Shown here: piece after piece, positions 1 to 64,000 of the stretch
How positions within the stretch are numbered: the stretch's first letter is position 1
Layout of the letters: each line of letters opens with the position of its first letter
Translations under genes and position numbers: made by a program
Notes under the pieces: model-generated
Told to the model about the DNA's origin: nothing
Database searches by the model: none
The model's input: only the letters and a program-made list of their open reading frames with translations
DNA from: Escherichia coli
Lineage (GTDB): Bacteria; Pseudomonadota; Gammaproteobacteria; Enterobacterales; Enterobacteriaceae
Direction: 5' to 3' (one strand)
Assembly: GCF_009931435.1 (NCBI RefSeq)
Contig: NZ_CP043414.1
DNA length: 64,000 bases

Positions 1-1
1 T

Positions 2-448
2 ACCCAGAGTTACTCCTGTTCGCTGGAACAAATCTCTGATTTCCGCCATGAAATGCGTTATCAGTTCTGGCACGATTTTCTTGGCAACGCGCCGAGCATT
101 CCGCCTGTGCTCTACGGCCTGAATGAAACGCGTCCGAGCCAGGATAAAGACGACGAGCAAGAGGTGTTCTATACCACCGCATTAGCCCAGGATCAGGCAG
201 ATGGCTATGTATTGACCGGGCATCCTGTGATGCTGCAAGGCGGTGAATATGTGATGTTTACCTATGAAGGTCTGGGAACAGGCGTGCAGGAGTTTATCCT
301 GACGGTATACGGAACGTGCATGCCAATGCTTAACCTGACGCGCCGTAAAGGTCAGGATATTGAGCGATACTACCCGGCAGAAGATGCCAAAGCGGGAGAT
401 CGCCCAATTAATCTGCGCTGTGAACTGCTGATTCCGATCCGTCGTTAA
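2..448 (+). CDS. rob: Rob, AraC/XylS-family regulator; C-terminal part only, 5' end outside window
   Basis: Frame is open from the window edge to the stop at 446-448; C-terminal peptide ...GDRPINLRCELLIPIRR and position next to gpmB fit Rob as I recall it. Confidence 0.7.
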   Translation, partial: TQSYSCSLEQISDFRHEMRYQFWHDFLGNAPSIPPVLYGLNETRPSQDKDDEQEVFYTTALAQDQADGYVLTGHPVMLQGGEYVMFTYEGLGTGVQEFILTVYGTCMPMLNLTRRKGQDIERYYPAEDAKAGDRPINLRCELLIPIRR

Positions 449-1092
449 CGCTGCAGCTCATCTAATGCAGGGGCGTCCAGATGCGAGATGTCCCCTGCGG
501 TTTCAACCACCCAGCCAGACGCCAGCCACAAGCTTTCCTGATAATCCACGCGCGAAATAGAACAGTTACGCAGACGTAAGCGACGCTCTGCCCATGCTGG
601 TAATCCGAGAATCGTACTCACCAGGCATCCCAGTGCAATACCGTGGCTCACCAGCAGCGGTCGGCTTCCCTGCGGTAATTCCCGACAAGATTCCAGTGCC
701 GCATTGACACGATCGCTGAGCTCCTGCATAGACTCGCCTTCAGGAATACGTCCGTCGACAGTGCCATTGACCAGTTGGCGACGCCAGTTTTCTTCTTCTT
801 CGGTGAGTGAATCGATATTTCTTGTTTCCAGTACACCCATATTTAATTCACGCAGGCGAGAATCAAAGATGATGTCACAGCCGCAGGCCTGGGCGATGAT
901 TTCCGCCGTGCGGCGGGTGCGCCCTAAATCGCTACTGATGATATGCGTAATGCCAAGCTCTTTGGCACGGGTCGCCACCTGCATCGCCTGTTGCTCACCT
1001 TTGGCAGTCAGCGGGCTGTCAGACTGGCCCTGAATACGTCGCTCGGCGTTCCACTGCGTTTCACCGTGGCGGACTAGGTATACCTGTAACAT
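445..1092 (-). CDS. gpmB: Phosphoglycerate mutase family protein GpmB (YtjC)
   Basis: 215-aa ORF starting MLQVYLVRHGETQWN with the histidine phosphatase RHGE motif; expected length and neighbours. Confidence 0.9.
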   Translation of the reverse strand: MLQVYLVRHGETQWNAERRIQGQSDSPLTAKGEQQAMQVATRAKELGITHIISSDLGRTRRTAEIIAQACGCDIIFDSRLRELNMGVLETRNIDSLTEEEENWRRQLVNGTVDGRIPEGESMQELSDRVNAALESCRELPQGSRPLLVSHGIALGCLVSTILGLPAWAERRLRLRNCSISRVDYQESLWLASGWVVETAGDISHLDAPALDELQR

Positions 1093-1131
1093 GCTTTTTT
1101 TCCGTATACTGCTGTAACGTTAATTTTCTGA

Positions 1132-1994
<863 letters not shown>

Positions 1995-2026
1995 TTAGCG
2001 GGGGAAGCAAAATGCCTCCCCCGGTT

Positions 2027-2044
2027 GTACTCGCTAAAGAGTAC
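2027..2044. promoter_or_regulatory. trpR operator (TrpR autoregulation site)
   Basis: GTACTCGCTAAAGAGTAC palindrome 48-65 bp upstream of the trpR start, resembling the trp operator half-sites GTACT/AGTAC. Confidence 0.5.
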
Positions 2045-2068
2045 GATAGCATATCATAAACGTGCGGA

Positions 2069-4006
2069 TCAGTAACGACGTCCCCATTCCGTGGCGCTCA
2101 TCAACGTTGGTTTATCCCCCATGAAATAGCGGTAGTAAGCGTCATAAGCCAGCACGTTCTTCACATAACCGCGCGTCTCAGAGAACGGAATACTCTCGAC
2201 AAATGCCACTGCGTCGATACGACCAGCGCTGTTGCCAAGCCAGGTGCGCACTCGTCCAGGTCCGGCGTTATAAGCTGCTGAGGCGAAAATACGGTTATTG
2301 CCAAACTGCTGATAAACATATTGCAGGTAACTGGTGCCGATGTTGATGTTCGTTTCCGGATCCAGCAATTGCCCAGGGCTGCTGTAGCCAGGAATAGAGA
2401 ACATCTTCACCGTATGGGTCGCCGTACCAGGCATAATCTGCATCAGCCCGCTGGCCCCTACCGGTGACTTCACTTTCGGATTCCAGGCGCTCTCCTGACG
2501 GGCAATCGCCATCGCATAGCTTTGCGGGATCTCCTTACCGCTGGTGTAACGTTTGAAAAAATCGTTGTAGGCCAGCGGGAATCGTTCTTCCAGATGATCC
2601 CACAACTTCCCGGCGATCGTCGCCTGAACGCTGAGATCCCACCATTGGTTGTTGAAAGCATACCGTGCCAGCTGTGCCTGCTCTGTTTTTGACTTGCTCT
2701 TCACCAGATTGGCCCACTCGCTACGCGCGGTGTTATCGAGATTCCAGTACATCAACTCGCGCACGCGCGCCATCTCCGGCCCCTGAGTCAGGGTGCTGTC
2801 AACATTCTGCGGCGCTTTATCAATCTTCAGCTCATACTCTTCGCCGATGCGCTGTGCAGCAACCATCGGGTAGAAACCACGCTGTTGCATGAGTTGATGC
2901 AGAATCTCTTTCGCTTCAGCTTCACGTCCGCGTTCCAGCAATAAATCGGCCTGCCAGTAACGCCATTCATCTTTCTCTTTCGCTTCCATCGGCAAACGCG
3001 CCAGCCAGGTATTCAGGCCACGCCGATCGCCAGTACCAAGCGCCATCCGCACTCGGCGTTCAATCAACGAGGTGGATTGCGAGCGCATAATGGCGTCATC
3101 GCGCCATTTCGCCTGCTCGTCGGTGACATCGTTGCCCATCAAACGCCAGGCGACGATATCGCGCAGTTCCTGAATCTGATCTTCATTAAGCTGCTGTGCC
3201 TGAGCAAGCGATGGAATCATCAGCCGTGCATTTTCAGCATCCTGCCGTGCCACGCTGGCAAACGCCACCGCCGCCATTTGACGGGTAAAATCGGTCGCAC
3301 CGGTTGTACGCGCGAAGGTCAGTACCGTATTAGGGTTGTTCGCCAGAGAAATAATCGCCGAGGCGATAGTCTGGTAATCAGCAGGCATCTGACCTGCCAG
3401 CACTGTCACCAGACCCGTGTTACCCGCTTTCATCGCCAGACGGATACGCTCTAAATACGCCAGCGGATCTTGTTTGCCTGACGCACGCCAGACACTAAAT
3501 AACTTGTCACAAGCGTTAGGCTGGCTCTTGCCGGTTAGCCACAACTCTTTCGCCCCTTGCCAGGCTTCTTCACTCTGCCCGGTGTTCCATTTCGCATAGT
3601 AGTAATTACATTGCGCTTCGGTAGTTCCGGGCTTTTCCGGGCTAAAGGCTAACAAGCCACGCCAGTCTTCACGCCGCGCCAGTTCATTGACGAAACGAGA
3701 TTGCAGCGTGCGAGCGGGAGGAAGCGTGGGGTTAGCGCGAACAAAGTTAGTGACCGTCACCGCCGGTTGATTCATCAGGTCATCGGTGATCTGACGGTAT
3801 TCCAGGTAGGGATAAAGCGGATAATCTTTCAGTCCAGGCATCATTTGTTCGACCACATCCATTTGTCGATTATCCCAGGCCTGCTTAATTTGCGCGTAAC
3901 GGCTACGCTGCTCATCCAGTGAGTCGGCTCGCGCCACGCTGCTGACCGTCAGCAGACAGACACCGACAGCCAACAGCCGCCAGGTAACGTGTTTGGCTTT
4001 TTCCAC
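2069..4006 (-). CDS. slt: Soluble lytic murein transglycosylase Slt70
   Basis: 645-aa ORF with an N-terminal signal peptide and a C-terminal lysozyme-like domain (...ESAWNPKVKSPVGASGLMQIMPGTA...). Confidence 0.95.
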   Translation of the reverse strand: MEKAKHVTWRLLAVGVCLLTVSSVARADSLDEQRSRYAQIKQAWDNRQMDVVEQMMPGLKDYPLYPYLEYRQITDDLMNQPAVTVTNFVRANPTLPPARTLQSRFVNELARREDWRGLLAFSPEKPGTTEAQCNYYYAKWNTGQSEEAWQGAKELWLTGKSQPNACDKLFSVWRASGKQDPLAYLERIRLAMKAGNTGLVTVLAGQMPADYQTIASAIISLANNPNTVLTFARTTGATDFTRQMAAVAFASVARQDAENARLMIPSLAQAQQLNEDQIQELRDIVAWRLMGNDVTDEQAKWRDDAIMRSQSTSLIERRVRMALGTGDRRGLNTWLARLPMEAKEKDEWRYWQADLLLERGREAEAKEILHQLMQQRGFYPMVAAQRIGEEYELKIDKAPQNVDSTLTQGPEMARVRELMYWNLDNTARSEWANLVKSKSKTEQAQLARYAFNNQWWDLSVQATIAGKLWDHLEERFPLAYNDFFKRYTSGKEIPQSYAMAIARQESAWNPKVKSPVGASGLMQIMPGTATHTVKMFSIPGYSSPGQLLDPETNINIGTSYLQYVYQQFGNNRIFASAAYNAGPGRVRTWLGNSAGRIDAVAFVESIPFSETRGYVKNVLAYDAYYRYFMGDKPTLMSATEWGRRY

Positions 4007-4216
4007 AAGCGCATCCTCTAAGTGTCAATACATCAATGCAGCGTCATGCCGCGTAATAGATTTATGCTAACCAGTCATTGCCGTTTACGCCACGTTACGG
4101 ACACTTTTTTACTTTTACTGCGAGGGTGATCGACCGGCTGGGATTAGATAAGGAAACAGGCTACACTTCGCCTTTGAAAAATCATCATCACGATAAACAT
4201 AGAGGCGAAGTCCAAC

Positions 4217-5884
4217 GTGGCTCAATTCGTTTATACCATGCATCGTGTCGGCAAAGTTGTTCCGCCGAAACGTCATATTTTGAAAAACATCTCTCTGAGT
4301 TTCTTCCCTGGGGCAAAAATTGGTGTCCTGGGTCTGAACGGCGCGGGTAAGTCTACCCTGCTGCGCATTATGGCGGGCATTGATAAAGACATCGAAGGTG
4401 AAGCGCGTCCGCAACCGGATATCAAGATTGGTTACCTGCCGCAGGAACCTCAGCTGAACCCGGAACACACCGTGCGTGAGTCCATTGAAGAAGCGGTTTC
4501 TGAAGTGGTTAACGCTCTGAAACGTCTGGATGAAGTGTATGCGCTGTACGCCGATCCGGATGCCGATTTTGACAAGCTGGCCGCTGAACAAGGCCGTCTG
4601 GAAGAGATCATTCAGGCTCATGACGGTCATAACCTGAACGTTCAGCTGGAGCGTGCGGCGGATGCGCTGCGTCTGCCGGACTGGGACGCGAAAATCGCTA
4701 ACCTTTCCGGTGGTGAGCGTCGTCGCGTGGCGTTGTGCCGCCTGCTGTTGGAAAAACCAGACATGCTGCTGCTCGACGAACCGACCAACCACCTGGATGC
4801 CGAATCCGTAGCGTGGCTGGAACGCTTCCTGCACGACTTCGAGGGCACCGTGGTTGCGATTACCCACGACCGTTACTTCCTCGATAACGTTGCAGGCTGG
4901 ATCCTCGAACTTGACCGCGGTGAAGGTATTCCGTGGGAAGGTAACTACTCCTCCTGGCTGGAGCAGAAAGATCAGCGTCTGGCGCAGGAAGCTTCACAAG
5001 AAGCAGCGCGTCGTAAGTCGATCGAGAAAGAGCTGGAGTGGGTACGTCAGGGAACTAAAGGCCGTCAGTCGAAAGGTAAAGCACGTCTGGCGCGCTTTGA
5101 AGAGCTGAACAGCACCGAATATCAGAAACGTAACGAAACCAACGAACTGTTTATTCCACCTGGACCGCGTCTGGGCGATAAAGTGCTGGAAGTCAGCAAC
5201 CTGCGTAAATCTTACGGCGATCGTCTGCTGATTGATGATCTGAGCTTCTCGATCCCGAAAGGGGCGATCGTCGGGATCATCGGTCCGAACGGCGCGGGTA
5301 AATCAACCCTGTTCCGTATGATCTCTGGTCAGGAACAGCCAGACAGCGGCACCATCACTTTAGGTGAAACGGTGAAACTGGCATCTGTCGATCAGTTCCG
5401 TGACTCAATGGATAACAGCAAAACCGTTTGGGAAGAAGTTTCCGGCGGGCTGGATATCATGAAGATCGGTAACACCGAGATGCCAAGCCGCGCCTACGTT
5501 GGCCGCTTTAACTTTAAAGGGGTTGATCAGGGTAAACGCGTTGGCGAACTCTCCGGTGGTGAGCGTGGTCGTCTGCATCTGGCGAAGCTGCTGCAGGTTG
5601 GCGGCAACATGCTGCTGCTCGACGAACCGACCAACGACCTGGATATCGAAACCCTGCGTGCGCTGGAAAACGCCCTGCTGGAGTTCCCGGGCTGCGCGAT
5701 GGTTATCTCGCACGACCGTTGGTTCCTCGACCGTATCGCCACACACATTCTGGATTACCAGGATGAAGGTAAAGTTGAGTTCTTTGAAGGTAACTTTACC
5801 GAGTACGAAGAGTACAAGAAACGCACGCTGGGCGCAGACGCGCTGGAGCCGAAGCGTATCAAGTACAAGCGTATTGCGAAGTAA
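4217..5884 (+). CDS. ettA: ABC-F translation factor EttA (YjjK)
   Basis: 555 aa with two ABC cassettes (GLNGAGKST..LSGGERRR..LLLDEPTNHLD and GPNGAGKST..LSGGERGR..LLLDEPTNDLD). Confidence 0.95.
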   Translation: MAQFVYTMHRVGKVVPPKRHILKNISLSFFPGAKIGVLGLNGAGKSTLLRIMAGIDKDIEGEARPQPDIKIGYLPQEPQLNPEHTVRESIEEAVSEVVNALKRLDEVYALYADPDADFDKLAAEQGRLEEIIQAHDGHNLNVQLERAADALRLPDWDAKIANLSGGERRRVALCRLLLEKPDMLLLDEPTNHLDAESVAWLERFLHDFEGTVVAITHDRYFLDNVAGWILELDRGEGIPWEGNYSSWLEQKDQRLAQEASQEAARRKSIEKELEWVRQGTKGRQSKGKARLARFEELNSTEYQKRNETNELFIPPGPRLGDKVLEVSNLRKSYGDRLLIDDLSFSIPKGAIVGIIGPNGAGKSTLFRMISGQEQPDSGTITLGETVKLASVDQFRDSMDNSKTVWEEVSGGLDIMKIGNTEMPSRAYVGRFNFKGVDQGKRVGELSGGERGRLHLAKLLQVGGNMLLLDEPTNDLDIETLRALENALLEFPGCAMVISHDRWFLDRIATHILDYQDEGKVEFFEGNFTEYEEYKKRTLGADALEPKRIKYKRIAK

Positions 5885-5894
5885 TGCATAAAAT

Positions 5895-5925
5895 GCCGGA
5901 TGCGGCGCGCCAGCATCGCATCCGG
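5895..5925. terminator. REP-like hairpin downstream of ettA
   Basis: GCCGGATGCG ... CGCATCCGG inverted repeat starting 11 nt after the ettA stop; no clear U-tract, so it may be a REP element rather than a classical terminator. Confidence 0.4.
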
Positions 5926-5939
5926 TAATAGTTAAATGA

Positions 5940-6224
5940 TTAATGGGAGGCAAGTTCCCGGAAAAAGGCAGGATTTTCTTTAATTGTGGCAAGTACTTTT
6001 GCAGCCAATCCCGTAGGATTTCTTCGCTTCGATTCCCAGCTTTTAATGGTATCCACACTGGTTCCCAGAGCTTTTGCCATCTCACTTTGCGAAACGTTGA
6101 GTTGCTCACGAATAGCTTTAACATCCGCAATTTCGTAGCGGGTCACCCGTGCAGGTTCTTTTAAACCTTGTTTAATCTCGACAGCCTCTTCCAGAGAGGT
6201 TTTCAACTCATCAAAAAAACTCAT
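5940..6224 (-). CDS. HTH (XRE-family) antitoxin, HigA-like
   Basis: 94 aa from ATG 6222-6224 (track ORF starts at an upstream GTG, 6236); HTH segment ...IREQLNVSQSEMAKALGTSVDTIKSWESKRRNP...; GAGGT Shine-Dalgarno; starts 2 nt after the toxin stop. Confidence 0.7.
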   Translation of the reverse strand: MSFFDELKTSLEEAVEIKQGLKEPARVTRYEIADVKAIREQLNVSQSEMAKALGTSVDTIKSWESKRRNPTGLAAKVLATIKENPAFFRELASH

Positions 6225-6225
6225 T

Positions 6226-6558
6226 TTATACCTCACCTTTGAGCAGTTTCGTCAACTTCTTTAGTTGAGCTTTTTCCGTATCTGTCAGACTGTCTTTGGC
6301 ATTCTTCGGATAGGCCATAATCAAATAAATAATCTCTTCCGTCGCCAGAAAGTAAATTATTCTGACACTACCACTTTTTCCCTGTGAACCCGCAGCCATT
6401 CGGACTTTACGCAATCCACCAGTCTGCTGAATGAGATCACCTTTATCGGGAGTTCCGATGAGTTCTTTTTGCAATTCCTTTAATTCATCATCGGTTGCAA
6501 TCTGCTTGATCTGACGCGTAAACATTGGCGTCTCTATAAATATTATCGCCTTGCCCAT
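6226..6558 (-). CDS. Type II toxin, RelE/ParE superfamily (HigB-like)
   Basis: 110 aa from ATG 6556-6558 preceded by a GGGAGGGG Shine-Dalgarno; motif ...GGLRKVRMAAGSQGKSGSVRIIYF... typical of HigB/Gp49-type toxins; toxin-first gene order as in higBA. Confidence 0.65.
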   Translation of the reverse strand: MGKAIIFIETPMFTRQIKQIATDDELKELQKELIGTPDKGDLIQQTGGLRKVRMAAGSQGKSGSVRIIYFLATEEIIYLIMAYPKNAKDSLTDTEKAQLKKLTKLLKGEV

Positions 6559-6649
6559 TACCCCTCCCTGGCAGGTACATTGTACACCAAAATGGAGTAC
6601 TAAGTACACTTTTGAATCAGTAATATCACTCAACATCTTATAAAGATGA

Positions 6650-7882
6650 TTATCCCTGCTCCCCCATCATCTCCCGCACCAACTCCACGCAGCGCAGGAA
6701 ACGGCTGTCGTAATCGTCCTCTTCAACCCGCACAAATTCGATATTGTTCTCTTCCAGCATCTCCACCAGCAAGTTCTGGAACTCTTTGCGATCCACCGAA
6801 CTGCCGAGACTGCGTAAACCATCCGCCACCCACGGCGTGTTGTTCTCCAGCAGAATCACCAGATCAAAACGGTATTCATCGATCAGCGCCTGTACGAACG
6901 GATGCTCGCGCCCTTCGTACTTTTTGCAGAACGCCTGAGTTGTCACAAAATCGGTGTCGATAAACGCCACTTTATTGGCATATTTTACTGCAAAATCAAT
7001 ATATTGAGCGTGTCCAAGTGCGATTTTATCGTAGTCGGAATACTGCAATGCAATCTCATCGCCGCCAAGATGCGAAAAGACATAATCGCGACCATATTCC
7101 CATGCACTGGTAGTGTTGAAGATATTGGCAAGTTTGTTTACCAGGGTGGATTTACCGCTCGACTCGCCGCCGAGGATCGCCACGGTGCGCACAAAGAACG
7201 GCTTCACTTCGGTAGGAATATATTCCCAGTAGCGGAACGGATTTTCGCGGATCTGCGCACCACTGATACTCATAAAAGTACGTTTCGGATCGACCAACAC
7301 CGTTTCGATCCCCAGATGCTCCATATACTGCGGCGCGTCGGCTTCTTCCGAGGTGTAGATCAGATCCGGCTGGATCCCTTTTTCAGCCATAAACTTTTTG
7401 ATGCCGTTGCTCCACACATCCCAGCCATGCGGATACGGCTCCATGCCCTCTTCGTTGAAGGCATGAATGCGAATATTTTTCTGATATTTAAAAGTTTGCA
7501 ATAACCAGCGCAGACGATCCGGCACCGTGGGCTGCTGCGACATGGCGCTGTCTTCGAACAACGCGCGGTCGCGGGTATCGTCAAAGCCCATAATGATATG
7601 CAGCTCGTCAACCTGACTACAGGCACGCTGGATAAGGTAGATATGTCCGGTATGCAGCGGGTAAAACTTACCGAATACAACACCAATAGTTTTCTTCTGC
7701 CGGGGAAATTCAAGTCCCAAATAACGGTGCAACGCCTCCAGCTTTTGCGCGCTGGGGCTTTTAATTTTGGCATTCAGTAACTGGCTTAAATACCCTTTGG
7801 TCATACCGCTGGCATCAGCCACCTGCTGTAGCGTACAGCCCTGTTGCTTGATGGCAGTTTTCAGATAATCAAATGACGACAT
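6650..7882 (-). CDS. nadR: NadR: transcriptional regulator / NMN adenylyltransferase / ribosylnicotinamide kinase
   Basis: Start placed at MSSFDYLKTAIKQQG... (410 aa) with a GGAGGGAG Shine-Dalgarno; HTH, GVVFGKFYPLHTGH nucleotidyltransferase motif and GGESSGKST P-loop. Confidence 0.9.
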   Translation of the reverse strand: MSSFDYLKTAIKQQGCTLQQVADASGMTKGYLSQLLNAKIKSPSAQKLEALHRYLGLEFPRQKKTIGVVFGKFYPLHTGHIYLIQRACSQVDELHIIMGFDDTRDRALFEDSAMSQQPTVPDRLRWLLQTFKYQKNIRIHAFNEEGMEPYPHGWDVWSNGIKKFMAEKGIQPDLIYTSEEADAPQYMEHLGIETVLVDPKRTFMSISGAQIRENPFRYWEYIPTEVKPFFVRTVAILGGESSGKSTLVNKLANIFNTTSAWEYGRDYVFSHLGGDEIALQYSDYDKIALGHAQYIDFAVKYANKVAFIDTDFVTTQAFCKKYEGREHPFVQALIDEYRFDLVILLENNTPWVADGLRSLGSSVDRKEFQNLLVEMLEENNIEFVRVEEDDYDSRFLRCVELVREMMGEQG

Positions 7883-7902
7883 ATCTCCCTCCGTATCTCT
7901 CA

Positions 7903-9285
7903 TTATAAGTCGTCGAACACGCTAAGCGCGTCGGAGAGTTTTTTAACGCCAAAAATCTGCATCCCTTCCGGCGCTTTTTTCGGCACGTTGGCTGCCGGAA
8001 CAATCGCCCGCCGAAAACCATGTTTCGCCGCTTCAGAAATCCGCTCCTGGCCGCTGGGCACCGGGCGGATCTCCCCTGCCAGCCCGACTTCACCAAACAC
8101 CACCAGATCCTGCGGTAGCGGTCTGTCGCGCAGGCTGGAAACCATCGCCAGTAGTAACGCTAAATCGGCACTGGTTTCCGTCACCTTCACGCCGCCGACC
8201 ACGTTCACAAATACATCCTGATCGGCCATTTGCAGACCACCGTGACGGTGCAACACCGCCAGCAGGATCGCCAAACGGTTTTGCTCCAGCCCCACTGCCA
8301 CGCGGCGCGGATTCGCCATCATCGAGTGATCGACCAGCGCCTGGATCTCCACCAGCAGCGGACGAGTTCCTTCCCACACCACCATCACTGAGCTGCCGGA
8401 GGTCACTTCATCGCCGCGACTTAAGAAAATTGCCGAAGGGTTACTGACTTCACGCAGCCCCTGCTCGGTCATCGCAAATACGCCCAGTTCATTTACCGCG
8501 CCGAAGCGGTTTTTATGGCTGCGCAGGGTGCGGAAACGGGAGTCGGCATCGCCGTCCAGAAGCACCGAGCAGTCGATACAGTGTTCCAGCACTTTAGGGC
8601 CTGCCAGCGAACCATCTTTGGTTACGTGCCCCACCATGACAATCGCCACACCGCGCGTTTTGGCGAAGCGCGTCAGATAAGCCGCCGTTTCACGCACCTG
8701 TGCCACGCTGCCAGGCGATGATTGTACATCCGCCATATGCATCACCTGGATGGAGTCAATGACCATCAGCTTCGGTTGCTCTTCTTCGGCAATCAGGCAG
8801 ATCTGTTCGATGCTGGTTTCCGACAACATATTGAGATTGTCAGTCGGCAGGCCGAGGCGATGAGCGCGCATTGCCACCTGTTGCAGCGACTCTTCGCCAG
8901 TGACATATAGCGTTTTCATCTGCTGCGCCAGTTTGCACAGCGTTTGCAGTAGCAGCGTGGATTTCCCGGCTCCTGGGTTACCGCCAATCAGAATAGCGCT
9001 TCCTGGCACTACGCCACCGCCTAATACGCGGTCGAACTCTTTAAATCCGGTGGAAAAACGCGGCAACTCCTCAAGGCTGATATCGGAGAGTTTCTGGACT
9101 TTTGCCACCCCGGCGCTACCGGCATAGCCACTGAGACGCTCGTTACGCGCCACCGTTGGCGACGCAGCAAGACGCACCTCGGTGATGGTGTTCCAGGCAT
9201 GGCAGGCGCTGCACTGCCCCTGCCAGCGCGGATAATCGGCCCCGCATTCATTACAAACAAAGGCGCGTTTTGGAGCTTTTGCCAC
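7903..9285 (-). CDS. radA: DNA repair protein RadA (Sms)
   Basis: Zinc-finger CNECGADYPRWQGQCSACHAWN, Walker A GGNPGAGKST and a Lon-like C-terminal domain; GTG start chosen to give MAKAPKRAF... (460 aa). Confidence 0.9.
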   Translation of the reverse strand: MAKAPKRAFVCNECGADYPRWQGQCSACHAWNTITEVRLAASPTVARNERLSGYAGSAGVAKVQKLSDISLEELPRFSTGFKEFDRVLGGGVVPGSAILIGGNPGAGKSTLLLQTLCKLAQQMKTLYVTGEESLQQVAMRAHRLGLPTDNLNMLSETSIEQICLIAEEEQPKLMVIDSIQVMHMADVQSSPGSVAQVRETAAYLTRFAKTRGVAIVMVGHVTKDGSLAGPKVLEHCIDCSVLLDGDADSRFRTLRSHKNRFGAVNELGVFAMTEQGLREVSNPSAIFLSRGDEVTSGSSVMVVWEGTRPLLVEIQALVDHSMMANPRRVAVGLEQNRLAILLAVLHRHGGLQMADQDVFVNVVGGVKVTETSADLALLLAMVSSLRDRPLPQDLVVFGEVGLAGEIRPVPSGQERISEAAKHGFRRAIVPAANVPKKAPEGMQIFGVKKLSDALSVFDDL

Positions 9286-9333
9286 GGTGTACCTCGTTAA
9301 TACTGTGCCGCCCGCAGGATGACGGGCGGACAA

Positions 9334-10302
9334 TTACTTCTGATTCAGGCTGCCAGAGAGGATGCAGAATACCCCCATCAGGTCAGCGTGACGGATGGTG
9401 ACTTCCGTCTTTTCATTCACTTTTGGCTTGGCATGGTAGGCAATCCCCAGACCTGCCGCTTTGATCATCGGCAGGTCGTTGGCACCATCGCCAATCGCCA
9501 CGGTTTGCGCCAGCGGGATTTCATACTCCTGCGCCAGGCGGGTAAGGGTTTTCGCTTTATACTGAGCGTCTACAATGTCGCCAATCACATTACCGGTAAA
9601 TTTACCGTCCATGATCTCCAGTTCATTGGCTACTACGGCGGTCAGGCGCAGCTTATCGCGCAGGTATTCGGCAAAGAAGGTAAAACCGCCGGAGGCAATC
9701 GCCACTTTCCAGCCCAGCGTTTCCAGTTTGAGTACCAGCTGCGTTAAGCCTGGCATCAGCGGCAGATTTTCCCGCACCTGTTGCAGAATGTTCGCGTCAG
9801 CGCCTTTCAGCGTCGCCACGCGGCTGCGCAGGCTGGCGGTAAAATCGAGTTCGCCGCGCATCGCCCGCTCGGTTACTTCCGCCACCATCTCGCCGGTTCC
9901 GGCCAGTTTGGCAATTTCGTCAATACATTCAATCTGAATGGCGGTGGAATCCATGTCCATCACCAGCAGACCTGGCGTGCGCAGATGCGGAATTTTCCCC
10001 AGCGGCGCGACATCCAGTTGTGCTTCATGGGCCAGGCGCGTAGCCCGGGCGGTAAGCGAACCTGCCAGACGAATCACCTGATAATCTTCCACGCACCAGG
10101 CGGCAACAATCACCATCGCCGCGCCCAGTTTGCTTTGGTACTGGGTCAGACGTTGTTTATCCAGCCCACGACCATACAGCAGCCAGCCGCTACGACCTGC
10201 GTGGTAATCCAGTGGCATCACTTCATCACCACTTAATGAAAGAGGCAGACCAGGCCATAAAGAGACATCTTCAGGCAGGTCGCACCAGGTAATGTTAGGC
10301 AT
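9334..10302 (-). CDS. serB: Phosphoserine phosphatase SerB
   Basis: Start placed at MPNITWCDLPEDVSL... (322 aa); HAD motifs DMDST and GDGANDLPM. Confidence 0.9.
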   Translation of the reverse strand: MPNITWCDLPEDVSLWPGLPLSLSGDEVMPLDYHAGRSGWLLYGRGLDKQRLTQYQSKLGAAMVIVAAWCVEDYQVIRLAGSLTARATRLAHEAQLDVAPLGKIPHLRTPGLLVMDMDSTAIQIECIDEIAKLAGTGEMVAEVTERAMRGELDFTASLRSRVATLKGADANILQQVRENLPLMPGLTQLVLKLETLGWKVAIASGGFTFFAEYLRDKLRLTAVVANELEIMDGKFTGNVIGDIVDAQYKAKTLTRLAQEYEIPLAQTVAIGDGANDLPMIKAAGLGIAYHAKPKVNEKTEVTIRHADLMGVFCILSGSLNQK

Positions 10303-10407
10303 TAAGGCTCCTGTAAAATCGTTCGAAGCAGGGAAAATAACGCATGAGGCTACCTTGTATCCATTGCTTCTGGCAACATTAAGTCTCAAATTTTCAAAGG
10401 GTGGAAG

Positions 10408-11052
10408 ATGGCTCGCACAAAACTGAAATTCCGGCTGCATCGGGCAGTGATTGTCCTGTTCTGTCTTGCCTTGTTAGTGGCGCTGATGCAGGGGGCATCA
10501 TGGTTTAGTCAAAACCACCAGCGACAGCGTAATCCACAGCTGGAAGAACTGGCCCGCACCCTGGCGCGGCAGGTAACGCTGAACGTTGCGCCGCTGATGC
10601 GCACCGACTCGCCGGATGAAAAACGTATTCAGGCGATCCTCGATCAGTTAACGGATGAAAGCCGCATCCTCGACGCGGGCGTGTATGACGAACAAGGCGA
10701 TCTTATCGCCCGTTCTGGCGAAAGCGTCGAAGTGCGTGACCGGCTGGCGCTCGACGGTAAAAAAGCGGGCGGCTATTTTAACCAGCAGATTGTCGAACCC
10801 ATTGCAGGGAAAAATGGTCCGCTTGGCTATCTGCGCCTGACGCTCGACACCCATACGCTCGCCACCGAAGCTCAACAGGTGGATAACACCACTAACATTT
10901 TACGCCTGATGTTGTTGCTCTCGCTGGCAATCGGCGTGGTGCTGACCCGCACGCTGCTACAGGGTAAACGCACCCGCTGGCAGCAATCCCCCTTCCTGTT
11001 AACCGCCAGCAAACCGGTGCCGGAAGAGGAAGAAAGCGAGAAAAAAGAGTGA
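10408..11052 (+). CDS. ytjB: YtjB (Smp) membrane protein
   Basis: 214-aa ORF MARTKLKFRLHRAVIVLFCLALLVAL... with an N-terminal transmembrane segment; conserved position between serB and lplA. Confidence 0.85.
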   Translation: MARTKLKFRLHRAVIVLFCLALLVALMQGASWFSQNHQRQRNPQLEELARTLARQVTLNVAPLMRTDSPDEKRIQAILDQLTDESRILDAGVYDEQGDLIARSGESVEVRDRLALDGKKAGGYFNQQIVEPIAGKNGPLGYLRLTLDTHTLATEAQQVDNTTNILRLMLLLSLAIGVVLTRTLLQGKRTRWQQSPFLLTASKPVPEEEESEKKE

Positions 11053-11079
11053 CCCATTACTACAAGAAAGGAAATCGTT

Positions 11080-12096
11080 ATGTCCACATTACGCCTGCTC
11101 ATCTCTGACTCTTACGATCCGTGGTTTAACCTTGCGGTGGAAGAGTGTATTTTTCGCCAGATGCCCGCCACGCAGCGCGTTCTGTTTCTCTGGCGCAATG
11201 CTGACACCGTGGTGATTGGTCGCGCGCAGAACCCGTGGAAAGAGTGTAATACCCGGCGGATGGAAGAAGATAACGTTCGCCTGGCGCGGCGCAGTAGCGG
11301 TGGCGGCGCGGTGTTCCACGATCTCGGCAATACCTGTTTTACCTTCATGGCTGGCAAGCCGGAATACGATAAAACGATCTCCACCTCGATTGTGCTCAAT
11401 GCACTGAACGCGCTCGGTGTCAGCGCCGAAGCGTCCGGACGTAACGATTTGGTGGTGAAAACCGCCGAAGGCGACCGTAAAGTCTCAGGCTCGGCCTATC
11501 GCGAAACCAAAGATCGTGGCTTCCATCACGGCACCTTGCTACTCAATGCCGACCTTAGCCGCCTGGCAAACTATCTCAACCCGGATAAAAAGAAACTGGC
11601 GGCGAAAGGCATTACGTCGGTACGTTCCCGCGTGACCAATCTGACCGAATTGCTGCCGGGAATTACCCATGAGCAGGTTTGCGAAGCCATAACCGAGGCC
11701 TTTTTCGCCCATTATGGCGAGCGTGTAGAAGCGGAAATTATCTCCCCGGACAAAACGCCGGACTTGCCGAACTTCGCCGAAACCTTTGCCCGCCAGAGTA
11801 GCTGGGAATGGAATTTCGGACAGGCTCCAGCGTTCTCGCATCTGCTGGATGAACGCTTTACCTGGGGCGGCGTAGAACTGCATTTCGACGTCGAAAAAGG
11901 CCATATCACCCGCGCCCAGGTGTTTACCGATAGCCTCAACCCCGCACCTCTGGAAGCTCTCGCCGGACGACTGCAAGGCTGCCTGTACCGCGCTGACATG
12001 CTGCAACAAGAGTGTGAAGCGCTGTTGGTTGACTTCCCTGAACAGGAAAAAGAGCTACGGGAGTTGTCGACGTGGATAGCGGGAGCGGTACGGTAA
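11080..12096 (+). CDS. lplA: Lipoate-protein ligase A
   Basis: 338-aa [31 protein letters not shown]... matches LplA as recalled. Confidence 0.95.
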
Positions 12097-12127
12097 CTCG
12101 CTGATTAAAATATCCAGGGAAGGAAAT

Positions 12128-12391
12128 ATGATCGATTTGAAGAACCAGGAACGGGAGATTATCAATTTAATGTTCAGCCAGGGTATATCCTGACTAACCG
12201 CCGTGCGTATCAGGCATAAACTATCACTTGCTGAAGTTAGTAAAATGTTGGGTATCTCGATTAATTCTCTAAAACAAATCGAAAAGACGGAACGGCTTAG
12301 TTCAAACATCAAAAACAAAATGGCAGGAATTTATGGTTGTCCGCCAGAGTTGCTGATATGCCCTTACTGGATGACGGCTGAACATAAATGA
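12128..12391 (+). pseudogene. Small HTH (XRE-like) reading frame interrupted by one in-frame TGA; possible remnant
   Basis: ATG 12128 gives MIDLKNQEREIINLMFSQGIS, then TGA at 12191-12193, then the same frame continues ...RIRHKLSLAEVSKMLGISINSLKQIEKTERL... to 12391; K-12 has yjjJ at this junction as far as I recall. Confidence 0.3.
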
Positions 12392-12489
12392 ATAGATTCG
12401 TGAATAGATACTCGAATGGATTTAATTTTCTATCTATATGAAAAATAATAGTAAATCTATAAATCAGTCGCTATTGATGAATAGATACT

Positions 12490-12518
12490 AAAAAGCCGGA
12501 GCGGTCTCCCGCTCCGGC
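12490..12518 (-). terminator. Rho-independent terminator of deoD
   Basis: GCCGGAGCGG-TCTC-CCGCTCCGGC hairpin followed by a T-run on the minus strand, about 35 nt downstream of the deoD stop. Confidence 0.6.
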
Positions 12519-12551
12519 TTCACACGACAATCGCCTTTCAGCGAAACACAA

Positions 12552-13271
12552 TTACTCTTTATCGCCCAGCAGAACGGATTCCAGTGCGATTTTGATCATG
12601 TCGTTGAAGGTGGTCTGACGCTCAGCGGCAGTGGTTTGCTCGTGAGTGCGGATGTGGTCAGACACGGTGCAGATGGTCAGGGCTTTCGCGCCAAACTCTG
12701 CAGCCACGCCGTAGATACCAGCCGCTTCCATTTCCACGCCGAGGATGCCGTATTTTTCCATCACGTCGAACATTTCGCCGTCCGGAGAGTAGAACAGGTC
12801 AGCGGAGAACAGGTTACCAACGCGAGCATCAATGCCCAGTGCTTTAGCTGCATCTACCGCGTTACGCACCATGTCGAAGTCAGCGATAGCTGCAAAGTCA
12901 TGGTCTTTAAAACGGATGCGGTTAACTTTGGAATCGGTGCAGGCACCCATACCAATCACTACGTCACGCAGTTTTACGTGCGGCAGAACTGCGCCACAGG
13001 AACCAACGCGAATGATTTTCTTCACGCCGAAATCGGTGATCAGTTCTTTAGTGTAGATGGAGCAGGACGGGATACCCATACCGTGGCCCATTACAGAAAT
13101 TTTGCGGCCTTTGTAAGTACCGGTGAAGCCCAGCATACCGCGAACGTTGTTCACTTCACGAGCATCTTCAAGGAAAGTTTCAGCAATATACTTCGCACGC
13201 AGCGGGTCGCCTGGCATCAAAACTACGTCAGCGAAATCGCCCATTTCTGCATTAATGTGTGGAGTAGCCAT
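12552..13271 (-). CDS. deoD: Purine nucleoside phosphorylase DeoD
   Basis: Start placed at [33 protein letters not shown]... (239 aa). Confidence 0.95.
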
Positions 13272-13327
13272 CATTTTATCCTTTTTGTGACATATTAAAG
13301 GCGGAGTCACTGCTCCGCCCAAATCCA

Positions 13328-14572
<1,245 letters not shown>

Positions 14573-14602
14573 TCAAATTTAAATGATCAGATCAGTATAC
14601 CG

Positions 14603-15925
14603 TTATTCGCTGATACGGCGATAGACAGTTGGTGTGCTTTCCGGTGCTTTATCGGCAAGTTTAATTGCCGCTTTCACCGCTTTCGCCGCTTCCTGCCAGC
14701 TGTTTTCGTCTTTCGCGTGGATAACCGCCAGCGGACGCTGGCCGTCGACCTGGTCGCCCAGACGCGCCATATCAGTAAAGCCGACGCTGTAATCGATGGT
14801 GTCAGATGCCTGACGGCGACCGCCGCCCATTGCAACCACTGCCATTCCCAGCGCGCGGGTATCCATTTCACTGACAAAACCTTCGGTATCAGCATAGACT
14901 GCTTTCGTCAGCATCGCTGTCGGCAGATACTTCGCGTAGTTCTCAACGAAGTCGGTCGGGCCTTTTTGTGCTGCCACCATACGACCAAAGACTTCTGCCG
15001 CTTTACCGTTGTCCAGCACCGCCTGCAATTTCGCGCGCGCTTCGGCGTCATCTTTCGCCAGTTTGCCGGAGATCAACATCTCCACGCACAGTGCCATCGT
15101 GACATCAAACAGACGCGGGTTACGGTACTCACCTGTCAGGAACTGCACCGCTTCACGTACTTCAACCGCGTTACCGGCACTGGAGGCCAGCACCTGATTC
15201 ATGTCGGTGAGTAGCGCGGTGGTGCGCACGCCAGCGCCGTTAGCCACGCCAACAATCGCTTCGGCAAGGGCTTCAGAGAGTTCGTAGGTCGGCATAAATG
15301 CACCGCTACCCACTTTCACGTCCATCACCAGTGCATCCAGACCTTCCGCCAGTTTCTTCGCCAGGATCGAGGCAGTGATCAGCGGGATGGAATCCACGGT
15401 TGCGGTAATATCGCGGGTCGCATAGAAACGTTTATCCGCCGGAGCCAGTGAACTGGTCTGGCCAATAATCGCCACGCCAACATCTTTAATAATTTCGCGG
15501 AAACGGTTGTCATCTGGGAAGATGTCGAAGCCAGGGATGGATTCCAGTTTGTCGAGCGTACCGCCAGTATGGCCGAGGCCGCGACCGGAGATCATCGGAA
15601 TATAGCCACCGCAGGCAGCGACCATTGGCCCCAACATCAGCGAAGTCACATCGCCGACGCCGCCGGTCGAGTGTTTATCAACAATCGGGCCATTCAGATG
15701 CAGGCTTTTCCAGTCGAGAACGGTTCCTGAATCTCGCATCGCCATCGTCAGCGAGACACGCTCCGGCATTGTCATATCGTGGAAGAAAATGGTCATCGCG
15801 AGAGCGGCAATCTGCCCTTCGGAGATAGTGTTGTCGCGAATGCCGTTGATAAAGAAGCGAATTTCTTCATCGCTCAGCGCATGACCATCACGTTTTTTAC
15901 GAATAATTTCTTGTGCGAGAAACAA
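14603..15925 (-). CDS. deoA: Thymidine phosphorylase DeoA
   Basis: 440-aa ORF with a TTG start, (M)[28 protein letters not shown]... Confidence 0.95.
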
Positions 15926-15949
15926 GGTAACCTCCCGTGGAATAAGTTT

Positions 15950-16075
15950 GAAGGCGTTGTTGCCAGATGGCGGATGTTGTTATTGCCTGATGCGATGCTG
16001 ACGCATCTTACAAGGCCTACACGGCACTCGACCCGTAGGCCGGATAAGGCGTTCGCGCCGCATCCGGCATCCACC
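15950..16075. repeat. REP/BIME elements in the deoC-deoA intergenic region
   Basis: REP-type palindromes GCCTGATGCGATGCTGACGCATCTTACAAGGCCTAC and GTAGGCCGGATAAGGCGTTCGCGCCGCATCCGGCA. Confidence 0.5.
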
Positions 16076-16092
16076 CTCTGGCAAAAGGCAGC

Positions 16093-16872
16093 TTAGTAGC
16101 TGCTGGCGCTCTTACCGTCGCCGTGGCCCAGCGCTTTCAGCAAGCTTGCCAGCAGGCTGGAAGCACCAAAGCGGTAGTGACGCGCATCTGCCCAGTCAGC
16201 ACCGAAAAGTTCATCTGCAATCGCGAGATATTTCTGCGCATCTTCCGCAGTACGCACGCCGCCCGCAGGTTTGAAACCAACGGTTTTCTCTACGCCCATA
16301 TCACGGATCACTTCCATCATGATGCGCGCGCTTTCCGGCGTCGCGTTCACTGCTACTTTACCGGTAGAGGTTTTGATGAAATCAGCACCCGCTTTAATGG
16401 AGATTTCAGACGCTTTACGGATCAGCGCTTCGTCTTTCAGTTCGCCGGTTTCAATAATCACTTTCAGCAGTACGTTCGCTGCTGCGCAAGCCTCTTTACA
16501 GGCTTTCACCAGATCAAAACCAACCTGCTCGTTACCCGCCATCAGTGCACGGTACGGGAACACTACGTCAACTTCATCGGCACCGTAGGCGATTGCCGCA
16601 CGGGTTTCTGCCAGCGCGATTTCGATGTCGTCGTTACCGTGTGGGAAGTTAGTTACCGTAGCGATACGGATTTCCGGGGTGCCCTGCTCTTTCAGCGTTT
16701 TGCGAGCAATCGGGATAAAGCGAGGGTAGATACAGATAGCGGCGGTATTGCCGACCGGAGTTTTGGCCTGATGACACAGGGCGATCACTTTCTCGTCGGT
16801 ATCGTCGTCATTCAGGGTGGTCAGGTCCATCAATTTCAGTGCACGCAGGCTGCTTGCTTTCAGATCAGTCAT
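16093..16872 (-). CDS. deoC: Deoxyribose-phosphate aldolase DeoC
   Basis: Start placed at [29 protein letters not shown]... (259 aa). Confidence 0.95.
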
Positions 16873-16916
16873 TTCATTCTCCTGGCTTGTCGCCAATAAA
16901 ATTCACCTTGCGAGTT

Positions 16917-16932
16917 TGTTAGTATTCTAACA
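16917..16932. promoter_or_regulatory. DeoR operator O2 (deoP2)
   Basis: TGTTAGTATTCTAACA, 15 of 16 matches to the DeoR palindrome; centre lies 599 bp from O1. Confidence 0.6.
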
Positions 16933-17129
16933 TCGACTCCGCAACACACTTCGATATACATCACAATTAAGGAAATCTACTTACAAAATTGCATTACTGT
17001 AATGCGATCTGGTTCAAATAATTCACTTTCAAATGAATGCGTCAGTGGTGGCAAACGCATCAGGATCAAAGTGAACATCACGAAACTTCTTACAATGGCG
17101 CATCACCTTCGGCATAAAAGGAACAGAAG

Positions 17130-18680
17130 ATGCCCACTTCTCATGAAAATGCACTGCAACAACGTTGCCAGCAAATTGTCACCAGCCCGGTACTTAGCCC
17201 GGAGCAGAAACGCCATTTTCTGGCGCTGGAAGCAGAAAACAATCTGCCTTACCCGGCGTTGCCTGCCGAAGCCCGCCGCGCGCTGGATGAAGGTGTAATC
17301 TGCGATATGTTTGAAGGTCATGCGCCGTATAAACCGCGCTATGTCTTACCCGATTACGCCCGTTTTTTGGCCAACGGTTCCGAATGGCTGGAGCTGGAAG
17401 GCGCAAAAGATCTTGATGACGCACTCTCTCTGCTGACCATTCTTTACCACCACGTTCCTTCGGTCACATCGATGCCGGTCTACCTGGGGCAACTGGATGC
17501 GTTGTTGCAACCGTATGTTAGAATTCTAACACAAAACGAGATCGATATTCGAATAAAACGTTTCTGGCGTTACCTCGACAGAACCCTGCCAGACGCCTTT
17601 ATGCACGCCAATATTGGCCCGTCTGATTCACCCATTACCCGTGCGATTTTACGCGCAGACGCAGAGCTGAAGCAGGTTTCACCGAACCTGACTTTTATCT
17701 ACGATCCTGAAATCACCCCTGATGACCTGCTGCTGGAAGTGGCGAAAAACATCTGTGAATGTAGCAAACCGCACATCGCCAACGGTCCCGTGCATGATAA
17801 AATTTTCACAAAAGGGAGCTACGGGATTGTGAGCTGTTACAACTCACTGCCGCTGGCGGGTGGTGGCAGTACGCTGGTACGCCTCAACCTGAAAGCCATT
17901 GCCGAGCGCAGCGAATCGCTGGATGACTTCTTTACGCGCACTCTACCGCACTACTGCCAACAGCAGATCGCCATCATCGATGCGCGGTGTGAATTCCTCT
18001 ATCAACAATCACACTTCTTTGAGAATAGCTTCCTGGTGAAAGAAGGGCTGATTAACCCTGAACGTTTTGTGCCAATGTTTGGCATGTACGGACTGGCAGA
18101 AGCGGTTAACTTGTTGTGTGAGAAAGAAGGAATTGCCGCACGTTACGGTAAAGAAGCCGCTGCGAATGAAGTGGGTTATCGCATTAGCGCGCAACTGGCG
18201 GAGTTTGTCGCCAATACCCCCGTGAAATATGGCTGGCAAAATCGCGCCATGCTACACGCACAGTCGGGGATAAGTTCCGATATCGGCACCACGCCGGGCG
18301 CGCGTTTGCCGTATGGCGATGAGCCAGATCCGATCACCCATCTGCAAACTGTCGCCCCGCATCATGCTTATTATTATTCCGGCATCAGCGACATTTTGAC
18401 GCTCGACGAAACCATCAAACGTAATCCGCAGGCGCTGGTACAGCTTTGCCTCGGTGCCTTTAAAGCCGGAATGCGTGAATTTACCGCCAATGTCAGCGGT
18501 AACGATCTGGTTCGCGTTACCGGTTATATGGTGCGTTTGTCGGATTTAGAAAAATATCGTGCCGAAGGTTCACGTACCAATACCACCTGGCTGGGAGAAG
18601 AAGCCGCACGCAACACTCGTATTCTGGAACGCCAGCCGCGCGTGATAAGCCATGAACAGCAGATGCGCTTTAGTCAGTAA
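17130..18680 (+). CDS. yjjI: YjjI, glycine-radical-enzyme-like protein (DUF3029)
   Basis: 516-aa [20 protein letters not shown]..., divergent from deoC and followed by its activase yjjW. Confidence 0.85.
17516..17531. promoter_or_regulatory. DeoR operator O1 (deoP1)
   Basis: Perfect palindrome TGTTAGAATTCTAACA; spacing to O2 is 599 bp as published for the deo operon; lies inside the yjjI reading frame. Confidence 0.65.
17795..17810. promoter_or_regulatory. Candidate DeoR distal operator OE
   Basis: TGATAAAATTTTCACA, 12 of 16 matches; centre lies 878 bp from O2, the published O2-OE distance. Confidence 0.4.
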
Positions 18681-19515
18681 GATTATCCCCTTCTCCTGCG
18701 TTGACGGGCCAGGCAGTCGTCTGGCTCTGTTTTTACAGGGCTGCAATCTGCGCTGCAAAAACTGTCACAATCCGTGGACGATGGGGCGCTGTAATGATTG
18801 CGGTAAGTGCGTGCCACAGTGTCCGCATCAGGCGTTGCAGATTATTAACAGCAAAGTAGTGTGGAACGCAGCCGTCTGCGAGCAGTGTGATACCTGTCTG
18901 AAGATGTGTCCGCAACATGCCACGCCGATGGCGCAATCCATGAGCGTGGATGAGGTGCTTAGACATATCCGCAAAGCGGTGCTGTTTATCGAAGGGATAA
19001 CGGTAAGCGGCGGCGAAGCCACGACCCAGCTGCCGTTTGTGGTGGCGCTTTTTACTGCCATCAAAAACGATCCGCAACTGTGCCATCTCACCTGTCTGGT
19101 GGACAGTAACGGCATGTTGAGAGAAACCGGCTGGGAAAAATTGCTCCCGGTGTGCGACGGCGCGATGCTCGATCTCAAAGCGTGGGGAAGCGAATGTCAT
19201 CAGCAGCTAACCGGACGCGATAATCAGCAGATCAAGCGCAGCATTAGTCTGCTTGCCGAGCGCGGCAAACTGGCAGAACTGCGTTTGCTGGTAATCCCAG
19301 GCCATGTGGATTATTTGCAGCATATCGATGAGCTGGCGGCGTTTATCAAGGGACTTGGCGATGTTCCGGTACGCCTGAACGCGTTTCATGCTCACGGCGT
19401 GTATGGCGAGGCGCAAAGCTGGGCGAGCGCCACGCCGGAAGACGTTAAGCAATTGGCTGATGCGTTACGGGAGCACGGGGTGAGCCGATTAATATTTCCG
19501 GCGCTGTATTTGTGA
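18652..19515 (+). CDS. yjjW: Glycyl-radical enzyme activating protein (radical SAM) YjjW
   Basis: 287 aa; radical SAM motif CNLRCKNC plus ferredoxin-like cysteine clusters; overlaps the yjjI 3' end. Confidence 0.85.
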
Positions 19516-19516
19516 C

Positions 19517-19735
19517 ATGGCGGATGCAGCCTACGGTTCGGCACAGACCTGTAGGCATGATAAGACGCGTCAGCGTCGCATCAGGCATTGTGCGCCAACT
19601 GCCGGATGCGGCGTGAACGCCTTATCCGGCCTACGGTTCGGCACAGACTTGTAGGCATGATAAGACGCGTCAGCGTCGCATCAGGCATTGTGCGCCGACT
19701 GCCGGATGCGGTGTGAACGCCTTATCCGGCTTACG
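19517..19735. repeat. Tandemly duplicated REP/BIME cluster (two ~100-bp units)
   Basis: Unit CCTACGGTTCGGCACAGAC(C/T)TGTAGGCATGATAAGACGCGTCAGCGTCGCATCAGGCATTGTGCGCC(A/G)ACTGCCGGATGCGG(C/T)GTGAACGCCTTATCCGGC occurs twice, about 19529-19628 and 19629-19730. Confidence 0.6.
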
Positions 19736-19744
19736 AAGGGCAGA

Positions 19745-20527
19745 CTACCCACGAACGTTAAACACCGCATACGTGTTATTAAGCAACACTTCGGCAATCT
19801 CATCCGCGGGTTCCGGGCGTAACTCGCACAGCACGGCAAACACACGGGCGGCCTGTTCAGGGCGATTAGGCTGCCCCTGAAAACCATTGAGCGGCATATC
19901 CGGTGCGTCGGTTTCCAACAACAACGATGCCAACGGTAATTTTGCGATGACATCGCGGGTTTTACTGGCGCGTGGATAGGTGATAGTACCGCCTACGCCA
20001 ATTTTGTAGCCCAGCTGCACAAACCGTTCGGCCTGTTGCTGGCTGCCAGAAAAACCATGAACCACACCAGTGCGTGGCAAATTTTGGCGTTTAAGATGCA
20101 TCGCCAGTTTGTCGTGCGTGCGCCGTGAATGAAGGATCACCGGCAGATCGTAGCGTTTCGCCAGTTTCAGTTGTTCATCAAGCAACCTCTGCTGCCTCTC
20201 AAATTGCGGATCGTCACCAAAGAGATCCAGGCCGATCTCCCCCACCGCCACCACCTTCGTCGGACGTCTTTCCAACGCCTGCTGTAATTGATCCAGCGAT
20301 GCATCGTTATGTTTTTCCAACATCCCCGGATGCAACCCTAAAGCGGCATACAGTGGTTGATAATTTTCCGCTAACGCCTGCACACGGGCAAAATTTGCCG
20401 CCTCGGTGGCCGGAACAATGATCTTGCCTACGCCCGCTTGTGCCGCGCGTTGCAGGCTGGCCTCTTCATCGCCACTAAACGGCGGGAAATCAAAATGGCA
20501 GTGGGTGTCGATAAAACGGCAAATCAA
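19745..20527 (-). CDS. yjjV: TatD-family metal-dependent hydrolase YjjV
   Basis: 260-aa ORF MICRFIDTHCHFDFPPF... with TatD signature histidines. Confidence 0.85.
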   Translation of the reverse strand: MICRFIDTHCHFDFPPFSGDEEASLQRAAQAGVGKIIVPATEAANFARVQALAENYQPLYAALGLHPGMLEKHNDASLDQLQQALERRPTKVVAVGEIGLDLFGDDPQFERQQRLLDEQLKLAKRYDLPVILHSRRTHDKLAMHLKRQNLPRTGVVHGFSGSQQQAERFVQLGYKIGVGGTITYPRASKTRDVIAKLPLASLLLETDAPDMPLNGFQGQPNRPEQAARVFAVLCELRPEPADEIAEVLLNNTYAVFNVRG

Positions 20528-21597
20528 GCCAAATCCTCATTGTTAAATGTCGGGTCGTTCGCCTGTGGAGCGTCTATCACCTCGGTAACCAGCGTATCGT
20601 TGGCGACGGGTGCAGGCGGAATAACGATCGACTCCGGCGTCACCACCGGCACCAGATGGCGGCTCAGCGGCGCTTTTTCAGTCAATAACTTACCGACCGT
20701 TGCCAGAAAATAACGCCCGCATAAACGCCCAAGTTTATAGTCTTCACGCAGCGCCGGAATCCGACTGCCGAGCGCGATACTATGTAATGGCTTCGGCGGA
20801 TAAATTTCGAATATCCTCAACTGGCCCGGTGGTTTCTCAATAAATTGCTGAATCTCACGATAGCTGGTTTCATGATGCTGCACCAGATTGACCAGCGGCT
20901 GCAGGCTACTGTCACCCAACCAGCGTTCCATGCGTTTGAACCACTGCGGCGTATAGTACATTTGTGACGGCACAGTGCGGATGACGACCAACGTTTTTGC
21001 GCCCTGCCTTGCCGCCTCTTTAACCGGGATCGCATCACTGATCCCGCCATCCAGGTAATTAATGCCTTCCAGCGACACTCCGCTACGATAAAAGCCAGGT
21101 ATTGCACTGGAGGCGCGAATCACATCCAGCCAGTTCTGTTTGGTTGGCAAAAAGTAATTCGGCGCATAGTCATCCTGACGACAAGCGCACATATAAAACG
21201 ATTTGCCGCTGTCAAATAGCCGCGCTGCGGTGTCCATTTGCAACGGCATCTGGCTTGCGGTGGCCTCCACCAGCCAGTCGAGATCGATAAGATTTCCTCC
21301 ACGGACAAAGCGCAATGGATCGAAAAATTCGCGTTTTGTGGTATAGCGCATGATGACTTTGCGCGCGTAACCGGGCTGATTGCAGATATACGCCGAGAGG
21401 TTCTGCGCCCCGGCAGATGTGCCGAGATAAAGATCGAAAGGATTAAACTGCGCGCGCATAAACTCATCCAGCACGCCAGCTGTGAAAATTCCACGCTGCC
21501 CGCCGCCTTCGCACACCAGAGCTATTCGTCCAGGCTGGAACGGCCTTAGCGACAACGGCGCAATATTACCAAGCGTTACAGGTATTCGCTGCCCCAC
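20524..21597 (-). CDS. yjjU: Patatin-like phospholipase YjjU
   Basis: Patatin motifs GGGQRG and GTSAG; GTG start chosen to give (M)GQRIPVTLGNIAPL... (357 aa), track ORF starts at an upstream TTG. Confidence 0.8.
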   Translation of the reverse strand: MGQRIPVTLGNIAPLSLRPFQPGRIALVCEGGGQRGIFTAGVLDEFMRAQFNPFDLYLGTSAGAQNLSAYICNQPGYARKVIMRYTTKREFFDPLRFVRGGNLIDLDWLVEATASQMPLQMDTAARLFDSGKSFYMCACRQDDYAPNYFLPTKQNWLDVIRASSAIPGFYRSGVSLEGINYLDGGISDAIPVKEAARQGAKTLVVIRTVPSQMYYTPQWFKRMERWLGDSSLQPLVNLVQHHETSYREIQQFIEKPPGQLRIFEIYPPKPLHSIALGSRIPALREDYKLGRLCGRYFLATVGKLLTEKAPLSRHLVPVVTPESIVIPPAPVANDTLVTEVIDAPQANDPTFNNEDLA

Positions 21598-21718
21598 CTC
21601 TGCCTTCCTGTTTTTGTTGTGAAAGAATGACAAAGTAACGCAATTTATTATTCGCTAAAACCGCAAAAGCCAGTCCGCTGGACTGGCTTTGGATAAAATT
21701 TTCTTAATGGTCTGAAAT

Positions 21719-21880
21719 CTAGGGTCGTTTTCGGCCCATGAACAAACTCACCAGGAACAGAATAATCCCGACGACAAAGACAATTTTAGCTGCGCCCGCA
21801 GCGGTACCGGCCAGACCACCAAACCCAAGTGCGGCGGCGATTAACGCGATAACCAGAAATATGATGCCCCAACGAAACAT
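21719..21880 (-). CDS. ytjA: Small membrane protein YtjA (DUF1328)
   Basis: 53 aa [53 protein letters not shown]. Confidence 0.7.
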
Positions 21881-22008
21881 ATAAGCGTCTCCTTTACCAT
21901 AGTTAATGTCACCGCTTGATATGAGCGTGAAAATCACTCAATGCGATATTTTTAGTGTGGTGCACATCGCGCCTCCCGACAAAGTTCGGGAGGTCGAATT
22001 ACGACGAA

Positions 22009-22614
22009 TTACTTAGTTTTCAGATCATTTTTAACGCTTTTCACACCATCTACCGCTTTGGCGATACTTTCAGCACGGTCACTTTGTGCCTGAGAATCTA
22101 CGGTACCGGAGAGCTGAACCACGCCATCGGTGGTTTCAACTTTCACTTTACGTGAAGGGACGATATCGTCCGCCAGCAGCTTGGCTTTGATTTCACTGGT
22201 GGTGGCGGTGTCACCCGCGTAGCCCTTCACAGAACCTTCTTTAGCGTCGCGAACGTGCAGTTTGTCGCTGACAGAGGTCACGCCTTCAACGCCTTTCGCC
22301 ACTTTCACTGCCTCTTCGGCCTGGGCCTGGCTTTCAACGAAACCGCTCAGGGTCACGACTTTTTGATCGGTTTTGACAGAGATATCGGTGCTCTTGATGT
22401 TGTCATGATCCACCAGGGCCGCCTTCACTTTCGCGGTGATAGCGCTGTCATCCATGAAATTACCGACTTTATTCATAGAGCTATCGACTTTTTGCCCTGC
22501 GCTTTCATTGGTTGTGTGCGCGTTGTTTTCTGCGTAGGCAGAGCCGGTCGCGACGGCAGAGGTCAACATTACAGCCAGCAGAGTTTTCGAAATCTTCAGT
22601 CTTGTCATAGTCAT
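22009..22614 (-). CDS. osmY: Osmotically inducible periplasmic protein OsmY
   Basis: Start placed at [28 protein letters not shown] (signal peptide) followed by two BON domains; 201 aa. Confidence 0.9.
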
Positions 22615-23006
22615 CGATTTATTCCTGTATGTTTGCTCGTAATTTGAGCCTGGCAACACGAGGTTGCATTGCTGAATAGGGAGAGACTTCACCCTCTACA
22701 GAAGTCAATGGTCGTTATCACAAAAGCGATGGCTGATGAATAACGACCATTACAGCCTCTGAATCAGTTATTAATATCGGTAGAATGACAATCGACGGCT
22801 TTAGATACTGATATCTACGCATTGAACGGTATTTAACGCCGTCAGAAATGTCATTACTTTGTTAAATATAGATCACAATTTTGAAACCGCTCGGGATATC
22901 CCCTAAAACATAAGCAAAAGTGAATGTTTTAAGAACATTCCGTAAGCGGCTAATAAGGAAGGGAAATTGACAGGGCGCAGCGGCTACCGCGCCCTGGAGG
23001 CAAGAA

Positions 23007-24596
23007 TTAATGCTCGCGAGTCTGGTGGAACTGAACGTCCGGATAACGTTCCTGCGCCAGGCGCAGGTTGACCATGCTGGTAGCGATGTAAGCGAGGTTA
23101 TCGCCGCCATCAAGCGCCAGTTGGCTTTCGTTCTTACGCTTGAACTCTTCGAATTTCTTCGCGTCCGCACATTCTACCCAGCGTGCAGTGGCAACGTTGA
23201 CTGACTCATACACTGCTTCAACGTTGTATTCGCTCTTCAGGCGCGCTACCACCACATCAAACTGCAGCACACCAACCGCACCAACGATCAGGTCGTTGTT
23301 GGAAATCGGACGGAACACCTGCACCGCGCCCTCTTCGGAAAGCTGTACCAGCCCTTTGAGCAGCTGTTTTTGCTTCAGCGGATCTTTCAGGCGGATACGA
23401 CGGAACAGTTCCGGCGCAAAGTTCGGGATACCGGTGAACTTCATCATCTCACCCTGGGTAAAGGTGTCGCCGATCTGAATAGTGCCGTGGTTGTGCAGAC
23501 CAAGGATGTCGCCCGGATACGCTTCTTCAACATGCGAACGGTCGCCCGCCATAAAGGTCAGCGCGTCGGAGATCACCACATCTTTCGCGGTGCGCACCTG
23601 ACGCAGCTTCATGCCTTTTTCATATTTACCGGATACCACGCGCATAAACGCCACGCGGTCGCGGTGTTTCGGGTCCATGTTGGCCTGAATTTTAAATACG
23701 AAGCCGGTAAATTTATCTTCGCTCGCCTCTACGGTACGGGTATCAGTCTGACGCGGCATCGGCGCAGGTGCCCACTCTACCAGGCCATCCAGCATATGAT
23801 CGACGCCGAAGTTACCCAGCGCAGTACCAAAGAACACTGGAGTGATTTCGCCCGCAAGGAACAATTCTTTGTCGAACTCGTTAGACGCGCCTTTCACCAG
23901 TTCCAGTTCGTCACGCAGCTGCTGTGCCAGATCTTCACCAACCGCAGCATCGAGATCCGGGTTATTCAGCCCTTTAACAATACGGACTTCCTGAATGGTG
24001 TGACCTTTACCACTCTGATAGAGATAGGTTTCGTCTTTATAAAGGTGGTAAACGCCTTTAAACAGCTTGCCGCAGCCAATCGGCCAGGTGATCGGCGCAC
24101 AGCCGATTTTCAGCTCGTTCTCAACTTCATCGAGCAGCTCCATCGGATCGCGGATATCACGGTCAAGTTTGTTCATAAAGGTGAGGATCGGCGTATCGCG
24201 CAGACGGGTAACTTCCATCAGCTTACGGGTACGATCTTCAACACCTTTTGCGGCGTCGATAACCATCAGGCAGCAGTCCACCGCCGTCAGGGTACGATAG
24301 GTATCTTCCGAGAAGTCTTCGTGCCCGGGGGTGTCGAGCAGGTTAACCAGGCAGTCGTGATACGGAAACTGCATCACAGAGGTGGTAATGGAGATCCCAC
24401 GCTGCTTTTCCATCTCCATCCAGTCCGACTTAGCGTGCTGGTTGGAACCACGGCCTTTTACTGTACCGGCAGTCTGAATGGCCTGTCCGAACAGCAGCAC
24501 CTTCTCGGTGATGGTCGTTTTACCGGCGTCCGGGTGAGAAATAATGGCAAAAGTGCGGCGCTTCGCCACCTCTTGCAAATAAGGAGACAACGTCAT
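23007..24596 (-). CDS. prfC: Peptide chain release factor 3 (RF3)
   Basis: Start placed at [28 protein letters not shown]... with GTPase motifs (529 aa). Confidence 0.95.
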
Positions 24597-24686
24597 AATT
24601 CTTTCTTCTTGAGTAAGCGGCATCGCGCCGCGCTTGTTGAAAACGAAAAATTGCGGCTATTTTACCCATCAACGGGGGGGAGGCAA

Positions 24687-25364
24687 TCAGTGTTTACACA
24701 GGAGCTGCTCCAGTTCGTGCAACGAAGAAACGGTCCAGGTAGGCGCGATGCCTTCTGGTTGCTCGCGATTGTGCGCATTCAGCCAGCAGGTCGCAAGCCC
24801 GGCGTTGATGCCACCGAGAATATCGGACTCGGCAGTGTCGCCAACCATCAGCACGCGTGAACGGTCAGGATTGCCCGCCTGTTCCAGCGCATAATCGAAA
24901 ATTTTCTTATTCGGTTTGGCTACGCCAACTTCTTCGGAAATCACCAACAAATCGAAATAATCACGCAGGCCCGTGCGTTCCAGACGCACTTGCTGCAAGG
25001 CGCTAAAGCCGTTGGTGATGATGCCGATTTTGGCGTTGCCGCGAATGGCATTAAGCAGGGAAACCGCGCCCGGCAGCGGCGTGCAAATTTCCGCCATCGC
25101 ATTAATGAAGGCCTCGTTGAGTTTACCTGGCTCGACGTTCAGCCGTTCGGCCCAGCTCTCAAAACGCCCGTGCTGAAGCTGTAATGAAGTGATCGCGCCG
25201 TTTTGATAATCCACCCACAGTGGCTTGTTAACGGCCTGATAGTCCTGAAAATCTTCAGCGGTAAAGGTGACGCTGTAATCAAGAAACATCCGCTGCAGGC
25301 CGGTGAATGAGTCAAAGGTAAACAGCGTTTCATCGGCATCAAAGAAAATCCAGTCCCACTTCAT
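24687..25364 (-). CDS. yjjG: Pyrimidine 5'-nucleotidase YjjG (HAD family)
   Basis: 225-aa [20 protein letters not shown]... with HAD motif I (DxDET). Confidence 0.9.
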
Positions 25365-25378
25365 TATTCCACCTTGTC

Positions 25379-25825
25379 TTACATACTGATTGGCAACGCC
25401 ATGATGATGGCGTCTTCGCGACCGTCCTTGGTGGGGTAGTAATTGCGGCGAATCGTCGCCTCGTTAAAGCCTAAACTTTCGTACAGGGCAATGGCGGCAG
25501 CGTTTGAGGCACGGACTTCCAGCCATAGCGTCGCCACGCCGCGTTTTTCCAGTTCGTCGATCAGATGTTCCAGCAGCGCCCTTCCCAGTCCCTGACGCTG
25601 ATAGTCAGGATCGACCGCAATATTGAACAATGTAGCTTCATCCAGCACCACTTGCGTAATCGCAAACGCCGCCATTTTGCCGTTTTGCGTTAACTGAAAG
25701 TTGAGATAACGCTCGCCCTGATTACTGGCAAAGGTTTTTTCACTCCACGGAAAGGCGTGGGCGCGTTGTTCAATGTGGAAAGCCGTTGGTAAATCAGTCG
25801 TTTCGAGGGAAGAAATCGTGTTCAT
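25379..25825 (-). CDS. rimI: Ribosomal protein S18 alanine N-acetyltransferase RimI
   Basis: Start placed at [13 protein letters not shown]... (148 aa); GNAT motif [10 protein letters not shown]. Confidence 0.9.
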
Positions 25826-26207
25826 ATGTGCAAATTTGTTGCCATAACGCGGCGCGTGCCGTTGGGTTTGCCCGTAATTCGGTGAGCGCCGGTGATGCCA
25901 CCTGAGCGCCTTCCAGTGATAGCGGTTCATCAGTACCCAACCGCCAGCTGTTGCAGCGACTGCCTTGCGGCAGCATCGCGATCTTTTCTGGCGTCAGTTG
26001 CAGCACCTGGTCGGGGCTGACGGTTAATGCACGCAGAACATCGCTCACCAGAGGATCGGTCAGGGCGGGAAGATCGTTTGCCACCATCACCAGACGGACG
26101 TGTGCCGGGATCGCAATGGCAATCTCCCCCTGCAACGCGCCAGGGCGACGCAGCGACCACTGGGTAATGCCCAGTTGCTGTAACTGCCAGTCTCGTCGGG
26201 ATGTCAT
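25794..26207 (-). CDS. holD: DNA polymerase III psi subunit HolD
   Basis: 137-aa ORF MTSRRDWQLQQLGITQWSLRRP...; overlaps the rimI start as in the holD-rimI operon. Confidence 0.9.
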   Translation of the reverse strand: MTSRRDWQLQQLGITQWSLRRPGALQGEIAIAIPAHVRLVMVANDLPALTDPLVSDVLRALTVSPDQVLQLTPEKIAMLPQGSRCNSWRLGTDEPLSLEGAQVASPALTELRANPTARAALWQQICTYEHDFFPRND

Positions 26208-26309
26208 AGCGAATCGCTCCTGTTGTCAGGGGCGCAAATATAGCAAATTCGTCGATACCGCGCCAACATATGGCTATAATCGCCGCCAGTATCAATTGAG
26301 GAGCATTCC

Positions 26310-27341
26310 ATGTCTGCATTTACCCCGGCAAGTGAAGTCTTGCTGCGTCACAGTGATGATTTCGAACAAAGCCGTATTCTTTTTGCCGGAGACTTACAGG
26401 ATGACCTGCCCGCGCGTTTAGATACCGCGGCCAGCCGTGCTCATACCCAGCAATTCCACCACTGGCAGGTGTTAAGCCGCCAGATGGGGGATAACGCCCG
26501 TTTTAGTCTGGTCGCCACGGCGGATGACGTCGCAGATTGCGATACGCTGATTTACTACTGGCCGAAGAACAAACCGGAAGCCCAGTTTCAGTTGATGAAT
26601 TTACTTTCTCTGCTGCCGGTGGGGACGGATATTTTTGTTGTTGGCGAGAACCGCAGCGGCGTGCGCAGCGCCGAGCAGATGCTGGCAGATTATGCGCCGT
26701 TGAATAAAGTCGACAGCGCCCGTCGCTGTGGCCTCTATTTTGGTCGTCTGGAAAAACAGCCGGTATTTGATGCCGATAAATTCTGGGGCGAATACAGCGT
26801 CGATGGCCTGACGGTGAAAACGCTGCCTGGCGTGTTTAGCCGCGACGGTCTGGATGTCGGTAGCCAGTTGCTGCTCTCGACGTTAACTCCGCACACGAAA
26901 GGTAAAGTGCTGGATGTCGGCTGCGGTGCAGGCGTTCTTTCAGTTGCCTTTGCACGCCACTCACCGAAGATTCGTCTCACGTTGTGCGATGTTTCTGCGC
27001 CAGCAGTTGAAGCCAGCCGTGCAACACTTGCGGCCAACGGTATTGAAGGTGAAGTCTTTGCCAGCAACGTCTTTTCTGAGGTGAAAGGTCGTTTTGATAT
27101 GATCATCTCCAATCCGCCGTTCCACGATGGGATGCAAACCAGTCTGGATGCAGCACAAACGCTGATTCGCGGCGCGGTGCGTCATCTTAACAGCGGCGGC
27201 GAGCTGAGAATTGTGGCGAATGCCTTCCTGCCTTACCCGGACGTGCTGGATGAGACATTTGGCTTCCACGAAGTGATCGCGCAAACCGGGCGATTCAAGG
27301 TGTATCGCGCCATTATGACCCGCCAGGCGAAGAAAGGTTAA
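26310..27341 (+). CDS. rsmC: 16S rRNA (guanine1207-N2)-methyltransferase RsmC
   Basis: 343 aa; SAM motif [12 protein letters not shown] and NPPFH catalytic motif. Confidence 0.9.
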
Positions 27342-27359
27342 GTATCCCGCCAAATACCG

Positions 27360-27395
<36 letters not shown>

Positions 27396-27461
27396 AAACC
27401 TGCACGTTAGTTTCCTGATGGACATTTTTCCAGCAATTACACCTCCGTCGATAATTAACTA

Positions 27462-27489
27462 TTGACGAAAAGCTGAAAACCACTAGAAT
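27462..27489 (+). promoter_or_regulatory. Candidate sigma-70 promoter of the leuQPV tRNA operon
   Basis: TTGACG, 16-bp spacer, TAGAAT, followed by a GC-rich discriminator (GCGCCTCC) about 40 bp before the first tRNA. Confidence 0.45.
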
Positions 27490-27530
27490 GCGCCTCCGTG
27501 GTAGCAATTCTTTTTAAGAATTGATGGTAT

Positions 27531-27617
27531 GCGAAGGTGGCGGAATTGGTAGACGCGCTAGCTTCAGGTGTTAGTGTCCTTACGGACGTGGGGGTTCAAG
27601 TCCCCCCCCTCGCACCA
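27531..27617 (+). tRNA. leuQ: tRNA-Leu (anticodon CAG), copy 1
   Basis: 87-nt GCGAAGGTGGCGGAATTGGTAGACGCGCTAGCTTCAGGTG...CCCTCGCACCA with encoded CCA; long variable arm; anticodon CAG. Confidence 0.95.
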
Positions 27618-27645
27618 AAAACCACGTTGATATTGCTCGCACTGG

Positions 27646-27732
27646 GCGAAGGTGGCGGAATTGGTAGACGCGCTAGCTTCAGGTGTTAGTGTTCTTACGG
27701 ACGTGGGGGTTCAAGTCCCCCCCCTCGCACCA
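27646..27732 (+). tRNA. leuP: tRNA-Leu (anticodon CAG), copy 2, with a C-to-T change at position 48
   Basis: Identical to copy 1 except GTTCTTACGG instead of GTCCTTACGG in the variable arm. Confidence 0.95.
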
Positions 27733-27765
27733 AACGAGGCGATATCAAAAAAGTAAGATGACTGT

Positions 27766-27852
27766 GCGAAGGTGGCGGAATTGGTAGACGCGCTAGCTTC
27801 AGGTGTTAGTGTCCTTACGGACGTGGGGGTTCAAGTCCCCCCCCTCGCACCA
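27766..27852 (+). tRNA. leuV: tRNA-Leu (anticodon CAG), copy 3
   Basis: Identical to copy 1. Confidence 0.95.
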
Positions 27853-27890
27853 ATTATCTTTACTTCCTTTCTTGTTTCTTCCTTGTTTTT

Positions 27891-28127
27891 TCATCCCTGA
27901 TTCCAGTTCATTATCATCAGCATGACACCAGCAATAAGCGCCAGGCACGATGGTAGCAAAATGTAATGCCGTAACTGTTTGTGATACAGCATTACCGGCG
28001 TCAATACTAATCCCATCAGAATGACAATCCGCCACTGATCCGGCGATAAATCCGCATACATCAGCCCTGCAATCAGCAATCCCGGCAGCAACACTCCCCA
28101 ACCACTGCCCAGCATACGTTGCAACAT
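27891..28127 (-). CDS. yjjZ: Small membrane protein YjjZ (DUF1435)
   Basis: Start placed at MLQRMLGSGWGVLLPGLLIAGLMYADLSPDQW... (78 aa). Confidence 0.7.
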   Translation of the reverse strand: MLQRMLGSGWGVLLPGLLIAGLMYADLSPDQWRIVILMGLVLTPVMLYHKQLRHYILLPSCLALIAGVMLMIMNWNQG

Positions 28128-28145
28128 GGTTTCATCTCTTTCATT

Positions 28146-28164
28146 GATAATGATAACCAATATC
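28146..28164. promoter_or_regulatory. Fur box in the yjjZ-fhuF divergent region
   Basis: GATAATGATAACCAATATC, 17 of 19 matches to the Fur consensus GATAATGATAATCATTATC. Confidence 0.5.
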
Positions 28165-28234
28165 ATATGATAATTTTTATCATTTGCAAGCCAGAGAAAT
28201 CCCTTGCTATCGGGTAAGCCTATCGCTAGGATTA

Positions 28235-28249
28235 GCAATCATTATCATT
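28235..28249. promoter_or_regulatory. Second Fur-like site just upstream of fhuF
   Basis: GCAATCATTATCATT about 20 bp before the fhuF start codon. Confidence 0.4.
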
Positions 28250-28267
28250 TAGATTACTATCCCGATT

Positions 28268-29056
28268 ATGGCCTATCGTTCCGCACCGCTCTATGAAGAT
28301 GTTATCTGGCGAACGCATCTCCAGCCGCAGGATGCTGGGCTTGCACAAGCAGTACGTGCGACGATCGCCGAACATCGTGAACATTTGCTCGAGTTTATCC
28401 GTCTGGATGAACCCGCCCCGCTTAACGCCATGACGCTGGCGCAATGGTCATCACCGAATGCGTTAAGTTCTCTGTTAGCTGTTTATTCCGATCATATCTA
28501 CCGCAATCAACCAACGATGATCCGCGAGAATAAGCCGCTGATCTCCCTGTGGGCGCAATGGTACATCGGCCTGATGGTGCCGCCATTAATGCTGGCCCTG
28601 TTAACGCAGGAAAAAGCATTAGATGTGACGCCGGAACATTTCCACGTTGAGTTTCACGAAACCGGACGCGCCGCCTGTTTCTGGGTCGATGTGTATGAAG
28701 ATAAAAACGCAACACCACATTCACCGCAGCAGCGAATGGAAACGTTAATTAGCAAGGCGCTTGTTCCGGTTGTGCAAGCATTAGAAGCGACTGGAGAAAT
28801 TAACGGTAAACTTATCTGGAGTAATACCGGTTATTTGATCAACTGGTACCTCACTGAGATGAAGCAGCTGCTCGGCGAGGCGACAGTTGAATCGCTGCGC
28901 CATGCCCTCTTTTTTGAGAAAACGCTCACTACCGGTGAAGATAATCCACTCTGGCGTACCGTGGTGCTGCGCGACGGCCTGCTGGTGCGCCGCACTTGCT
29001 GCCAGCGTTATCGCTTACCGGATGTGCAGCAATGTGGTGACTGTACGCTGAAATAG
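28268..29056 (+). CDS. fhuF: Ferric-siderophore reductase FhuF
   Basis: 262-aa ORF MAYRSAPLYEDVIWRTHLQ... ending in the C-C-x10-C-x2-C 2Fe-2S motif (CCQRYRLPDVQQCGDC). Confidence 0.9.
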   Translation: MAYRSAPLYEDVIWRTHLQPQDAGLAQAVRATIAEHREHLLEFIRLDEPAPLNAMTLAQWSSPNALSSLLAVYSDHIYRNQPTMIRENKPLISLWAQWYIGLMVPPLMLALLTQEKALDVTPEHFHVEFHETGRAACFWVDVYEDKNATPHSPQQRMETLISKALVPVVQALEATGEINGKLIWSNTGYLINWYLTEMKQLLGEATVESLRHALFFEKTLTTGEDNPLWRTVVLRDGLLVRRTCCQRYRLPDVQQCGDCTLK

Positions 29057-29094
29057 AAAAATTTGCCGGGGAAGTAAACCCGGCATTAAGCGTA

Positions 29095-29772
29095 TTAATA
29101 GGGGTGCAACACGTTACTTGCTTCGCAATGACGCATACATAACAGAATGTCTGCGGCCTCCAACAACCCTGCATCAGAACTGACGCCCAGTTTCGACATT
29201 ACATTAAATTTATGCGCGCGGATCGTTTTGATATTGCGTTTAAGCTGCTCGGCAATTTGTGTCATTGAGTAGCCACGCGACATAAAGCGCAATATTTCTC
29301 TCTCCGTCGGGCTTAGCGTCCGGCTTTGGTTAATATACCACTGATTGTTCAATCGGTCGGTCGCCTGACGCACACCATTTAATGACAAAAAGAGTTCTTG
29401 ATGAAAAATCTCCAGCGTCGACGCTTTACTTAATACACCGTCCAGCGGTGATGGCGACAATGAACCAATCAGCCGAGCTTCAATATCATCATCCGCAATA
29501 ACTAAACGGCGGGTACGCGGAAACTTAATCGCCAGGTCAGTCAGGCTAGATAATCCCTCTCTGCGCTCATTTCTCATGGCAGAAAAAGAAAAAATGACTG
29601 CCGCAAATGAGATCCGCGACATGGCATCCTGAAATGACTCCTGACTGGTATAGGTATAGAGCTTATAAGGGTTACCCGCAAATTTTCTGAATAAACTCTC
29701 AATACCGATACTGCTCATGACGCATTTTTCTATGAGTGCGACATTTCTCTTCTTAATTCGGCTGTGTTCCAT
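29095..29772 (-). CDS. bglJ: LuxR-family transcriptional regulator BglJ
   Basis: 225 aa with a C-terminal LuxR-type HTH (...[36 protein letters not shown]...). Confidence 0.85.
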
Positions 29773-30455
29773 TCTGCGGCATCTCCATAAACAGAAGGCA
29801 AGTTAAGTTCTCTTGCACCCTGCGCGCTATTTATCCATGCATACATTTCAGCGTTGCTGTGAATTGCCAGTCGACGCATCGCACTGTTTTTTTGGGCGCT
29901 GATAGTTTTATTACTTTTCTTAAGCAATGAAGCTATCTGGTTGATGCCCCATCCTTTACCTAATAGCCGCAGTACTTTACGCTCTGAAAGAGTGAGAATA
30001 ACGGAGCGATAGCTAAAATCATGCGTTTCAGTCATTGCCGGAGAGGTCAGCATGGCACTGATACGCTCTGCGTGCGTATTGCCAGAACGCACGGTCTTGA
30101 CCAGATTCTCAATGGGTTCAACATCAGACAATAATGTCGCCGTAGGGCACATGAGCAGTTCTACCGCCTGGGAATACCAGGAGCGTGACACCATGAAAAC
30201 CCAGTGAATTTCCCGATATTGTGAGATTAAAGAATAATAATGCTCACAAACAGAACGAGGATCTTCACTTTCACCGGCTAAATCTGCAATAACTAATCCG
30301 GAACGACGTAATTGTAATAAGGTAAGGTCCTCCGCAGAGGCGCTGGATATTATTTCATATTCAGGGAAGTGAGTCCTCATGACCTCTTTTAACCCTGCTT
30401 GCATAACAGGTATTTTACTGATAACAATTCCATTTTTGCAGCATCCTGGCAACAT
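29730..30455 (-). CDS. yjjQ: LuxR-family transcriptional regulator YjjQ
   Basis: 241 aa with a C-terminal LuxR HTH (...[34 protein letters not shown]...); overlaps the bglJ start. Confidence 0.85.
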
Positions 30456-31074
30456 ATTTCCTCCACATCCACTGTCTAAAAATCATGATGGTTTATTCAG
30501 GATATTCATTCCTTAAATGTTCCCAGCAAATTAATAGATTAAGCGAATAAATTATCCTTTGCATTCACTTTCATATCAGCATACTCCTGCTGCACAATAA
30601 CTCCACTGCATGTGTCAGAAGGTTAGCATCAAATGATAACCTGGTGAAATAGCCTGGAGACATTTAAAATATCTACATTAAGTTGTTAGAAATACTTAAT
30701 GAAAAACAGAATCCTCATTCATTTAATTTATAATTAAAAAATATTTCTTCTCGCAAAATAAAAAATCACACAATCAATATTTATTCAATAAAATCTGATA
30801 GTTTTATCTTTTTTAAACCCTAAAAAAGCACTCAGTTATCGATAATCCCGATTCGTAAAAACCAGACCATACATTCATTATACCGATAATATTCACGTTA
30901 TAATTTGTTTACAGCTTGAGATTATTCGCTTTTTACCACCGAACCTCTCCCGATAACCAGGATTAATCAGCGCAATTTTGATCTTAACCTGCCGCAAAAC
31001 AACCGCGCTTCATGATACAAATGGATTCTCATAATTTGAACAATACGCAGCGCGTCTATGACAAAGGGCGAGTT

Positions 31075-32309
<1,235 letters not shown>

Positions 32310-32416
32310 AATTGCCTCACTTAAAGCACGCGGATGAGAGACAGCCTCCTCTCCTCCGTGTGTTACTATAAAAGTTATCTCCCTTCTCGTTCATCGTTCC
32401 ATATTTGAGAAACAGT

Positions 32417-32956
32417 ATGTCTTCCAGAGTTTTGACCCCGGACGTCGTTGGTATTGACGCCCTGGTACACGATCACCAAACCGTTCTGGCAAAAGCTGAA
32501 GGCGGTGTGGTTGCCGTATTTGCTAACAATGCCCCGGCGTTTTATGCCGTCACGCCTGCGCGCCTGGCTGAACTGCTGGCGCTGGAAGAAAAGCTGGCGC
32601 GTCCAGGAAGCGATGTCGCTCTGGACGATCAACTCTATCAGGAACCGCAAGCCGCTCCCGTTGCTGTACCCATGGGGAAATTCGCCATGTATCCGGACTG
32701 GCAACCCGATGCCGACTTTATCCGCCTGGCGGCGCTATGGGGCGTGGCGCTAAAAGAGCCGGTGACCACCGAAGAACTGGCCTCATTCATTGCCTACTGG
32801 CAGGCGGAAGGTAAAGTCTTTCACCATGTACAGTGGCAACAAAAACTGGCGCGCAGCCTGCAAATCGGCCGTGCCAGCAACGGCGGACTGCCGAAACGAG
32901 ATGTGAATACGGTCAGCGAACCTGACAGCCAAATTCCACCAGGATTCAGAGGGTAA
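32417..32956 (+). CDS. dnaT: Primosomal protein DnaT
   Basis: Start placed at [25 protein letters not shown]... (179 aa). Confidence 0.9.
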
Positions 32957-32958
32957 CG

Positions 32959-33696
32959 ATGAAAAACGTTGGCGACCTGATGCAACGCCTGCAAAAAATG
33001 ATGCCTGCCCATATCAAACCTGCGTTTAAAACGGGTGAAGAACTACTGGCCTGGCAGAAAGAACAAGGGGCAATCCGCTCCGCCGCTCTCGAACGTGAAA
33101 ACCGGGCGATGAAAATGCAGCGCACCTTTAACCGCTCCGGTATTCGTCCACTGCATCAGAACTGCTCCTTTGAGAACTATCGCGTTGAGTGTGAAGGGCA
33201 GATGAATGCGTTAAGCAAAGCACGCCAGTATGTCGAAGAGTTTGACGGCAACATCGCCAGCTTCATCTTTTCTGGCAAGCCAGGAACCGGCAAAAACCAT
33301 CTGGCGGCGGCAATCTGCAACGAGCTACTGCTACGCGGTAAATCCGTATTGATCATCACCGTGGCCGATATTATGTCGGCGATGAAAGATACCTTCAGGA
33401 ATAGCGGTACCAGCGAAGAACAACTGCTTAACGATCTGAGCAACGTTGATCTGCTGGTGATCGATGAGATCGGTGTGCAGACCGAATCGAAATACGAAAA
33501 AGTGATCATCAACCAGATCGTCGATCGCCGCTCTTCTTCCAAACGCCCAACCGGGATGCTGACCAACAGTAATATGGAAGAGATGACCAAGTTGCTGGGC
33601 GAACGCGTGATGGACCGTATGCGCCTGGGCAACAGTTTGTGGGTGATCTTCAACTGGGATAGCTACCGTAGCCGGGTAACGGGTAAAGAGTATTAA
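32959..33696 (+). CDS. dnaC: Helicase loader DnaC
   Basis: 245-aa ORF MKNVGDLMQRLQKMMPAHIK... with Walker A GKPGTGKNHLAAA; starts 2 nt after the dnaT stop. Confidence 0.95.
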   Translation: MKNVGDLMQRLQKMMPAHIKPAFKTGEELLAWQKEQGAIRSAALERENRAMKMQRTFNRSGIRPLHQNCSFENYRVECEGQMNALSKARQYVEEFDGNIASFIFSGKPGTGKNHLAAAICNELLLRGKSVLIITVADIMSAMKDTFRNSGTSEEQLLNDLSNVDLLVIDEIGVQTESKYEKVIINQIVDRRSSSKRPTGMLTNSNMEEMTKLLGERVMDRMRLGNSLWVIFNWDSYRSRVTGKEY

Positions 33697-33741
33697 TCCC
33701 AATTTCTGGCGGTATACTGCGACACAATTCCACCTTGAGTA

Positions 33742-34239
33742 ATGATGATGAAAACTGTTAAACATCTTCTGTGCTGTGCCATTGCTGCCAGCGCATTAAT
33801 TTCCACCGGGGTGCATGCTGCGTCCTGGAAAGATGCGCTCTCCAGCGCCGCCAGCGAACTTGGCAACCATAACAGCACGACACAAGAAGGCGGTTGGTCA
33901 CTCGCTTCATTAACTAGCTTGCTTAGCAGCGGGAACCAGGCCTTAAGCGCAGATAACATGAACAATGCCGCAGGCATACTGCAATACTGCGCGAAGCAGA
34001 AGTTGGCTTCGGTAACCGATGCCGAAAACATCAAGAACCAGGTGCTGGAAAAGCTGGGCCTGAACAGTGAAGAGCAAAAAGAAGACACCAACTATCTGGA
34101 TGGCATTCAGGGTTTGCTGAAAACCAAAGATGGTCAGCAACTCAATCTGGATAACATCGGAACGACTCCGCTGGCAGAAAAGGTGAAAACCAAGGCCTGT
34201 GATCTGGTGTTAAAGCAGGGGCTAAACTTCATTTCCTGA
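33742..34239 (+). CDS. yjjA: Secreted protein YjjA
   Basis: ORF begins with three consecutive ATG codons (the second or third may be the true start); signal peptide KTVKHLLCCAIAASALISTGVHA. Confidence 0.7.
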   Translation: MMMKTVKHLLCCAIAASALISTGVHAASWKDALSSAASELGNHNSTTQEGGWSLASLTSLLSSGNQALSADNMNNAAGILQYCAKQKLASVTDAENIKNQVLEKLGLNSEEQKEDTNYLDGIQGLLKTKDGQQLNLDNIGTTPLAEKVKTKACDLVLKQGLNFIS

Positions 34240-34492
34240 TCCGCGAAACGCCGCGTTTTAGCTGTTACCCGGCTGACGCGGCTCTCTCCTGCCCTTTTCC
34301 CTGCTCCTGGACGGTTTTCCCCCTGTTACACGGGAAGCGACCGTAATCAAAAAAGTCTGTTTATAAACTAATTCCTAACAACATCGCATTTTTTTGACAC
34401 TAGAATTGCAGCAATATGGCGACGCCATTACATTGTGCTTCTCAAAAAGCTTAAACGTTGGCTAAACGGCCCGGTTTAGTGAGGATCGCCCG

Positions 34493-36784
34493 TTGTCAGA
34501 ACTACTCTCTTTCGCCCTTTTTCTCGCCTCTGTGCTGATTTACGCATGGAAAGCGGGACGTAACACCTGGTGGTTTGCAGCCACGTTAACGGTGCTGGGG
34601 CTATTTGTCGTTTTAAATATCACCCTGTTTGCCAGCGACTATTTTACTGGTGATGGTATTAACGACGCGGTTCTCTATACCTTAACCAACAGCCTGACCG
34701 GTGCTGGTGTCAGCAAATACATTCTGCCGGGTATCGGCATTGTGCTGGGGCTGACGGCGGTGTTCGGTGCTCTGGGCTGGATCCTGCGCCGTCGTCGTCA
34801 TCATCCGCACCATTTTGGTTACAGCCTGCTGGCACTCTTACTGGCGCTGGGTTCAGTGGATGCCAGCCCGGCATTTCGTCAGATAACGGAACTGGTGAAA
34901 TCCCAGTCACGCGACGGCGACCCGGACTTCGCGGCTTATTATAAAGAGCTGTCGAAAACTATCCCTGACCCGAAACTCAACCTGGTTTATATCTACGGCG
35001 AAAGCCTCGAGCGGACCTATTTTGATAACGAAGCTTTCCCGGATCTCACGCCTGAACTGGGCGCGTTGAAAAATGAAGGCCTGGATTTCAGCCATACGCA
35101 GCAGCTGCCGGGAACGGATTACACGATTGCAGGCATGGTGGCTTCTCAGTGCGGCATTCCGCTGTTTGCTCCCTTTGAAGGCAACGCCTCCGCTTCTGTT
35201 TCCAGCTTCTTCCCACAGAACATCTGCCTGGGCGATATCCTGAAGAACTCGGGTTATCAGAACTATTTCGTGCAGGGCGCGAATCTGCGTTTTGCCGGTA
35301 AAGATGTGTTCCTGAAGTCGCACGGCTTCGACCATTTATATGGCTCAGAAGAGCTGAAAAGCGTGGTGGCAGACCCACACTATCGCAACGACTGGGGATT
35401 CTACGACGATACCGTTCTCGATGAAGCGTGGAAAAAGTTTGAAGAGCTTTCCCGCTCTGGCCAGCGATTCTCACTGTTTACCCTGACAGTCGATACCCAT
35501 CACCCGGATGGTTTTATCTCGCGTACCTGTAACCGCAAAAAATATGATTTTGACGGTAAGCCGAATCAGTCATTCAGTGCGGTAAGTTGCAGCCAGGAGA
35601 ATATCGCGGCGTTTATCAACAAAATCAAAGCGTCACCGTGGTTTAAAGATACCGTTATCGTCGTCTCATCTGACCATTTAGCGATGAACAACACGGCGTG
35701 GAAATACCTCAATAAGCAAGATCGCAATAATCTGTTTTTCGTCATTCGTGGCGACAAGCCGCAGCAAGAAACGCTGGCGGTGAAGCGTAATACGATGGAT
35801 AACGGCGCGACGGTGCTGGACATTCTCGGTGGCGATAACTATCTCGGACTTGGTCGTAGCAGTTTATCCGGGCAGTCAATGTCGGAAATCTTCCTCAATA
35901 TCAAAGAGAAAACGTTGGCGTGGAAGCCGGATATCATCCGCCTGTGGAAATTCCCTAAAGAGATGAAAGAGTTCACCATCGACCAGCAGAAAAACATGAT
36001 TGCCTTCTCAGGTAGCCATTTCCGTTTGCCGCTGCTGTTGCGGGTTTCAGACAAACGCGTGGAACCGCTGCCGGAAAGTGAATACTCAGCACCGCTGCGT
36101 TTCCAGTTGGCCGATTTTGCTCCACGCGACAATTTCGTCTGGGTTGACCGTTGCTATAAGATGGCACAACTCTGGGCTCCGGAACTGGCACTTTCCACCG
36201 ACTGGTGTGTCTCGCAAGGGCAGCTTGGCGGTCAGCAAATTGTCCAGCATGTTGATAAAACAACATGGAAGGGCAAAACGGCATTTAAAGATACGGTCAT
36301 CGACATGGCGCGTTACAAAGGCAATGTCGATACGCTGAAGATTGTTGATAACGATATTCGCTACAAAGCCGACAGTTTCATCTTTAACGTCGCCGGTGCG
36401 CCAGAAGAGGTGAAACAGTTTAGCGGGATTTCTCGTCCGGAGTCGTGGGGCCGCTGGTCCAACGCACAGTTGGGCGACGAAGTAAAAATCGAGTACAAGC
36501 ATCCGCTGCCGAAGAAATTTGACCTGGTGATTACCGCCAAAGCATACGGCAATAATGCCAGCCGCCCTATTCCGGTACGCGTAGGCAATGAAGAACAAAC
36601 CCTTGTGCTGGGCAATGAAGTAACCACCACTACGCTGCATTTCGATAACCCAACCGATGCTGACACGCTGGTGATTGTGCCACCTGAACCCGTCTCAACC
36701 AACGAAGGGAATATCCTCGGACACTCGCCGCGTAAGCTTGGTATCGGCATGGTGGAAATTAAAGTGGTGGAACGTGAAGGGTAA
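34493..36784 (+). CDS. opgB: Phosphoglycerol transferase I OpgB (MdoB)
   Basis: 763-aa ORF with a TTG start, (M)[21 protein letters not shown]...; N-terminal transmembrane segments followed by a sulfatase-like domain. Confidence 0.9.
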
Positions 36785-36798
36785 TTCCTGACTGATTT

Positions 36799-36825
36799 GT
36801 AGGTCGCATAAGGTGCGACCTACAC
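36799..36825. repeat. REP-like palindrome downstream of opgB
   Basis: TGTAGGTCGCATAAGGTGCGACCTACA near-perfect inverted repeat. Confidence 0.4.
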
Positions 36826-36918
36826 ACCTTCTCCGGCTCACAACACATTATTAAGAAACAAAAAAAACAGCGCCCAACACTTCCCCGGACGCTGCATGGC
36901 AACTTTAATAATCTCGCC

Positions 36919-37944
36919 TTATAAGAAAGTAATTACACCCTTAATCAACTCACGGTTGTTAATCACATCGCGCTCATAGGTTTCTGCCAGCGTGGCGAAC
37001 GGATAGCGATGGGTTAACATCATGTCGGCAGTGATTTTTCCTTCCGCCATCAGTCGACCGACTTTAGCGAAATCTTCCGGCGTGGCGTTGCGGCTGCCCA
37101 TCATCGTCGTTTCTTTTTTATGGAATTCCGGATCGGAGAACTGCAACTCACCTTTAAACAGACCGACAAACACCACCGTGCCGCCGTGACGAATCAGATT
37201 CACGGTGTTATTCATTGCATGTTGATTACCTGTCGCGTCGATCACTTTCTGCGCCAGCGAACCACCAAACTGCGCCCGCAGCTGCGCGTCAAAATCTTCG
37301 GCTGACGGGTCCAGCACGGGCAACTCCAGACGCGTTGCCACATGTTCTCGGCGTGCCGGACTGGTATCCGCCACCACCACCTGTGCGCCATCAGCTTTAG
37401 CGATTGCCGCCGCGCCCAGACCAATTGGCCCCGCCCCGACCACCAGCACCTGCTCGCCGGGAGCAATAGCCGCACGACGCACCGCATGAGCGCTAATAGC
37501 GAAAGGTTCAATCAATGCTGCCGCCTGCGGGTCAATACCGTCTGCGGGCAAAATGTTCGCCACCGGCACGCTCAAATACTCACTAAAACCACCATCCTGA
37601 TGCACACCAATAACTGAAATTTTTTCACAGCAATTGGTGCGACCGCTTTTACATGCCGGGCATTGCTGACAGGCAACATAAGGGATCACAGCAACTTGCT
37701 GACCATTTTTAAGATCAGCAATATTTTTACCCAGCCCAACAATCTCCCCACATATTTCATGGCCTAAAACGCGTGGATAACTAAAAAATGGTTGATTTCC
37801 ACCCCAGGCATGAATATCGGTACCGCAAATCCCGACAGACTTAATTTTTATTAATGCTTCATTGTCACCCGGAATAGGTATCTCGCGTTGTTTCCAGACT
37901 AATTCTTTCGGCTGCTGGCAAATTAAAACATTCATCGTAGACAT
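36919..37944 (-). CDS. lgoD: Zinc-dependent alcohol dehydrogenase family, L-galactonate 5-dehydrogenase LgoD (YjjN)
   Basis: Start placed at MSTMNVLICQQPKELVWKQREIP... (340 aa); MDR zinc and Rossmann motifs. Confidence 0.85.
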   Translation of the reverse strand: MSTMNVLICQQPKELVWKQREIPIPGDNEALIKIKSVGICGTDIHAWGGNQPFFSYPRVLGHEICGEIVGLGKNIADLKNGQQVAVIPYVACQQCPACKSGRTNCCEKISVIGVHQDGGFSEYLSVPVANILPADGIDPQAAALIEPFAISAHAVRRAAIAPGEQVLVVGAGPIGLGAAAIAKADGAQVVVADTSPARREHVATRLELPVLDPSAEDFDAQLRAQFGGSLAQKVIDATGNQHAMNNTVNLIRHGGTVVFVGLFKGELQFSDPEFHKKETTMMGSRNATPEDFAKVGRLMAEGKITADMMLTHRYPFATLAETYERDVINNRELIKGVITFL

Positions 37945-38082
37945 GATTCGGCTCTCCATTTTTTGTTGCCTTAGATATCAATGAAAATGAAAAATGGCAG
38001 CGGAACGGAAAATCTGTTTTGTGAAAACACACGCATAAAAATGTTTTAAATCGGGTTTTAATGGACTCACAAGGAGGAAAAT

Positions 38083-38997
38083 ATGAGTCGCTCACAAAAT
38101 TTACGCCACAATGTGATTAACCAGGTCATTGATGATATGGCACGAGGTCATATCCCTTCGCCACTTCCATCGCAAAGTGCGCTGGCAGAAATGTACAACA
38201 TCAGCCGCACCACAGTGCGTCATATTCTCAGCCACTTACGCGAATGCGGCGTCTTGACGCAGGTTGGAAACGACTATGTTATTGCGCGTAAACCTGACCA
38301 TGATGACGGTTTCGCCTGTACTACCGCTTCAATGAGTGAACAAAACAAAGTGTTTGAGCAGGCTTTTTTTACGATGATAAACCAGCGCCAGTTACGCCCA
38401 GGAGAAACTTTTTCTGAACTGCAACTGGCTCGGGCCGCGGGTGTCAGCCCGGTTGTAGTAAGAGAATATCTTTTAAAATTCGGTCGTTATAATCTTATTC
38501 AGAGCGAAAAGCGCGGCCAGTGGAGCATGAAGCAATTCGATCAATCCTACGCCGAGCAGCTGTTTGAGCTACGCGAAATGCTCGAAACTCATTCACTTCA
38601 GCACTTTCTCAACCTGCCTGATCATGATCCCCGCTGGCTGCAGGCGAAAACCATGCTCGAACGTCATCGACTACTGCGTGACAACATCGGCAATAGCTTT
38701 CGCATGTTCTCGCAACTTGACAGAGATTTTCACTCCTTACTGCTTTCAGCTGCCGATAATATCTTTTTTGATCAATCGCTTGAGATCATCTCAGTCATCT
38801 TTCATTTTCACTATCAATGGGACGAAAGCGATCTTAAACAGCGCAATATCATTGCCGTCGATGAGCATATGACCATTCTCAGCGCTCTGATTTGCCGCAG
38901 TGACCTGGATGCCACCCTTGCGCTCCGTAACCATTTGAATTCAGCTAAACAATCAATGATTCGATCCATTAATGAGAACACGCGTTATGCTCATTAA
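38083..38997 (+). CDS. lgoR: GntR-family regulator LgoR (YjjM)
   Basis: 304-aa ORF MSRSQNLRHNVINQVIDDMARGHIPSPLPSQSALAEMYNISRTTVRHIL... with an N-terminal GntR HTH. Confidence 0.85.
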   Translation: MSRSQNLRHNVINQVIDDMARGHIPSPLPSQSALAEMYNISRTTVRHILSHLRECGVLTQVGNDYVIARKPDHDDGFACTTASMSEQNKVFEQAFFTMINQRQLRPGETFSELQLARAAGVSPVVVREYLLKFGRYNLIQSEKRGQWSMKQFDQSYAEQLFELREMLETHSLQHFLNLPDHDPRWLQAKTMLERHRLLRDNIGNSFRMFSQLDRDFHSLLLSAADNIFFDQSLEIISVIFHFHYQWDESDLKQRNIIAVDEHMTILSALICRSDLDATLALRNHLNSAKQSMIRSINENTRYAH

Positions 38998-39211
38998 GTA
39001 CGGATTAAAAACAGCAAACTATTAGCGGGTGCACGGTTTTATCAAAAGATAAATACCGGAAAATTCCCGCTTACCTATGCTCACAATCAGTCGACTAAAA
39101 ATGTTTTTGTGAGCGGTAGTAAAGTCCTAAAACTTTCACCTGCCGTTAATGTCAACCTTGCGTAATGCACAATTACGTAAACAATTAAAATTATAAATAC
39201 AGGAGTCCGGC

Positions 39212-40573
39212 GTGGAAAAAGAAAATATCACCCTCGATCCGCGTTCTTCATTTACTCCATCTTCGTCGGCAGATATTCCCGTGCCACCAGATGGATTAGT
39301 TCAACGCAGTACCCGAATTAAACGCATTCAAACCACCGCCATGTTGTTATTATTTTTTGCGGCGGTAATCAATTATCTCGACCGCAGTTCACTGTCGGTA
39401 GCAAATTTAACGATTCGTGAAGAATTGGGATTAAGTGCCACCGAAATCGGCGCTTTGCTCTCCGTGTTTTCACTCGCTTACGGGATTGCGCAACTTCCTT
39501 GCGGCCCACTATTGGATCGTAAAGGCCCGCGCCTGATGCTGGGACTGGGGATGTTCTTCTGGTCACTGTTCCAGGCAATGTCTGGCATGGTGCACAGCTT
39601 TACGCAGTTCGTGTTGGTGCGTATCGGTATGGGAATTGGTGAAGCGCCGATGAACCCATGCGGTGTAAAAGTCATTAACGACTGGTTCAACATCAAAGAG
39701 CGCGGACGCCCGATGGGCTTCTTCAACGCAGCTTCTACCATTGGCGTTGCCGTAAGCCCACCGATTCTGGCGGCGATGATGCTGGTGATGGGCTGGCGCG
39801 GGATGTTTATTACCATTGGTGTACTGGGGATTTTTCTCGCCATTGGCTGGTATATGCTCTATCGCAACCGCGAGCACGTAGAACTGACTGCCGTTGAACA
39901 AGCTTATCTCAATGCAGGTAGCGTCAATGCCCGCCGTGATCCGCTCAGTTTTGCCGAATGGCGCAGCCTGTTCCGTAACCGCACAATGTGGGGAATGATG
40001 CTCGGATTCAGTGGCATCAACTACACTGCGTGGCTGTATCTGGCCTGGCTTCCTGGTTACCTGCAAACAGCCTATAACCTGGATTTAAAAAGCACAGGAT
40101 TGATGGCGGCTATCCCTTTCCTGTTTGGGGCTGCCGGGATGCTGGTCAACGGTTACGTTACCGACTGGCTGGTCAAAGGGGGAATGGCTCCGATTAAAAG
40201 CCGTAAGATCTGCATTATTGCCGGGATGTTCTGTTCTGCCGCCTTTACGCTGGTCGTACCGCAAGCGACAACATCCATGACAGCGGTTCTGCTGATTGGC
40301 ATGGCACTGTTCTGCATTCACTTTGCCGGAACATCCTGCTGGGGATTGATCCACGTCGCTGTCGCTTCTCGCATGACTGCATCGGTGGGCAGTATCCAGA
40401 ACTTTGCCAGCTTCATCTGCGCTTCTTTCGCGCCGATCATTACTGGTTTTATTGTCGATACCACCCACTCATTCCGTCTGGCGCTAATCATCTGCGGTTG
40501 CGTCACCGCGGCGGGTGCACTGGCATACATCTTCCTGGTTCGTCAGCCGATCAACGACCCACGTAAAGATTAA
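39212..40573 (+). CDS. lgoT: MFS transporter LgoT (YjjL), L-galactonate transporter
   Basis: 453 aa, multi-pass MFS protein. Confidence 0.85.
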   Translation: MEKENITLDPRSSFTPSSSADIPVPPDGLVQRSTRIKRIQTTAMLLLFFAAVINYLDRSSLSVANLTIREELGLSATEIGALLSVFSLAYGIAQLPCGPLLDRKGPRLMLGLGMFFWSLFQAMSGMVHSFTQFVLVRIGMGIGEAPMNPCGVKVINDWFNIKERGRPMGFFNAASTIGVAVSPPILAAMMLVMGWRGMFITIGVLGIFLAIGWYMLYRNREHVELTAVEQAYLNAGSVNARRDPLSFAEWRSLFRNRTMWGMMLGFSGINYTAWLYLAWLPGYLQTAYNLDLKSTGLMAAIPFLFGAAGMLVNGYVTDWLVKGGMAPIKSRKICIIAGMFCSAAFTLVVPQATTSMTAVLLIGMALFCIHFAGTSCWGLIHVAVASRMTASVGSIQNFASFICASFAPIITGFIVDTTHSFRLALIICGCVTAAGALAYIFLVRQPINDPRKD

Positions 40574-40580
40574 TTTCCCT

Positions 40581-40614
40581 ATGCCCGATAACATTTTGCT
40601 TATCGGGCATTTTT
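40581..40614. terminator. Bidirectional rho-independent terminator between lgoT and tsr
   Basis: ATGCCCGATAA-CATTTTGC-TTATCGGGCAT hairpin followed by TTTT. Confidence 0.6.
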
Positions 40615-40621
40615 ATGGCGA

Positions 40622-42286
40622 TTAAAACGTTTCCCAGTTCTCTCCGCTATCTGCCACTGCCACTTTGCGCGGCGCAGATGGCGTCACAGTTTTTACTACT
40701 GCCGATGCTTCGCGCTGGCGTTGCTGCTCTTGCTGAATCCGGAACACTGCCACAGCTTCGGTCAGGCGACTGGCCTGCTCCTCCAGCGCGGCGGCGGCAG
40801 CGGCAGATTCTTCCACCAGCGCAGCGTTCTGTTGGGTTACCCGGTCCATCTCAGCAACCGCTAAGCCAACCTGATCGATACCACGGCTCTGCTCATCAGA
40901 AGCAGAAGCAATTTCGCCCATAATGTCCGTCACGCGGGTCACAGCGCTGACAATCTCCGCCATTGTTTCCCCGGCGCTTTCGACCAGCGTAGAGCCAACA
41001 TCCACTTTCCCCACCGAGTCTTCAATCAGGCTTTTAATTTCGCGAGCCGCCTGGGCGCTACGCTGGGCCAGATTACGCACTTCTCCCGCAACCACCGCAA
41101 AACCGCGCCCTTGCTCACCCGCACGCGCTGCTTCAACCGCCGCGTTCAAAGCCAGAATATTGGTCTGGAAGGCAATGCCGTCAATTACGCTGATAATATC
41201 GGCGATTTTCTGCGAGCTGGTGGAGATATCGCGCATGGTCTGCACCACGTTATCCACCACTTTGCCGCCACGTTGCGCCGTTTCGGAAGCACTTAACGCC
41301 AGGTGGCTGGCCTGACGCGCATTTTCGGCGTTCTGCTTCACCGTTGCGGTCAGTTGCTCCATGCTGGCTGCCGTCTCTTCCAGCGAAGCGGCCTGTTGCT
41401 CGGTGCGCGAAGAGAGATCGTTATTGCCGGTGGCGATTTCGCTGGCACCGCTATAGATAGCATTGGCCCCGTTGCGCACATCACCGACGGTACGCATCAG
41501 CTCTCCCTGCATATGGCGCAAACTCTCTGCCAGTTGCCCCATCTCATTAGAACCATCCACCTCAATCGGTTTCACCAGATCGCCACCTGCAATATGACGA
41601 ATGCTGTCAATCAGGCGATTCATTGGCGCTACCAACGAGGCTTTAATACCGAACCAGACGGCGAAGATGACCGCCAGTACGACGATCATCACGCCCACCA
41701 GAATCCACATCGCCTGGCTGTAGGAGGCATTATTATCGCTGACGGCGATATCATAGAGCCGATCGTTTTGCTCCATGTAAGCCACATACTGCTTCTCGAA
41801 ACCGTCCTGATATCCCTGAGTCGGCTGATCAAAGAATTCGTTGATTTTGCCTGCACCTAACAGTTGGATCAGTTCCGCCAGCGCATTGTGATAAATATCG
41901 TAATTACGTTTGATCTCTGCCGCTGCGGCGGTGCTCTGACGCGGGTCACGCGGCAATGCTTCGTAATCCGCCCAGTTTTTTTCCGCCTGTTTCAGCGAAA
42001 TACTGGCACTCTGCATCAGCTCGGCAACGGTTGAACCGCTACCAATATTGTTCTGATCCATCATGTAGCGGATACCCGCGCGGTTGAGGGTGTTACGCGT
42101 CTGCAACAACGCGACCCAGCTGCCATTCAGCGTGGATTGCTGCTGGCGAATGGTTTGTAAAACAGTGAAATTTTCTTTGTCATTCTTTAAGGCATTAAAG
42201 AACAGACCGCCTGATGTCAGTTGTAAAAGGCCAAAAACGGCCAAAACCAGCAGTAAGCTGGTCACGATCTTGATACGTTTTAACAT
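40622..42286 (-). CDS. tsr: Serine chemoreceptor Tsr (methyl-accepting chemotaxis protein I)
   Basis: Start placed at [21 protein letters not shown]... (554 aa from this start); HAMP and methyl-accepting domains and the C-terminal NWETF pentapeptide. Confidence 0.95.
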
Positions 42287-42317
42287 GGTTTCTCTTTCCA
42301 CTAGACAGATACACTGG

Positions 42318-42344
42318 TTGTCGGCCTGGTGGTGGAAAACTTTA
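42318..42344 (-). promoter_or_regulatory. Candidate sigma-28 (FliA) promoter of tsr
   Basis: On the minus strand: TAAAGTTT, 11 nt, GCCGACAA, ending about 30 nt before the tsr ATG. Confidence 0.5.
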
Positions 42345-42425
42345 TGCTGTGGAAAAGCGTCGGCACTGCTTTTGTTGCAGCAAACTTGCGTTTTTTGTGA
42401 GGGTCACACTCTATAGCGGCAGTTT

Positions 42426-43331
42426 ATGGTACAAAGTATCAATCTTCTTCGAACCAGTGATACTCCTATGGCTTATAGCATCGATATCATCTCCTGCATT
42501 ACCGAACGATTTATGGCGTTAACAGCCACTGAAAAGCGTATCGCACAATTTATTCTTGATGACGTCTCTGCCGCAGTAGAGTTGCCAATTGCTGAGCTGG
42601 CACGGTTAACGCAAACCAGTCAGGCGTCGGTGACGCGTTTTGCCCGTGCACTGGGGTGCAAAGATGTCCGCGAGTTGAAAGTCAAACTGGCGCAGTCACT
42701 GGCTGTCGGGCAGCGGTTTATTCTCGATGTACCGGATCTTGACGGTGTTCAGGGGATCTACGAAGCGATTATTAGCGTGCTGGAAACGCATCGTCGTTCG
42801 CTGGATATGAATGCCATCAGCCAGGCTGTAAGCTGGTTAAGTCAGGCGCGGCAAATTCTTGCGTTAGGAACTGGCGGCGGTTCCACTATCTGTTCACAGG
42901 AGATTCAGTACCGTTTATTCCGTCTGGGGCTACCGGTGGTCAGTCAGAATGATGCCCTGATGATGAGAATGATGTGCTCGGCAGTGATGCCGCAGGATGT
43001 GGTGATTGTGCTGTCGCTGGGCGGTTATACACCGGAAATCATCGAAAGTGCGGCAATCGCCCGTCAGTATGGCGCGCGTGTTATTGCCATTACGCCAGCA
43101 CAAACACCGCTGGCGGAACAGGTGGATCTGGTATTGCCGTTACTGGTTCAGGAAAGTGATTACATCTTTAAGCCCACCCCTTCCCGCTACGCGATGTTAG
43201 CCATGGTCGATGTACTGGCAACAGAACTGGCAATGGCAAATAAAGCGCAGGCGAAAGATCGCCTGCGGCGGATAAAACTGGTGTTAGACAGCCACCGTGG
43301 GGGCGCTAACCGCCAGCCACTTGGCGATTAG
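42426..43331 (+). CDS. RpiR/MurR-family transcriptional regulator (HTH_6 + SIS domain)
   Basis: N-terminal HTH region (...LTATEKRIAQFILDDVSAAVELPIAELARLTQTSQASVTRFARALG...) and SIS motif ILALGTGGGSTICSQ; true start may be an internal Met. Confidence 0.7.
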   Translation: MVQSINLLRTSDTPMAYSIDIISCITERFMALTATEKRIAQFILDDVSAAVELPIAELARLTQTSQASVTRFARALGCKDVRELKVKLAQSLAVGQRFILDVPDLDGVQGIYEAIISVLETHRRSLDMNAISQAVSWLSQARQILALGTGGGSTICSQEIQYRLFRLGLPVVSQNDALMMRMMCSAVMPQDVVIVLSLGGYTPEIIESAAIARQYGARVIAITPAQTPLAEQVDLVLPLLVQESDYIFKPTPSRYAMLAMVDVLATELAMANKAQAKDRLRRIKLVLDSHRGGANRQPLGD

Positions 43332-43340
43332 CATTGTCGG

Positions 43341-44810
43341 TTATGCTTCTTCAGGTTTGGTGATCACGACACTCTGGTTTTCACGCTCATTGGTGATAAT
43401 AGCCAAAGCTTCTTCCCGGCTGACCTGACTTGCTGGCGTTACCAACGTCACCAGTACGCCAGCGACCAGGCTGCCCAGCACTGACGGAATACACGGGTTA
43501 CCCCAGTAAGCCAGCCAGTCGGCATTCATCAGCACCACAATTGACATCACCATACCGCTCACTAACGCCGCCAGCGCGCCCTGCCAGTTAAAGCGTAGCC
43601 AGAAGCGACCGAGAATCGAGCAGATAAACAGCCCGGACATCAGCATCGAAATCATTTTGGTAATGTAGCTGATGATGTCATTAGAGGTCAGAGCAAAGAC
43701 CAGCGCCAGGCCAATAACAAAGGTCAACATCCAGCGTGAGTAAGTAATGGCCTTGTCCTCCGGCGGCATTCTGCCGGTAATCATGGTGTAGACGTCGCGC
43801 ATCATAATCGCCACTGCCGCAATGGCATCAGAACTGGCAGAAGACATGGTGGCAGAAAGCCCGGCAATCAGCACCACCAGCCCAAGAATGGCAGGTAAGA
43901 AGCTGGTCGCGAACAAGAAGGCATAGTTACTGTTTTCCAGATTCGGGTTCATGGTGAACGCCGCCATGCCGATAATGGCAGGCAGAATCGAGAAGAACAG
44001 ATACAACACGCCAGTAATAACAAATGAACGCCGTACAGAGGGAACGTCTTTTCCCGAGTAAATACGCTGGCGATAAGATGGTGTGGCCAGTACGCCGACA
44101 CCAATAACCAGCGCCAGCGAAAGCGCAGGCAGCACGCCCATTTTATCAATCGCAAACAGGCTCATCGCTTTTGGGTCCATCGCCTGTTCAATCGCACTCC
44201 AGCCACCAACGTGAACAACGGCAAGAATAGCCATTAATATAAAGCCAAAGAACAGAATTAGGGCCTGAATAGTATCTGTCCACACTACCGCCGAATAACC
44301 GCCGATAATAACGTAAATCGCAAAAGCTAAGGCAATAATTAATTTTGCCACCGTAAGATCAATACCTGTCGCCCAGGCAAGATACATACTGCCACCTAAT
44401 ATATGCGCTCCCAGCCAGCCAATAGAGGCAATAAATATCATCAGGCCGACAATATTTTTAATTAAATGGCTGCCGCCAGTATAATAAGATATTTCTTCAC
44501 TCATGGTCATAAAACGTAATTTACGTACCGGTGCAAACAGCCACGCCACCAGTAATATACCTACGGCCCCACCGACGCCATAAAGCATTCCGGCCCAGCC
44601 ATTGCTGTAGCCAAAGCCCACTGCGCCCATACTGGAACCCGTGCCAACCATCGTGGCAACGGTTGACCCCAGCGTCAGAAACAGCGGCAGCGAACGCCCG
44701 CCCAACAGAAAATCTTCTCCGCTTTTCTGATTACGAGAAACAAACCAACCAAGCCAAATCATGGCGATGGCATAAATAATAAAGCCGACTAAAAAGATAT
44801 GACTGTTCAT
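43341..44810 (-). CDS. Sodium:solute symporter family (SSS) transporter
   Basis: 489 aa, about 13 predicted transmembrane segments; N-terminus ...FVSRNQKSGEDFLLGGRSLPLF... typical of PutP/PanF-type symporters. Confidence 0.7.
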   Translation of the reverse strand: MNSHIFLVGFIIYAIAMIWLGWFVSRNQKSGEDFLLGGRSLPLFLTLGSTVATMVGTGSSMGAVGFGYSNGWAGMLYGVGGAVGILLVAWLFAPVRKLRFMTMSEEISYYTGGSHLIKNIVGLMIFIASIGWLGAHILGGSMYLAWATGIDLTVAKLIIALAFAIYVIIGGYSAVVWTDTIQALILFFGFILMAILAVVHVGGWSAIEQAMDPKAMSLFAIDKMGVLPALSLALVIGVGVLATPSYRQRIYSGKDVPSVRRSFVITGVLYLFFSILPAIIGMAAFTMNPNLENSNYAFLFATSFLPAILGLVVLIAGLSATMSSASSDAIAAVAIMMRDVYTMITGRMPPEDKAITYSRWMLTFVIGLALVFALTSNDIISYITKMISMLMSGLFICSILGRFWLRFNWQGALAALVSGMVMSIVVLMNADWLAYWGNPCIPSVLGSLVAGVLVTLVTPASQVSREEALAIITNERENQSVVITKPEEA

Positions 44811-44912
44811 AATTCACATCCTGCCAGTAGAGAGAGAATAATGTAAGAGTTCCCGGAGTGCTGAATGTATTCAGCACTCAATTGCGGTCTGTTTTTTTAA
44901 TTCTTAAATTTA

Positions 44913-45308
44913 TTAGCGGGTCGCGTTATAACAGGTCACATCGACTTCGACTTTACAATCGACAACCAGATCAGCCACACAACAAATACGTGCAGGCGGA
45001 TTCTCGCCAAAAAATTCTCTGAATACTTTATTAAATGACTGGAAATAGCGGGCGTCGGTCAGGATCACTTTCACGTGAACCACATCCGCCAGGCTATAAC
45101 CGGCTTCAGTCATGATGTCGACACAGTTTTGGATCGCCAGTCGTGACTGTTCAACGATTCCGCCTTCTACCACTTCACCGTTTTTCATGGGTGTTTGCCC
45201 GGAGACGTACAGCCAGCCGCCCGCCTCAACCGCCCTGGCAAAAGGCAAATGCTGCCCGCCAGTGCCTGTTCCACCTTCCGTACCGTAACGTTTAATGCTC
45301 ATATTCAC
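44913..45308 (-). CDS. RidA/YjgF-family reactive-intermediate (enamine/imine) deaminase
   Basis: 131 aa with the YjgF fold signature (...AGYSLADVVHVKVILTDARYFQSFNKVFREFF...); starts 3 nt after the upstream deacylase stop. Confidence 0.7.
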   Translation of the reverse strand: MNMSIKRYGTEGGTGTGGQHLPFARAVEAGGWLYVSGQTPMKNGEVVEGGIVEQSRLAIQNCVDIMTEAGYSLADVVHVKVILTDARYFQSFNKVFREFFGENPPARICCVADLVVDCKVEVDVTCYNATR

Positions 45309-45311
45309 TCC

Positions 45312-46763
45312 TTAATGTGAGGTCTGCCGGCGCAGGAAGCGTCCCGCACGGCCTGTAATATGTTTATCGCGACCATAGCTCATAACGCCGTTCACCATCA
45401 CCGCCTCAATGCCATCTGCCGGGCGTTTGGGATCAGAAAAGCTGGCAACATCACGAATGGTTTGTGGATCGAACAACACCAGGTCCGCAAAATAACCGAC
45501 TTTCACCAGTCCACGCTGGGGCAGGCGAAAACGGCTGGCAGAAAGCCCGGTCATTTTGTGGATAGCCGTGGTCAGTGGGAATAAGCCTTCATCACGGCAA
45601 TAGTGGCCCAGCACACGAGGGAAGGCGCCCCATAAACGTGGATGCGGCATGGGATCATTGGGCAGGCCGTCAGAGCCAATCATACTGACCGGATAACTCA
45701 ACACTCGGCGGACGTCGCGCTCGTCCATGTTGTAATAGATAGCCCCGGCAGGCATTAGCAGCTTCGCGGCCTCCAGCATACTCATCTGCCAGTCGATGGC
45801 GATTTGCGCCAGTGTTTTCCCGGCCTGCTGCGGATGTGTTTGTGACCAGGTGATCATAATATCGAATTCGTCGGTGACTTGTTTGAGATCCAGCGTTGAA
45901 GAGCTGGCTGAGTAAGGGTAGACATCGCAGCCAATTTCCTGGTGTTGACGCATTTGGTCAAAAAAGGCCAACGTTTCTTTTGTCCGCCCCCAGTTTTTCG
46001 CCCCGGCGCATTTATGATGGGAAACCACGACAGGCACTTTGCCATGACGCCCAATACGAAACGCCTCATCCAGGGCATCGAGAATCGGTTCAAATTCAGA
46101 ACGCAGGTGGGTGGTATAAACGCCCTTCTCACCGGCTAATTCTTCCGCCAGCGCCATGACTTCTTCGGTAGTCGCCTGAAATGCTGTGGCATAGGCCAGC
46201 CCGGAACTTAACCCCAGCGCCCCCTGACTCAACGCCAGACGTAAGTCGGCGCGCATGGCGGCAATTTCATCCGCCGTCGCCGGGCGAAACAGGTCGTCCA
46301 TATGGTTATTACGCAGCGCCGTATGACCAATCAGCGTGCCAACGTTCAGTGACGGCCTGGCTGCTTCCACTGCCTGGGCATAGCTTTCAACGGTAGGATA
46401 AATAAAGTGCTCCGCTTCCCCCAACAGATTCATCGGGTCAGGAACTTCACCTTTCATTTTCGCCGACGCCGCACTGATCCCGCAGTTACCGACAATCACC
46501 GTAGTGATCCCCTGACTGATCTTTGGCAGATATTCCGGGATGCGAATAACGTTGATATCGTCATGGGTATGAACGTCGATAAACCCTGGTGCCAGCACCC
46601 GCCCTTCCCCGTCAATGACCTGCTGCGCCGTAGCGTTAAGCGCAGGGGCAATATCGACAATCCGATCACCTGTTATTGCCACGTCACCGCGAAATTCAGG
46701 GCCGCCGCTACCGTCGATAACGGTCACATTTTTGATTAACCAGTCAACCTGCATGTTCGTCAC
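45312..46763 (-). CDS. N-acyl-D-amino-acid deacylase (D-aminoacylase), amidohydrolase superfamily
   Basis: 483 aa; N-terminus VIDGSGGPEFRGDVAITGDRIVDIAP and metal-binding GFIDVHTHDD motif. Confidence 0.7.
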   Translation of the reverse strand: MTNMQVDWLIKNVTVIDGSGGPEFRGDVAITGDRIVDIAPALNATAQQVIDGEGRVLAPGFIDVHTHDDINVIRIPEYLPKISQGITTVIVGNCGISAASAKMKGEVPDPMNLLGEAEHFIYPTVESYAQAVEAARPSLNVGTLIGHTALRNNHMDDLFRPATADEIAAMRADLRLALSQGALGLSSGLAYATAFQATTEEVMALAEELAGEKGVYTTHLRSEFEPILDALDEAFRIGRHGKVPVVVSHHKCAGAKNWGRTKETLAFFDQMRQHQEIGCDVYPYSASSSTLDLKQVTDEFDIMITWSQTHPQQAGKTLAQIAIDWQMSMLEAAKLLMPAGAIYYNMDERDVRRVLSYPVSMIGSDGLPNDPMPHPRLWGAFPRVLGHYCRDEGLFPLTTAIHKMTGLSASRFRLPQRGLVKVGYFADLVLFDPQTIRDVASFSDPKRPADGIEAVMVNGVMSYGRDKHITGRAGRFLRRQTSH

Positions 46764-46954
46764 TCCATTTCTGCAATGGTGACAAGTTAACCATTTACAA
46801 GGACGAAAAACAGTGGAAAACTACGCAAAACCCAGATGATTTTCTGATACTTTTATTCATAAACTATAAGATAAATAAACTAAATATTTATATTTCATTT
46901 AGTTACAAATGATACTCACATCCGATACGGTGAAAAACTTAAAAGGTAAATGTT

Positions 46955-48175
46955 ATGAAATACCACTCAGAACCTCTGGTTCCCCATAAATCGGCCCTGA
47001 TGCAAATGCCCGCAAATCTCCTTGCCGAAGATGTCTGTTTACCTGCCGCGATCATTAAAAAGCAGGCCCTGGAGAACAACATTACGTGGATGCAGCGTTA
47101 TGCTGACGCGCGCGGCGTTTCGCTGGCACCGCACGGTAAAACCACCATGACGCCGTGGATTTTTCAGGCGCAGCAGGCAGCTGGTGCCTGGGCAATAGGT
47201 GTCGGTAGCGCATGGCAGGCTGGTGCGGCAATGGCGAGCGGTATTCAGCGAGTGCTGATGGTTAACCAGCTGGTCGGCAAGGCGAATATGCAGTTGATTG
47301 CCCAGTTGCAACGACATTACCCGACGGTCGATTTTATCTGCTGTATCGACAGCATTGAGAACGCCCGCGCTTTGTCTGCCTTTTTTGCCAGTCAGCAACA
47401 GACACTGAACGTGATGATTGAGTTGGGTGTCCCCGGCGGACGCTGTGGCTGCCGCTCAACGGATGCCGCACTGGCACTGGCTAAACAGGCGGCCCAATTA
47501 CCAGGGCTACGTCTGCGCGGGCTTGAGTTATATGAAGGTGTTTTACACGGTGACGATCCACAACCGCAGGTAGAAGCACTGCTGCGGGATGCCGCACAAC
47601 TGGCCTGTGATATGGCAAGTCTGGTTGATGGCGAATTTATTCTCACCGGAGCAGGCACGGTCTGGTATGACGTGGTGTGCAATATCTGGCTGGCGGCAGA
47701 AAAGCCTGATAACTGCCGCATTGTTATTCGCCCTGGCTGCTACATCACTCACGACACCGGGATCTACGACGCGGCACAACAACAGTTGCTTGCCCGCGAT
47801 CCTGTGGCCTGCGATCTGGCAGGCGATCTCACATCTGCGCTGGAACTGGTCGCCATGGTGCAATCGGTGCCGGAAGCTGATCGTGCGGTGGTAAATTTTG
47901 GTAAGCGTGATTGCGCCTTCGACGCCGGACTGCCGCAACCAGTCGCCCACTACCGCAACGGCAAATCACTGGCATTTGATCCACAGGCGATTCGCAGTAC
48001 AGGCATTATGGATCAGCACTGCATGTTGCAACTGTCAGCTAATAGCGACGTGCAAGTGGGGGATATTCTGGTGTTTGGCACATCGCATCCGTGCCTGACC
48101 TTCGACAAATGGAAAGCGTTGTTATTGACTGATGACGACTACAACGTACTGGCGGAATTAGACACTCTCTTCTAA
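46955..48175 (+). CDS. PLP-dependent alanine-racemase-fold enzyme (D-serine deaminase-like / D-threonine aldolase family)
   Basis: 406 aa; candidate PLP-lysine motif LAPHGKT near the N-terminus; divergent from the deacylase operon. Confidence 0.6.
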   Translation: MKYHSEPLVPHKSALMQMPANLLAEDVCLPAAIIKKQALENNITWMQRYADARGVSLAPHGKTTMTPWIFQAQQAAGAWAIGVGSAWQAGAAMASGIQRVLMVNQLVGKANMQLIAQLQRHYPTVDFICCIDSIENARALSAFFASQQQTLNVMIELGVPGGRCGCRSTDAALALAKQAAQLPGLRLRGLELYEGVLHGDDPQPQVEALLRDAAQLACDMASLVDGEFILTGAGTVWYDVVCNIWLAAEKPDNCRIVIRPGCYITHDTGIYDAAQQQLLARDPVACDLAGDLTSALELVAMVQSVPEADRAVVNFGKRDCAFDAGLPQPVAHYRNGKSLAFDPQAIRSTGIMDQHCMLQLSANSDVQVGDILVFGTSHPCLTFDKWKALLLTDDDYNVLAELDTLF

Positions 48176-48180
48176 GAATA

Positions 48181-48214
48181 CCCCTTCGGTTAATTATCGA
48201 AGGGGCATTTTTAT
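48181..48214 (+). terminator. Rho-independent terminator after the racemase-fold gene
   Basis: CCCCTTCG-GTTAATTAT-CGAAGGGG hairpin followed by CATTTTTATT. Confidence 0.65.
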
Positions 48215-48230
48215 TGTGATCTCAATCACA
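48215..48230. promoter_or_regulatory. CRP binding site upstream of btsT
   Basis: TGTGATCTCAATCACA, a perfect TGTGA-N6-TCACA. Confidence 0.55.
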
Positions 48231-48258
48231 TATCCACCCGACGAATAATTCTTGCCCA

Positions 48259-48286
48259 ACCGCTCACCGCCATTCCTGACCGCTTA
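48259..48286 (+). promoter_or_regulatory. Candidate BtsR (LytTR) direct-repeat binding site upstream of btsT
   Basis: ACCGCTCA, 12 nt, ACCGCTTA direct repeat, matching the ACC(G/A)CT(C/T)A motif I recall for the btsT (yjiY) promoter. Confidence 0.45.
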
Positions 48287-48442
48287 CGTCCCAAATATAA
48301 CCACTCAGTTATTTACCTTACTTTACGCGCGCGTAACTCTGGCAACATCACTGCAGGATAGCGGTCAATTTACCTCCTCAAACGCAACGCAAACCTAGAA
48401 CGGCTTCGGCCAACTATTAATCAATACATGCCAGGTTTTACT

Positions 48443-50593
48443 ATGGATACTAAAAAGATATTCAAGCACATACCCTGGGTGATTCTTGGAATCATCGGTG
48501 CATTCTGCCTCGCGGTAGTTGCATTACGTCGGGGGGAGCACGTCAGCGCCCTGTGGATCGTGGTCGCCTCTGTGTCGGTGTATCTGGTGGCTTATCGCTA
48601 CTACAGTCTGTACATCGCCCAGAAGGTGATGAAACTCGACCCCACGCGCGCGACGCCTGCGGTTATTAACAATGACGGTCTGAACTATGTTCCGACCAAC
48701 CGTTACGTGTTGTTTGGTCACCACTTCGCCGCTATCGCCGGTGCGGGTCCGCTGGTTGGTCCGGTTCTCGCCGCGCAGATGGGTTACCTGCCTGGCACAC
48801 TGTGGCTGCTGGCGGGGGTAGTGCTGGCCGGTGCGGTACAGGACTTTATGGTGCTGTTTATCTCTTCTCGCCGTAACGGCGCATCTCTCGGTGAGATGAT
48901 CAAAGAAGAGATGGGGCCAGTACCGGGGACTATCGCGCTGTTTGGCTGTTTCTTAATCATGATCATCATCCTCGCCGTTCTGGCGCTGATTGTGGTTAAA
49001 GCCCTGGCCGAAAGTCCGTGGGGGGTCTTCACCGTTTGCTCAACCGTACCGATTGCGCTGTTCATGGGTATCTACATGCGCTTTATCCGTCCGGGGCGTG
49101 TAGGTGAAGTCTCTGTTATTGGTATCGTGCTGCTGGTTGCCTCTATCTACTTCGGTGGCGTGATTGCTCACGATCCGTACTGGGGTCCGGCACTGACCTT
49201 TAAAGACACCACAATTACCTTCGCACTGATTGGCTATGCGTTTGTTTCCGCACTGCTGCCGGTGTGGCTGATCCTCGCACCGCGCGACTATCTGGCAACC
49301 TTCCTGAAAATCGGCGTTATCGTCGGCCTGGCGCTGGGTATCGTGGTGCTGAACCCGGAACTGAAAATGCCTGCGATGACCCAGTACATTGACGGTACTG
49401 GCCCGTTGTGGAAAGGCGCTCTGTTCCCGTTCCTGTTCATCACCATCGCCTGTGGTGCGGTATCTGGCTTCCACGCGCTGATCTCTTCCGGTACAACGCC
49501 GAAATTGCTGGCTAACGAAACCGACGCGCGTTTCATTGGCTACGGCGCAATGCTGATGGAGTCCTTCGTGGCGATTATGGCGCTGGTTGCTGCGTCCATC
49601 ATCGAACCGGGTCTTTACTTCGCGATGAATACCCCGCCTGCGGGCCTTGGCATCACCATGCCTAACCTGCATGAAATGGGTGGCGAGAACGCGCCGATCA
49701 TCATGGCGCAGCTGAAAGACGTTACCGCACACGCGGCAGCGACTGTCAGCTCCTGGGGCTTCGTGATTTCGCCAGAGCAGATCCTGCAAACCGCGAAAGA
49801 CATTGGTGAGCCTTCTGTCCTGAACCGTGCAGGTGGTGCGCCGACGCTGGCGGTAGGTATCGCTCACGTGTTCCACAAAGTGCTGCCGATGGCTGACATG
49901 GGCTTCTGGTATCACTTCGGTATTCTGTTCGAAGCCCTGTTCATCCTGACCGCGCTGGATGCGGGTACCCGTTCTGGCCGCTTTATGCTGCAAGACCTGC
50001 TGGGTAACTTCATCCCGTTCCTGAAAAAAACCGACTCTCTGGTTGCCGGCATCATCGGTACTGCGGGCTGTGTGGGTCTGTGGGGCTACCTGCTGTATCA
50101 GGGCGTGGTCGATCCGCTGGGCGGCGTTAAGAGCCTGTGGCCGCTGTTCGGTATCTCCAACCAGATGCTGGCAGCCGTAGCGCTGGTACTGGGCACCGTT
50201 GTGCTGATTAAGATGAAGCGCACCCAATACATCTGGGTGACTGTTGTTCCGGCTGTATGGCTGCTTATCTGCACCACCTGGGCGCTGGGCCTGAAACTGT
50301 TCAGCACCAACCCGCAGATGGAAGGCTTCTTCTACATGGCAAGCCAGTACAAAGAGAAGATTGCTAACGGTACTGACCTGACGGCACAGCAGATTGCCAA
50401 CATGAACCACATCGTTGTGAACAACTACACCAACGCGGGTCTGAGTATTCTGTTCCTGATTGTGGTGTACAGCATCATCTTCTACGGTTTCAAAACCTGG
50501 CTGAAGGTGCGTAACAGCGACAAACGTACTGACAAAGAAACTCCGTACGTTCCAATCCCGGAAGGCGGCGTGAAGATCTCTTCGCACCACTAA
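48443..50593 (+). CDS. btsT: Pyruvate/H+ symporter BtsT (YjiY), CstA family
   Basis: Start placed at MDTKKIFKHIPWVILGIIGAF... (716 aa). Confidence 0.9.
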   Translation: MDTKKIFKHIPWVILGIIGAFCLAVVALRRGEHVSALWIVVASVSVYLVAYRYYSLYIAQKVMKLDPTRATPAVINNDGLNYVPTNRYVLFGHHFAAIAGAGPLVGPVLAAQMGYLPGTLWLLAGVVLAGAVQDFMVLFISSRRNGASLGEMIKEEMGPVPGTIALFGCFLIMIIILAVLALIVVKALAESPWGVFTVCSTVPIALFMGIYMRFIRPGRVGEVSVIGIVLLVASIYFGGVIAHDPYWGPALTFKDTTITFALIGYAFVSALLPVWLILAPRDYLATFLKIGVIVGLALGIVVLNPELKMPAMTQYIDGTGPLWKGALFPFLFITIACGAVSGFHALISSGTTPKLLANETDARFIGYGAMLMESFVAIMALVAASIIEPGLYFAMNTPPAGLGITMPNLHEMGGENAPIIMAQLKDVTAHAAATVSSWGFVISPEQILQTAKDIGEPSVLNRAGGAPTLAVGIAHVFHKVLPMADMGFWYHFGILFEALFILTALDAGTRSGRFMLQDLLGNFIPFLKKTDSLVAGIIGTAGCVGLWGYLLYQGVVDPLGGVKSLWPLFGISNQMLAAVALVLGTVVLIKMKRTQYIWVTVVPAVWLLICTTWALGLKLFSTNPQMEGFFYMASQYKEKIANGTDLTAQQIANMNHIVVNNYTNAGLSILFLIVVYSIIFYGFKTWLKVRNSDKRTDKETPYVPIPEGGVKISSHH

Positions 50594-50642
50594 CCGTGTT
50601 TAGCCCCGCTTCGGCGGGGCTTTGTTCTTATCAGAGTGAACT

Positions 50643-50846
50643 ATGTTTGGTAACTTAGGACAGGCAAAAAAATATCTCGGCCAGGCGGCGAAGATGTTGA
50701 TTGGCATTCCAGACTACGACAACTACGTCGAGCATATGAAGACCAACCATCCCGACAAGCCGTACATGAGCTATGAAGAATTCTTCCGCGAACGCCAGAA
50801 CGCGCGCTACGGCGGCGATGGTAAAGGCGGTATGCGCTGTTGTTAA
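50643..50846 (+). CDS. yjiX: YjiX (DUF466 family small protein)
   Basis: 67 aa [67 protein letters not shown]. Confidence 0.8.
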
Positions 50847-50856
50847 TGGAGAGAGC

Positions 50857-51813
50857 ATGAACCCGATTGCAGTTACCCTACTCACCGGTTTTTTAGGCGC
50901 AGGCAAAACCACCCTGCTGCGCCATATTCTTAATGAACAGCACGGCTACAAGATTGCCGTGATTGAAAACGAATTCGGCGAAGTCTCCGTTGATGATCAA
51001 CTGATTGGCGACCGCGCCACGCAGATCAAAACGCTGACCAACGGCTGCATCTGTTGTTCGCGCTCCAACGAGCTGGAGGACGCGCTACTCGACCTGCTGG
51101 ATAATCTCGACAAGGGCAATATTCAGTTCGATCGTCTGGTCATTGAATGCACCGGCATGGCCGATCCCGGCCCGATTATTCAGACCTTTTTCTCCCATGA
51201 GATTTTATGCCAGCGTTACCTGCTGGACGGCGTGATTGCGCTGGTGGATGCGGTACATGCCGATGAGCAGATGAACCAGTTCACCATCGCCCAGTCACAG
51301 GTTGGCTACGCCGACCGCATTCTGCTGACCAAAACCGACGTCGCAGGCGAAGCAGAAAAACTGCGTGAACGCCTGGCACGCATCAACGCCCGCGCACCGG
51401 TCTACACCGTCACCCACGGCGACATCGATCTGGGCCTGCTGTTCAACACCAACGGTTTTATGCTGGAAGAAAACGTCGTCAGCACCAAACCGCGTTTCCA
51501 CTTTATCGCGGATAAACAAAACGATATTTCGTCGATTGTGGTAGAACTGGATTACCCGGTAGATATCAGCGAAGTTTCCCGCGTGATGGAAAACCTGCTG
51601 CTGGAGTCGGCGGATAAACTGCTGCGTTACAAAGGGATGCTATGGATTGACGGCGAACCAAATCGCCTGCTGTTCCAGGGCGTCCAGCGCCTCTACAGCG
51701 CCGACTGGGACCGCCCGTGGGGCGATGAAAAACCGCATAGCACGATGGTGTTTATCGGGATTCAGCTGCCGGAGGAAGAGATTCGGGCTGCGTTTGCGGG
51801 GTTGAGGAAGTAA
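50857..51813 (+). CDS. yjiA: COG0523/CobW-family metal-binding GTPase YjiA
   Basis: Start placed at MNPIAVTLLTGFLGAGKTTLLRHIL... (318 aa); GCICCS metal-binding motif. Confidence 0.9.
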   Translation: MNPIAVTLLTGFLGAGKTTLLRHILNEQHGYKIAVIENEFGEVSVDDQLIGDRATQIKTLTNGCICCSRSNELEDALLDLLDNLDKGNIQFDRLVIECTGMADPGPIIQTFFSHEILCQRYLLDGVIALVDAVHADEQMNQFTIAQSQVGYADRILLTKTDVAGEAEKLRERLARINARAPVYTVTHGDIDLGLLFNTNGFMLEENVVSTKPRFHFIADKQNDISSIVVELDYPVDISEVSRVMENLLLESADKLLRYKGMLWIDGEPNRLLFQGVQRLYSADWDRPWGDEKPHSTMVFIGIQLPEEEIRAAFAGLRK

Positions 51814-51824
51814 AATTTCACATT

Positions 51825-51867
51825 TTTCTTAAGCCGGAAGATATATATACCCCACCGGCTTAAGAAA
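51825..51867. repeat. Inverted repeat at the convergent yjiA / accessory-operon junction
   Basis: TTTCTTAAGCCGG ... CCGGCTTAAGAAA (about 13-bp arms, 17-nt AT-rich spacer); no flanking U-tract on either strand. Confidence 0.4.
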
Positions 51868-51878
51868 GTGCAATTCTC

Positions 51879-52628
51879 TTATGAAACATCACGAAATACA
51901 CAGGTAAGTTCTTTAGGACTTGCTTTCCATATATGGTCAAAGCCACTCGACAGCATGACTTCTATTTTTCCTTCCGGACTTTCAATTAGTAAATAGCGAT
52001 CATGGCAGTTTGTATATTTGGGATTTGTAGTGATTTGCACACTCCATTCAGGATGGATACAATGAACAAAATTACTATTTATTTTACTTCCGTTTTGGAC
52101 TGCAGCGACACCTACTGCGATTTCTGAAAATTCAATAACAAGCTCTTTTCTAGGTAGTACGGAATGAAATAAGCTGCATGTATTCTCCCAATTCTGTGCA
52201 AAGTAATTATCGCATATAATTACTTTTTTTGCATTGCAACATAGCATTTCCAGATACTTTTTTAAATATATTCTATTATCTGTAGGGCTTAATGTAACGG
52301 TAACTTGATTATTAACCATACCTTTTTTATAATGTACAAAGGGAAGTGATAAATTATCATTCTCAGTAAGGATTATTTTCAACAACGATTTAGATGCTAA
52401 AGTAACAAGATCATCATCACTTTCAGGCTGACTTGCTAACATAGATAAATATTGTCGATATTCTAACTCCGGCATCTTCAATCCTAAATTTCTTGCCTCA
52501 ATCCATTGCCTTTTGTTAGTTAAATAAGGTAGTACTAGTTTTTTATGTAATCTCTTCACCTTATTCTTATCATCCATATTTTCATATGCAACTAATAAAG
52601 ATGTATCAAGAACCATTTGATAAGACAT
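51879..52628 (-). CDS. Hypothetical protein, no recognisable domain; third gene of the accessory operon (gene C)
   Basis: 249-aa ORF; ATG 4 nt after the ATPase stop with a GAGGT Shine-Dalgarno; AT-rich coding sequence. Confidence 0.6.
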   Translation of the reverse strand: MSYQMVLDTSLLVAYENMDDKNKVKRLHKKLVLPYLTNKRQWIEARNLGLKMPELEYRQYLSMLASQPESDDDLVTLASKSLLKIILTENDNLSLPFVHYKKGMVNNQVTVTLSPTDNRIYLKKYLEMLCCNAKKVIICDNYFAQNWENTCSLFHSVLPRKELVIEFSEIAVGVAAVQNGSKINSNFVHCIHPEWSVQITTNPKYTNCHDRYLLIESPEGKIEVMLSSGFDHIWKASPKELTCVFRDVS

Positions 52629-52632
52629 TTCT

Positions 52633-53682
52633 TTACCTCATCTTCATCAAATCATCTAAGGTTGCATCAAAAAAACCTAAAGGGAATCCCGTAACATTCT
52701 CTTGCAGATCGGTAAATTTCCCACCTTCATTAACTCTCATCGAGATAAAATCTTTATCCACATCAGGTTTATAATGTACAGAAATATCCTCAGAAGTTAT
52801 AACATCTTCATAAACCAAATACGCAAGTTTATTGATTAAATGTTCACAATGCGTTTCTACAATAATCTGGATACCCTTACTTGCTACAAATGCTAAAAAA
52901 ATTGCCAAATGAGACTGCGCTTTCGGATGCAATTGAATTTCGGGATTTTCTAGCAAAATAAGATCGCCTTTTTTTGCCATCAAACAAATAATCAAAACCT
53001 TTGCAATATAACTCATCCCAGCCCCAAGATTAAGAGGAGAAACATTTCCTTCAAGCTCTTTTAAGGTAAAAGCGACCTTAATCTGGTCACCAACTTTTTC
53101 AGTAACTAATTCAGACGTCGTTCCTGTAATCAGTTTCAACCAATAAGATAATTGATATGCAAGTGTTGTAGATTCGTGAACTTTCACCAGATATTCAGGT
53201 ACTGGCAAATGTTTCATTTTATCAAATGTTGAAAACAAGAATTCTCCTGCAACACCTACTCGACGTTCTGCGGTGGGCACAAATTCTTGTGCCCCCAAGC
53301 GGTTGGCATTCAGATAGAGCAACTCAGGTTCACTACCAGGCACTCTTGGCTCGTATTGATATCCCAGACGACTATCAATTTCGATATTTTCTGAGTTGAG
53401 CGTTAACGAATGAGAATTTTTTTCTGTATCCTGGACTGTTATAACAATAGATTTTGCGTTATTTTTTTTATTTCTAATAACAGGAAAATCAGCTAGAAAT
53501 CGGATAACTTCTTCCATACTATACTGATTAACAGAAGCGCTATTTTTAATTAGTAACATCAATGCCTGAATAACGCTGGATTTACCAGAAGAGTTAGTTC
53601 CAGTTAAAATGGTCAGTGGTGATAACACCAGACTTGTTGAGCCTAAACTTTTAAATCCTTGAATGTTAATATTTGTAAGCAT
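52633..53682 (-). CDS. ABC-type/AAA_21-like ATPase, second gene of the accessory operon (gene B)
   Basis: 349 aa; N-terminal MLTNINIQGFKSLGS... with Walker A GTNSSGKSS; C-terminal Walker B and H-loop (DLILLENPEIQLHP...IIVETHCEHL); start overlaps the upstream gene by 17 nt. Confidence 0.75.
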   Translation of the reverse strand: MLTNINIQGFKSLGSTSLVLSPLTILTGTNSSGKSSVIQALMLLIKNSASVNQYSMEEVIRFLADFPVIRNKKNNAKSIVITVQDTEKNSHSLTLNSENIEIDSRLGYQYEPRVPGSEPELLYLNANRLGAQEFVPTAERRVGVAGEFLFSTFDKMKHLPVPEYLVKVHESTTLAYQLSYWLKLITGTTSELVTEKVGDQIKVAFTLKELEGNVSPLNLGAGMSYIAKVLIICLMAKKGDLILLENPEIQLHPKAQSHLAIFLAFVASKGIQIIVETHCEHLINKLAYLVYEDVITSEDISVHYKPDVDKDFISMRVNEGGKFTDLQENVTGFPLGFFDATLDDLMKMR

Positions 53683-54796
53683 TTTTAATCCTTTCCATTA
53701 TTTCCTTCGCAAAATCAAAACGCATATTTACATATTGTGTTGTATCAATTGCACCAGAAAAAATACCAATCTCATCAAAATTATACTTGTATTGTTCAAT
53801 AAGCTGTTTTAATTCAATATTTTTTGATAAAAATTCAAAACTTATCTGACTGAATACCATAACTAACACTTCGAATAATCCCATATTCACTGGTCGCCTT
53901 TTAGCACCTGATTTTGTTGAAAATCTAAATGCTTCTGAACCCAACGCTTTATAGACATTAGTCATACCAGTTATACAAGCATCTTCAACTTCTTCCAGTA
54001 ACTCATCATCAGCTTTTGTATTAATGAATTTCATCGCAGATGCTAAAAAAGCATCAATATCAGACCTAAATTCAACACCTGGCATTTGATTTGTTACAAG
54101 CAAATAAAATCCTACGAACCGCAAAACCAGATATCTGTCTCGCATACGCTCAGATTTTACGCCATTACCTGTTGCAAGCCTGAAAGACTCGTGTTCAGCG
54201 AGATCCTTAATTAACTTTGTGGCCTTGCCTTGATAAAGAGCATGCCGCATTTCCTGTTTATTTAGATTAATACCACTTCGATTTACACGCTCAAAAATAT
54301 TAAATTTCACATATTCAGGTGTTGGGGGTTGAATCACATAAGAATGTAACTGGCAATCTTCAAGCTTTGCTTGTAATAATGGAGGAATATCAGAAAATTT
54401 TTTTCCTCTCAAGTCAGGCAACATAGATAAATCAGTTAAAGAAAATTCATTGTTAACATAGCGTTTCAATGCAGATATTCGTTGTTTGCCATCAATGATT
54501 TGCCTGACACCATTTTCATCCTCAAAAAGATAAATTAATGGAATAGGAATCCCCATTAAAATAGATTCAATTAATTCTGACTGGTGTTTTCTATCCCAGA
54601 CAAGTTTACGCTGAAAATCTGGAGCAAGAACCAGTTGCCCACGAGCTTCGCGACGGAGTAATTCGAAAACACTGGATTGCTCTTTTGCAATTCGAACCTC
54701 AGTATCTGTCCCCATTTGATGCGGATGAGATGTTAACTCAAGCTCTTCTTGATCTTCGAGTTCAATGCTGTCGTTTTCTACATCCGCATTACTCAT
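53666..54796 (-). CDS. DUF262 (ParB/sulfiredoxin-like NTPase, GmrS-type) domain protein, first gene of the accessory operon (gene A)
   Basis: 376 aa; acidic N-terminal tail then DUF262 motifs PDFQRKLVWDRKHQSELIESILMGIPIPLIYLF...IIDGKQRISAL and FNIFERVNRSGINLNKQEM; no DUF1524/HNH motif found. Confidence 0.75.
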   Translation of the reverse strand: MSNADVENDSIELEDQEELELTSHPHQMGTDTEVRIAKEQSSVFELLRREARGQLVLAPDFQRKLVWDRKHQSELIESILMGIPIPLIYLFEDENGVRQIIDGKQRISALKRYVNNEFSLTDLSMLPDLRGKKFSDIPPLLQAKLEDCQLHSYVIQPPTPEYVKFNIFERVNRSGINLNKQEMRHALYQGKATKLIKDLAEHESFRLATGNGVKSERMRDRYLVLRFVGFYLLVTNQMPGVEFRSDIDAFLASAMKFINTKADDELLEEVEDACITGMTNVYKALGSEAFRFSTKSGAKRRPVNMGLFEVLVMVFSQISFEFLSKNIELKQLIEQYKYNFDEIGIFSGAIDTTQYVNMRFDFAKEIMERIKNAYKY

Positions 54797-55036
54797 GGTA
54801 AAATTACCTTTAAAAATTTATCGAATTATTTATTCATAAAAATAGGGCGCTGAATCAAAATTTCAGCCCCTTAATCAACATGAATTATACCCTAACTTCC
54901 TTCTTGACTGCGACCTTCACTGCACCATTATGCGAGTTATCTCCAGAACATAATGCTCTCATACCGCCCTAAGTCATAGCCAGGCTATTGATTTTATGTA
55001 CAATCAGAATCGTCCTGATAAAAGCGAGAATACCCC

Positions 55037-57469
55037 ATGGCGGAACTGAACCTAAGTAACCTGACGGAAGCAGACATCATTACCAAATGCGTTATGCCAG
55101 CCATTCTCAATGCAGGCTGGGACAACACAACGCAAATCAGACAGGAGGTCAAACTCCGGGACGGTAAAGTCATCGTACGTGGTAAAGTTGCGGCACGCAG
55201 AACGGTAAAATCTGCTGACATCGTGCTGTATCACAAACCAGGCATTCCCTTAGCCGTGATTGAAGCAAAAGCCAACAAACATGAAATTGGCAAAGGGATG
55301 CAACAGGGCATTGAATATGCGCGCCTGCTGGACGTTCCTTTTGTTTTTGCCACCAACGGGGATGGCTTTATCTTCCGCGATGCCACCGCAGCCGAAGGTG
55401 AATGCCTTGAAAAGCAAATAACGCTGGATGACTTCCCCTCCCCCGCTGAACTCTGGCAAAAATTCTGCCTCTGGAAAGGATACACACAAGCTCAGCTTCC
55501 GGTGATTACTCAGGACTATTACGACGATGGCAGCGGTAAATCGCCACGTTATTACCAGCTTCAGGCAATCAACAAAACCATTGAAGCCGTCTCCAACGGG
55601 CAAAACCGCGTTCTGTTGGTCATGGCGACCGGAACAGGGAAAACCTATACCGCATTCCAGATCATCTGGCGCCTGTGGAAATCAAAAAATAAAAAACGCA
55701 TTCTGTTCCTTGCCGATCGCAACATTCTGGTCGACCAAACCAAAAATAATGATTTCCAGCCATTTGGTACGGCAATGACCAAAGTCAGCGGACGCACCAT
55801 TGATCCCGCTTATGAAATTCACCTCGCGCTCTATCAGGCTATAACTGGCCCGGAGGAAGACCAAAAAGCGTTTAAACAAGTCGCACCAGATTTCTTCGAT
55901 CTGATAGTCATCGACGAATGCCATCGCGGCAGCGCATCCGAAGACAGCGCCTGGCGAGAGATCCTTGATTATTTCAGTTCCGCCACCCAAATTGGCTTAA
56001 CCGCCACGCCAAAAGAGACGCATGAAGTCTCCAGCACGGATTACTTCGGCGATCCGGTTTACGTCTACTCGCTAAAAGAAGGGATCGAAGACGGCTTCCT
56101 CGCCCCTTATAAAGTTGTCCGTGTTGATATTGATGTTGATCTGCAAGGCTGGCGCCCAACCAAAGGGCAAACTGACTTAAACGGCGAAGTGATCGACGAT
56201 CGTATCTATAACCAGAAAGATTTCGATCGCACGATGGTAATCGACGAACGCACAGAACTGGTTGCCAGAACCATTACCGACTACCTCAAGCGCACCAATC
56301 CGATGGATAAAACCATCGTCTTCTGTAACGACATCGATCATGCAGAACGTATGCGCCGCGCCCTGGTTAATCTCAACTCGGAGCAGGTGAAAAAGAACGA
56401 CAAATACGTCATGAAAATCACCGGCGATGATGAAATTGGCAAAGCTCAGTTGGATAACTTCATCAACCCGAAAAAACCGTACCCGGTTATCGCGACCACT
56501 TCAGAGCTGATGACCACCGGTGTGGATGCTAAAACCTGCAAACTGGTAGTACTGGACCAGAACATCCAGTCGATGACCAAATTCAAGCAGATTATCGGTC
56601 GTGGTACACGCATCGACGAACGTTACGGCAAACTCTGGTTTACCATCCTCGACTTTAAAAAAGCCACCGAACTGTTTGCCGATGAGCGTTTCGATGGCAT
56701 TCCCGAAAAAGTCATGGATACCACACCAGAGGATATCACCGATCCAGAATCTGATTTTGAAGAGAAACTCGAAGAAATCAGCGAACATGACGACGAACAG
56801 GTAACGGGCGTTGATGAACCGCCTGCGCCACCATACCAGGTTACCGATACCGATGATGTCGGCCCACTTCCGGAAGAAGACGAGAAGAAAATCCGCAAGT
56901 TTCACGTCAACGGTGTCGCGGTGGGCGTTATTGCGCAGCGTGTTCAGTATTACGATGCCGACGGTAAACTGGTTACCGAATCTTTTAAAGATTACACCCG
57001 CAAAACACTGCTCAAAGAATATGCCTCGCTGGATGACTTTACCCGCAAGTGGCAGGACGCCGATCGCAAAGAAGCGATCATTCACGAGCTGGAGCAACAG
57101 GGGATCATCTGGGAAGTACTGGCAGAAGAAGTCGGTAAAGATCTCGACCCGTTCGACATGCTTTGCCACGTAGTGTATGGTCAGCCGCCGTTAACCCGCA
57201 AAGAGCGCGCCGAGAACGTGCGCAAGCGGAACTACTTCACAAAATACTCTGAAGCAGCGCAAGCCGTGCTCGATAATCTGCTGGATAAATACGCCGATGC
57301 GGGCGTACAGGAGATCGAAAGTATTCAGGTGCTGAAACTTAAACCATTCGACAGCATGGGCACTTTACCGGAGATTATTAAAACCGGATTTGGCGACCGT
57401 AACGGGTATAATCAGGCGCTCAGCGAGCTGGAAAACGAAATCTACCAATTACCGCCCCGCTCTGCTTAA
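55037..57469 (+). CDS. hsdR: Type I restriction enzyme R subunit HsdR (short, Type IB-like form)
   Basis: 810 aa; N-terminal PD-(D/E)xK nuclease region and SF2 helicase motifs [26 protein letters not shown]. Confidence 0.9.
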
Positions 57470-57483
57470 CAACTCTCTTTTGC

Positions 57484-57522
57484 GCCTTCTGCAACCATCA
57501 TGTTGCAGAAGGCCTTGTTTTT
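57484..57522 (+). terminator. Rho-independent terminator between hsdR and hsdM
   Basis: Perfect 12-bp stem GCCTTCTGCAAC / GTTGCAGAAGGC with a 6-nt loop, followed by CTTGTTTTTC. Confidence 0.55.
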
Positions 57523-57535
57523 CATGGAATACAAC

Positions 57536-59005
57536 ATGTCTATCAGCTCAGTAATCAAATCATTACAAGATATTATGCGCAAAGATGCCGGTGTGGATGG
57601 CGATGCGCAGCGTCTCGGTCAGCTCTCCTGGCTGCTGTTTTTGAAAATCTTCGATGCCCAGGAAGAGGCGCTGGAACTGGAGCAGGATAACTATCAATAT
57701 CCGATCCCACAGCGTTATTTGTGGCGCAGTTGGGCCGCCAACGCGCAGGGCATTACCGGTGATTCCCTGCTGGAATTCGTTAATGATGATCTGTTCCCGG
57801 CGTTGAAAAACCTCACTGCGCCTATCGATAAAAACCCACGCGGCTACGTGGTGAAGCAGGCGTTCAGCGATGCCTATAACTATATGAAAAACGGTACGCT
57901 ACTGCGTCAGGTGATCAACAAGCTGAACGAAATTGACTTTACCAGCGCCAGCGAACGCCATCTGTTTGGTGATATTTACGAACAGATCCTTAAAGATCTG
58001 CAATCTGCGGGCAATGCTGGCGAATTCTATACTCCACGCGCCGTCACTCGCTTTATGGTGGATCGCGTTGATCCGAAACTCGGCGAATCCATTATGGACC
58101 CGGCCTGCGGTACGGGCGGTTTTCTTGCCTGCGCATTTGATCATGTAAAGAACAAATACGTGAAGAGCGTCGCCGATCATCAGACTCTGCAACAACAGAT
58201 CCACGGTGTCGAGAAAAAACAGCTTCCGCACCTGCTGGCGACCACCAATATGCTGCTGCACGGCATTGAAGTACCGGTACAAATTCGTCACGACAACACC
58301 CTGAATAAACCGCTTTCCTCCTGGGATGAGCAACTGGATGTGATTGTTACCAACCCGCCATTTGGTGGCACGGAAGAAGACGGTATTGAGAAGAACTTTC
58401 CGGCAGAGATGCAAACCCGCGAAACGGCGGATCTGTTCCTGCAACTGATTGTGGAAGTACTGGCGAAAAACGGTCGCGCGGCGGTGGTATTGCCGGATGG
58501 CACACTATTTGGCGAAGGCGTTAAAACCAAAATCAAAAAACTGCTTACCGAAGAGTGCAACCTGCATACCATCGTGCGTTTACCGAATGGGGTGTTTAAC
58601 CCCTATACCGGCATTAAAACCAACCTGTTGTTCTTTACCAAAGGTCAGCCAACCAAAGAGATTTGGTTCTATGAGCATCCGTATCCGGCGGGCGTGAAAA
58701 ATTACAGTAAAACCAAGCCGATGAAGTTTGAAGAGTTTCAGGCGGAGATCGACTGGTGGGGGAACGAGGCCGATGGTTTTGCCAGCCGCGTCGAGAATGA
58801 GCAGGCGTGGAAAGTCAGCATTGATGACGTGATTGCGCGTAACTTCAATCTGGATATTAAAAACCCACATCAGGCGGAAACCGTTAGCCATGATCCGGAC
58901 GAGCTGTTAGCGCAGTATGCAAAGCAGCAGGCGGAGATCCAGACGCTGCGTAATCAACTGCGCGATATTCTTGGCGCTGCGCTGTCTGGCAAGGAGGTTA
59001 ACTGA
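57536..59005 (+). CDS. hsdM: Type I restriction-modification N6-adenine DNA methyltransferase HsdM
   Basis: SAM motif DPACGTGGFL and catalytic NPPFGG; start placed at MSISSVIKSLQDI... after the hairpin (the track ORF starts at 57500, inside the hairpin). Confidence 0.9.
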   Translation: MSISSVIKSLQDIMRKDAGVDGDAQRLGQLSWLLFLKIFDAQEEALELEQDNYQYPIPQRYLWRSWAANAQGITGDSLLEFVNDDLFPALKNLTAPIDKNPRGYVVKQAFSDAYNYMKNGTLLRQVINKLNEIDFTSASERHLFGDIYEQILKDLQSAGNAGEFYTPRAVTRFMVDRVDPKLGESIMDPACGTGGFLACAFDHVKNKYVKSVADHQTLQQQIHGVEKKQLPHLLATTNMLLHGIEVPVQIRHDNTLNKPLSSWDEQLDVIVTNPPFGGTEEDGIEKNFPAEMQTRETADLFLQLIVEVLAKNGRAAVVLPDGTLFGEGVKTKIKKLLTEECNLHTIVRLPNGVFNPYTGIKTNLLFFTKGQPTKEIWFYEHPYPAGVKNYSKTKPMKFEEFQAEIDWWGNEADGFASRVENEQAWKVSIDDVIARNFNLDIKNPHQAETVSHDPDELLAQYAKQQAEIQTLRNQLRDILGAALSGKEVN

Positions 59006-60753
59006 TGAGTGTGGAAAAGCTGATCGTTGATCATATGGAAACCTGGACCTCGGCGTTGCAAACCCGTTCCACCGCCGGGCGCGGCAGTTCCGGAAAAATT
59101 GATTTATATGGCATTAAGAAATTACGTGAGCTGATTCTGGAACTGGCTGTGCGCGGTAAACTGGTGCCGCAGGATCCGAATGATGAACCGGCGTCGGAGC
59201 TGCTGAAGCGTAATGAAGAACGGAAAAAAGAATTAGCGCGCAATAATGGTATGAAAACCACAGCAAGCACTAATATCCATGGAAATGAATATTATATCGA
59301 TACCCCCGAAAAGTGGTCATGGATAAGACTTGGTAATTTAGCTAAATTCATCGATTACCGAGGGAAAACACCACATAAAAAAGAAAATGGTATAAGGCTT
59401 ATAACAGCAAAAAATATCAGAAAGGGCTGTATTGATCTCAATCCAGAAGAATTCATATCTGAAGAAGATTACATATCATGGATGACAAGAGGCTTTCCTA
59501 AATGTGGTGATATTTTATTCACAACTGAAGCACCACTGGGGAATGCAGCGATTATTGATTTAGACGGAAAGTTCGCTCTTGCTCAACGTTCTATCTGTTT
59601 TCAATGGCATACTCCAGAGATAAGCCCTTTTATGCTTATTCAAATCCTGGCGATCCCCTTCCAGTCACAACTAAGTGACAAATCTACAGGCATGACCGCA
59701 ACAGGAATAAAAGCGTCTAAGTTAAAAGAGATCCCTGTTATTTTACCACCTTACCAAGAACAAATACGTATTGTATCCAAAGTACAGGAGTTCATGTCCC
59801 TATGTGACCAACTGGAACAGCAATCCCTGACCACTCTGGACGCACATCAGCAACTGGTTGAAACCCTGTTGGGAACGCTTACAGACAGCCAAAACGCCGA
59901 GGAACTGGCTGAAAACTGGGCGCGTATTAGCGAGCATTTCGACACCCTATTTACCACCGAAGCCAGCGTGGATGCGTTAAAACAGACCATTCTGCAACTG
60001 GCCGTAATGGGCAAACTTGTGCCGCATGATCCGAATGACGAACCAGCCTCTGAACTGCTCAAACGAATTGCGCAGGAAAAAGCTCAACTGGTGAAAGAAG
60101 GAAAAATAAAAAAACAAAAACCGTTGCCGCCGATTAGCGATGAGGAAAAACCTTTTGAACTGCCGGAAGGGTGGGAATGGATTAGACTAGGAAATATTGG
60201 TGAAGTTAAAGGGGGCGGAACCCCAAGTAAAAACAATCCTGATTTTTGGAAAGGTAATATTCCATGGGTTTCACCAAAGGATATGAAGGTTAATTACATC
60301 TCCAAAAGTCAACTAAATATTTCAAAAGAGGCTGTATTGGAGAGTTCAGTACATCTAATTCCTGAAAATAGTCTTATTTTTGTTGTCCGAGGCATGATTT
60401 TAGCCCATACATTCCCCGTAGCAATAACAAAAAAAGAAGTCACTATTAATCAAGATATGAAAGCCATATCAACTAATCAATTAAATACTGATTTTTTAAT
60501 TTACTTACTTAAAGCAAACGAGACTCGAGTAATATGCTTAGTTGACCGCTCCTCTCATGGCACATGTAAACTTGTTTCAGATAAACTTTTCAATTTGGTT
60601 TTACCGTTGCCTCCATTAGAAGAACAATTTCGTATTACAGAACGAATAAATATGCTATTAGCTTATTGTGATAGATTGAAAAATTATATAAATCTAAAAA
60701 AACAAACCCAACTGCACCTTGCAGATGCACTCACTGACGCGGCGATAAACTAA
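59005..60753 (+). CDS. hsdS: Type I restriction-modification specificity subunit HsdS
   Basis: 582 aa; ATG overlaps the hsdM stop (TGATG); two target-recognition domains, each preceded by a conserved repeat (LAVRGKLVPQDPNDEPASELLKR / LAVMGKLVPHDPNDEPASELLKR). Confidence 0.9.
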   Translation: MSVEKLIVDHMETWTSALQTRSTAGRGSSGKIDLYGIKKLRELILELAVRGKLVPQDPNDEPASELLKRNEERKKELARNNGMKTTASTNIHGNEYYIDTPEKWSWIRLGNLAKFIDYRGKTPHKKENGIRLITAKNIRKGCIDLNPEEFISEEDYISWMTRGFPKCGDILFTTEAPLGNAAIIDLDGKFALAQRSICFQWHTPEISPFMLIQILAIPFQSQLSDKSTGMTATGIKASKLKEIPVILPPYQEQIRIVSKVQEFMSLCDQLEQQSLTTLDAHQQLVETLLGTLTDSQNAEELAENWARISEHFDTLFTTEASVDALKQTILQLAVMGKLVPHDPNDEPASELLKRIAQEKAQLVKEGKIKKQKPLPPISDEEKPFELPEGWEWIRLGNIGEVKGGGTPSKNNPDFWKGNIPWVSPKDMKVNYISKSQLNISKEAVLESSVHLIPENSLIFVVRGMILAHTFPVAITKKEVTINQDMKAISTNQLNTDFLIYLLKANETRVICLVDRSSHGTCKLVSDKLFNLVLPLPPLEEQFRITERINMLLAYCDRLKNYINLKKQTQLHLADALTDAAIN

Positions 60754-60775
60754 TTTTCTCGCCCTCATAAAACCA

Positions 60776-60801
60776 ATAAAGCGGCTAAATAGCCGCTTTA
60801 T
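60776..60801. terminator. Hairpin downstream of hsdS
   Basis: ATAAAGCGGCT-AAAT-AGCCGCTTTAT palindrome 23 nt after the hsdS stop; no strong U-tract. Confidence 0.35.
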
Positions 60802-60880
60802 TCACATCACCAAAAATTATATTTTACGCTAATTTTCATCTTATTTTCATTAATTTTTAGCTGGACTTTCCCCATATTTA

Positions 60881-60896
60881 CTGATGATATGTCCAG
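60881..60896. promoter_or_regulatory. LexA (SOS) box in the symE promoter
   Basis: CTGATGATATGTCCAG, a CTG-N10-CAG box (with flanks TACTG...CAGGT) about 80 bp upstream of the symE ATG. Confidence 0.5.
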
Positions 60897-60914
60897 GTAT
60901 TTAGCGCGGTGCGA

Positions 60915-61000
60915 ATGTGCGCCAACACACCCGCACCGCTCATCACAATCCCTATTTCACGAGAATAGTAATCATGACTGACACGCATTCTATTGCACAA
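60915..61000 (-). ncRNA. symR: Expected position of the SymR antisense sRNA (boundaries not determinable from sequence)
   Basis: Placed only by analogy: in K-12 SymR is encoded antisense to the symE 5' UTR and start codon; no independent sequence evidence. Confidence 0.25.
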
Positions 61001-61315
61001 CCGTTCGAAGCAGAAGTCTCCCCGGCAAATAACCGTCAATTAACCGTGAGTTATGCGAGCCGCTACCCGGATTACAGCCGTATTCCCGCCATCACTCTGA
61101 AAGGTCAGTGGCTGGAAACCGCCGGTTTTACCACCGGCACGGCGGTAGATGTCAAAGTGATGGAAGGCTGTATTGTCCTCACCGCCCAACCACCCGCCGC
61201 CGAGGAGAGCGAACTGATGCAGTCACTGCGCCAGGTGTGCAAACTGTCAGCGCGTAAACAGAAGCAGGTGCAGGAGTTTATTGGGGTGATTGCCGGTAAA
61301 CAGAAAGTCGCCTGA
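60974..61315 (+). CDS. symE: SOS-induced toxin-like protein SymE (AbrB/SpoVT fold)
   Basis: 113 aa [48 protein letters not shown]...; track ORF starts at an upstream Met (60917). Confidence 0.85.
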
Positions 61316-61322
61316 TACATTG

Positions 61323-61354
61323 ACCCGGTAGCGCCAGTGCTACCGGGTATTATT
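61323..61354 (+). terminator. Terminator hairpin between symE and the convergent GmrSD-like gene
   Basis: ACCCGGTAGC-GCCAGT-GCTACCGGGT hairpin followed by ATTATT. Confidence 0.5.
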
Positions 61355-61361
61355 CGCCACG

Positions 61362-63110
61362 TTATACCAACGCGCTCTCCATCTGTTTTTCAAATGCCTG
61401 ACGGATTAATCCCATAATGTAAGGAAGTTGTGCGAGGTCGCTGAAACCAATTTCTACATCGCCATTGCCCCAGCGCCCAACATTTGTCACATCTTTGGCA
61501 ATACCTTTCGGATCGACCAGTTCATGAAACTGCATATTAAGCGACAATCGCAGTCGGCTTTTTTGCGGCACAACATCAACAAAATTCGTTTCCGCTTTAA
61601 ACGCAATATAGAGCTTCAATACTTCCTGCGTGATCCCTGCGTCCAGGCGCAAAACTTCATCGCTAAGATGATCGAATAACACCCGGCTATGCGAACCATC
61701 AGCAAGAAAAGGATAATCACTCAGGCTGTAACTGGTTTTGTTTTCCGGCTGCCCCCGATAAACAGCTAAAACCTCTTCAGGAAGAGAAGGCGCTTGCCAG
61801 ACCTGAACCGCGAGATCGGCCAGACGATCGGCTCGGGCGTGAATGGCAGCTTCATCCCATTTTTCGCACTGTCCAAGACCGATATTCAAATAAAGCGGGC
61901 TATGCTTAAAGCCGTCTTCAATATCGCGTTTTTCCGCGAAAGGTCTGTCACTGTAGCGGGAGTTATAGCGCGTTAAAGTGAGATTCCCCAACGTATGCAA
62001 CAATTCTTTATGAATACGCTGCCAGTCGCTTCCCAGCTCTTCGCGCCATTTAGCCGACAAATTTTCGTTCTGCGGCATAATGTGCTCAATCGTAAACTCT
62101 TCCACGCGCTCTCTGCGTTTATTGTTTTCCAGTCGTCGTAACCAGTAACTGCGACTGCGGAAGTTATAGAGATCGCGAACTTTTAATTCCCGTTTAAATT
62201 CATCATCGTTGGGGAAACGACGATATGAAGGTAGATTCAGAAAATGTACCTGAATACTTTCCAGATAATTTTCTTTATTAATAACTTTATAAAAAGTGGC
62301 AAACGTCTTGTTAAGAGAATTTGTTGGAATCGCACATACTGCACGGCGGAAAACATAAGATTCAATTAAACGAATTATGCTCAGGAAATCTTCACGAGAC
62401 AAAACGCCATTTTTATAGTCATGATAAAGCGCCAGTAAGAAAGGATACGCCACATCGACTTTTAACTCGCGCAAATCCTGAAAAGCCGTAGCAAGCGATT
62501 TGTCACTTTCTTTTCCCAATGCCATTGCACAGTAATACTCCGCGTAGATGTGAATATCTTCAACCAGCCGATCTACGCCTTTTTCAGCAACACTCTGGCT
62601 ACGGGCATGGAGTTTAAAAGCCTCATAGACTTCATCTGTCCGAGGGATCTCCCCCGTTTTTACCGTCAGATAATGACGCATAAAACTGTCAAAATATTCG
62701 CTGTAACCTTGCTGACCAAAGGCGACTTCCATGGGTCGCCAGTGATCTTCATACAACCGGGTTTGATGCTCTGGTTCGAGACCCATCAGAATAAAATTGC
62801 GCACCAGATCGGCCTGACTTAACGCCTTACCGGTGGAGTTCATACTTTCAAAAATCAGTTGCGGATTATCCTGACCACGATTAAGCGCCACATCGACAAT
62901 TAATAACTTTGCTAACCCACGACATAAGGGGATCAAGTCATCACCGAGTTTGGCAATTTGTTCATCAAAGAAAGTAAAGTTTTCCATTATTCGATGGGAA
63001 TAGTTTTCTGGCATTGGTCTTTGTTTTATTAACGCCAGCAAACTGTCTTTATCAGTCTCGGTAAGCAGTAATTTAAATCCTTTCTCGCCGGACTCATAAG
63101 GATTGAGCAA
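61362..63110 (-). CDS. GmrSD-family (DUF262 C-terminal part + DUF1524 His-Me finger) protein lacking the N-terminal DGQQR core; possibly the yjiT-equivalent locus
   Basis: 582-aa ORF with a TTG start right after an in-frame stop; DUF262 distal motif IFESMNSTGKALSQADLVRNFILMG; DUF1524 motif EHIMPQNENLSAKW...LHTLGNLTLTRYNSRYSD; only 64 bp separate it from yjiS. Confidence 0.7.
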   Translation of the reverse strand: MLNPYESGEKGFKLLLTETDKDSLLALIKQRPMPENYSHRIMENFTFFDEQIAKLGDDLIPLCRGLAKLLIVDVALNRGQDNPQLIFESMNSTGKALSQADLVRNFILMGLEPEHQTRLYEDHWRPMEVAFGQQGYSEYFDSFMRHYLTVKTGEIPRTDEVYEAFKLHARSQSVAEKGVDRLVEDIHIYAEYYCAMALGKESDKSLATAFQDLRELKVDVAYPFLLALYHDYKNGVLSREDFLSIIRLIESYVFRRAVCAIPTNSLNKTFATFYKVINKENYLESIQVHFLNLPSYRRFPNDDEFKRELKVRDLYNFRSRSYWLRRLENNKRRERVEEFTIEHIMPQNENLSAKWREELGSDWQRIHKELLHTLGNLTLTRYNSRYSDRPFAEKRDIEDGFKHSPLYLNIGLGQCEKWDEAAIHARADRLADLAVQVWQAPSLPEEVLAVYRGQPENKTSYSLSDYPFLADGSHSRVLFDHLSDEVLRLDAGITQEVLKLYIAFKAETNFVDVVPQKSRLRLSLNMQFHELVDPKGIAKDVTNVGRWGNGDVEIGFSDLAQLPYIMGLIRQAFEKQMESALV

Positions 63111-63173
63111 ATAATAACCACTTCCTTGTGAAGGTTATAGAGAAATCCGGTTTATCTGCGATGAATTGCCCCC

Positions 63174-63338
63174 TCACTCCACATCCTCCCTGCGTAACCC
63201 AATATCCCTCAACCGTTCATCACTCATCTGCTGTAACACGCGTCGGGTCTGCATTTGCCGCCGCCAACGCCTCACCGCCTGCCAGAGTTGCACCAGGCCG
63301 ATAAACGGCGCTTTAGCTCTGTTTTCGTGAAATTCCAT
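63174..63338 (-). CDS. yjiS: DUF1127 small protein YjiS
   Basis: 54-aa ORF MEFHENRAKAPFIGLVQLWQAVRRWRRQMQTRRVLQQMSDERLRDIGLRREDVE; below the 60-aa cut-off of the ORF track. Confidence 0.75.
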   Translation of the reverse strand: MEFHENRAKAPFIGLVQLWQAVRRWRRQMQTRRVLQQMSDERLRDIGLRREDVE

Positions 63339-63514
63339 CTGCTGCCTCCTCATCTTTCAGAGGCTTCATCATCCGTCTTCTGGCAGTTCATAATACAGAT
63401 GCAAATATTACTTTTATTTAACATACAGACAGGTTAAAACAACATCTGCATCCGGTTTTTTAGCCTCATCTGTACCGGTTTTTCTCTCTGTATGGTCCAC
63501 ATAAGGAATACAGC

Positions 63515-64000
63515 ATGACGCGTTATCAACATCTGGCGACTCTACTTGCCGAGCGGATTGAGCAAGGGCTGTATCGTCACGGGGAGAAATTGCCGTCGGT
63601 GCGCAGCTTAAGTCGGGAGCACGGCGTCAGCATCAGCACCGTGCAGCAGGCATATCAGACGCTGGAGACAATGAAGCTCATCACTCCGCAGCCGCGTTCG
63701 GGTTATTTTGTCGCACAACGTAAAGCCCAGCCGCCAGTACCGCCGATGACGCGTCCGGTGCAGCGCCCGGTGGAAATTACCCAGTGGGATCAGGTGCTGG
63801 ATATGCTGGAGGCGCATAGCGACAGTTCCATTGTTCCGTTAAGCAAAAGCACGCCGGATGTCGAAACGCCCAGCTTGAAACCGCTGTGGCGGGAGCTAAG
63901 CCGGGTGGTGCAGCATAATCTGCAAACCGTTCTCGGTTATGACTTGTTAGCCGGTCAGCGAGTATTGCGAGAGCAGATTGCCCGCCTGATGCTCGACAGC
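63515..64000 (+). CDS. yjiR: MocR/GntR-family regulator YjiR (HTH + aminotransferase-like domain), N-terminal part; 3' end outside window
   Basis: ATG 63515 gives MTRYQHLATLLAERIEQGLYRHGEKLPSVRSLSREHGVSISTVQQAYQTLE... (GntR HTH) and stays open to the window end; divergent from yjiS. Confidence 0.75.
   Translation, partial: MTRYQHLATLLAERIEQGLYRHGEKLPSVRSLSREHGVSISTVQQAYQTLETMKLITPQPRSGYFVAQRKAQPPVPPMTRPVQRPVEITQWDQVLDMLEAHSDSSIVPLSKSTPDVETPSLKPLWRELSRVVQHNLQTVLGYDLLAGQRVLREQIARLMLDS

Follow-up and report, generated by a model that had tools for sequence, protein, structure and literature searches.

A Menshen NsnC protein with a predicted phospholipase D-like effector domain in the yjiA/hsdR slot of Escherichia coli

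The open reading frame at positions 51879-52628 of the analysed DNA, a 64,000-nt stretch of Escherichia coli contig NZ_CP043414.1 (the window), almost certainly belongs to a Type I Menshen (NsnA-NsnB-NsnC) anti-phage system, whose third subunit, NsnC, it encodes. The operon lies in an insert between yjiA and hsdR. In our preferred reading, to which we assign a probability of roughly 0.72, NsnC joins a PIN-like domain without an active site (inPIN) to a phospholipase D (PLD)-like domain, which is the effector of the system and hydrolyses phosphodiester bonds without metal, most likely as a nuclease.

The assignment to Menshen is defined by full-length profile matches. All three operon proteins match the PADLOC Menshen models end to end (E-values in Table 1). 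Specifically, residues 1-248 of NsnC align with positions 1-241 of the 242 positions of model PDLC03880, which also recognises the distant relatives P0061, P0076 and P0120. A Foldseek search of AFDB50 retrieves UniProt A0A7W4PU41, an identical 249-aa protein named "PIN domain-containing protein", together with relatives named "PLD phosphodiesterase domain-containing protein" or "restriction endonuclease". General sequence resources are silent. Pfam-A gives nothing meaningful for NsnC or any of 48 aligned homologues, NCBIfam gives nothing for NsnC, and the sole match in a profile search of PDB sequences (THO complex subunit 7, E = 0.2) is a chance one; the relationship of NsnC to the PLD superfamily is visible at the fold level only. 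The silence of Pfam-A and NCBIfam explains why the first-pass annotation, made from the letters alone, found no family signature and called the protein an orphan. The first half of that description stands for these two databases. The second does not, given the PADLOC match (2.2e-71), 62 homologous clusters, 235 representatives of the C-terminal domain and the UniProt entry.

The partner subunits carry the corresponding hallmarks. The NsnB translation contains a Walker A motif (GTNSSGKS), a signature-like motif with GxG (LGAGMSY) and a Walker B motif (LILLEN) that has EN instead of DE, and the same peculiarities have been described for Menshen NsnB (PMC12065111). The NsnA translation carries the DUF262 motifs DFQR and IDGKQR, and orthologous nsnA genes in related contigs carry PF03235. 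Because NsnA lacks the extra N-terminal sensor domain, the system belongs to Type I Menshen.

Menshen was first reported by Millman et al. in 2022, as cited in PMC12065111, and was dissected computationally by Li, Tan, Basu, Corbett and Zhang (Nucleic Acids Res 2025, PMC12065111). The literature already covers the system, the subunit, the domain combination and the predicted catalytic motif as well, and UniProt already lists the exact protein. The proposal that this gene is the most likely effector of its operon agrees with the published prediction for NsnC (PMC12065111). The further proposal of a new effector family fails, since NsnC has been described as part of Menshen and an identical protein is on record.

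Table 1. Positions of the nsnABC operon, the parts of NsnC and neighbouring features in the window
Feature	Positions	Strand	Description
yjiA	50773-51813	plus	flank of the operon
inverted repeat	51828-51864		perfect 10-bp arms, 17-nt loop
nsnC	51879-52628	minus	ATG-initiated ORF, 249 aa and stop; Menshen effector subunit (PADLOC NsnC, PDLC03880, 2.2e-71)
NsnC C-terminal domain	51882-52313	minus	residues ~106-249; PLD-superfamily, MIT_C-like (PB-PLD1); predicted phosphodiesterase/nuclease effector
H209-D210-R211-Y212, HDR(Y) motif	51993-52004	minus	codons CAT GAT CGC TAT; 123/123
D140	52209-52211	minus	acidic residue right after strand 135-139; 122/123
NsnC N-terminal domain	52314-52628	minus	residues 1 to ~105-113; PIN-like without conserved acidic tetrad (inPIN); predicted NsnB-docking module
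nsnB	52633-53682	minus	349 aa; ABC-type ATPase with DUF3696-like tail; predicted transducer (PADLOC NsnB, 1.5e-78, full length)
GAGG ribosome-binding site	52636-52639	minus	8 nt before the nsnC ATG; overlaps the nsnB end; direct reading
nsnA	53666-54796	minus	376 aa; ParB/DUF262 (GmrSD_N); predicted DNA sensor (PADLOC NsnA, 2e-110, residues 8-371)
terminator-like hairpin	54849-54867	minus	followed by a T-rich tail
hsdR	55037-57469	plus	EcoAI/FtnUII-family Type I R-M
hsdM	57500-59005	plus	EcoAI/FtnUII-family Type I R-M
hsdS	59005-60753	plus	EcoAI/FtnUII-family Type I R-M
symE	60917-61315	plus	3' of hsdS
582-aa ORF	61362-63110	minus	TTG start; matches GmrSD-type Type IV restriction enzyme

The three genes are co-oriented, with a 17-nt overlap between nsnA and nsnB and a 4-nt gap between nsnB and nsnC. 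nsnC is thus the third of three genes that all match Menshen models, in line with its earlier placement as the last gene of a defence-type operon. Over the nsnC interval the plus strand is riddled with stops. The 249-aa start is the correct one. It is preceded by a ribosome-binding site, it is the start of the UniProt entry, and it agrees with the lengths of homologues found in the homologous-cluster search (247-250 aa). An NCBI gene model for the identical protein in E. coli (P0001) has 226 aa, which implies initiation at an internal GTG (V24). This shorter model loses the conserved first strand and helix of NsnC, and in the homologue alignment V6, L11 and Y15, all upstream of the GTG, never vary, and L7 and L12 hardly do.

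The 65-bp gap between the convergent yjiA and nsnC genes contains a perfect 10-bp inverted repeat (CTTAAGCCGG ... CCGGCTTAAG) around a 17-nt loop. The repeat is not a textbook intrinsic terminator because neither strand has a T-run, and the terminator scan did not pick it up. The divergent intergenic region between nsnA and hsdR contains a terminator-like hairpin with a T-rich tail ~50 nt upstream of the nsnA start; the scan that found it returned two terminator-like sites against 1.9 expected, which is chance level. No convincing minus-strand sigma-70 promoter candidate was picked up for the nsnABC operon.

Low GC marks the operon as a horizontally acquired insert. Its flanks are yjiA and an EcoAI/FtnUII-type hsdR, and GC content is 32-39% over positions 52000-55000, compared with about 49-58% in the flanks. 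The yjiA/hsdR interval is a well-known defence slot of E. coli, the "immigration control" slot. In strains with the same hsdR type (L010) the slot is occupied instead by a 550-aa DUF262 gene, so the slot swaps between DUF262-based defence genes. At megablast level (query, window positions 51700-55000) the operon is absent from all 5,426 complete E. coli genomes searched.

On the far side of the insert, positions 55037-61315 (plus strand) hold a complete EcoAI/FtnUII-family Type I restriction-modification (R-M) operon, hsdR-hsdM-hsdS, followed by symE. Beyond symE lies the 582-aa ORF, which carries GmrSD_C and, at its C-terminus, DUF5655. Its alignments begin only at position 104 of the PADLOC "Orf5" model and at position 102 of Pfam GmrSD_N, and roughly the first 100 residues of the DUF262 domain therefore seem to be absent. 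This ORF may be a 5'-truncated remnant, or its start may be mis-called.

A word-indexed search found 62 homologous clusters of NsnC at 90% identity, from Salmonella, Klebsiella, Serratia, Yersinia, Dickeya, Citrobacter, Proteus, Shewanella, Moritella, Photobacterium and metagenomes. Every related contig of sufficient length, including contigs of Moritella, of Citrobacter type and from metagenomes, keeps the order NsnA (375-376 aa), NsnB (348-350 aa) and NsnC (247-260 aa). On two short contigs the only upstream gene is cut by the contig end and scores as NsnB (7.6e-64 and 7.9e-76). In the Citrobacter-type contigs (L003, L004) the operon occupies the same yjiA/hsdR slot, directly beside hsdR, and in Moritella (L001, L002) hsdS and hsdR of a Type I system flank it on either side. 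This recurrent adjacency of Menshen and Type I R-M may point to a functional link or simply to a common insertion hotspot. Plasmids also carry relatives of NsnC, both large ones of Klebsiella pneumoniae (51% identity) and many of Campylobacter (~26-28% identity), in both cases adjoining AAA/DUF3696 ATPase genes (among H16-H25). A search of 50,697 phage records found no phage-borne copy of NsnC.

The AlphaFold2 model of NsnC (pLDDT 94.3, pTM 0.89) contains two domains. It is globular, and the maximum 19-residue Kyte-Doolittle mean of the protein is 1.13, consistent with the first-pass description of a soluble protein with no transmembrane segment. A structure search with the AlphaFold model, a remote-homology check of the kind suggested there, found a PIN-like fold in the N-terminal domain and a PLD-superfamily fold in the C-terminal domain.

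The N-terminal domain, which comprises ~105-113 residues, had been overlooked as a separate, catalytically dead PIN-like unit. Specifically, in 48 aligned sequences the residue at D8 is acidic in 24, that at E16 in 39 and that at position 90 in 41 (N90 in the present protein). No acidic residue of the domain is invariant, indicating that the PIN active site is gone. An active, VapC-like PIN RNase in this domain was rejected, as the four metal-binding acidic residues are not conserved.

The nearest fold to the C-terminal domain is the MIT_C domain of MITD1 (2ymb, score 10.8). It is followed by SauUSI nuclease (7clg, 9.2), phospholipase D (7e0m, 8.5), NucT (6ehi, 8.5), Zucchini (4gel, 8.5), Tdp1 (1q32, 8.2), NgoAVII (4rct, 7.9), BfiI (2c1l, 7.1) and Nuc (1bys, 6.6). 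A published NsnC class combines an inPIN N-terminal domain with a PB-PLD1 C-terminal domain, for which matches to MIT_C (11.4), NucT (8.9) and Tdp1 (8.7) were reported (PMC12065111). The present protein fits this description, nearly down to the individual scores, with a PIN-like fold that lacks the D-E-D-D residues and a C-terminal domain whose nearest folds include MIT_C, NucT and Tdp1. The hallmarks of PB-PLD1 are an acidic residue (D/E) after β2 and an HDR motif before β5 (PMC12065111). In the AlphaFold2 model, in which β1 is strand 108-113, D140 follows strand 135-139 and H209-D210-R211 leads into strand 211-217. NsnC is thus of the inPIN + PB-PLD1 type.

A profile of the C-terminal domain was searched against 1.84 billion cluster representatives (50%-identity clusters). 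It matched 235 representatives at E <= 1e-3, of which 150 had E <= 1e-10. Nearly all are proteins of 230-265 aa with the domain at the C-terminus, indicating that the domain is essentially confined to NsnC-type proteins. Conservation was counted over 123 sequences, namely the query and 122 full-length representatives that are mutually <= ~50% identical. In addition to the HDRY motif and D140 (Table 1), G229 (122/123), S228 (119/123), R119 (115/123), E223 (105/123), D or E at position 216 (101/123) and K239 (95/123) are conserved. The conservation of HDRY, D140, G229, S228 and R119 points to a functional active site and speaks against decay of the domain. Among 149 representatives, 148 were detected by the query C-terminal domain and 16 by the N-terminal domain. 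By this measure, the N-terminal domain diverges much faster than the C-terminal domain, in agreement with the "polymorphic inPIN" picture of PMC12065111.

The same counts bear on the residues to which the first-pass annotation had drawn attention. The peptides quoted there (CCNAKKVIICDNYF, IHPEW and NCHDRY) are all present in the 249-aa translation, and the protein does have 7 Cys in 249 residues. The cysteines, however, are not a family trait, as C139 occurs in 19 and C243 in 28 of the 123 sequences and C208 is variable. Similarly, the IHPEW...NCHD pattern holds up only in part: H209 and D210 of NCHDRY are invariant (123/123), whereas C208 and H192 of IHPEW are not conserved. A Cys/His metal site was rejected on this ground.

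The conserved motif of NsnC, H209-D-R211-(x)4-[DE]216-(x)11-S228-G229, departs from the canonical PLD motif HxK(x)4D(x)6G[ST]xN, the lysine being replaced by R211. Pfam PLD/PLDc models match neither the query nor any of the 48 aligned sequences. From its position in the motif, H209 is probably equivalent to the catalytic histidine of Nuc and NucT. We also modelled two copies of the C-terminal domain joined by a GS linker (pTM 0.74). Two-lobed PLDs (2ze4, 1q32, 8v08 and 7e0m) match only one lobe of this tandem, with 108-146 residues aligned and no gain in Z over the monomer. The tandem, a weak test because of its artificial linker, thus superposes no better than the monomer and lends no support to a canonical composite PLD active site.

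Enzymes of the PLD superfamily such as Nuc, BfiI and Tdp1 are metal-independent and work through a phospho-histidine intermediate. Because the superfamily works without metal, a metal-dependent nuclease site, as first suggested, is not the best reading of NsnC. Other Menshen systems have known RNase or nuclease toxin domains at the C-terminal position of NsnC, and AlphaFold3 predicts NsnB4-NsnC2 complexes (PMC12065111). The invariance of HDRY and D140, together with the toxin and nuclease folds at the equivalent Menshen position, makes a nuclease the most likely reading. Its chemistry and its route of activation are predictions, drawn from PMC12065111 and from established knowledge of PLD-family nucleases. 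NsnA, the ParB/DUF262 protein, would sense phage DNA. A tetramer of the NsnB ABC-ATPase would hold NsnC through the dead PIN domain and couple sensing to the release or activation of NsnC. The activated PLD-like domain would then hydrolyse phosphodiester bonds without metal through a phospho-histidine on H209, and cutting of phage and/or host nucleic acid would stop the infection.

The replacement of lysine by arginine, the silence of the PLDc Pfam models, the membrane-binding nature of MITD1 and the tandem model led us to keep two alternatives. In the first, which we regard as unlikely, the PLD-like domain is non-catalytic and NsnC is a regulator or adaptor, for example a binder of nucleic acid or nucleotides, with the toxicity residing elsewhere, for example in NsnA. 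The loss of the HKD lysine and the lack of PLD Pfam matches are compatible with this, as is the failure of the tandem model, a weak test owing to its artificial linker, to form a canonical PLD pseudo-dimer. MIT_C is likewise not known to be catalytic, and DUF262 proteins form part of GmrSD-type nucleases. However, NsnA has no nuclease domain of the GmrSD_C/HNH type, and its orthologues record GmrSD_N only. Moreover, HDRY is invariant and D140, S228 and G229 are nearly so over 123 diverged sequences, and the C-terminal domain is held while the N-terminal domain drifts freely.

In the second alternative, which we hold to be distinctly unlikely, NsnC is still the Menshen effector but acts on membrane phospholipids or binds membranes, so that death or arrest follows from membrane damage. 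MITD1, whose MIT_C domain is the nearest structural neighbour, is a eukaryotic ESCRT-III cofactor that binds membranes and is not a proven enzyme. In contrast, the defence-related bacterial neighbours SauUSI, NucT, NgoAVII, BfiI and Nuc are nucleases, and NsnC lacks any membrane segment, whether hydrophobic or amphipathic. RNase or nuclease domains mostly fill the corresponding position of other NsnC proteins (PMC12065111). Finally, a new effector outside any family, with a metal-dependent nuclease site built on Cys and His (IHPEW...N...NCHD), is very improbable, because the silence of Pfam and NCBIfam and the 7 Cys and 7 His of NsnC are outweighed by the full-length NsnC match, the identical UniProt entry, the PLD-like fold and the lack of conservation of C139, C208, C243 and H192 across the family.

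Beyond the nuclease reading preferred here, there is an outside chance, taking its two parts together, of more novelty. The MIT_C-like HDR branch of this fold may have enzymatic activity whose chemistry or substrate is new to phage defence, for example as an Arg-for-Lys PLD variant that works as a monomer and targets a nucleotide, a lipid or a special nucleic-acid structure. A separate possibility is functional coupling between Menshen and Type I R-M.

The locus is a clean enterobacterial example of Menshen with a PB-PLD1 effector and does not represent a new kind of system. To our knowledge, PB-PLD1 and MIT_C-type domains are not proven enzymes. If NsnC cleaves nucleic acid, the effector step of the PB-PLD1 Menshen subtype would be settled. 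The result would also bear on whether MITD1 and the C-terminal domain of BrxL are enzymes, as speculated in PMC12065111. For annotation, the "hypothetical protein" at this locus becomes NsnC, its 226-aa gene model needs lengthening to 249 aa, and the yjiA/hsdR slot can be described as carrying interchangeable DUF262-based defence genes.

Compared with the published inPIN + PB-PLD1 NsnC (PMC12065111), the present protein shows no difference in kind; it is an Enterobacterales member beside an EcoAI-type Type I R-M system. The Menshen system of Solibacillus silvestris StLB046, the one named as experimentally validated in the literature consulted, protects against phages T2, T4, T6 and Fado (PMC12065111). 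Experimental evidence of phage protection and of complex formation comes from Menshen operons other than the present one. The Solibacillus system shares with the present one the NsnA/NsnB/NsnC organisation and, in NsnB, the Walker B EN and the GxG signature. Its NsnC differs, as inPIN11 is joined there to a BECR-fold RNase domain (PB-BECR1, H-R-H triad), whereas the present NsnC carries a PLD-fold domain.

Human MITD1 MIT_C (PDB 2YMB and 4A5Z) has the nearest fold to the C-terminal domain, but identity is 13% and there is no sequence-level match; in addition, the N-terminal domain of MITD1 is MIT, while that of NsnC is PIN-like. The single-lobe PLD nucleases, namely Nuc, NucT, Zucchini and the nuclease domains of BfiI, NgoAVII and SauUSI, have HxK(x)4D(x)6G[ST]xN where NsnC has H-D-R...[DE]...S-G. 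NsnC also differs from them in having no PLDc Pfam match, and canonical dimerisation is not supported by the tandem model, which is a weak test.

Further parallels are defence systems that pair an ABC-ATPase with an effector, such as PARIS (AriA/AriB), Septu (PtuA/PtuB) and Gabija (GajA). The likeness lies in the ATPase, as NsnB also scores against the PADLOC models of AriA, GajA, Old and PtuA, and in the use of an ATPase scaffold that restrains a nuclease, an arrangement that has been proposed for Menshen (PMC12065111). Menshen differs from these systems in its third, ParB/DUF262 component and in the attachment of the effector through a dead-PIN domain, and the present Menshen effector has a PLD fold in place of the Toprim or HNH of PARIS-, Septu- and Gabija-type systems.

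Follow-up and report, generated by a model that had tools for sequence, protein, structure and literature searches.

A haplotype of the Escherichia coli immigration control region carrying a Menshen operon, an EcoAI-type hsdRMS system and a truncated GmrSD-type gene

Which genes stand in the places of mrr and mcrBC in an Escherichia coli restriction locus that lacks both, and do they exchange one modified-DNA restriction function for another? The question arose from a preliminary description of a 64,000-nucleotide stretch of E. coli DNA (hereafter the window), which proposed repeated replacement of modified-DNA restriction by genes of DUF262 ancestry. The yjiA–yjiS interval represents a haplotype of the immigration control region (ICR) in E. 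coli, a rare version of a known restriction-gene hotspot. It very probably combines a Menshen operon, an EcoAI-type hsd system, symE/symR and a GmrSD-type gene inactivated by deletion. The interval is ordinary in kind and its novelty is limited to detail; both cassette replacement at this hotspot and GmrSD in the McrBC position have already been published.

The ICR corresponds to hotspot #36, with yjiA and yjiO or yjiN as its limits (EcoSal Plus 2025, PMC12707154). Variable cargo lies within the anchors yjiA and yjiN/yjiO (mdtM) here too, and close genomes carry alternative cassettes. As proposed, the scaffold genes yjiA, symE and yjiS are kept in place, with protein identities to K-12 of 94.7–99.4%. 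The conserved elements are as follows.

50857..51813, + strand: yjiA (GTPase), the left anchor; 99.4% protein identity to K-12 YjiA
60903..60979, − strand: symR antisense RNA; Rfam RF01809, 88.9 bits (gathering score 61)
60974..61315, + strand: symE, 113 aa; NCBIfam NF010128, 228 bits (cut-off 132); 94.7% identity to K-12 SymE
63174..63338, − strand: yjiS (DUF1127, 54 aa), the conserved gene right of slot 2; 98% identity to K-12 YjiS

The symE frame begins at 60974, within antisense symR (60903–60979), which is the arrangement of a SymE/SymR type I toxin–antitoxin pair. The lack of mrr and mcrBC was confirmed, as tblastn searches with Mrr, McrB, McrC, YjiT and YjiV of K-12 gave no match anywhere in the 64-kb window. 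The same five queries were also blank in a 99.99%-identical assembly (L020) that runs beyond yjiN, the anchor at the other end of the locus. Both yjiV and yjiT, which lie between mcrC and yjiS in K-12, are missing from the interval; the K-12 order given in the preliminary description had omitted yjiV.

The first position, slot 1, extends from yjiA to hsdR and is occupied by a low-GC cassette.

51814..54962: low-GC Menshen cassette, 3,149 bp; GC profile ~32–37%, with other EcoAI-type loci homologous again from 54963
51825..51867: inverted repeat (arms of 13 bp, TTTCTTAAGCCGG / CCGGCTTAAGAAA) between convergent yjiA and nsnC, from direct sequence reading
51879..54796, − strand: nsnCBA operon, complete; full-length PADLOC matches, GC ~33%
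51879..52628, − strand: nsnC, Menshen effector, 249 aa, class PB-PLD1; PADLOC E 2e-71
52633..53682, − strand: nsnB, Menshen ABC-type ATPase, 349 aa; PADLOC NsnB E 1.5e-78, full length
53666..54796, − strand: nsnA, Menshen DUF262 (ParB-like NTPase) protein, 376 aa; PADLOC NsnA E 2e-110

Judged by its gene content, the slot-1 operon is a complete Menshen system, nsnA-nsnB-nsnC, a known and named defence system. The three genes are adjacent, co-oriented and tightly packed, with a 17-bp overlap between nsnA and nsnB and a 4-bp gap between nsnB and nsnC. NsnA residues 8–371 align with positions 21–383 of the 385-position PADLOC profile, so that the C-terminal domain lies within the profile coverage, and the motifs QRKLVW, DGKQR and FERVN occur at residues 62, 102 and 168. 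NsnB contains AAA_15 and AAA_21 (Pfam), a Walker A GTNSSGKS at residue 28, GAG at 220 and, at 241, LILLEN as a Walker B of Menshen type, in agreement with the EN and GxG variants given for NsnB (PMC12065111); the C-terminal DUF3696 helix is marginal in Pfam (residues 329–347, E 2.2). In NsnC an inactive PIN-like N-terminal domain precedes a C-terminal domain of the PLD superfamily, as expected of a Menshen effector, and the fold and the invariant HDR (H209, D210, R211) and D residues agree with the description of PB-PLD1 (PMC12065111). The view of slot 1 as a DUF262-ancestry "A-B-C operon" holds for the 376-aa gene, with its precomputed Pfam DUF262 domain (PF03235), and needs amendment for the operon as a whole, which is Menshen and not a type IV enzyme (PMC12065111).

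In the model of Menshen that has been published from bioinformatic analysis, NsnA, as a ParB-like NTPase, would sense invading nucleic acid, the ABC ATPase NsnB would transduce the signal from NsnA, and NsnC would degrade nucleic acid. The NsnC variant encoded here may act via its PLD-type phosphodiesterase domain, with the inactive PIN domain serving in target binding. A promoter scan revealed no promoter above chance for nsnA. The PLD-like fold closest to NsnC is that of MITD1 MIT_C, which to our knowledge is not an established nuclease.

The cassette begins exactly at the yjiA stop codon, where homology to K-12 and to all other haplotypes compared ceases. The inverted repeat belongs to the inserted cassette and is probably a two-way terminator; it was not among the matches of a consensus terminator scan. 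No nucleotide match to the cassette was obtained in 5,426 complete RefSeq E. coli genomes, in near or distant mode. Many draft assemblies share the identical NsnA protein and the layout of the locus; the exact protein is recorded in 575 blocks of the collection, and each locus read has it at the same site. A diverged Menshen version occupies this site in Salmonella. The block of Menshen and hsdRM, 98.6–99.4% identical, has three left-hand neighbourhoods: hpa genes, a D-amino-acid deaminase cluster, or tsr. A Klebsiella homologue with ~80% protein identity stands alone beside smpB, and relatives with ~67% DNA identity sit on large Klebsiella plasmids, which argues that Menshen is an autonomous module. 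The interval is free of integrases, IS elements and flanking repeats; the cargo of the hotspot is very probably exchanged through homologous recombination within the conserved sequence on either side.

Next to Menshen, and divergent from it, lies an intact type I restriction–modification system.

55037..60753, + strand: hsdRMS, intact EcoAI-family (type IB) system; NCBIfam and PADLOC
55037..57469, + strand: hsdR, EcoAI/FtnUII family (type IB), 810 aa, intact; NCBIfam NF046051, 1193.8 bits (cut-off 550); PADLOC REase_I, full length
57536..59005, + strand: hsdM, 489 aa; PADLOC MTase_I E 3e-243
59005..60753, + strand: hsdS, 582 aa; PADLOC Specificity_I E 9.6e-219

The assignment to type IB follows from an HsdR of the EcoAI/FtnUII equivalog together with adjacent, co-oriented hsdM and hsdS, all three reading frames being intact. 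That this strain carries a different hsd allele was upheld: HsdR passes NF046051 and is only ~27% identical to EcoKI HsdR. An alternative hsdM start, an ATG upstream at 57500, would yield 501 aa; in the related records L005–L012 the gene is called at 489 aa, except in L007 and L010, where it is called at 501 aa. HsdS has two target-recognition domains (~59235–59792 and ~60180–60700). In both variable blocks it differs from every one of the eight further loci that carry Menshen, and in the conserved blocks it agrees with them; the first variable block agrees with that of L001, and the exact protein is found on 18 public contigs. The system is predicted to have its own HsdS specificity and would restrict unmethylated DNA in the usual way.

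The second position, slot 2, extends from symE to yjiS and contains a DUF262/DUF1524 gene, by family a candidate for a type IV enzyme.

61362..63110, − strand: 5'-truncated GmrSD-type gene; Pfam, PADLOC and alignment with the intact allele of L003
63113..63114: 378-bp deletion junction; alignment with L003, gap at columns 289–666

The expectation of a GmrSD-like gene in the mcrBC slot was correct as to family and position, but the gene is a remnant without the first half of DUF262. That half is missing because of a 378-bp deletion relative to an intact 697-aa allele, which contains VIDGQQRLTT in L003 and is present in 1,286 of the 5,426 complete genomes. Lost with the deletion were 33 bp of leader, the ATG and codons 1–115, so that the gene has no start codon and translation signals of its own. 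What is left is the latter half of DUF262, followed by the middle region, the complete DUF1524 nuclease domain and DUF5655. Accordingly, GmrSD_N (Pfam) is matched at model positions 102–198 of 199 only and the PADLOC match begins at profile position 104 of 543. GmrSD_C, in turn, is matched at positions 2–137 of 138 (E 4.8e-26), with EHIMP at residue 342 conforming to the (D/E/H)HxxP motif of DUF1524 His-Me finger nucleases. No DGxQR motif is present in the remnant. The deletion ends have the short repeat TATT(T)GC in common. The same junction occurs in independent assemblies; as a single piece it was absent among the top-ranked matches listed in complete RefSeq genomes. With its start, leader and DGQQR lost, the gene is most likely dead and would do nothing in this strain. 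We know of no member of the 697-aa GmrSD subfamily that has been tested so far; its nearest solved relative, 9jfl_B, matches with an E value of 5e-13 only.

Did Menshen and the slot-2 gene then functionally replace Mrr and McrBC as two working DUF262-based modified-DNA restriction modules? Pfam PF03235 includes both NsnA and the slot-2 gene, GmrSD-family enzymes cut glucosyl-hmC DNA (PMC4437046), the Menshen that has been tested protects from the hmC-containing phages T2, T4 and T6, and in a sister haplotype that is commoner (L004) slot 1 contains a complete GmrSD-like gene of 550 aa, with another GmrSD-like gene in slot 2. We nevertheless consider this proposal improbable. The slot-2 gene here is without start codon, leader and DGQQR NTPase motif. 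A DUF1524 nuclease is lacking from Menshen, and the idea that its DUF262 protein senses modified DNA has been put forward only as a hypothesis (PMC12065111). Sister EcoAI-type haplotypes carry different cargo in slot 1, among it a pair of 322-aa and 63-aa genes devoid of defence-family matches. Finally, the two DUF262 proteins have no significant pairwise similarity (BLASTP E = 0.08) and, on this comparison, are independent acquisitions from one superfamily rather than a local lineage. Replacement of cargo itself is supported. Alternative cargo is present in L001, L003, L004, L013 and K-12, with the common breakpoint at the yjiA stop, and E. coli 2020CK-00188, though 99.3% identical over window positions 25001–50000, has the K-12-type set of mrr, a type IA hsd, symE and mcrBC. 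Thus, of the proposed repeated replacement at the hotspot, the exchange of cargo stands, whereas a like-for-like exchange of modified-DNA restriction is only partly supported.

The common 240-bp spacer from which Menshen and the EcoAI-type hsd genes are divergently transcribed raises the question of whether the two form a functionally coupled pair, with NsnA, for instance, reading a methylation state set by HsdM. The order yjiA, nsnCBA, hsdRMS, symE, GmrSD is also present in Salmonella enterica, and 27.9% of Menshen operons adjoin BREX, type I or III R-M systems, or methylases. We regard such coupling as very unlikely. GC content is ~33% in Menshen but ~50% in hsdR and hsdM, 563 complete genomes have the upstream region of the EcoAI-type hsdR without Menshen, and the same Menshen type occurs in Klebsiella with no hsd genes nearby. 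Moreover, DNA identity between E. coli and Salmonella is 74–79% for the nsn genes versus 84–87% for hsdR and hsdM, which indicates different histories. Very unlikely, too, is the idea that Menshen and the type IB hsd on the yjiA side constitute an old E. coli/Salmonella haplotype maintained through cooperation of both systems. Were it true, Menshen might, for instance, target phages or DNA by which type I restriction is evaded or subverted, with NsnA reading a DNA state tied to HsdM methylation, and the loss of the neighbouring GmrSD would reflect redundancy with Menshen against hmC phages.

The truncated GmrSD-type frame could also be expressed by read-through from yjiS, starting at a TTG or an internal ATG, to give a nuclease freed of NTPase control or a new DUF1524-DUF5655 protein. 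The 582-codon frame from TTG is unbroken, DUF1524 (with EHIMP) and DUF5655 are complete, the allele persists in several independent samples, and a 387-aa C-terminal product is listed by RefSeq as a separate protein in many genomes. An AAGGAAG sits 11 nt upstream of the TTG and, with the frame still open, some expression of the remnant is possible. A functional product of this kind is highly improbable, however. The TTG is an internal Leu codon of the intact gene, and the native leader and start codon are deleted. The allele is found on only 7–9 contigs, within a cluster of 3,852 members that are mostly 697-aa forms, a rarity that fits recent, clonal, neutral loss. The DUF262 NTP-binding domain is, in addition, required for activity in BrxU, SspE and GmrSD.

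An assembly or chimera artefact, to which the abrupt jumps in GC content and the cassette's absence from all complete RefSeq E. coli genomes might point, is refuted, as an independent sequencing run (L021) contains the 12.6-kb sequence at 100% identity and GCA_002965045.1 (L020) contains it at 99.99%, and exact NsnA recurs at one site throughout the loci read.

Four described systems can be compared with the haplotype. The sole Menshen reported as tested, that of Solibacillus silvestris StLB046 (NsnABC; Millman et al. 2022, with the analysis of Li et al. 2025, PMC12065111), confers protection of E. coli from T2, T4 and T6. It is a three-gene operon in the same order; its NsnA has the motifs QRxxxW, DGxQR and FxxxN but lacks an additional sensor domain at the N terminus, its NsnB, an ABC ATPase, shows the GxG motif and a Walker B of the unusual EN type, and its NsnC joins an inactive PIN domain to an effector domain, all as here. 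The effector is a BECR RNase in S. silvestris and PLD-like (PB-PLD1, HDR motif) here, and the operon lies in a Bacillota genome there and in a chromosomal immigration control region here. GmrSD homologues in the K-12 McrBC position, ICR-borne in pathogenic E. coli (e.g. APECO1_2080), were described in 2015 (He et al. 2015, PMC4437046). These homologues and the 697-aa allele lie beside symE with the DUF262-DUF1524 architecture, as does the remnant, which has 96–98% DNA identity to the common 697-aa allele minus the DGQQR half of DUF262. The EcoAI (type IB) family is matched by an HsdR above the curated equivalog cut-off, by full-length HsdM and HsdS, and by an HsdS in which two recognition domains are variable and conserved blocks are repeated. 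The ICR of K-12 (yjiA-mrr-hsdRMS(EcoKI)-symE-mcrBC-yjiV'-yjiT-yjiS) has the anchors yjiA, symE/symR and yjiS, the slot structure and the role of a restriction island in common with this locus, in which hsd is type IB instead of type IA, Menshen occupies the place of mrr, and the GmrSD-type remnant that of mcrBC, yjiV and yjiT.

The layout of the immigration control region (ICR) was established from the ORF listing and translation of the window between 46.9 and 64 kb:

50857-51813, + strand, yjiA
51879-54796, - strand, three tightly packed genes encoding 249, 349 and 376 aa
55037-57469, + strand, hsdR
57536-59005, + strand, hsdM
59005-60753, + strand, hsdS
60974-61315, + strand, symE
61362-63110, - strand, 582-codon ORF of GmrSD type
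63174-63338, - strand, yjiS

In the K-12 record the gene order is yjiS-yjiT-yjiV'-mcrC-mcrB-symE/symR-hsdS-hsdM-hsdR-mrr-yjiA. K-12 nucleotide homology in the window is limited to three stretches: one that covers btsT to yjiA and stops precisely at 51813, one over symE (60853-61311), and one with yjiS and yjiR that begins at 63169. K-12 Mrr, McrB, McrC, YjiT and YjiV gave no tblastn match in the 64-kb window, and the five genes were not found in a 99.99%-identical contig (GCA_002965045.1) that spans yjiR, rpn, mdtM and yjiN. The ORFs, the K-12 comparison and tblastn thus bear out the gene content of the preliminary description, in which mrr and mcrBC are absent and the scaffold genes kept, and the empty searches of window and longer contig dispose of the possibility that mrr or mcrBC lie elsewhere in the locus.

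The three genes of slot 1 (yjiA to hsdR) match the PADLOC profiles NsnA (E 2e-110), NsnB (1.5e-78) and NsnC (2.2e-71), each over essentially the entire protein and the entire profile. NsnA contains the motifs QRKLVW, DGKQR and FERVN, and NsnB contains a Walker A motif (GTNSSGKS), an unusual EN Walker B motif (LILLEN) and GAG replacing SGG, all of them family-specific features according to Li et al. 2025 (PMC12065111). Pfam detects AAA_15 and AAA_21 in NsnB, with a short, marginal C-terminal match to DUF3696. NsnA has no match in NCBIfam and none among solved structures in a sequence search. Because neither Pfam nor NCBIfam yielded a match for NsnC, structure prediction was needed for this protein. 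H209-D210-R211 and D140 of NsnC are invariant, and its PIN-like half has no invariant acidic residue. NsnC is of the 'inactive PIN + PB-PLD1' class, sharing its best structural neighbours and the HDR motif with the PB-PLD1 class of PMC12065111. Together, the PADLOC matches, the family motifs and the NsnC class assign the slot-1 operon to Menshen, a system of known kind. A hairpin with 13-bp arms separates yjiA and nsnC; a promoter and terminator scan around the operon gave counts not above those of shuffled sequence. At one other Menshen-bearing locus (L012, CP027520.1, 9115-10131) nsnB is called at 338 aa with coordinates shifted by one base relative to the other loci, so that the gene is frameshifted there or the sequence contains an error.

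The Menshen block occupies 51814-54962 and has a GC content of 32-37%, compared with 49-57% in its surroundings. Megablast and sensitive blastn returned no nucleotide match to the cassette in 5,426 complete RefSeq E. coli genomes; the sole match region in those searches was the stretch of 74-78 bp immediately upstream of the EcoAI-type hsdR, in 563 complete RefSeq genomes. The complete GenBank genomes CP027520.1 and OZ038830.1, both outside the RefSeq-complete collection, carry the cassette, and 575 blocks of the assembly collection contain the exact NsnA protein. Eight loci were fetched, and in every one NsnA is encoded between yjiA and an EcoAI-type hsdR. Over Menshen and hsdRM they share 98.6-99.4% identity with the window, and they have three different left-hand neighbourhoods. 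No integrase, IS element or flanking repeat was found at the cassette. A phage origin was considered and rejected, with no phage match in the collection; plasmid matches are limited to weak, partial ones on Campylobacter plasmids and to relatives of ~67% DNA identity on 200-310-kb Klebsiella plasmids (H116-H119).

Divergence starts right after the yjiA stop codon in every haplotype compared. The complete genome with the closest backbone, E. coli 2020CK-00188 (99.3% identity over 25 kb), has K-12-type mrr, type IA hsd, symE and mcrBC as its ICR cargo, which is direct evidence that cassette exchange occurs by recombination in the flanks. The shared breakpoint and this K-12-type cargo bear out the proposed repeated replacement at the hotspot, which the literature has already established. 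Slot 1 of sister EcoAI-type haplotypes holds either a 322-aa and 63-aa pair without a defence-family match or a full 550-aa GmrSD-like gene.

L004, the most frequent EcoAI-type haplotype in complete genomes, has the full-length 550-aa GmrSD-like gene in its mrr slot (2683-4335, - strand; PADLOC models Orf5 and HEC-06) and a 697-aa gene in the mcrBC slot, placing two different DUF262-DUF1524 genes in one ICR. In 2020CK-00188 (L013, 1-5378) a single intact gene of 6,345 bp, encoding a DEAD/DEAH helicase, adjoins mcrC at the position of the K-12 pseudogene yjiV. K-12 yjiV aligns to it in two pieces with ~2.2 kb absent in between; yjiV is therefore what an internal deletion has left of a very large helicase. 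Between tsr and btsT (46955-48175 and upstream) the window carries a cluster without K-12 counterpart, comprising a D-amino-acid deaminase-like gene, an N-acyl-D-amino-acid deacylase, RidA and a sodium:solute symporter; in other Menshen-bearing strains hpa genes or tsr directly adjoin btsT. The tsr-btsT interval is therefore another variable site, immediately to the left of the ICR.

The hsdR, hsdM and hsdS frames are all intact. HsdR scores 1194 bits against the EcoAI/FtnUII equivalog (curated cut-off 550), and HsdM and HsdS give full-length type I matches. Types IA, IB and ID are known from textbooks as alleles of one another at the ICR, a point restated in EcoSal Plus 2025 (PMC12707154). 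The HsdS target-recognition blocks are encoded at 59235-59792 and 60180-60700, and the exact protein occurs on 18 public contigs. The variable blocks differ from those of all eight Menshen-bearing loci; the first matches E. coli GPT24-02, an unrelated EcoAI-type strain, and the second does not match this strain. Since these differences separate nearly identical haplotypes and one block recurs in GPT24-02, the specificity domains look as though they have been shuffled within one ICR haplotype.

The slot-2 ORF (symE to yjiS) lacks the beginning of its family. The Pfam match to GmrSD_N is confined to its second half (model positions 102-198 of 199) and is followed by a complete GmrSD_C and DUF5655, and the PADLOC match starts at profile position 104 of 543. 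The homologous ORF of E. coli 2017-02-2CC runs without interruption for 697 codons and carries VIDGQQRLTT close to its beginning. Its alignment with the window leaves a clean 378-bp gap in the window, a deletion that took 33 bp of leader together with the start codon (ATG) and codons 1 to 115. A short repeat, TATT(T)GC, lies at its ends. In the intact gene, the TTG with which the 582-codon ORF begins is a leucine codon inside the reading frame. No DGxQR motif is left in the ORF; the nuclease motif EHIMP is retained. The exact 582-aa product occurs on 7-9 contigs from independent samples, one of which matches the window at 100% identity along 12.6 kb, and the Menshen-hsd context is identical in all; the truncated allele is therefore real and not an artefact. 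It is also rare. The 90%-identity cluster of the protein has 3,852 members, most of 697 aa, the symE-GmrSD-yjiS arrangement occurs in 1,286 of 5,426 complete genomes, and among the matches listed for complete genomes the deletion is absent from the top-ranked junction matches. Because GmrSD, BrxU and SspE need their DUF262 nucleotide-binding domain to function, the slot-2 copy is predicted to be inactive.

RefSeq splits the 2017-02-2CC gene (L003, 11063-13156, - strand) into a 387-aa 'GmrSD domain-containing protein' and a 'DUF262 pseudogene, missing C-terminus', and does likewise in L001 (GPT24-02) and L004. In L003 a single ORF of 697 codons crosses the interval without a break and encodes all three Pfam domains, so that the split looks like an annotation artefact, one that could make surveys count intact genes as broken.

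Salmonella enterica (L014-L016) has, at the same site, yjiA, nsnCBA, EcoAI-type hsdRMS, symE (106 aa) and a 617-aa GmrSD-type gene. In Klebsiella variicola (L017-L019, 6833-9750) Menshen of the same type, with ~80% protein identity, lies alone a short way downstream of smpB, at the usual tmRNA-associated island site, and no R-M genes were found near it in these three loci. Between E. coli and Salmonella, DNA identity is 74-79% for the nsn genes, 84-87% for hsdR and hsdM, and 86-88% for yjiA and btsT. In a test for simple vertical inheritance, the nsn genes proved more diverged than the flanking core genes, and as far from the Klebsiella copy, which sits at an unrelated location, as E. coli and Salmonella are from each other. 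The lone Klebsiella copy and the unequal identities therefore mark Menshen as an autonomous module with a history unlike that of its hsd neighbour; the common E. coli and Salmonella site reflects either an old polymorphism or block transfer.

The preliminary description further proposed that DUF262 modules had replaced modified-DNA restriction. Both slots do hold DUF262 genes, but the proposal is only partly supported because sensing of modified DNA by Menshen is a hypothesis, the GmrSD copy in the window is defective, the slot-1 cargo of sister haplotypes is sometimes of another kind, and pairwise comparison of NsnA with the slot-2 protein finds no significant similarity (BLASTP E 0.08). The last result also led to rejection of a local duplication of the two DUF262 genes; the two proteins are therefore independent imports from one superfamily.

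The ICR corresponds to hotspot #36 of Hochhauser et al. 2023, which extends between yjiA and yjiO and contains defence genes in 89% of genomes. Across the 8,424 enterobacterial loci of the EcoSal Plus 2025 review (PMC12707154), Mrr occurs at 22%, GmrSD at 12%, Type IB at 11% and McrBC at 6%, and some E. coli have a GmrSD homologue instead of McrBC; ICR-borne GmrSD homologues had earlier been shown in strains without McrBC (He et al. 2015, PMC4437046). Menshen is not in the review's table of major ICR systems, and the searchable text of the Menshen, hotspot and ICR literature makes no explicit mention of it as ICR cargo.

All components belong to known families at a known hotspot and offer the specialist no surprise; current understanding of the locus and its systems is unchanged. 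The new details are a PLD-effector-class Menshen among the ICR cargo, which is rare in E. coli and has a counterpart in Salmonella; a lineage-specific, putatively inactivating 378-bp deletion in the neighbouring GmrSD-type gene; and a private HsdS combination. The first adds one further cargo type to the best-studied E. coli restriction hotspot, and the second is a clean natural case of a defence gene lost through a small deletion with its neighbours intact. Users of strains of this lineage should expect, by prediction, EcoAI-type type I restriction, probable Menshen activity, and no restriction of modified DNA by Mrr, McrBC or GmrSD. Li et al. 2025 (PMC12065111) find 27.9% of Menshen operons beside a BREX system, a type I or III system or a methylase, and the only Menshen reported as tested experimentally is that of Solibacillus silvestris, which protects E. 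coli against T2, T4 and T6. The Solibacillus system has a BECR RNase effector, whereas the Menshen of the window is of the PLD-effector class.

Follow-up and report, generated by a model that had tools for sequence, protein, structure and literature searches.

The window analyzed here, a 64,000-nucleotide stretch of Escherichia coli DNA, contains a low-GC variable cassette inserted between yjiA and hsdR. The cassette carries three genes, nsnA, nsnB, and nsnC (genes A, B, and C), which form a tight minus-strand operon with nsnA first and nsnC starting 4 nt after nsnB (Table 1). nsnA is translationally coupled to nsnB, the gene for an ABC ATPase, and to nsnC. The yjiA–hsdR slot lies in what is called the immigration control region of E. 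coli; hsdRMS, a type I restriction-modification system of the EcoAI family, adjoins the cassette. The same slot is occupied by mrr in K-12, and in another E. coli strain it holds a single 550-aa GmrSD-type gene. The flanking btsT is 95–99% identical to E. coli sequences, and the cassette was very probably acquired horizontally.

Table 1. Features of the nsnABC cassette, in coordinates of the window.
Feature	Coordinates	Strand	Details
Low-GC variable cassette, yjiA-hsdR insertion	51814..54962	.	Operon GC 0.347 vs 0.50-0.56 in the flanks
nsnC (gene C)	51879..52628	-	249 aa; N-terminal inactive PIN-like domain and C-terminal PLD-like domain (PB-PLD1 class)
nsnB (gene B)	52633..53682	-	349 aa; ABC-type ATPase; 17-nt overlap with nsnA
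nsnA (gene A)	53666..54796	-	376 aa; lacks a nuclease domain; ParB-DUF262 plus a C-terminal helical domain
All-helical C-terminal domain (residues 191-376, nine helices)	53669..54226	-	Probable counterpart of NsnA-C ('ParBDB' in Li et al.)
ParB/Srx-like DUF262 domain (residues 32-190), predicted NTP-binding	54227..54703	-	
DUF262 motif III FERVN (residues 168-172)	54281..54295	-	
DUF262 motif II DGKQR (residues 102-106), predicted phosphate-binding centre	54479..54493	-	
DUF262 motif I QRKLVW (residues 62-67)	54596..54613	-	
Acidic disordered N-terminal segment (residues 1-31)	54704..54796	-	Motif IELEDQEELEL, then HPHQMGTD

The cassette is rare, because the operon is absent from all 5426 complete RefSeq E. 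coli genomes in a megablast search at coverage of at least 80%; blastn likewise returned no match to nsnA in the complete RefSeq E. coli genomes. Since no such genome has the operon, a Logan contig and other genera supplied the annotated context. In Shewanella and on Klebsiella plasmids, too, genes of similar size occur in the order A-B-C, and the NsnA relative on a Klebsiella plasmid is 69.8% identical and adjoins an AAA ATPase. Scanning positions 51700–55100 for promoters and terminators gave counts not above those of shuffled sequence (12 vs 12.5 and 2 vs 1.9, respectively).

We consider nsnA a real gene, and not a chance open reading frame, because 917 homologues of its product were retrieved at E ≤ 1e-5 and an identical protein is present on 258 public contigs, under the record name 'MULTISPECIES: DUF262 domain-containing protein [Escherichia]'. 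The single Pfam match is to GmrSD_N/DUF262 (PF03235; residues 45–188, E 4.4e-24); no second family is matched even at E ≤ 10, and NCBIfam has no model for NsnA or NsnC. Conservation counts and the AlphaFold2 model of NsnA (pLDDT 83.6, pTM 0.79) are based on 69 homologues, down to 43% identity. The DUF262 signatures read from the sequence in an earlier note are all present, as FQRKLVWD in motif I (61–68), DGKQRISAL in motif II (102–110), and FERVNRSGINLNKQEM in motif III (168–183). Across the 69 homologues, Q62 and W67 of motif I, D102, G103, and R106 of motif II, and F168, R170, and N172 of motif III are invariant, and R63 and Q105 are at least 90% conserved. The solved structures closest to the model are BrxU, SspE, and DndI. 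At the sequence level, NsnA matches no PDB chain at E ≤ 1, and the family profile finds BrxU alone (E 0.049), in an alignment spanning motifs I–III.

All three genes are recognized by PADLOC profiles of the Menshen defence system. Gene A matches the NsnA profile (PDLC03877) at 2e-110 and 367.6 bits, with residues 8–371 aligned to positions 21–383 of 385; gene B matches NsnB over its full length (1.5e-78, 263 bits), and gene C matches NsnC end to end (2.2e-71, 238.3 bits). The runner-up for gene A, PD-T4-2_A, scores 109 bits (6.4e-32), and the GmrSD-like profiles (SspE, HEC-05/06) cover just the first 40–60 residues of the core. Gene A thus very probably encodes NsnA, the DUF262 component of a Type I Menshen anti-phage system (nsnA-nsnB-nsnC), in which, judging from the family literature, the nuclease would act in trans via an ATPase relay. 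This nuclease-less DUF262 protein belongs to an already known system, and the standard profiles recognize its operon. The earlier note did not recognize the trio as a named, known system.

The comparison with described Menshen systems extends to architecture. Gene A has the ParB-DUF262 and helical C-terminal arrangement of Menshen NsnA (Millman et al., 2022; Li et al., 2025, PMC12065111), as well as the short non-globular N-terminus that defines Type I (PMC12065111). The operon partners are also alike, with EN/GxG variants in NsnB and an inPIN and HDR-motif PLD-like domain in NsnC, and we see no architectural difference between the E. coli operon and Type I Menshen with a PB-PLD1 NsnC. The validated Menshen of S. 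silvestris, which protects against T2, T4, T6, and Fado, differs in its effector, a BECR RNase in place of PB-PLD1 (PMC12065111). In the literature, it is only for the S. silvestris system that phage resistance dependent on the DUF262 gene is known. Millman et al. do not use the name Menshen in their bioRxiv preprint, and the literature searched yielded no experimental mechanism paper on Menshen NsnA, NsnB, or NsnC and no biochemistry of any NsnA.

Membership in Menshen leaves more than one role to consider for the DUF262 subunit. NsnA might be a DndB-like brake, either a DNA/ATP-binding repressor or an inhibitor that silences NsnB and NsnC until titrated by phage DNA. DndB too combines a DUF262 domain with a helical domain, the acidic tail of NsnA could be an inhibitory element, and gene A stands first and overlaps gene B in the manner of antitoxin–toxin layouts. 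However, according to a review citing Millman et al., 2022 (PMC10952713), Menshen loses its defence, and does not become toxic, when the DUF262 gene is mutated or deleted, and no helix-turn-helix (HTH) is detected in NsnA, by Pfam or in the AlphaFold2 model. We regard a brake as unlikely and favor a sensor acting through NsnB and NsnC.

The partners have features expected of the published family members. NsnB encodes a Walker A motif, GTNSSGKS (28–35), a variant Walker B, LILLEN (241–246), with EN instead of DE, and a variant signature, LGAG (219–222), with GxG instead of SGG; the EN and GxG deviations are those reported for NsnB (Li et al., 2025, PMC12065111). Its Pfam matches are AAA_15, AAA_21, SMC_N, and, weakly, DUF3696 at the C-terminus. 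NsnC has no Pfam match. Its model (pLDDT 94.4) reproduces the published inPIN and PB-PLD1 structural matches; D140 and H209-D210-R211 are invariant, and there are no conserved PIN-type acidic residues. The best structural match for NsnC is the MIT_C domain of MITD1, a membrane-binding PLD fold that is not known to be catalytic.

These features of NsnC bear on a second alternative, in which NsnA itself damages DNA, in the manner of Osa and other ParB/Srx-fold proteins that reportedly unite ATPase and DNase activity, with NsnB and NsnC in accessory or regulatory roles. The ParB-like fold of NsnA is confirmed, Osa is cited as a ParB-superfamily NTPase by Li et al. (PMC12065111), and no NsnA–NsnB contact is predicted, all of which would fit. 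Yet it is NsnC that has a conserved PLD-type catalytic constellation, in its invariant H209, D210, and R211, and NsnC that swaps among about 15 toxin/nuclease domains across Menshen, a pattern typical of the effector position, whereas NsnA has no conserved metal-binding acidic cluster outside its NTP motifs. A DNA-damaging NsnA is therefore very improbable, and NsnC remains the preferred effector.

The C-terminal half of NsnA contains no recognizable nuclease. In residues 191–376 of the AlphaFold2 model, DSSP assigns nine helices, no beta hairpin, and no beta-beta-alpha unit. The single histidine of this region, H202, is not conserved among the 69 homologues; the conserved polar residues are D220, R226, D248, N259, R291, N304, and E309, with no conserved histidine. 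The PADLOC NsnA profile reaches residue 371 and thus spans the C-terminal domain. Pfam matched GmrSD_N in 69/69 homologues, any family over the C-terminal domain in 0/69, and GmrSD_C or any HNH family in 0/69, even at E ≤ 0.1. As a positive control, the 550-aa GmrSD-type protein that another E. coli strain encodes in this slot matched both GmrSD_N (4.7e-41) and GmrSD_C (2.1e-27). When the NsnA-clade profile was compared by hhalign with a 43-sequence GmrSD-clade profile, motifs I–II alone were aligned (89% probability), and the C-terminal half was not linked to the GmrSD middle domain; against a GmrSD remnant in the 64-kb window, the NsnA profile aligned over motif III alone (0.3% probability). 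Neither comparison gave a DUF1524 signal. Moreover, among representatives of the family (the best 150 of 2231 clusters at 50% identity, E ≤ 1e-30), the match runs to the protein C-terminus in all 150 and extra length is always N-terminal; therefore, no nuclease is fused to the domain.

A nuclease is absent from NsnA. The earlier note had seen no His-Me finger motif in the last ~200 residues, and the all-helical model, the lack of a GmrSD_C or HNH match, and the lack of a conserved histidine agree with it; the cryptic HNH/DUF1524 fold that it had named in advance as the outcome counting against its reading was looked for in the C-terminal half and is absent. Its further claim, that gene A is not a stand-alone GmrSD-type nuclease, holds on the homologue counts, the all-helical C-terminal half, and the score of the positive control. 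The rival view is that the C-terminal half of gene A conceals a cryptic or divergent His-Me/DUF1524 nuclease and makes it an ordinary GmrSD-type type IV restriction enzyme. It draws on the DUF262 domain common to GmrSD enzymes, on BrxU and SspE as best structural matches, and on the presence of a true GmrSD-type gene at this position in other E. coli strains. This view is largely refuted and almost certainly wrong, given no GmrSD_C/HNH match at E ≤ 10 in gene A or at E ≤ 0.1 in its homologues (control 2.1e-27), an all-helix region 191–376 whose sole histidine is not conserved, an hhalign signal limited to motifs I–II, and a protein about 170–200 aa shorter than GmrSD enzymes with an end point that its relatives share. 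For the helical half, a published structure comparison points to the ParBDB domain of GmrSD-M, SspE-M, and DndB-C (Li et al., 2025, PMC12065111), and it is from this comparison only that a DNA-binding role is suggested for the C-terminal half of NsnA.

NsnA can thus be set beside several DUF262 and ParB systems. GmrSD, BrxU, and SspE, which are type IV restriction or PT-sensing enzymes, have the N-terminal DUF262 domain in common with it, but they carry the DUF1524 His-Me nuclease in the same chain (or in an adjacent GmrD), whereas the NsnA operon encodes its effector as a separate protein, to which an ABC ATPase provides the link. Subunit A of PD-T4-2 (Vassallo et al., 2022) is a paralogous DUF262 protein without DUF1524, so called because this second-best PADLOC match spans the full length (NsnA residues 12–366 against profile positions 9–360 of 363). 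According to a review, the PD-T4-2 partner is a HEPN protein (PF18735; PMC10952713), whereas NsnA is partnered by an ABC ATPase and a PLD-like protein; the cassette has no HEPN gene, and its neighbouring genes match NsnB and NsnC. Canonical ParB, Noc, and KorB, CTP-dependent DNA clamps by which a partner ATPase is regulated, have the ParB/Srx N-domain fold in common with NsnA (Foldseek probability 0.8–0.9, E about 1e-2). Unlike canonical ParB, which is characterized by an HTH, parS logic, a GERRxR motif, and a C-terminal dimerisation domain and is partnered by a ParA-type ATPase, NsnA has no HTH and no parS logic, carries DGxQR as its nucleotide motif, and is partnered by an ABC-type ATPase; no ParB Pfam family is matched in NsnA. 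The analogy of a DNA-bound ParB-like protein that modulates a partner ATPase was drawn by Li et al. (PMC12065111).

To the domain content, operon coupling, and nuclease absence established here, the family literature adds a probable mechanism. The earlier note had proposed a sensor or NTPase with B or C as the downstream effector; this coincides with the bioinformatic model of Li et al. (2025, PMC12065111), in which NsnA is the sensor, NsnB the ABC-ATPase transducer, and NsnC the effector, and the operon matches all three PADLOC Menshen models. NsnA would bind invading DNA via its DUF262 and helical domains, and would bind or hydrolyse NTP at the DGKQR centre, the role of motif II being as described by the same authors (Li et al., 2025, PMC12065111). 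It would then activate an NsnB ATPase tetramer, predicted to be GajA-like. NsnB, which may hold NsnC through the C-terminal DUF3696 helix, would switch on or release the PLD-like effector, and the putative target of NsnC is nucleic acid, which it would degrade. The nuclease that resides in the same chain in GmrSD, BrxU, and SspE would here be supplied in trans via the ATPase relay. The A-to-B step is the weak point of the relay model: in the hands of Li et al., AlphaFold 3 predicted neither self-association of NsnA nor its binding to NsnB or NsnC, and the authors offer no hypothesis for NsnA-to-NsnB signalling (PMC12065111).

A feature of NsnA that may be relevant to this step lies ahead of the DUF262 core. 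The acidic N-terminus described in the earlier note is real, with DVENDSIELEDQEELELT at residues 5–22, but it extends over residues 1–31 and not over ~45; the first beta strand of the model lies at 35–42 (pLDDT >85), and residues 32–45 are already inside the folded DUF262 domain. The 31 residues contain 10 D/E and 0 K/R, for a net charge of −10, and are modeled at pLDDT 34–54. The segment is net negative in 69/69 homologues (−2 to −11), which have in common the motif ΦEΦ(E/D)xQxxL(E/D), with L19 at least 90% conserved. Across 112 diverse representatives, the mean net charge of the 31-residue stretch preceding the DUF262 core is −6.7 vs −0.4 in control windows, and a net charge of −4 or lower is found in 87% of these stretches vs 14% of windows elsewhere in those proteins. 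Proteins that carry additional N-terminal domains (Type II) show the acidic bias to the same degree, and in them the segment sits between the sensor domain and the core. The strict 9-residue version of the motif occurs in only 4% of the diverse representatives; a looser one, Φ[E/D]G[E/D][E/D]xΦ (Φ, hydrophobic), is 6-fold enriched and lies ~51 residues ahead of motif I in 23% of representatives. Because the strict 9-mer is rare, the family-wide feature is the charge together with the looser motif, and not a strict sequence. In BrxU and SspE, by contrast, the DUF262 core begins within about 10–18 residues of the N-terminus, without an acidic leader.

The segment could serve to dock NsnA on NsnB, could inhibit NsnA itself by mimicking DNA, or could simply be a linker. 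We hold it possible, though doubtful, that it is functional and not a passive loop, either as a peptide that couples NsnA to NsnB or as a mimic that occupies the DNA-binding groove of NsnA until phage DNA displaces it. ParB contacts ParA via a disordered N-terminal peptide, which occupies the position that the acidic tail has in NsnA. By analogy, the coupling-peptide reading could draw on the likeness in position to this ParA-stimulating peptide, although the ParB peptide is basic and that of NsnA acidic. The main text of Li et al. calls the region a loop, and the words 'acidic' and 'negatively' are both missing from it (PMC12065111). A family-wide acidic pre-core segment seems to be new to the literature, and we offer it as a modest lead.

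As annotation, the result is routine: a Menshen operon in a well-known E. coli defence hotspot, with a domain logic published in 2025. Even so, the operon is a Type I Menshen, with a PLD-like effector, that is native to E. coli, the host of the T-even phages against which this defence reportedly acts; it is therefore convenient for testing a mechanism so far worked out by bioinformatics only. Strains differ in whether the slot holds a single-chain DUF262-DUF1524 enzyme or the trans-acting DUF262 system described here, so that the two designs can be compared in a natural setting. The acidic pre-core segment, in turn, is a testable candidate for how NsnA signals to NsnB.

The anti-phage operon Menshen (nsnA-nsnB-nsnC; 51879-54796) seems to form a cassette that is both rare and mobile. 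Searches with megablast and blastn recovered the operon in none of 5426 complete RefSeq E. coli genomes, and a protein identical to NsnA, the DUF262 protein, is found on 258 contigs, one of them 5.2 Mb in length. Relatives are carried by 71 plasmids, 41 of which are conjugative. Upstream of nsnA lie a perfect TATAAT hexamer, paired with a weak -35 element, and a hairpin that resembles a terminator, with a T-run after it (see table). Because the scan for promoters and terminators around nsnA, taken whole, returned sites no more commonly than in shuffled sequence, these two signals may be chance occurrences.

Features discussed in the text, with positions in the window
Feature	Position	Strand	Remarks
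TATAAT hexamer	54884-54889	-	~88 nt upstream of nsnA ATG, within cassette
Terminator-like hairpin	54849-54867	-	between TATAAT and nsnA start codon
GmrSD-type gene, 5'-truncated, 582-aa ORF	61362-63110	-	remnant region extends upstream to ~63360
SymE-type toxin ORF	60917-61315	+	between hsdS and GmrSD remnant
NsnC HDRYLLIE...SSGF	51996-52004	-	NsnC residues 209-230

Near yjiS, a second DUF262 gene seems to represent a type IV enzyme that is decaying at the mcrBC position. Its ORF, of the GmrSD type (DUF262 and DUF1524 in a single chain), still encodes DUF262 motif III (FESMN), the DUF1524 motif (EHIMPQN) and a DUF5655-like tail, and is missing the first ~103–115 residues, those that bear motifs I and II; the PADLOC Orf5 profile is matched from position 104 of 543 onward. 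In-frame stop codons lie upstream of the ORF, followed by yjiS. The corresponding site is ~377 bp longer in other E. coli genomes, in one of which the gene is also broken and is annotated as a pseudogene fragment. A SymE-type toxin ORF between hsdS and the GmrSD remnant is as expected for the region; its counterpart in a near-identical locus is called as a 113-aa protein with PF08845.

In NsnC, the proposed effector, the tabulated sequence can be read as a degenerate form of the 'HKD' motif of PLD proteins, H-x-(K>R)-x4-(D>E)...G-S, and residues H209, D210, R211, E223 and S227-F230 are invariant. Since the structure that the NsnC model matches best is MIT_C of MITD1, a domain that binds membranes, the target of NsnC may be a lipid or membrane.

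What the first reader, a model, noticed from the sequence alone, without database searches (positions are those of the whole stretch)
52633..53682. Gene B: minimal ABC-type ATPase translationally coupled to the DUF262 gene
Its start codon lies 17 nt inside the end of gene A, implying coupled translation and a fixed stoichiometry. The protein has Walker A at residues ~28-35 and Walker B plus H-loop near residue 250-275, with a short insert between them (smaller than OLD or Gabija-GajA-type proteins and without a TOPRIM domain). Such stripped-down ATPases often act as the switch in two- or three-component abortive-infection systems.
Basis: partly seen in the sequence, partly recalled or inferred. 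Interest (0 to 1): 0.55.

Follow-up and report, generated by a model that had tools for sequence, protein, structure and literature searches.

The report
NsnB ATPase of a Menshen system
Gene B is a real, intact small ABC-type ATPase, but it is the already-described middle gene (NsnB) of the three-gene Menshen anti-phage system, here sitting in a well-known defence hotspot of an E. coli chromosome, so the finding is correct but ordinary.

Summary
Window 52633..53682 (-) encodes a 349-aa ABC ATPase whose ATG lies 17 nt inside the upstream DUF262 gene. It has Walker A at residues 28-35, Walker B at 241-246, an H-loop at H278 and no TOPRIM domain.

It is not an orphan. All three co-directional genes match the PADLOC Menshen models over their full length: NsnA 2e-110, NsnB 1.5e-78, NsnC 2.2e-71.

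The 3.15-kb, 35% GC cassette lies between yjiA and a type IB hsdR in E. coli. None of 5,426 complete E. coli genomes carries it, but Salmonella has it in the same slot. Other genera carry the same A-B-C cassette, with an 8- or 17-nt A/B overlap, in unrelated contexts.

The likely role of NsnB is an ATP-driven transducer between the NsnA DNA sensor and the NsnC nuclease. That role comes from published predictions and is not shown here. Verdict: a known system, of low interest.

The parts
53666..54796 (-). nsnA: 376-aa ParB-like DUF262 (GmrSD_N) protein with a C-terminal ParBDB-type region and no extra N-terminal domain (Type I Menshen). Predicted DNA sensor and NTPase.
   Evidence: PADLOC NsnA 2e-110 covers residues 8-371 against model positions 21-383 of 385. 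Motifs QRKLVW at 62, DGKQR at 102 and FERVN at 168. Pfam PF03235 is recorded on the identical gene in L001.
52633..53682 (-). nsnB (the finding): 349-aa ABC-type ATPase (AAA_15/OLD-ABC class) with a DUF3696-like C-terminal helix and no nuclease domain.
   Evidence: PADLOC NsnB 1.5e-78 covers 1-348 against 1-342 of 345. Pfam finds AAA_15, AAA_21 and SMC_N. AF2 pLDDT is 90.9. Foldseek best matches are PtuA, SMC head, Rad50 and OLD.
53666..53682 (-). 17-nt overlap of the nsnA stop with the nsnB start (ATGCTTACAAATATTAA). Probable translational coupling.
   Evidence: The overlap is 8 or 17 nt in E. coli, Salmonella, Yersinia, Endozoicomonas, Aliivibrio and Serratia.
53578..53601 (-). NsnB Walker A, GTNSSGKS, residues 28-35.
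   Evidence: G28, N30, S31, G33, K34 and S35 are invariant in 64 homologues.
53017..53025 (-). NsnB GAG (residues 220-222), the GxG that replaces the ABC signature SGG.
   Evidence: G220 and G222 are invariant. The GxG feature is described for NsnB in PMC12065111.
52945..52962 (-). NsnB Walker B, LILLEN, residues 241-246. It has 'EN' where ABC ATPases have 'DE', so the catalytic Glu position is Asn.
   Evidence: N246, P247 and E248 are invariant and E245 is conserved in at least 90% of sequences. The same substitution is described for the validated S. silvestris NsnB.
52849..52857 (-). NsnB H-loop, ETH, residues 276-278.
   Evidence: E276 and H278 are invariant.
52636..52689 (-). NsnB C-terminal tail, GFPLGFFDATLDDLMKMR, residues 332-349. 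A DUF3696-like helix and the predicted docking site for the NsnC N-terminal domain.
   Evidence: The AF2 model has a helix at 340-348 with low pLDDT. F337 and L345 are invariant; F333, P334, G336, F338 and D339 are conserved in at least 90%. The Pfam DUF3696 hit is weak (E=2.2). Homologues are annotated as DUF3696. The docking role is a published AF3 prediction.
51879..52628 (-). nsnC: 249-aa predicted effector, with an N-terminal inactive PIN-like domain and a C-terminal PLD-like (PB-PLD1 type) nuclease domain.
51996..52004 (-). NsnC HDR motif (H209, D210, R211), the predicted PLD-like catalytic centre, together with D140.
   Evidence: H209, D210, R211 and D140 are invariant in 56 homologues. 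The HDR motif plus an acidic residue after beta-2 defines PB-PLD1 in PMC12065111.
51814..54962 (.). Variable, low-GC (0.32-0.37) 3,149-bp cassette that carries the whole Menshen operon between core yjiA and the type IB hsdR.
   Evidence: Homology to the Menshen-less E. coli SCZE5 ends at 51813 and resumes at 54963.
51828..51864 (.). Perfect 10-bp inverted repeat CTTAAGCCGG...CCGGCTTAAG with a 17-nt loop, between the convergent yjiA and nsnC stops. Possibly a terminator.
   Evidence: Read directly from the sequence. The terminator scan did not report it because the loop exceeds 8 nt. Function is inferred only.

Best explanation
Gene B is nsnB, the ABC-ATPase component of a Type I Menshen (NsnA-NsnB-NsnC) anti-phage operon. 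The operon is carried on a horizontally acquired 3.15-kb low-GC cassette in the yjiA-hsdR defence hotspot of an E. coli chromosome.

Identity is tested here, with confidence about 0.95.

The proposed working is inferred from published predictions and from analogy with Septu, PARIS and Gabija, with confidence about 0.5. The steps are:
1. NsnA, a ParB-like DUF262 NTPase with a DNA-binding domain, recognises invading phage DNA.
2. This signal changes the nucleotide state of NsnB. NsnB probably forms an ATP-dependent head-to-head dimer or tetramer.
3. NsnB holds the inactive-PIN domain of NsnC between its conserved C-terminal DUF3696 tails.
4. ATP binding or hydrolysis by NsnB then activates or releases NsnC.
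5. The PLD-like domain of NsnC (D140, H209-D210-R211) cuts nucleic acid and stops the infection.

The A/B gene overlap and the 4-nt B/C gap keep the three proteins co-expressed. The natural Asn at the catalytic-Glu position of Walker B suggests slow hydrolysis, meaning a switch rather than a motor.
For: Identity:
- All three genes hit the PADLOC Menshen HMMs over their full length.
- NsnB has every motif described for the validated S. silvestris NsnB: GxxxxGKS, hhhhEN, Arg for the Q-loop (R128), GxG, the H-loop and the C-terminal helix. All are conserved across 64 homologues of 43-100% identity.
- NsnA has the QRxxxW, DGxQR and FxxxN motifs.

A self-contained module:
- The A-B-C order, protein sizes, A/B overlap of 8 or 17 nt and B/C gap of 2-8 nt are kept in six genera in unrelated surroundings: next to an integrase, after BREX brxL, or standing alone.
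- Relatives also occur on plasmids, and distant ones on two Vibrio phages.
- dN/dS is 0.03-0.09.

Defence context:
- The slot is bordered by a type IB R-M system, and a GmrSD-like gene lies nearby.
- In another E. coli strain the same slot holds a DUF262/HNH gene.

Mechanism:
- The NsnB fold is closest to PtuA (Septu and retron Eco7), SMC and Rad50 heads, and OLD.
- Literature: Menshen from S. silvestris protects against phages, and loss of the DUF262 gene abolishes protection (PMC10952713).
- Menshen proteins form higher-order complexes in mass photometry (bioRxiv 10.1101/2025.07.10.664194).
- AF3 predicts NsnB4-NsnC2 via the DUF3696 tails in 23 of 24 systems (PMC12065111).
Against: - No experiment exists on this locus or on any PLD-type Menshen.
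- The sensor-transducer-effector order is a published hypothesis. How NsnA talks to NsnB is unknown, and AF3 found no A-B complex.
- The Pfam DUF3696 hit on the tail is not significant (E=2.2), and the tail is modelled with low confidence.
- I could not run a multimer prediction for these proteins.
- MIT_C, the best structural match of NsnC-C, is not a proven nuclease. The substrate (DNA or RNA) is therefore open.
- The operon is 35% GC in a 50% GC enterobacterial host. It may be poorly expressed or silenced; this is an inference and was not tested.
Confidence: 0.8

Rival explanations
1. NsnB is itself the DNA-engaging element. It would be an SMC/Rad50-like ATP-gated head dimer that clamps phage DNA after being loaded or stimulated by the ParB-like NsnA, as ParB loads SMC. 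NsnC would then act on whatever is clamped. In this view NsnB is a sensor or clamp, not a relay.
For: SMC and Rad50 heads are among the best structural matches, and Pfam gives an SMC_N hit. Li et al. raise the ParB-SMC/ParA analogy. Asn at the catalytic Glu position resembles the EQ mutants that trap engaged SMC or ABC heads; that comparison rests on established knowledge, not a test here.
Against: NsnB lacks any coiled coil or known DNA-binding insertion. The most conserved surface outside the ATP site is the C-terminal tail, which is predicted to bind NsnC rather than DNA. No A-B complex is predicted.
Confidence: 0.12
2. The ATPase operon is an accessory of the adjacent type IB restriction-modification system, comparable to PrrC or RloC-type genes embedded in hsd loci, and not an autonomous system.
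For: The operon lies divergently, 240 bp from an EcoAI-family hsdR, in both E. coli and Salmonella. About 28% of Menshen loci neighbour BREX, R-M systems or methylases, and a link to methylation status has been speculated.
Against: The same cassette occurs without any R-M neighbour in Serratia, Aliivibrio and Yersinia. 970 E. coli genomes carry this hsdR without Menshen. The cassette has a sharply different GC content from the hsd genes. The S. silvestris Menshen works alone when transplanted, according to the literature.
Confidence: 0.04
3. Gene B is a degenerate OLD-family or Gabija GajA-type, or PARIS AriA-type, ATPase whose canonical nuclease partner has been lost or split off.
For: Secondary PADLOC hits are AriA 1.7e-27, Old 1e-15 and GajA 5e-14. 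The best sequence match among solved structures is an OLD nuclease, 6p74, at 3.6e-13.
Against: These hits cover only the Walker A and Walker B segments and are 50 or more orders of magnitude weaker than the NsnB hit. There is no TOPRIM domain in B. No GajB, AriB or PtuB homologue is in the operon: C matches only NsnC and folds as PIN + PLD.
Confidence: 0.02

Closest known systems
Menshen system NsnB (Solibacillus silvestris StLB046 NsnABC; Millman et al. 2022; dissected by Li et al. 2025, PMC12065111). Specifically the Type I variant with an inPIN + PB-PLD1 NsnC.
   Same: Three-gene order A-B-C. DUF262/ParBDB NsnA with all three motifs. NsnB with Walker A, an 'EN' Walker B, Arg in the Q-loop, a GxG signature, the H-loop and a DUF3696-like tail. 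NsnC with an inactive PIN domain plus an effector domain. Neighbourhood of type I R-M and BREX systems. Full-length HMM matches for all three proteins.
   Different: The validated S. silvestris NsnC carries a BECR RNase-type effector (PB-BECR1), whereas this one carries the PLD-like PB-PLD1 type. That variant is catalogued but untested. The host here is E. coli, and the cassette is absent from all 5,426 complete RefSeq E. coli genomes searched.
Septu PtuA / retron Eco7 (Ec78) PtuA ABC ATPase
   Same: These are the best structural matches (Foldseek E about 1e-11). Each is an ABC ATPase that holds and regulates a separate nuclease between the C-terminal regions of an ATPase dimer.
   Different: PtuA is about 550 aa with a long helical insertion, and its partner is the HNH nuclease PtuB. 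Sequence identity is only 12-15%. There is no DUF262 partner.
PARIS AriA
   Same: This is the second-best PADLOC hit (1.7e-27). It is an AAA_15 ATPase scaffold that sequesters a nuclease effector and releases it on a phage trigger.
   Different: Its partner AriB is a DUF4435/TOPRIM protein. The trigger is the phage Ocr protein sensed by AriA itself. PARIS is a two-gene system.
Gabija GajA / class 1-2 OLD nucleases
   Same: The same OLD-type ABC ATPase class. A GajA-like tetramer is predicted for NsnB in the literature.
   Different: GajA and OLD proteins carry a fused C-terminal TOPRIM nuclease and are about 580-630 aa. NsnB has none.
GmrSD / SspE / BrxU (DUF262-DUF1524 enzymes) and PD-T4-2
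   Same: The partner gene A shares the DUF262 NTPase sensor domain (PD-T4-2_A 6.4e-32, SspE 1e-4).
   Different: In those proteins the nuclease (DUF1524) is fused to DUF262 and no ABC ATPase intervenes.

Membership tests
Menshen (NsnABC) | Three adjacent co-directional genes in the order NsnA (DUF262), NsnB (ABC ATPase), NsnC (effector) | tested here: met
   The genes are 54796..53666, 53682..52633 and 52628..51879, all on the minus strand, with a 17-nt overlap and a 4-nt gap. Each is the best full-length PADLOC hit: NsnA 2e-110, NsnB 1.5e-78, NsnC 2.2e-71.
Menshen (NsnABC) | NsnA: ParB-DUF262 with QRxxxW, DGxQR and FxxxN motifs, plus a C-terminal ParBDB domain | tested here: met
   QRKLVW at 62, DGKQR at 102 and FERVN at 168. 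The HMM alignment spans residues 8-371, so it includes the C-terminal region. The ParBDB fold was not modelled separately.
Menshen (NsnABC) | NsnB: OLD-type ABC ATPase with Walker A GxxxxGKS, Walker B hhhhEN, Arg replacing the Q-loop Gln, GxG replacing SGG, and an H-loop His | tested here: met
   GTNSSGKS at 28-35, LILLEN at 241-246, R128, GAG at 220-222 and H278. These residues are invariant in 64 homologues, except E245 at 90% or more. The ABC fold is confirmed by the AF2 model at pLDDT 90.9 and Foldseek matches to PtuA, SMC and Rad50.
Menshen (NsnABC) | NsnB: C-terminal DUF3696 helix | tested here: inconclusive
   A C-terminal helix at 340-348 is present, and the preceding FPxGFFDATL is highly conserved. 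However, the Pfam DUF3696 hit has E=2.2. Homologues at 51% identity (P0088), and plasmid homologues, do carry the PF12476/DUF3696 annotation.
Menshen (NsnABC) | NsnC: N-terminal inactive PIN-like domain plus a C-terminal effector domain (here PB-PLD1: an acidic residue after beta-2 and an HDR motif) | tested here: met
Menshen (NsnABC) | Confers resistance to phage infection | not testable with these tools
   This is known only for the S. silvestris system, from the literature. It needs plaque assays with this cassette.
OLD family / Gabija GajA | C-terminal TOPRIM nuclease domain fused to the ABC ATPase | tested here: not met
   Pfam finds no TOPRIM hit. The protein ends about 70 residues after the H-loop. 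GajA and Old HMMs match only the Walker A and B segments.
Gabija | GajB UvrD-like helicase partner | tested here: not met
   The neighbouring genes are DUF262 (A) and PIN+PLD (C). Neither gives a helicase hit.
PARIS (AriA-AriB) | AriB (DUF4435/TOPRIM) effector encoded next to the ATPase | tested here: not met
   Gene C matches only NsnC in PADLOC and has a PLD-like rather than TOPRIM fold. The AriA hit is 50 orders of magnitude weaker than the NsnB hit.
Septu (PtuA-PtuB) | HNH nuclease PtuB partner and the NCBIfam PtuA equivalog score | tested here: not met
   NCBIfam PtuA scores 17.8 bits against a cut-off of 500. There is no HNH gene in the operon.

The most novel reading that the evidence does not exclude
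The invariant Asn at the catalytic-glutamate position of Walker B (LILLE-N) would make NsnB a naturally hydrolysis-impaired ABC ATPase. It would work as an ATP-occupancy latch. NsnC would be held inactive while ATP is bound and released when phage infection (or NsnA NTPase activity on phage DNA) lowers the local nucleotide level. Menshen would then be a nucleotide-level-sensing system like Gabija, not a hydrolysis-driven relay. This E. coli-native, PLD-armed version would cut DNA rather than the RNA proposed for most Menshen systems.
Probability: 0.12. Interest if true: 0.5.

Novelty: already known. Interest (0 to 1): 0.15.

Why it matters
It matters little for discovery. Standard defence-annotation tools built on the PADLOC models matched here would label this locus Menshen. 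The exact protein is already in NCBI as an E. coli 'AAA family ATPase'. The domain variant (Type I, inPIN + PB-PLD1) is catalogued in Li et al. 2025.

Some value remains. The Menshen mechanism is still experimentally unresolved, and this is a compact E. coli-native copy with a PLD-like rather than BECR effector, in a well-understood hotspot (yjiA-hsdR). It would be a convenient model for testing how a DUF262 sensor, an ABC-ATPase switch with a natural 'EN' Walker B, and a nuclease communicate. It also illustrates cassette swapping in the enterobacterial immigration control region: different strains place Menshen or a GmrSD-like DUF262/HNH gene in the same slot.

Tried and rejected
- Megablast of the operon against 5,426 complete E. 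coli genomes found no match. The cassette is rare in E. coli, and no annotated E. coli reference was available.
- NCBIfam has no family for NsnA or NsnC, and only sub-threshold ABC hits for NsnB.
- The promoter and terminator consensus scan of 51700..55100 gave counts no better than shuffles. No promoter claim is made.
- The supplementary tables of Li et al. 2025 are not held. I could not check whether this exact locus is among their 1,997 systems.
- The 2022 preprint of Millman et al. does not contain the name 'Menshen'. Experimental facts about the founding system are therefore cited second-hand from PMC12065111 and PMC10952713.
- A literature search for newer mechanistic Menshen work found only the 2025 NAR paper and a 2025 preprint with mass photometry.
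- A profile search of solved structures found no NsnB structure.
- Readings considered and rejected: a GajA/OLD orthologue (no TOPRIM), PARIS or Septu membership (wrong partners), an accessory of the neighbouring type IB R-M system (the cassette occurs without it elsewhere), and a PD-T4-2 system (NsnA scores 2e-110 against 6e-32, and the B and C genes are Nsn-specific).

Full report
**1. What is in the sequence**

The finding's coordinates delimit a minus-strand ORF, 53682..52633, with an ATG start, encoding 349 aa. Gene A, upstream, is 54796..53666 (376 aa). Its last codons and B's first codons share the 17 nt ATGCTTACAAATATTAA, and an AAAGGA Shine-Dalgarno-like motif lies 8 nt before B's ATG.

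It follows 4 nt after B's stop, and a GAGG motif lies inside the end of B.

The motifs in B are as follows:
- Walker A: GTNSSGKS, residues 28-35.
- Signature-like motif: GAG, residues 220-222.
- Walker B: LILLEN, residues 241-246.
- H-loop: ETH, residues 276-278.

Pfam reports AAA_15 (both halves), AAA_21, SMC_N and DUF2813, and no TOPRIM or other nuclease domain. Only the stated position of Walker B and the H-loop ('250-275') is a little off.

**2. What it is**

All three proteins match the PADLOC models of the Menshen anti-phage system end to end:

| Protein | PADLOC model | E-value | Residues matched | Model positions |
|---|---|---|---|---|
| A | NsnA | 2e-110 | 8-371 | 21-383 of 385 |
| B | NsnB | 1.5e-78 | 1-348 | 1-342 of 345 |
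| C | NsnC | 2.2e-71 | 1-248 | 1-241 of 242 |

The next-best hits for B are AriA at 1.7e-27, with Old and GajA at about 1e-14 to 1e-15. These cover only the Walker A and Walker B segments.

Li et al. 2025 (PMC12065111) describe the founding Solibacillus silvestris NsnB as an OLD-type ABC ATPase. In it, the Walker B 'DE' is replaced by 'EN', the Q-loop Gln by Arg and the SGG signature by GxG, and a C-terminal DUF3696 helix follows. Gene B has each of these features.

In an alignment of 64 homologues of 43-100% identity, the following are invariant:
- G28, N30, S31, G33, K34 and S35
- R128
- G220 and G222
- N246, P247 and E248
- E276 and H278
- F337 and L345

E245 and the tail motif FPxGFFD are conserved in at least 90% of sequences.

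The AlphaFold2 model of NsnB (pLDDT 90.9, pTM 0.91) is a compact ABC head that ends in a short helix at 340-348. Its best matches among solved structures are PtuA of Septu and of retron Eco7/Ec78, SMC heads, Rad50 and an OLD nuclease. No NsnB structure exists in the PDB by sequence.

NsnA carries the three DUF262 motifs: QRKLVW at 62, DGKQR at 102 and FERVN at 168. It has only an acidic N-terminal loop of about 40 residues. The system is therefore 'Type I' in the sense of Li et al..

D140 and H209-D210-R211 are invariant in 56 homologues. No acidic residue is conserved in residues 1-115. This reproduces the published description of an inactive PIN domain plus a 'PB-PLD1' effector almost number for number.

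**3. Context**

The flanks are E. coli chromosome. The btsT-yjiX-yjiA stretch is 95-99% identical to 5,381 complete E. coli genomes, with the best matches at 98.9-99.0%.

Downstream of the cassette lie several other defence-related genes:
- An EcoAI-family type IB hsdR-hsdM-hsdS (55037..60753).
- symE.
- An apparently N-terminally truncated GmrSD-like gene.
- yjiS.

This is the classical enterobacterial immigration control region; that label comes from my own knowledge.

The Menshen operon is 32-36% GC in a 50% GC window. Homology to a Menshen-less E. coli strain (SCZE5) stops exactly at the yjiA stop codon (51813) and resumes at 54963, which is 74 nt before the hsdR start codon. In that strain the slot holds a split DUF262/HNH gene instead.

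None of the 5,426 complete RefSeq E. coli genomes has the operon at megablast sensitivity. An identical NsnB protein (the operon DNA differs at 1 of 2,918 nt) is in NCBI as an E. coli 'AAA family ATPase', and it appears in one short-read assembly with the same neighbours. Hochhauser et al. 2023 list Menshen among the systems they identified in E. coli genomes.

**4. Is the cassette a unit?**

Orthologues of 46-86% identity occur in Salmonella, Serratia, Yersinia, Endozoicomonas and Aliivibrio. They keep the same A (373-383 aa), B (348-349 aa), C (248-258 aa) order. The A/B overlap is 8 or 17 nt, the B/C gap is 2-8 nt, and GC is low (0.33-0.40) whatever the host GC (0.39-0.65).

Their surroundings are unrelated:

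| Genus | Context of the cassette |
|---|---|
| Salmonella | The same yjiA-hsdR slot |
| Yersinia | Beside an integrase |
| Endozoicomonas | Directly after BREX brxL |
| Serratia | Alone among metabolic genes |
| Aliivibrio | Alone among metabolic genes |

Homologues also sit on Klebsiella, Campylobacter and other plasmids, always abutting a DUF262 gene. Distant homologues occur on two Vibrio phages.

dN/dS against Salmonella, Serratia and Yersinia is 0.03-0.09 for the comparable gene pairs. dS is saturated, so these ratios are approximate. The genes are therefore functional, mobile and inherited together.

**5. How it most likely works**

Shown in the literature, not here:
- The S. silvestris Menshen protects against phages, and this needs the DUF262 gene.
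- Menshen proteins form higher-order complexes in mass photometry.

Predicted in the literature:
- NsnB forms a GajA-like homotetramer.
- Pairs of DUF3696 tails clamp the NsnC inactive-PIN domain. AF3 gives this arrangement in 23 of 24 systems.
- NsnA is not predicted to bind either partner stably.

Tested here: this locus has all the parts that model needs, including the highly conserved tail and an intact PLD-like catalytic set.

Inferred:
1. NsnA senses phage DNA.
2. This alters the ATP state of NsnB.
3. NsnB activates or releases NsnC.
4. NsnC cleaves nucleic acid.

The invariant Asn at the catalytic-Glu position suggests slow hydrolysis and switch-like behaviour. This is an inference from the general behaviour of E-to-Q ABC mutants.

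I put identity as NsnB of Menshen at about 0.95 and the relay mechanism at about 0.5.

**6. Rivals**

- **NsnB as an SMC/Rad50-like DNA clamp loaded by the ParB-like NsnA.** This is not excluded (about 0.12). It lacks support from any DNA-binding feature.
- **An accessory role for the neighbouring type IB R-M system.** This is unlikely (about 0.04). The cassette travels without R-M elsewhere, and 970 E. coli genomes carry this hsdR without it.
- **Membership of the OLD/Gabija, PARIS or Septu families.** This fails on their defining partners and domains.

**7. Verdict**

The object is the known NsnB of a known, catalogued Menshen variant. Novelty: already known. Interest: low (0.15). The residual value is that this is an E. 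coli-native, PLD-armed Menshen copy that could serve as a model for a system whose mechanism is still unproven.

Noticed in passing
window 61362..63110 (-): A 582-aa ORF lies between symE (60917..61315, +) and yjiS (63174..63353, -). It matches PADLOC Orf5/HEC-06 (GmrSD-like DUF262-DUF1524) only from model position 104 of 543. The N-terminal DUF262 motifs therefore seem to be missing. Its C-terminal residues 476-573 match PDC-S18. It may be a truncated or remodelled type IV restriction gene.
   Followed up: no
window 51814..54962 versus L011 3078..5000: The slot between yjiA and the EcoAI-family hsdR is a swap site. This window holds Menshen. E. coli SCZE5 holds a split DUF262 (94 aa) plus HNH endonuclease family (452 aa) gene at the same breakpoints. 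Salmonella has Menshen in the same slot, aligning in blocks of about 81-83% nucleotide identity.
   Followed up: partly
window 55037..60753 (+): A complete type IB (EcoAI/FtnUII family) hsdR-hsdM-hsdS lies divergent from nsnA. The variable cassette ends only 74 nt upstream of the hsdR ATG. The hsdR promoter region may therefore differ between strains with different slot contents.
   Followed up: no
window 54849..54867 (-): A terminator-like hairpin, GCTGAAATTTTGATTCAGC followed by a T-run, sits in the nsnA leader between a TATAAT (about 54890) and the nsnA ATG (54796). The number of such sites in the region is no higher than in shuffled sequence, so it may be chance.
   Followed up: no
window 51879..52628 (-): The NCBI E. 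coli entries for NsnC are 226 aa (P0121), 23 residues shorter than the 249-aa ORF. The longer start is supported by 249-aa homologues in other genera and by the full-length PADLOC NsnC alignment. The public annotation probably uses a wrong start.
   Followed up: partly
L001-L010 and window 51879..54796: The Menshen cassette keeps a low GC content (0.33-0.40) in hosts ranging from 0.39 to 0.65 GC. This would fit recent spread or a constraint on composition. In enterobacteria it raises the untested possibility of H-NS silencing.
   Followed up: no

Follow-up and report, generated by a model that had tools for sequence, protein, structure and literature searches.

With high confidence, the 64,000-nt stretch of Escherichia coli DNA analysed here (the window; contig NZ_CP043414.1) harbors an intact chromosomal type IB (EcoAI-family) hsdR-hsdM-hsdS restriction-modification (RM) system in the immigration control region, at the position held by EcoKI in K-12. 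The genes follow one another in this order, all three open reading frames (ORFs) are full length (Table 1), and the locus is flanked by yjiA and symE/symR, as in the K-12 arrangement. It is an ordinary type IB RM system of an already known kind, distinctive only in its reshuffled specificity subunit, and the predicted function of the allele is type IB RM activity.

Searches against 5426 complete E. coli genomes revealed the locus in about 940–976 of them, namely in 976 with hsdS as query and in 940 with the hsdR-hsdM junction; a wider query including symE and the flanks resulted in 2269 genomes, a number that does not represent a count of the hsd locus. Neighboring defence genes at this site are often pseudogenes; a GmrSD homolog is shortened in the window, and the annotations of CFT073, N96, and GPT24-02 list it as a pseudogene.

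Table 1. Positions of genes, HsdS regions, and hairpins of the hsd locus in the window
Feature	Position	Strand	Basis or details
hsdR, type IB restriction/translocase subunit, 810 aa	55037..57469	+	ORF, Pfam, NCBIfam, identity to CFT073
Terminator-like hairpin	57484..57523	+	Perfect 12-bp stem (57484-57495 / 57502-57513), 6-nt loop, then CTTGTTTTTC
hsdM, N6-adenine methyltransferase subunit, 489 aa	57536..59005	+	Pfam HsdM_N and N6_Mtase; corrected start
hsdS, specificity subunit, 582 aa	59005..60753	+	ORF; Pfam Methylase_S in two stretches; PADLOC
Direct repeat, copy 1	59134..59215	+	End of the N-terminal conserved region, aa 44-70
TRD1, variable N-terminal target recognition domain	59212..59802	+	HsdS comparisons; GC 0.378
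Central conserved region	59803..60192	+	GC about 0.50; contains repeat copy 2
Direct repeat, copy 2	59989..60070	+	aa 329-355
TRD2, variable C-terminal target recognition domain	60193..60699	+	HsdS comparisons; GC 0.322
Palindromic terminator-like hairpin	60775..60802	.	22 nt past the hsdS stop, between hsdS and symR/symE

Gene content and family assignment

A sequence-only reading of this region had noted a short HsdR of 810 aa and suggested an EcoAI-type (IB) allele instead of an EcoKI-type one, and both points were confirmed. HsdR carried the Pfam domains HSDR_N, ResIII, Helicase_C, and EcoEI_R_C (PF08463, 127.7 bits) and scored 1193.8 bits with NCBIfam model NF046051 (EcoAI/FtnUII equivalog, cutoff 550), whereas it reached 217 bits with PRK11448, the model for long HsdR proteins of the EcoKI type (cutoff 729). 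Compared to EcoCFTI of strain CFT073, HsdR was 99.5% identical (4 residues differ) and HsdM 99.8% (1 residue differs), and the PADLOC model Specificity_I (PDLC03179) matched HsdS over its full length. Altogether, the HsdR family (about 810 aa, EcoEI_R_C), the kinship of HsdM, and the layout of HsdS with its direct repeat point to type IB, while the long HsdR of about 1170 aa that hits the EcoKI-type model in type IA was not found; as judged from the sequence, the type IB assignment is thus supported on every testable criterion. Type I families were originally defined by subunit complementation and antibody cross-reaction, and from the near-identity of HsdR and HsdM to EcoCFTI, complementation with subunits of other type IB members would be very likely.

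Though chromosomal position and gene order are those of EcoKI, a type IA system has practically no probability, given an HsdR of 810 aa instead of the 1170 aa of EcoKI, the PRK11448 score far below its cutoff, and the CFT073 system, near-identical in HsdR, which shares less than 40% identity with type IA in all three genes (bioRxiv 10.1101/2021.01.08.425850). We also consider it improbable that the locus has decayed to a remnant without function. The frequent pseudogenes among the nearby defence genes, together with the shortened GmrSD homolog, might be taken as a hint of decay, but none of the three ORFs is truncated, HsdR and HsdM are only 4 and 1 residues away from the functional CFT073 proteins, and each recognition domain matches full-length homologs.

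The start of hsdM was placed at 57536, where the N-terminal residues MSISS are kept across genera and GGAA is found just before the start codon; RefSeq homologs are annotated with 489 aa and a gap of 66 nt between hsdR and hsdM. The longest ORF, starting at 57500 (501 aa), was rejected, since its ATG is located inside a hairpin loop, other genera do not conserve it, and the annotated length of the RefSeq homologs does not fit. Downstream, the ATG of hsdS overlaps the TGA of hsdM by 1 nt (TGATG) and is preceded by AAGGAGG, a strong ribosome-binding site; this overlap would couple the translation of both genes.

Mosaic structure and predicted specificity of HsdS

In type I systems, HsdS carries two target recognition domains (TRDs) that are spaced by conserved helical regions and recognize a bipartite target in the DNA, one adenine of each half-site is methylated by the M2S1 complex, and together with two HsdR subunits the enzyme performs ATP-driven translocation of DNA from unmodified targets and cuts at a distance (PMC3874165, PMC12707154). 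HsdS proteins of type IB open with a long conserved region and display the domain order D2-S1-D1-S2 (PMC3874165, PMC2481252), and their published hallmark is a direct repeat whose copies begin at about aa 50 and aa 325 (PMC2481252). In the window, HsdS is composed of a conserved region (aa 1–69), TRD1, a second conserved region (aa 267–396), TRD2, and a short conserved end (aa 566–582). Both repeat copies comprise 82 nt with 78% nucleotide identity and 23 of 27 identical residues, so that their earlier description as near-identical is appropriate for the protein but overstated for the DNA. They had further been reported to flank the recognition domains; the repeats are real, but each copy precedes one domain instead of flanking both.

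The remark that the second domain is AT-rich was borne out by the GC content of TRD2, and TRD1 is low as well (Table 1), compared to 0.50 in hsdR, in hsdM, and in the conserved regions of hsdS. TRD1 was identical to that of the HsdS of GPT24-02, unrelated to those of N96 and CFT073, and present in just two of the 5426 complete genomes, GPT24-02 and 06-00048. For TRD2, N96 alone among these genomes revealed a match, with 99% nucleotide identity; the domain differs from the TRD2 of CFT073/EcoAI, and it is the CFT073 version that is found in GPT24-02. Along hsdS, identity switched sharply at about 59200, 59800, 60170, and 60700, with the breakpoints located in the conserved regions. A swappable module, which had been proposed for the second domain, is shown directly by this mosaic, in which GPT24-02 and 06-00048 have TRD1 in common with the window and N96 has TRD2. 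The pairing of both domains was detected in none of the 5426 complete RefSeq genomes and is present in other assemblies, the identical HsdS protein already being contained in NCBI and encoded in at least 24 assemblies, GCA_002965045.1 among them.

Based on these comparisons, HsdS is a recombinant protein, and neither of its two AT-rich recognition domains corresponds to that of EcoAI, so that its target should not be GAG N7 GTCA. The pairing probably specifies a target outside the characterised prototypes, and this would be a bipartite m6A motif if the type IB rule of two methylated adenines 9 bp apart holds (PMC12707154 Table 1). Solved structures were insufficient to derive the specificity: the best lead, and the one characterised relative of either domain, was the C-terminal TRD of EcoR124I/II, which TRD2 matched with about 39% identity over 171 residues (E = 2e-32), an identity that does not suffice to assign the half-site, and TRD1 revealed a weak match to EcoKI (E = 2e-7). 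The allele has little significance beyond annotation, being one more textbook allelic restriction locus that diversifies by swaps of recognition domains, here with a clear mosaic of three strains; knowing it helps to predict the methylation motif of the strain and its transformation barrier.

Hairpin upstream of hsdM and transcription of hsdMS

The perfect 12-bp-stem hairpin described before between hsdR and hsdM was recovered, with the letters GCCTTCTGCAAC-CATCAT-GTTGCAGAAGGC (57484–57513) followed by the tail CTTGTTTTTC. Seven of the 12 stem pairs are G-C, and the T-run is interrupted by C and G. The 66-nt spacer folded with −22.1 kcal/mol (z = −4.71), a value that none of 200 shuffles matched. 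In seven Enterobacterales sequences the hairpin is kept, with 97.6% of cells paired versus 33–58% in slid controls and with compensatory changes on both sides in 5 of the 12 stem pairs; in Yersinia, Morganella, and Serratia the T-run is separated from the stem by 3–4 nt. Relatives from Vibrio and Paraburkholderia do not carry the hairpin. A dispersed (REP-like) repeat was discarded, as the window contains only one copy of the element. A G+C-rich stem-loop with a T-run, maintained as a structure in evolution, is what characterizes an intrinsic terminator, and such a hairpin would terminate at least some of the transcripts coming from hsdR.

The sequence-only reading had taken this element as a terminator implying separate hsdR and hsdMS transcription units. 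While the conserved terminator-like hairpin stands, the distance from the T-run to the hsdM ATG is only 12 nt, that from the stem to the ATG is just 22–32 nt in all seven sequences, and neither a consensus scan nor a weight-matrix scan across the seven genera detected a promoter between hairpin and hsdM. Likewise, no promoter-like site conserved in position was found in this interval of the seven sequences. With 12 nt after the T-run and no sigma-70-like promoter in it, the hairpin alone does not establish a separate hsdMS unit. The top promoter-like site in all seven sequences is located inside hsdR (57153–57181, TCGACA-17-TATGGT); we rejected it as independent evidence for a promoter, since it falls on conserved codons for Asp and Tyr-Gly and protein constraint alone explains its conservation. 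A search of the literature yielded no study that maps transcripts of type IB loci.

According to the canonical two-promoter layout, the hairpin would be an efficient terminator that cleanly ends the hsdR transcript, with hsdMS being transcribed independently from its own promoter. Conservation of hairpin and T-run with covariation argues for this layout, as do reviews that give EcoKI two promoters and an apparent terminator past hsdR (PMC12707154), but the short distance to the ATG, the lack of a position-conserved promoter-like site in the seven sequences, and a spacer of 66 nt versus 200 nt in EcoKI speak against it, so that we regard it as plausible at somewhat less than an even chance. Since a promoter would not fit past the hairpin, any hsdMS promoter should lie upstream of it, with its transcripts crossing the hairpin. 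As a tentative reading, the hairpin may therefore act as a leaky attenuator or RNA-stability element, either in an hsdRMS co-transcript or on a transcript from a promoter inside hsdR, tuning the ratio of HsdR to HsdM/S instead of insulating the genes. Apart from the missing room downstream, the interrupted T-run and the stem spacing in Yersinia, Morganella, and Serratia, which is suboptimal for strong intrinsic termination, are consistent with attenuation, and the best promoter-like site of all seven sequences is found within hsdR; against it, codon constraint can explain that site, and it would be strange for a restriction system to keep M/S low compared to R. Extended to type IB systems of Enterobacterales in general, hsdMS would lack its own promoter past hsdR, and every hsdM transcript would run through the hairpin, which would serve as a tuned, leaky attenuator or an element of RNA stability and set the HsdR to HsdM/S ratio; this generalization is rather unlikely. 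If true, such hairpin-crossing hsdM transcripts would set these systems apart from EcoKI and its textbook layout with two promoters. The only non-textbook point of the locus is a conserved hairpin so near to hsdM that no promoter fits between them.

Comparison with known systems

EcoCFTI of CFT073 is a functional type IB system with EcoAI specificity that restricts plasmids containing GAG N7 GTCA (bioRxiv 10.1101/2021.01.08.425850). Apart from near-identical HsdR and HsdM, it shares with the window identical conserved regions of HsdS, the 66-nt spacer with its hairpin, the chromosomal site, and the neighbor symE. O157:H7 likewise has a junction of hsdR and hsdM identical to that of the window. 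In contrast, both HsdS recognition domains are unrelated, reducing identity of the whole HsdS to 53%, and thus both half-sites should differ. The classical type IB systems EcoAI, EcoEI, and EcoAO83I (the latter two set beside the window by their published description) belong to the same family and have the same HsdS layout, with repeats at about aa 50 and aa 325 compared to aa 44 and aa 329 here, but carry another pair of recognition domains.

Similarities to EcoKI (type IA, K-12) comprise the yjiA-symE site, the gene order, and the 1-nt overlap of hsdM and hsdS, for which coupling is described in PMC3510504. EcoKI differs in its HsdR of 1170 aa (gene of 3513 nt), its 200-nt spacer between hsdR and hsdM, a circularly permuted domain order of HsdS, and a different sequence family. 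EcoR124I/II (type IC), whose C-terminal domain reads RTCG, resembles TRD2 at about 39% identity, yet represents another family. The two halves of the specificity subunit are best matched in GPT24-02 (OZ282453), which has TRD1 in common with the window and combines it with a TRD2 of the EcoAI/CFT073 type, and in N96 (CM169999), which shares TRD2 and harbors a different partner domain.

A type IB system at the classical hsd site

Three ORFs on the same strand fill 55037-60753, and PADLOC called their products full length as REase_I, MTase_I, and Specificity_I. HsdR scored 1193.8 bits against the NCBIfam equivalog "EcoAI/FtnUII family type I restriction enzyme subunit R" (cutoff 550) but reached just 217 bits with PRK11448, the long-HsdR model (cutoff 729). 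Comparison with the proteins of E. coli CFT073, which carries EcoCFTI, revealed 806/810 identical residues in HsdR, 488/489 in HsdM, and 53% identity in HsdS. The CFT073 system, described as type IB and less than 40% identical to type IA, acts by restriction on plasmids with GAG N7 GTCA (bioRxiv 10.1101/2021.01.08.425850). Membership in the EcoKI family (type IA) is thus refuted by the near-identity of HsdR and HsdM to these type IB proteins and by the PRK11448 score, while the EcoAI-type (IB) assignment proposed by the sequence-only reading is supported by the equivalog score and the same identities.

Flanked by yjiA and symE/symR, the locus occupies exactly the place of EcoKI in K-12, which makes it an allele of the classical hsd site within the immigration control region, of which type IB has already been named in reviews as a common occupant (PMC12707154). 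Among 5426 complete E. coli genomes, O157:H7 included, matches to hsdS were detected in 976 and to the hsdR-hsdM junction in 940; the whole window hsdS occurred in none of these RefSeq genomes. The allele has been recorded before: NCBI already has an identical 582-aa HsdS under a MULTISPECIES Escherichia entry, indexed in 38 blocks of the collection and present in 24/24 contigs examined, and several draft assemblies shared the same hsd locus and neighbours. Altogether, this is an ordinary, already-catalogued type IB restriction-modification system with a recombinant specificity subunit.

Features of the hsd locus and its neighbours (positions in the window)
Feature	Position (strand)	Size or GC	Domains or matches
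Three-gene island	51879-54796 (-)	GC 0.347	NsnA, NsnB, NsnC
hsdR	55037-57469	810 aa	HSDR_N, ResIII, helicase C, EcoEI_R_C
Hairpin	57484-57513		
hsdM	second ORF		HsdM_N, N6_Mtase
hsdS	third ORF		Methylase_S in two stretches
Direct repeat	59134-59215 and 59989-60070	82 nt	
N-terminal conserved segment of hsdS		GC 0.527	
TRD1 (N-terminal target recognition domain)	59212-59802	GC 0.378	
Central conserved segment of hsdS		GC 0.496	
TRD2 (C-terminal target recognition domain)	60193-60699	GC 0.322	
C-terminal conserved segment of hsdS		GC 0.481	
symE/symR	60903-61315		toxin-antitoxin pair
symR	60903-60979 (-)		Rfam, 88.9 bits
GmrSD-family gene	61362-63110 (-)	582 aa	GmrSD_N, GmrSD_C, DUF5655

The position of mrr in K-12, immediately upstream of hsdR, is taken here by a low-GC island with PADLOC matches (E-values 2e-110 to 2e-71) to NsnA (376 aa, GmrSD_N/DUF262), NsnB (349 aa, AAA_15/AAA_21 ATPase), and NsnC (249 aa, no Pfam), the gene set of the Menshen anti-phage system; the island goes with the window hsdS allele in the draft assemblies L003-L008 too. 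Behind hsdS, a SymE start at GTG 60917 given by the ORF finder was disfavoured, 60974 (113 aa) being most likely. The K-12 mcrBC position is occupied by a GmrSD-family gene with a TTG start, which lacks roughly the 100 N-terminal positions of its PADLOC profile and may be N-terminally truncated; homologues have 697 aa in L006 and L008 and are split or annotated as pseudogenes in CFT073 and in E. coli N96 and GPT24-02. Loci from Serratia, Yersinia, Morganella, and 'P. cerasi' harbored a fourth gene (366-367 aa, no Pfam; e.g., L012:6736-7839) 10 nt past hsdS, similar to PADLOC candidate PDC-S11 (E = 1e-166) and with a weak NucS-like nuclease stretch; the loci of E. coli, Salmonella, and Klebsiella lack this gene and have symE after hsdS instead. 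Further upstream, for a block between btsT and yjiA (44000-51800), annotations in relatives name an N-acyl-D-amino-acid deacylase, an amino acid deaminase, and a sodium:solute symporter, and an 8-kb query spanning it was at least 80% covered in just 158/5426 complete E. coli genomes. Rfam matches at 19554-19731 and 27531-27849 comprised a tandem pair of naRNA4 (REP-type) elements and a tandem array of three 84-nt tRNA genes.

A mosaic specificity subunit

The two near-identical repeats reported to flank the recognition domains of HsdS do exist (aa 44-70 and 329-355, 23/27 residues identical), though their DNA identity is 78% and each copy precedes one recognition domain instead of the two copies flanking both. 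This arrangement reflects the domain order D2-S1-D1-S2 of type IB S subunits (PMC3874165). TRD2 is markedly AT-rich compared to the conserved segments, as had been noticed, and the idea of a swappable module was borne out as well. TRD1 recurs in GPT24-02 and the E. coli strain 06-00048 (98-100% identity), the former combining it with a CFT073/EcoAI-type TRD2, while TRD2 was found at 99% only in N96 among the complete E. coli genomes (n = 5426). Sliding identity switched abruptly at about 59200, 59800, 60170, and 60700, the borders of the conserved regions. Shared domains and sharp switches directly show that domains have been exchanged through recombination in conserved regions, a process long established for type I enzymes (PMC3874165). 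Both domains differ from those of EcoAI, which argues for a recognition target other than GAG N7 GTCA. TRD2 aligns with the C-terminal, RTCG-reading domain of EcoR124I/II over 171 residues (c. 39% identity, E = 2e-32), a lead to one half-site rather than a prediction.

The hsdR-hsdM hairpin and transcription of hsdMS

The strong hairpin noted between hsdR and hsdM was confirmed as GCCTTCTGCAAC-CATCAT-GTTGCAGAAGGC, followed by the T-run CTTGTTTTTC; it occurs once in the 64-kb window, and the folding energy of the 66-nt spacer is -22.1 kcal/mol (z = -4.71 vs. shuffles). The longest ORF would start hsdM at 57500, an ATG inside the hairpin loop, and was rejected in favour of the conserved start at 57536 (MSISS, preceded by GGAA), in agreement with the 489-aa RefSeq annotation. 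In seven junctions (window, Salmonella, Klebsiella aerogenes, Yersinia, Morganella, Serratia, and a record labelled Pseudomonas cerasi), a hairpin with T-run was present at the equivalent place with differing stem sequences; 97.6% of the alignment cells pair (slid controls 33-58%), with both-side changes in 5/12 pairs. The hairpin was absent from more distant plasmid-borne type IB loci, namely those of Vibrio aerogenes, where the spacer contains TATAAT, and Paraburkholderia, where the gap is just 18 nt. The hairpin is thus a real structure under selection within Enterobacterales.

Separate hsdR and hsdMS units, which the sequence-only reading had deduced from this hairpin, are the standard view of type I systems (PMC12707154). 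The hairpin alone, though conserved, does not establish them: in the window the T-run ends just 12 nt before the hsdM ATG (22-32 nt from the stem across the seven sequences), and neither a consensus nor a weight-matrix scan of the seven found a positionally conserved promoter between hairpin and hsdM, so that transcripts encoding HsdM would have to cross the hairpin. Such transcripts might start at the hsdR promoter and read through, or start at a promoter within hsdR. The top promoter-like site does fall inside hsdR in 7/7 sequences (57153-57181, TCGACA-17-TATGGT) but was set aside as evidence, because conserved codons for Asp and Tyr-Gly overlap it and account for its conservation without any promoter function. 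The T-run lies 3-4 nt from the stem in several genera and is interrupted in the window, both of which would be compatible with incomplete termination.

With AAGGAGG upstream, the last base of hsdM doubles as the first of hsdS (TGATG), a coupling of the kind known for EcoKI (PMC3510504). The hsdR-hsdM junction of EcoKI, in contrast, measures 200 nt compared to 66 nt here, and the conserved hairpin abutting hsdM, which bears on the origin of hsdMS transcripts, is the sole mildly non-textbook point of this locus.
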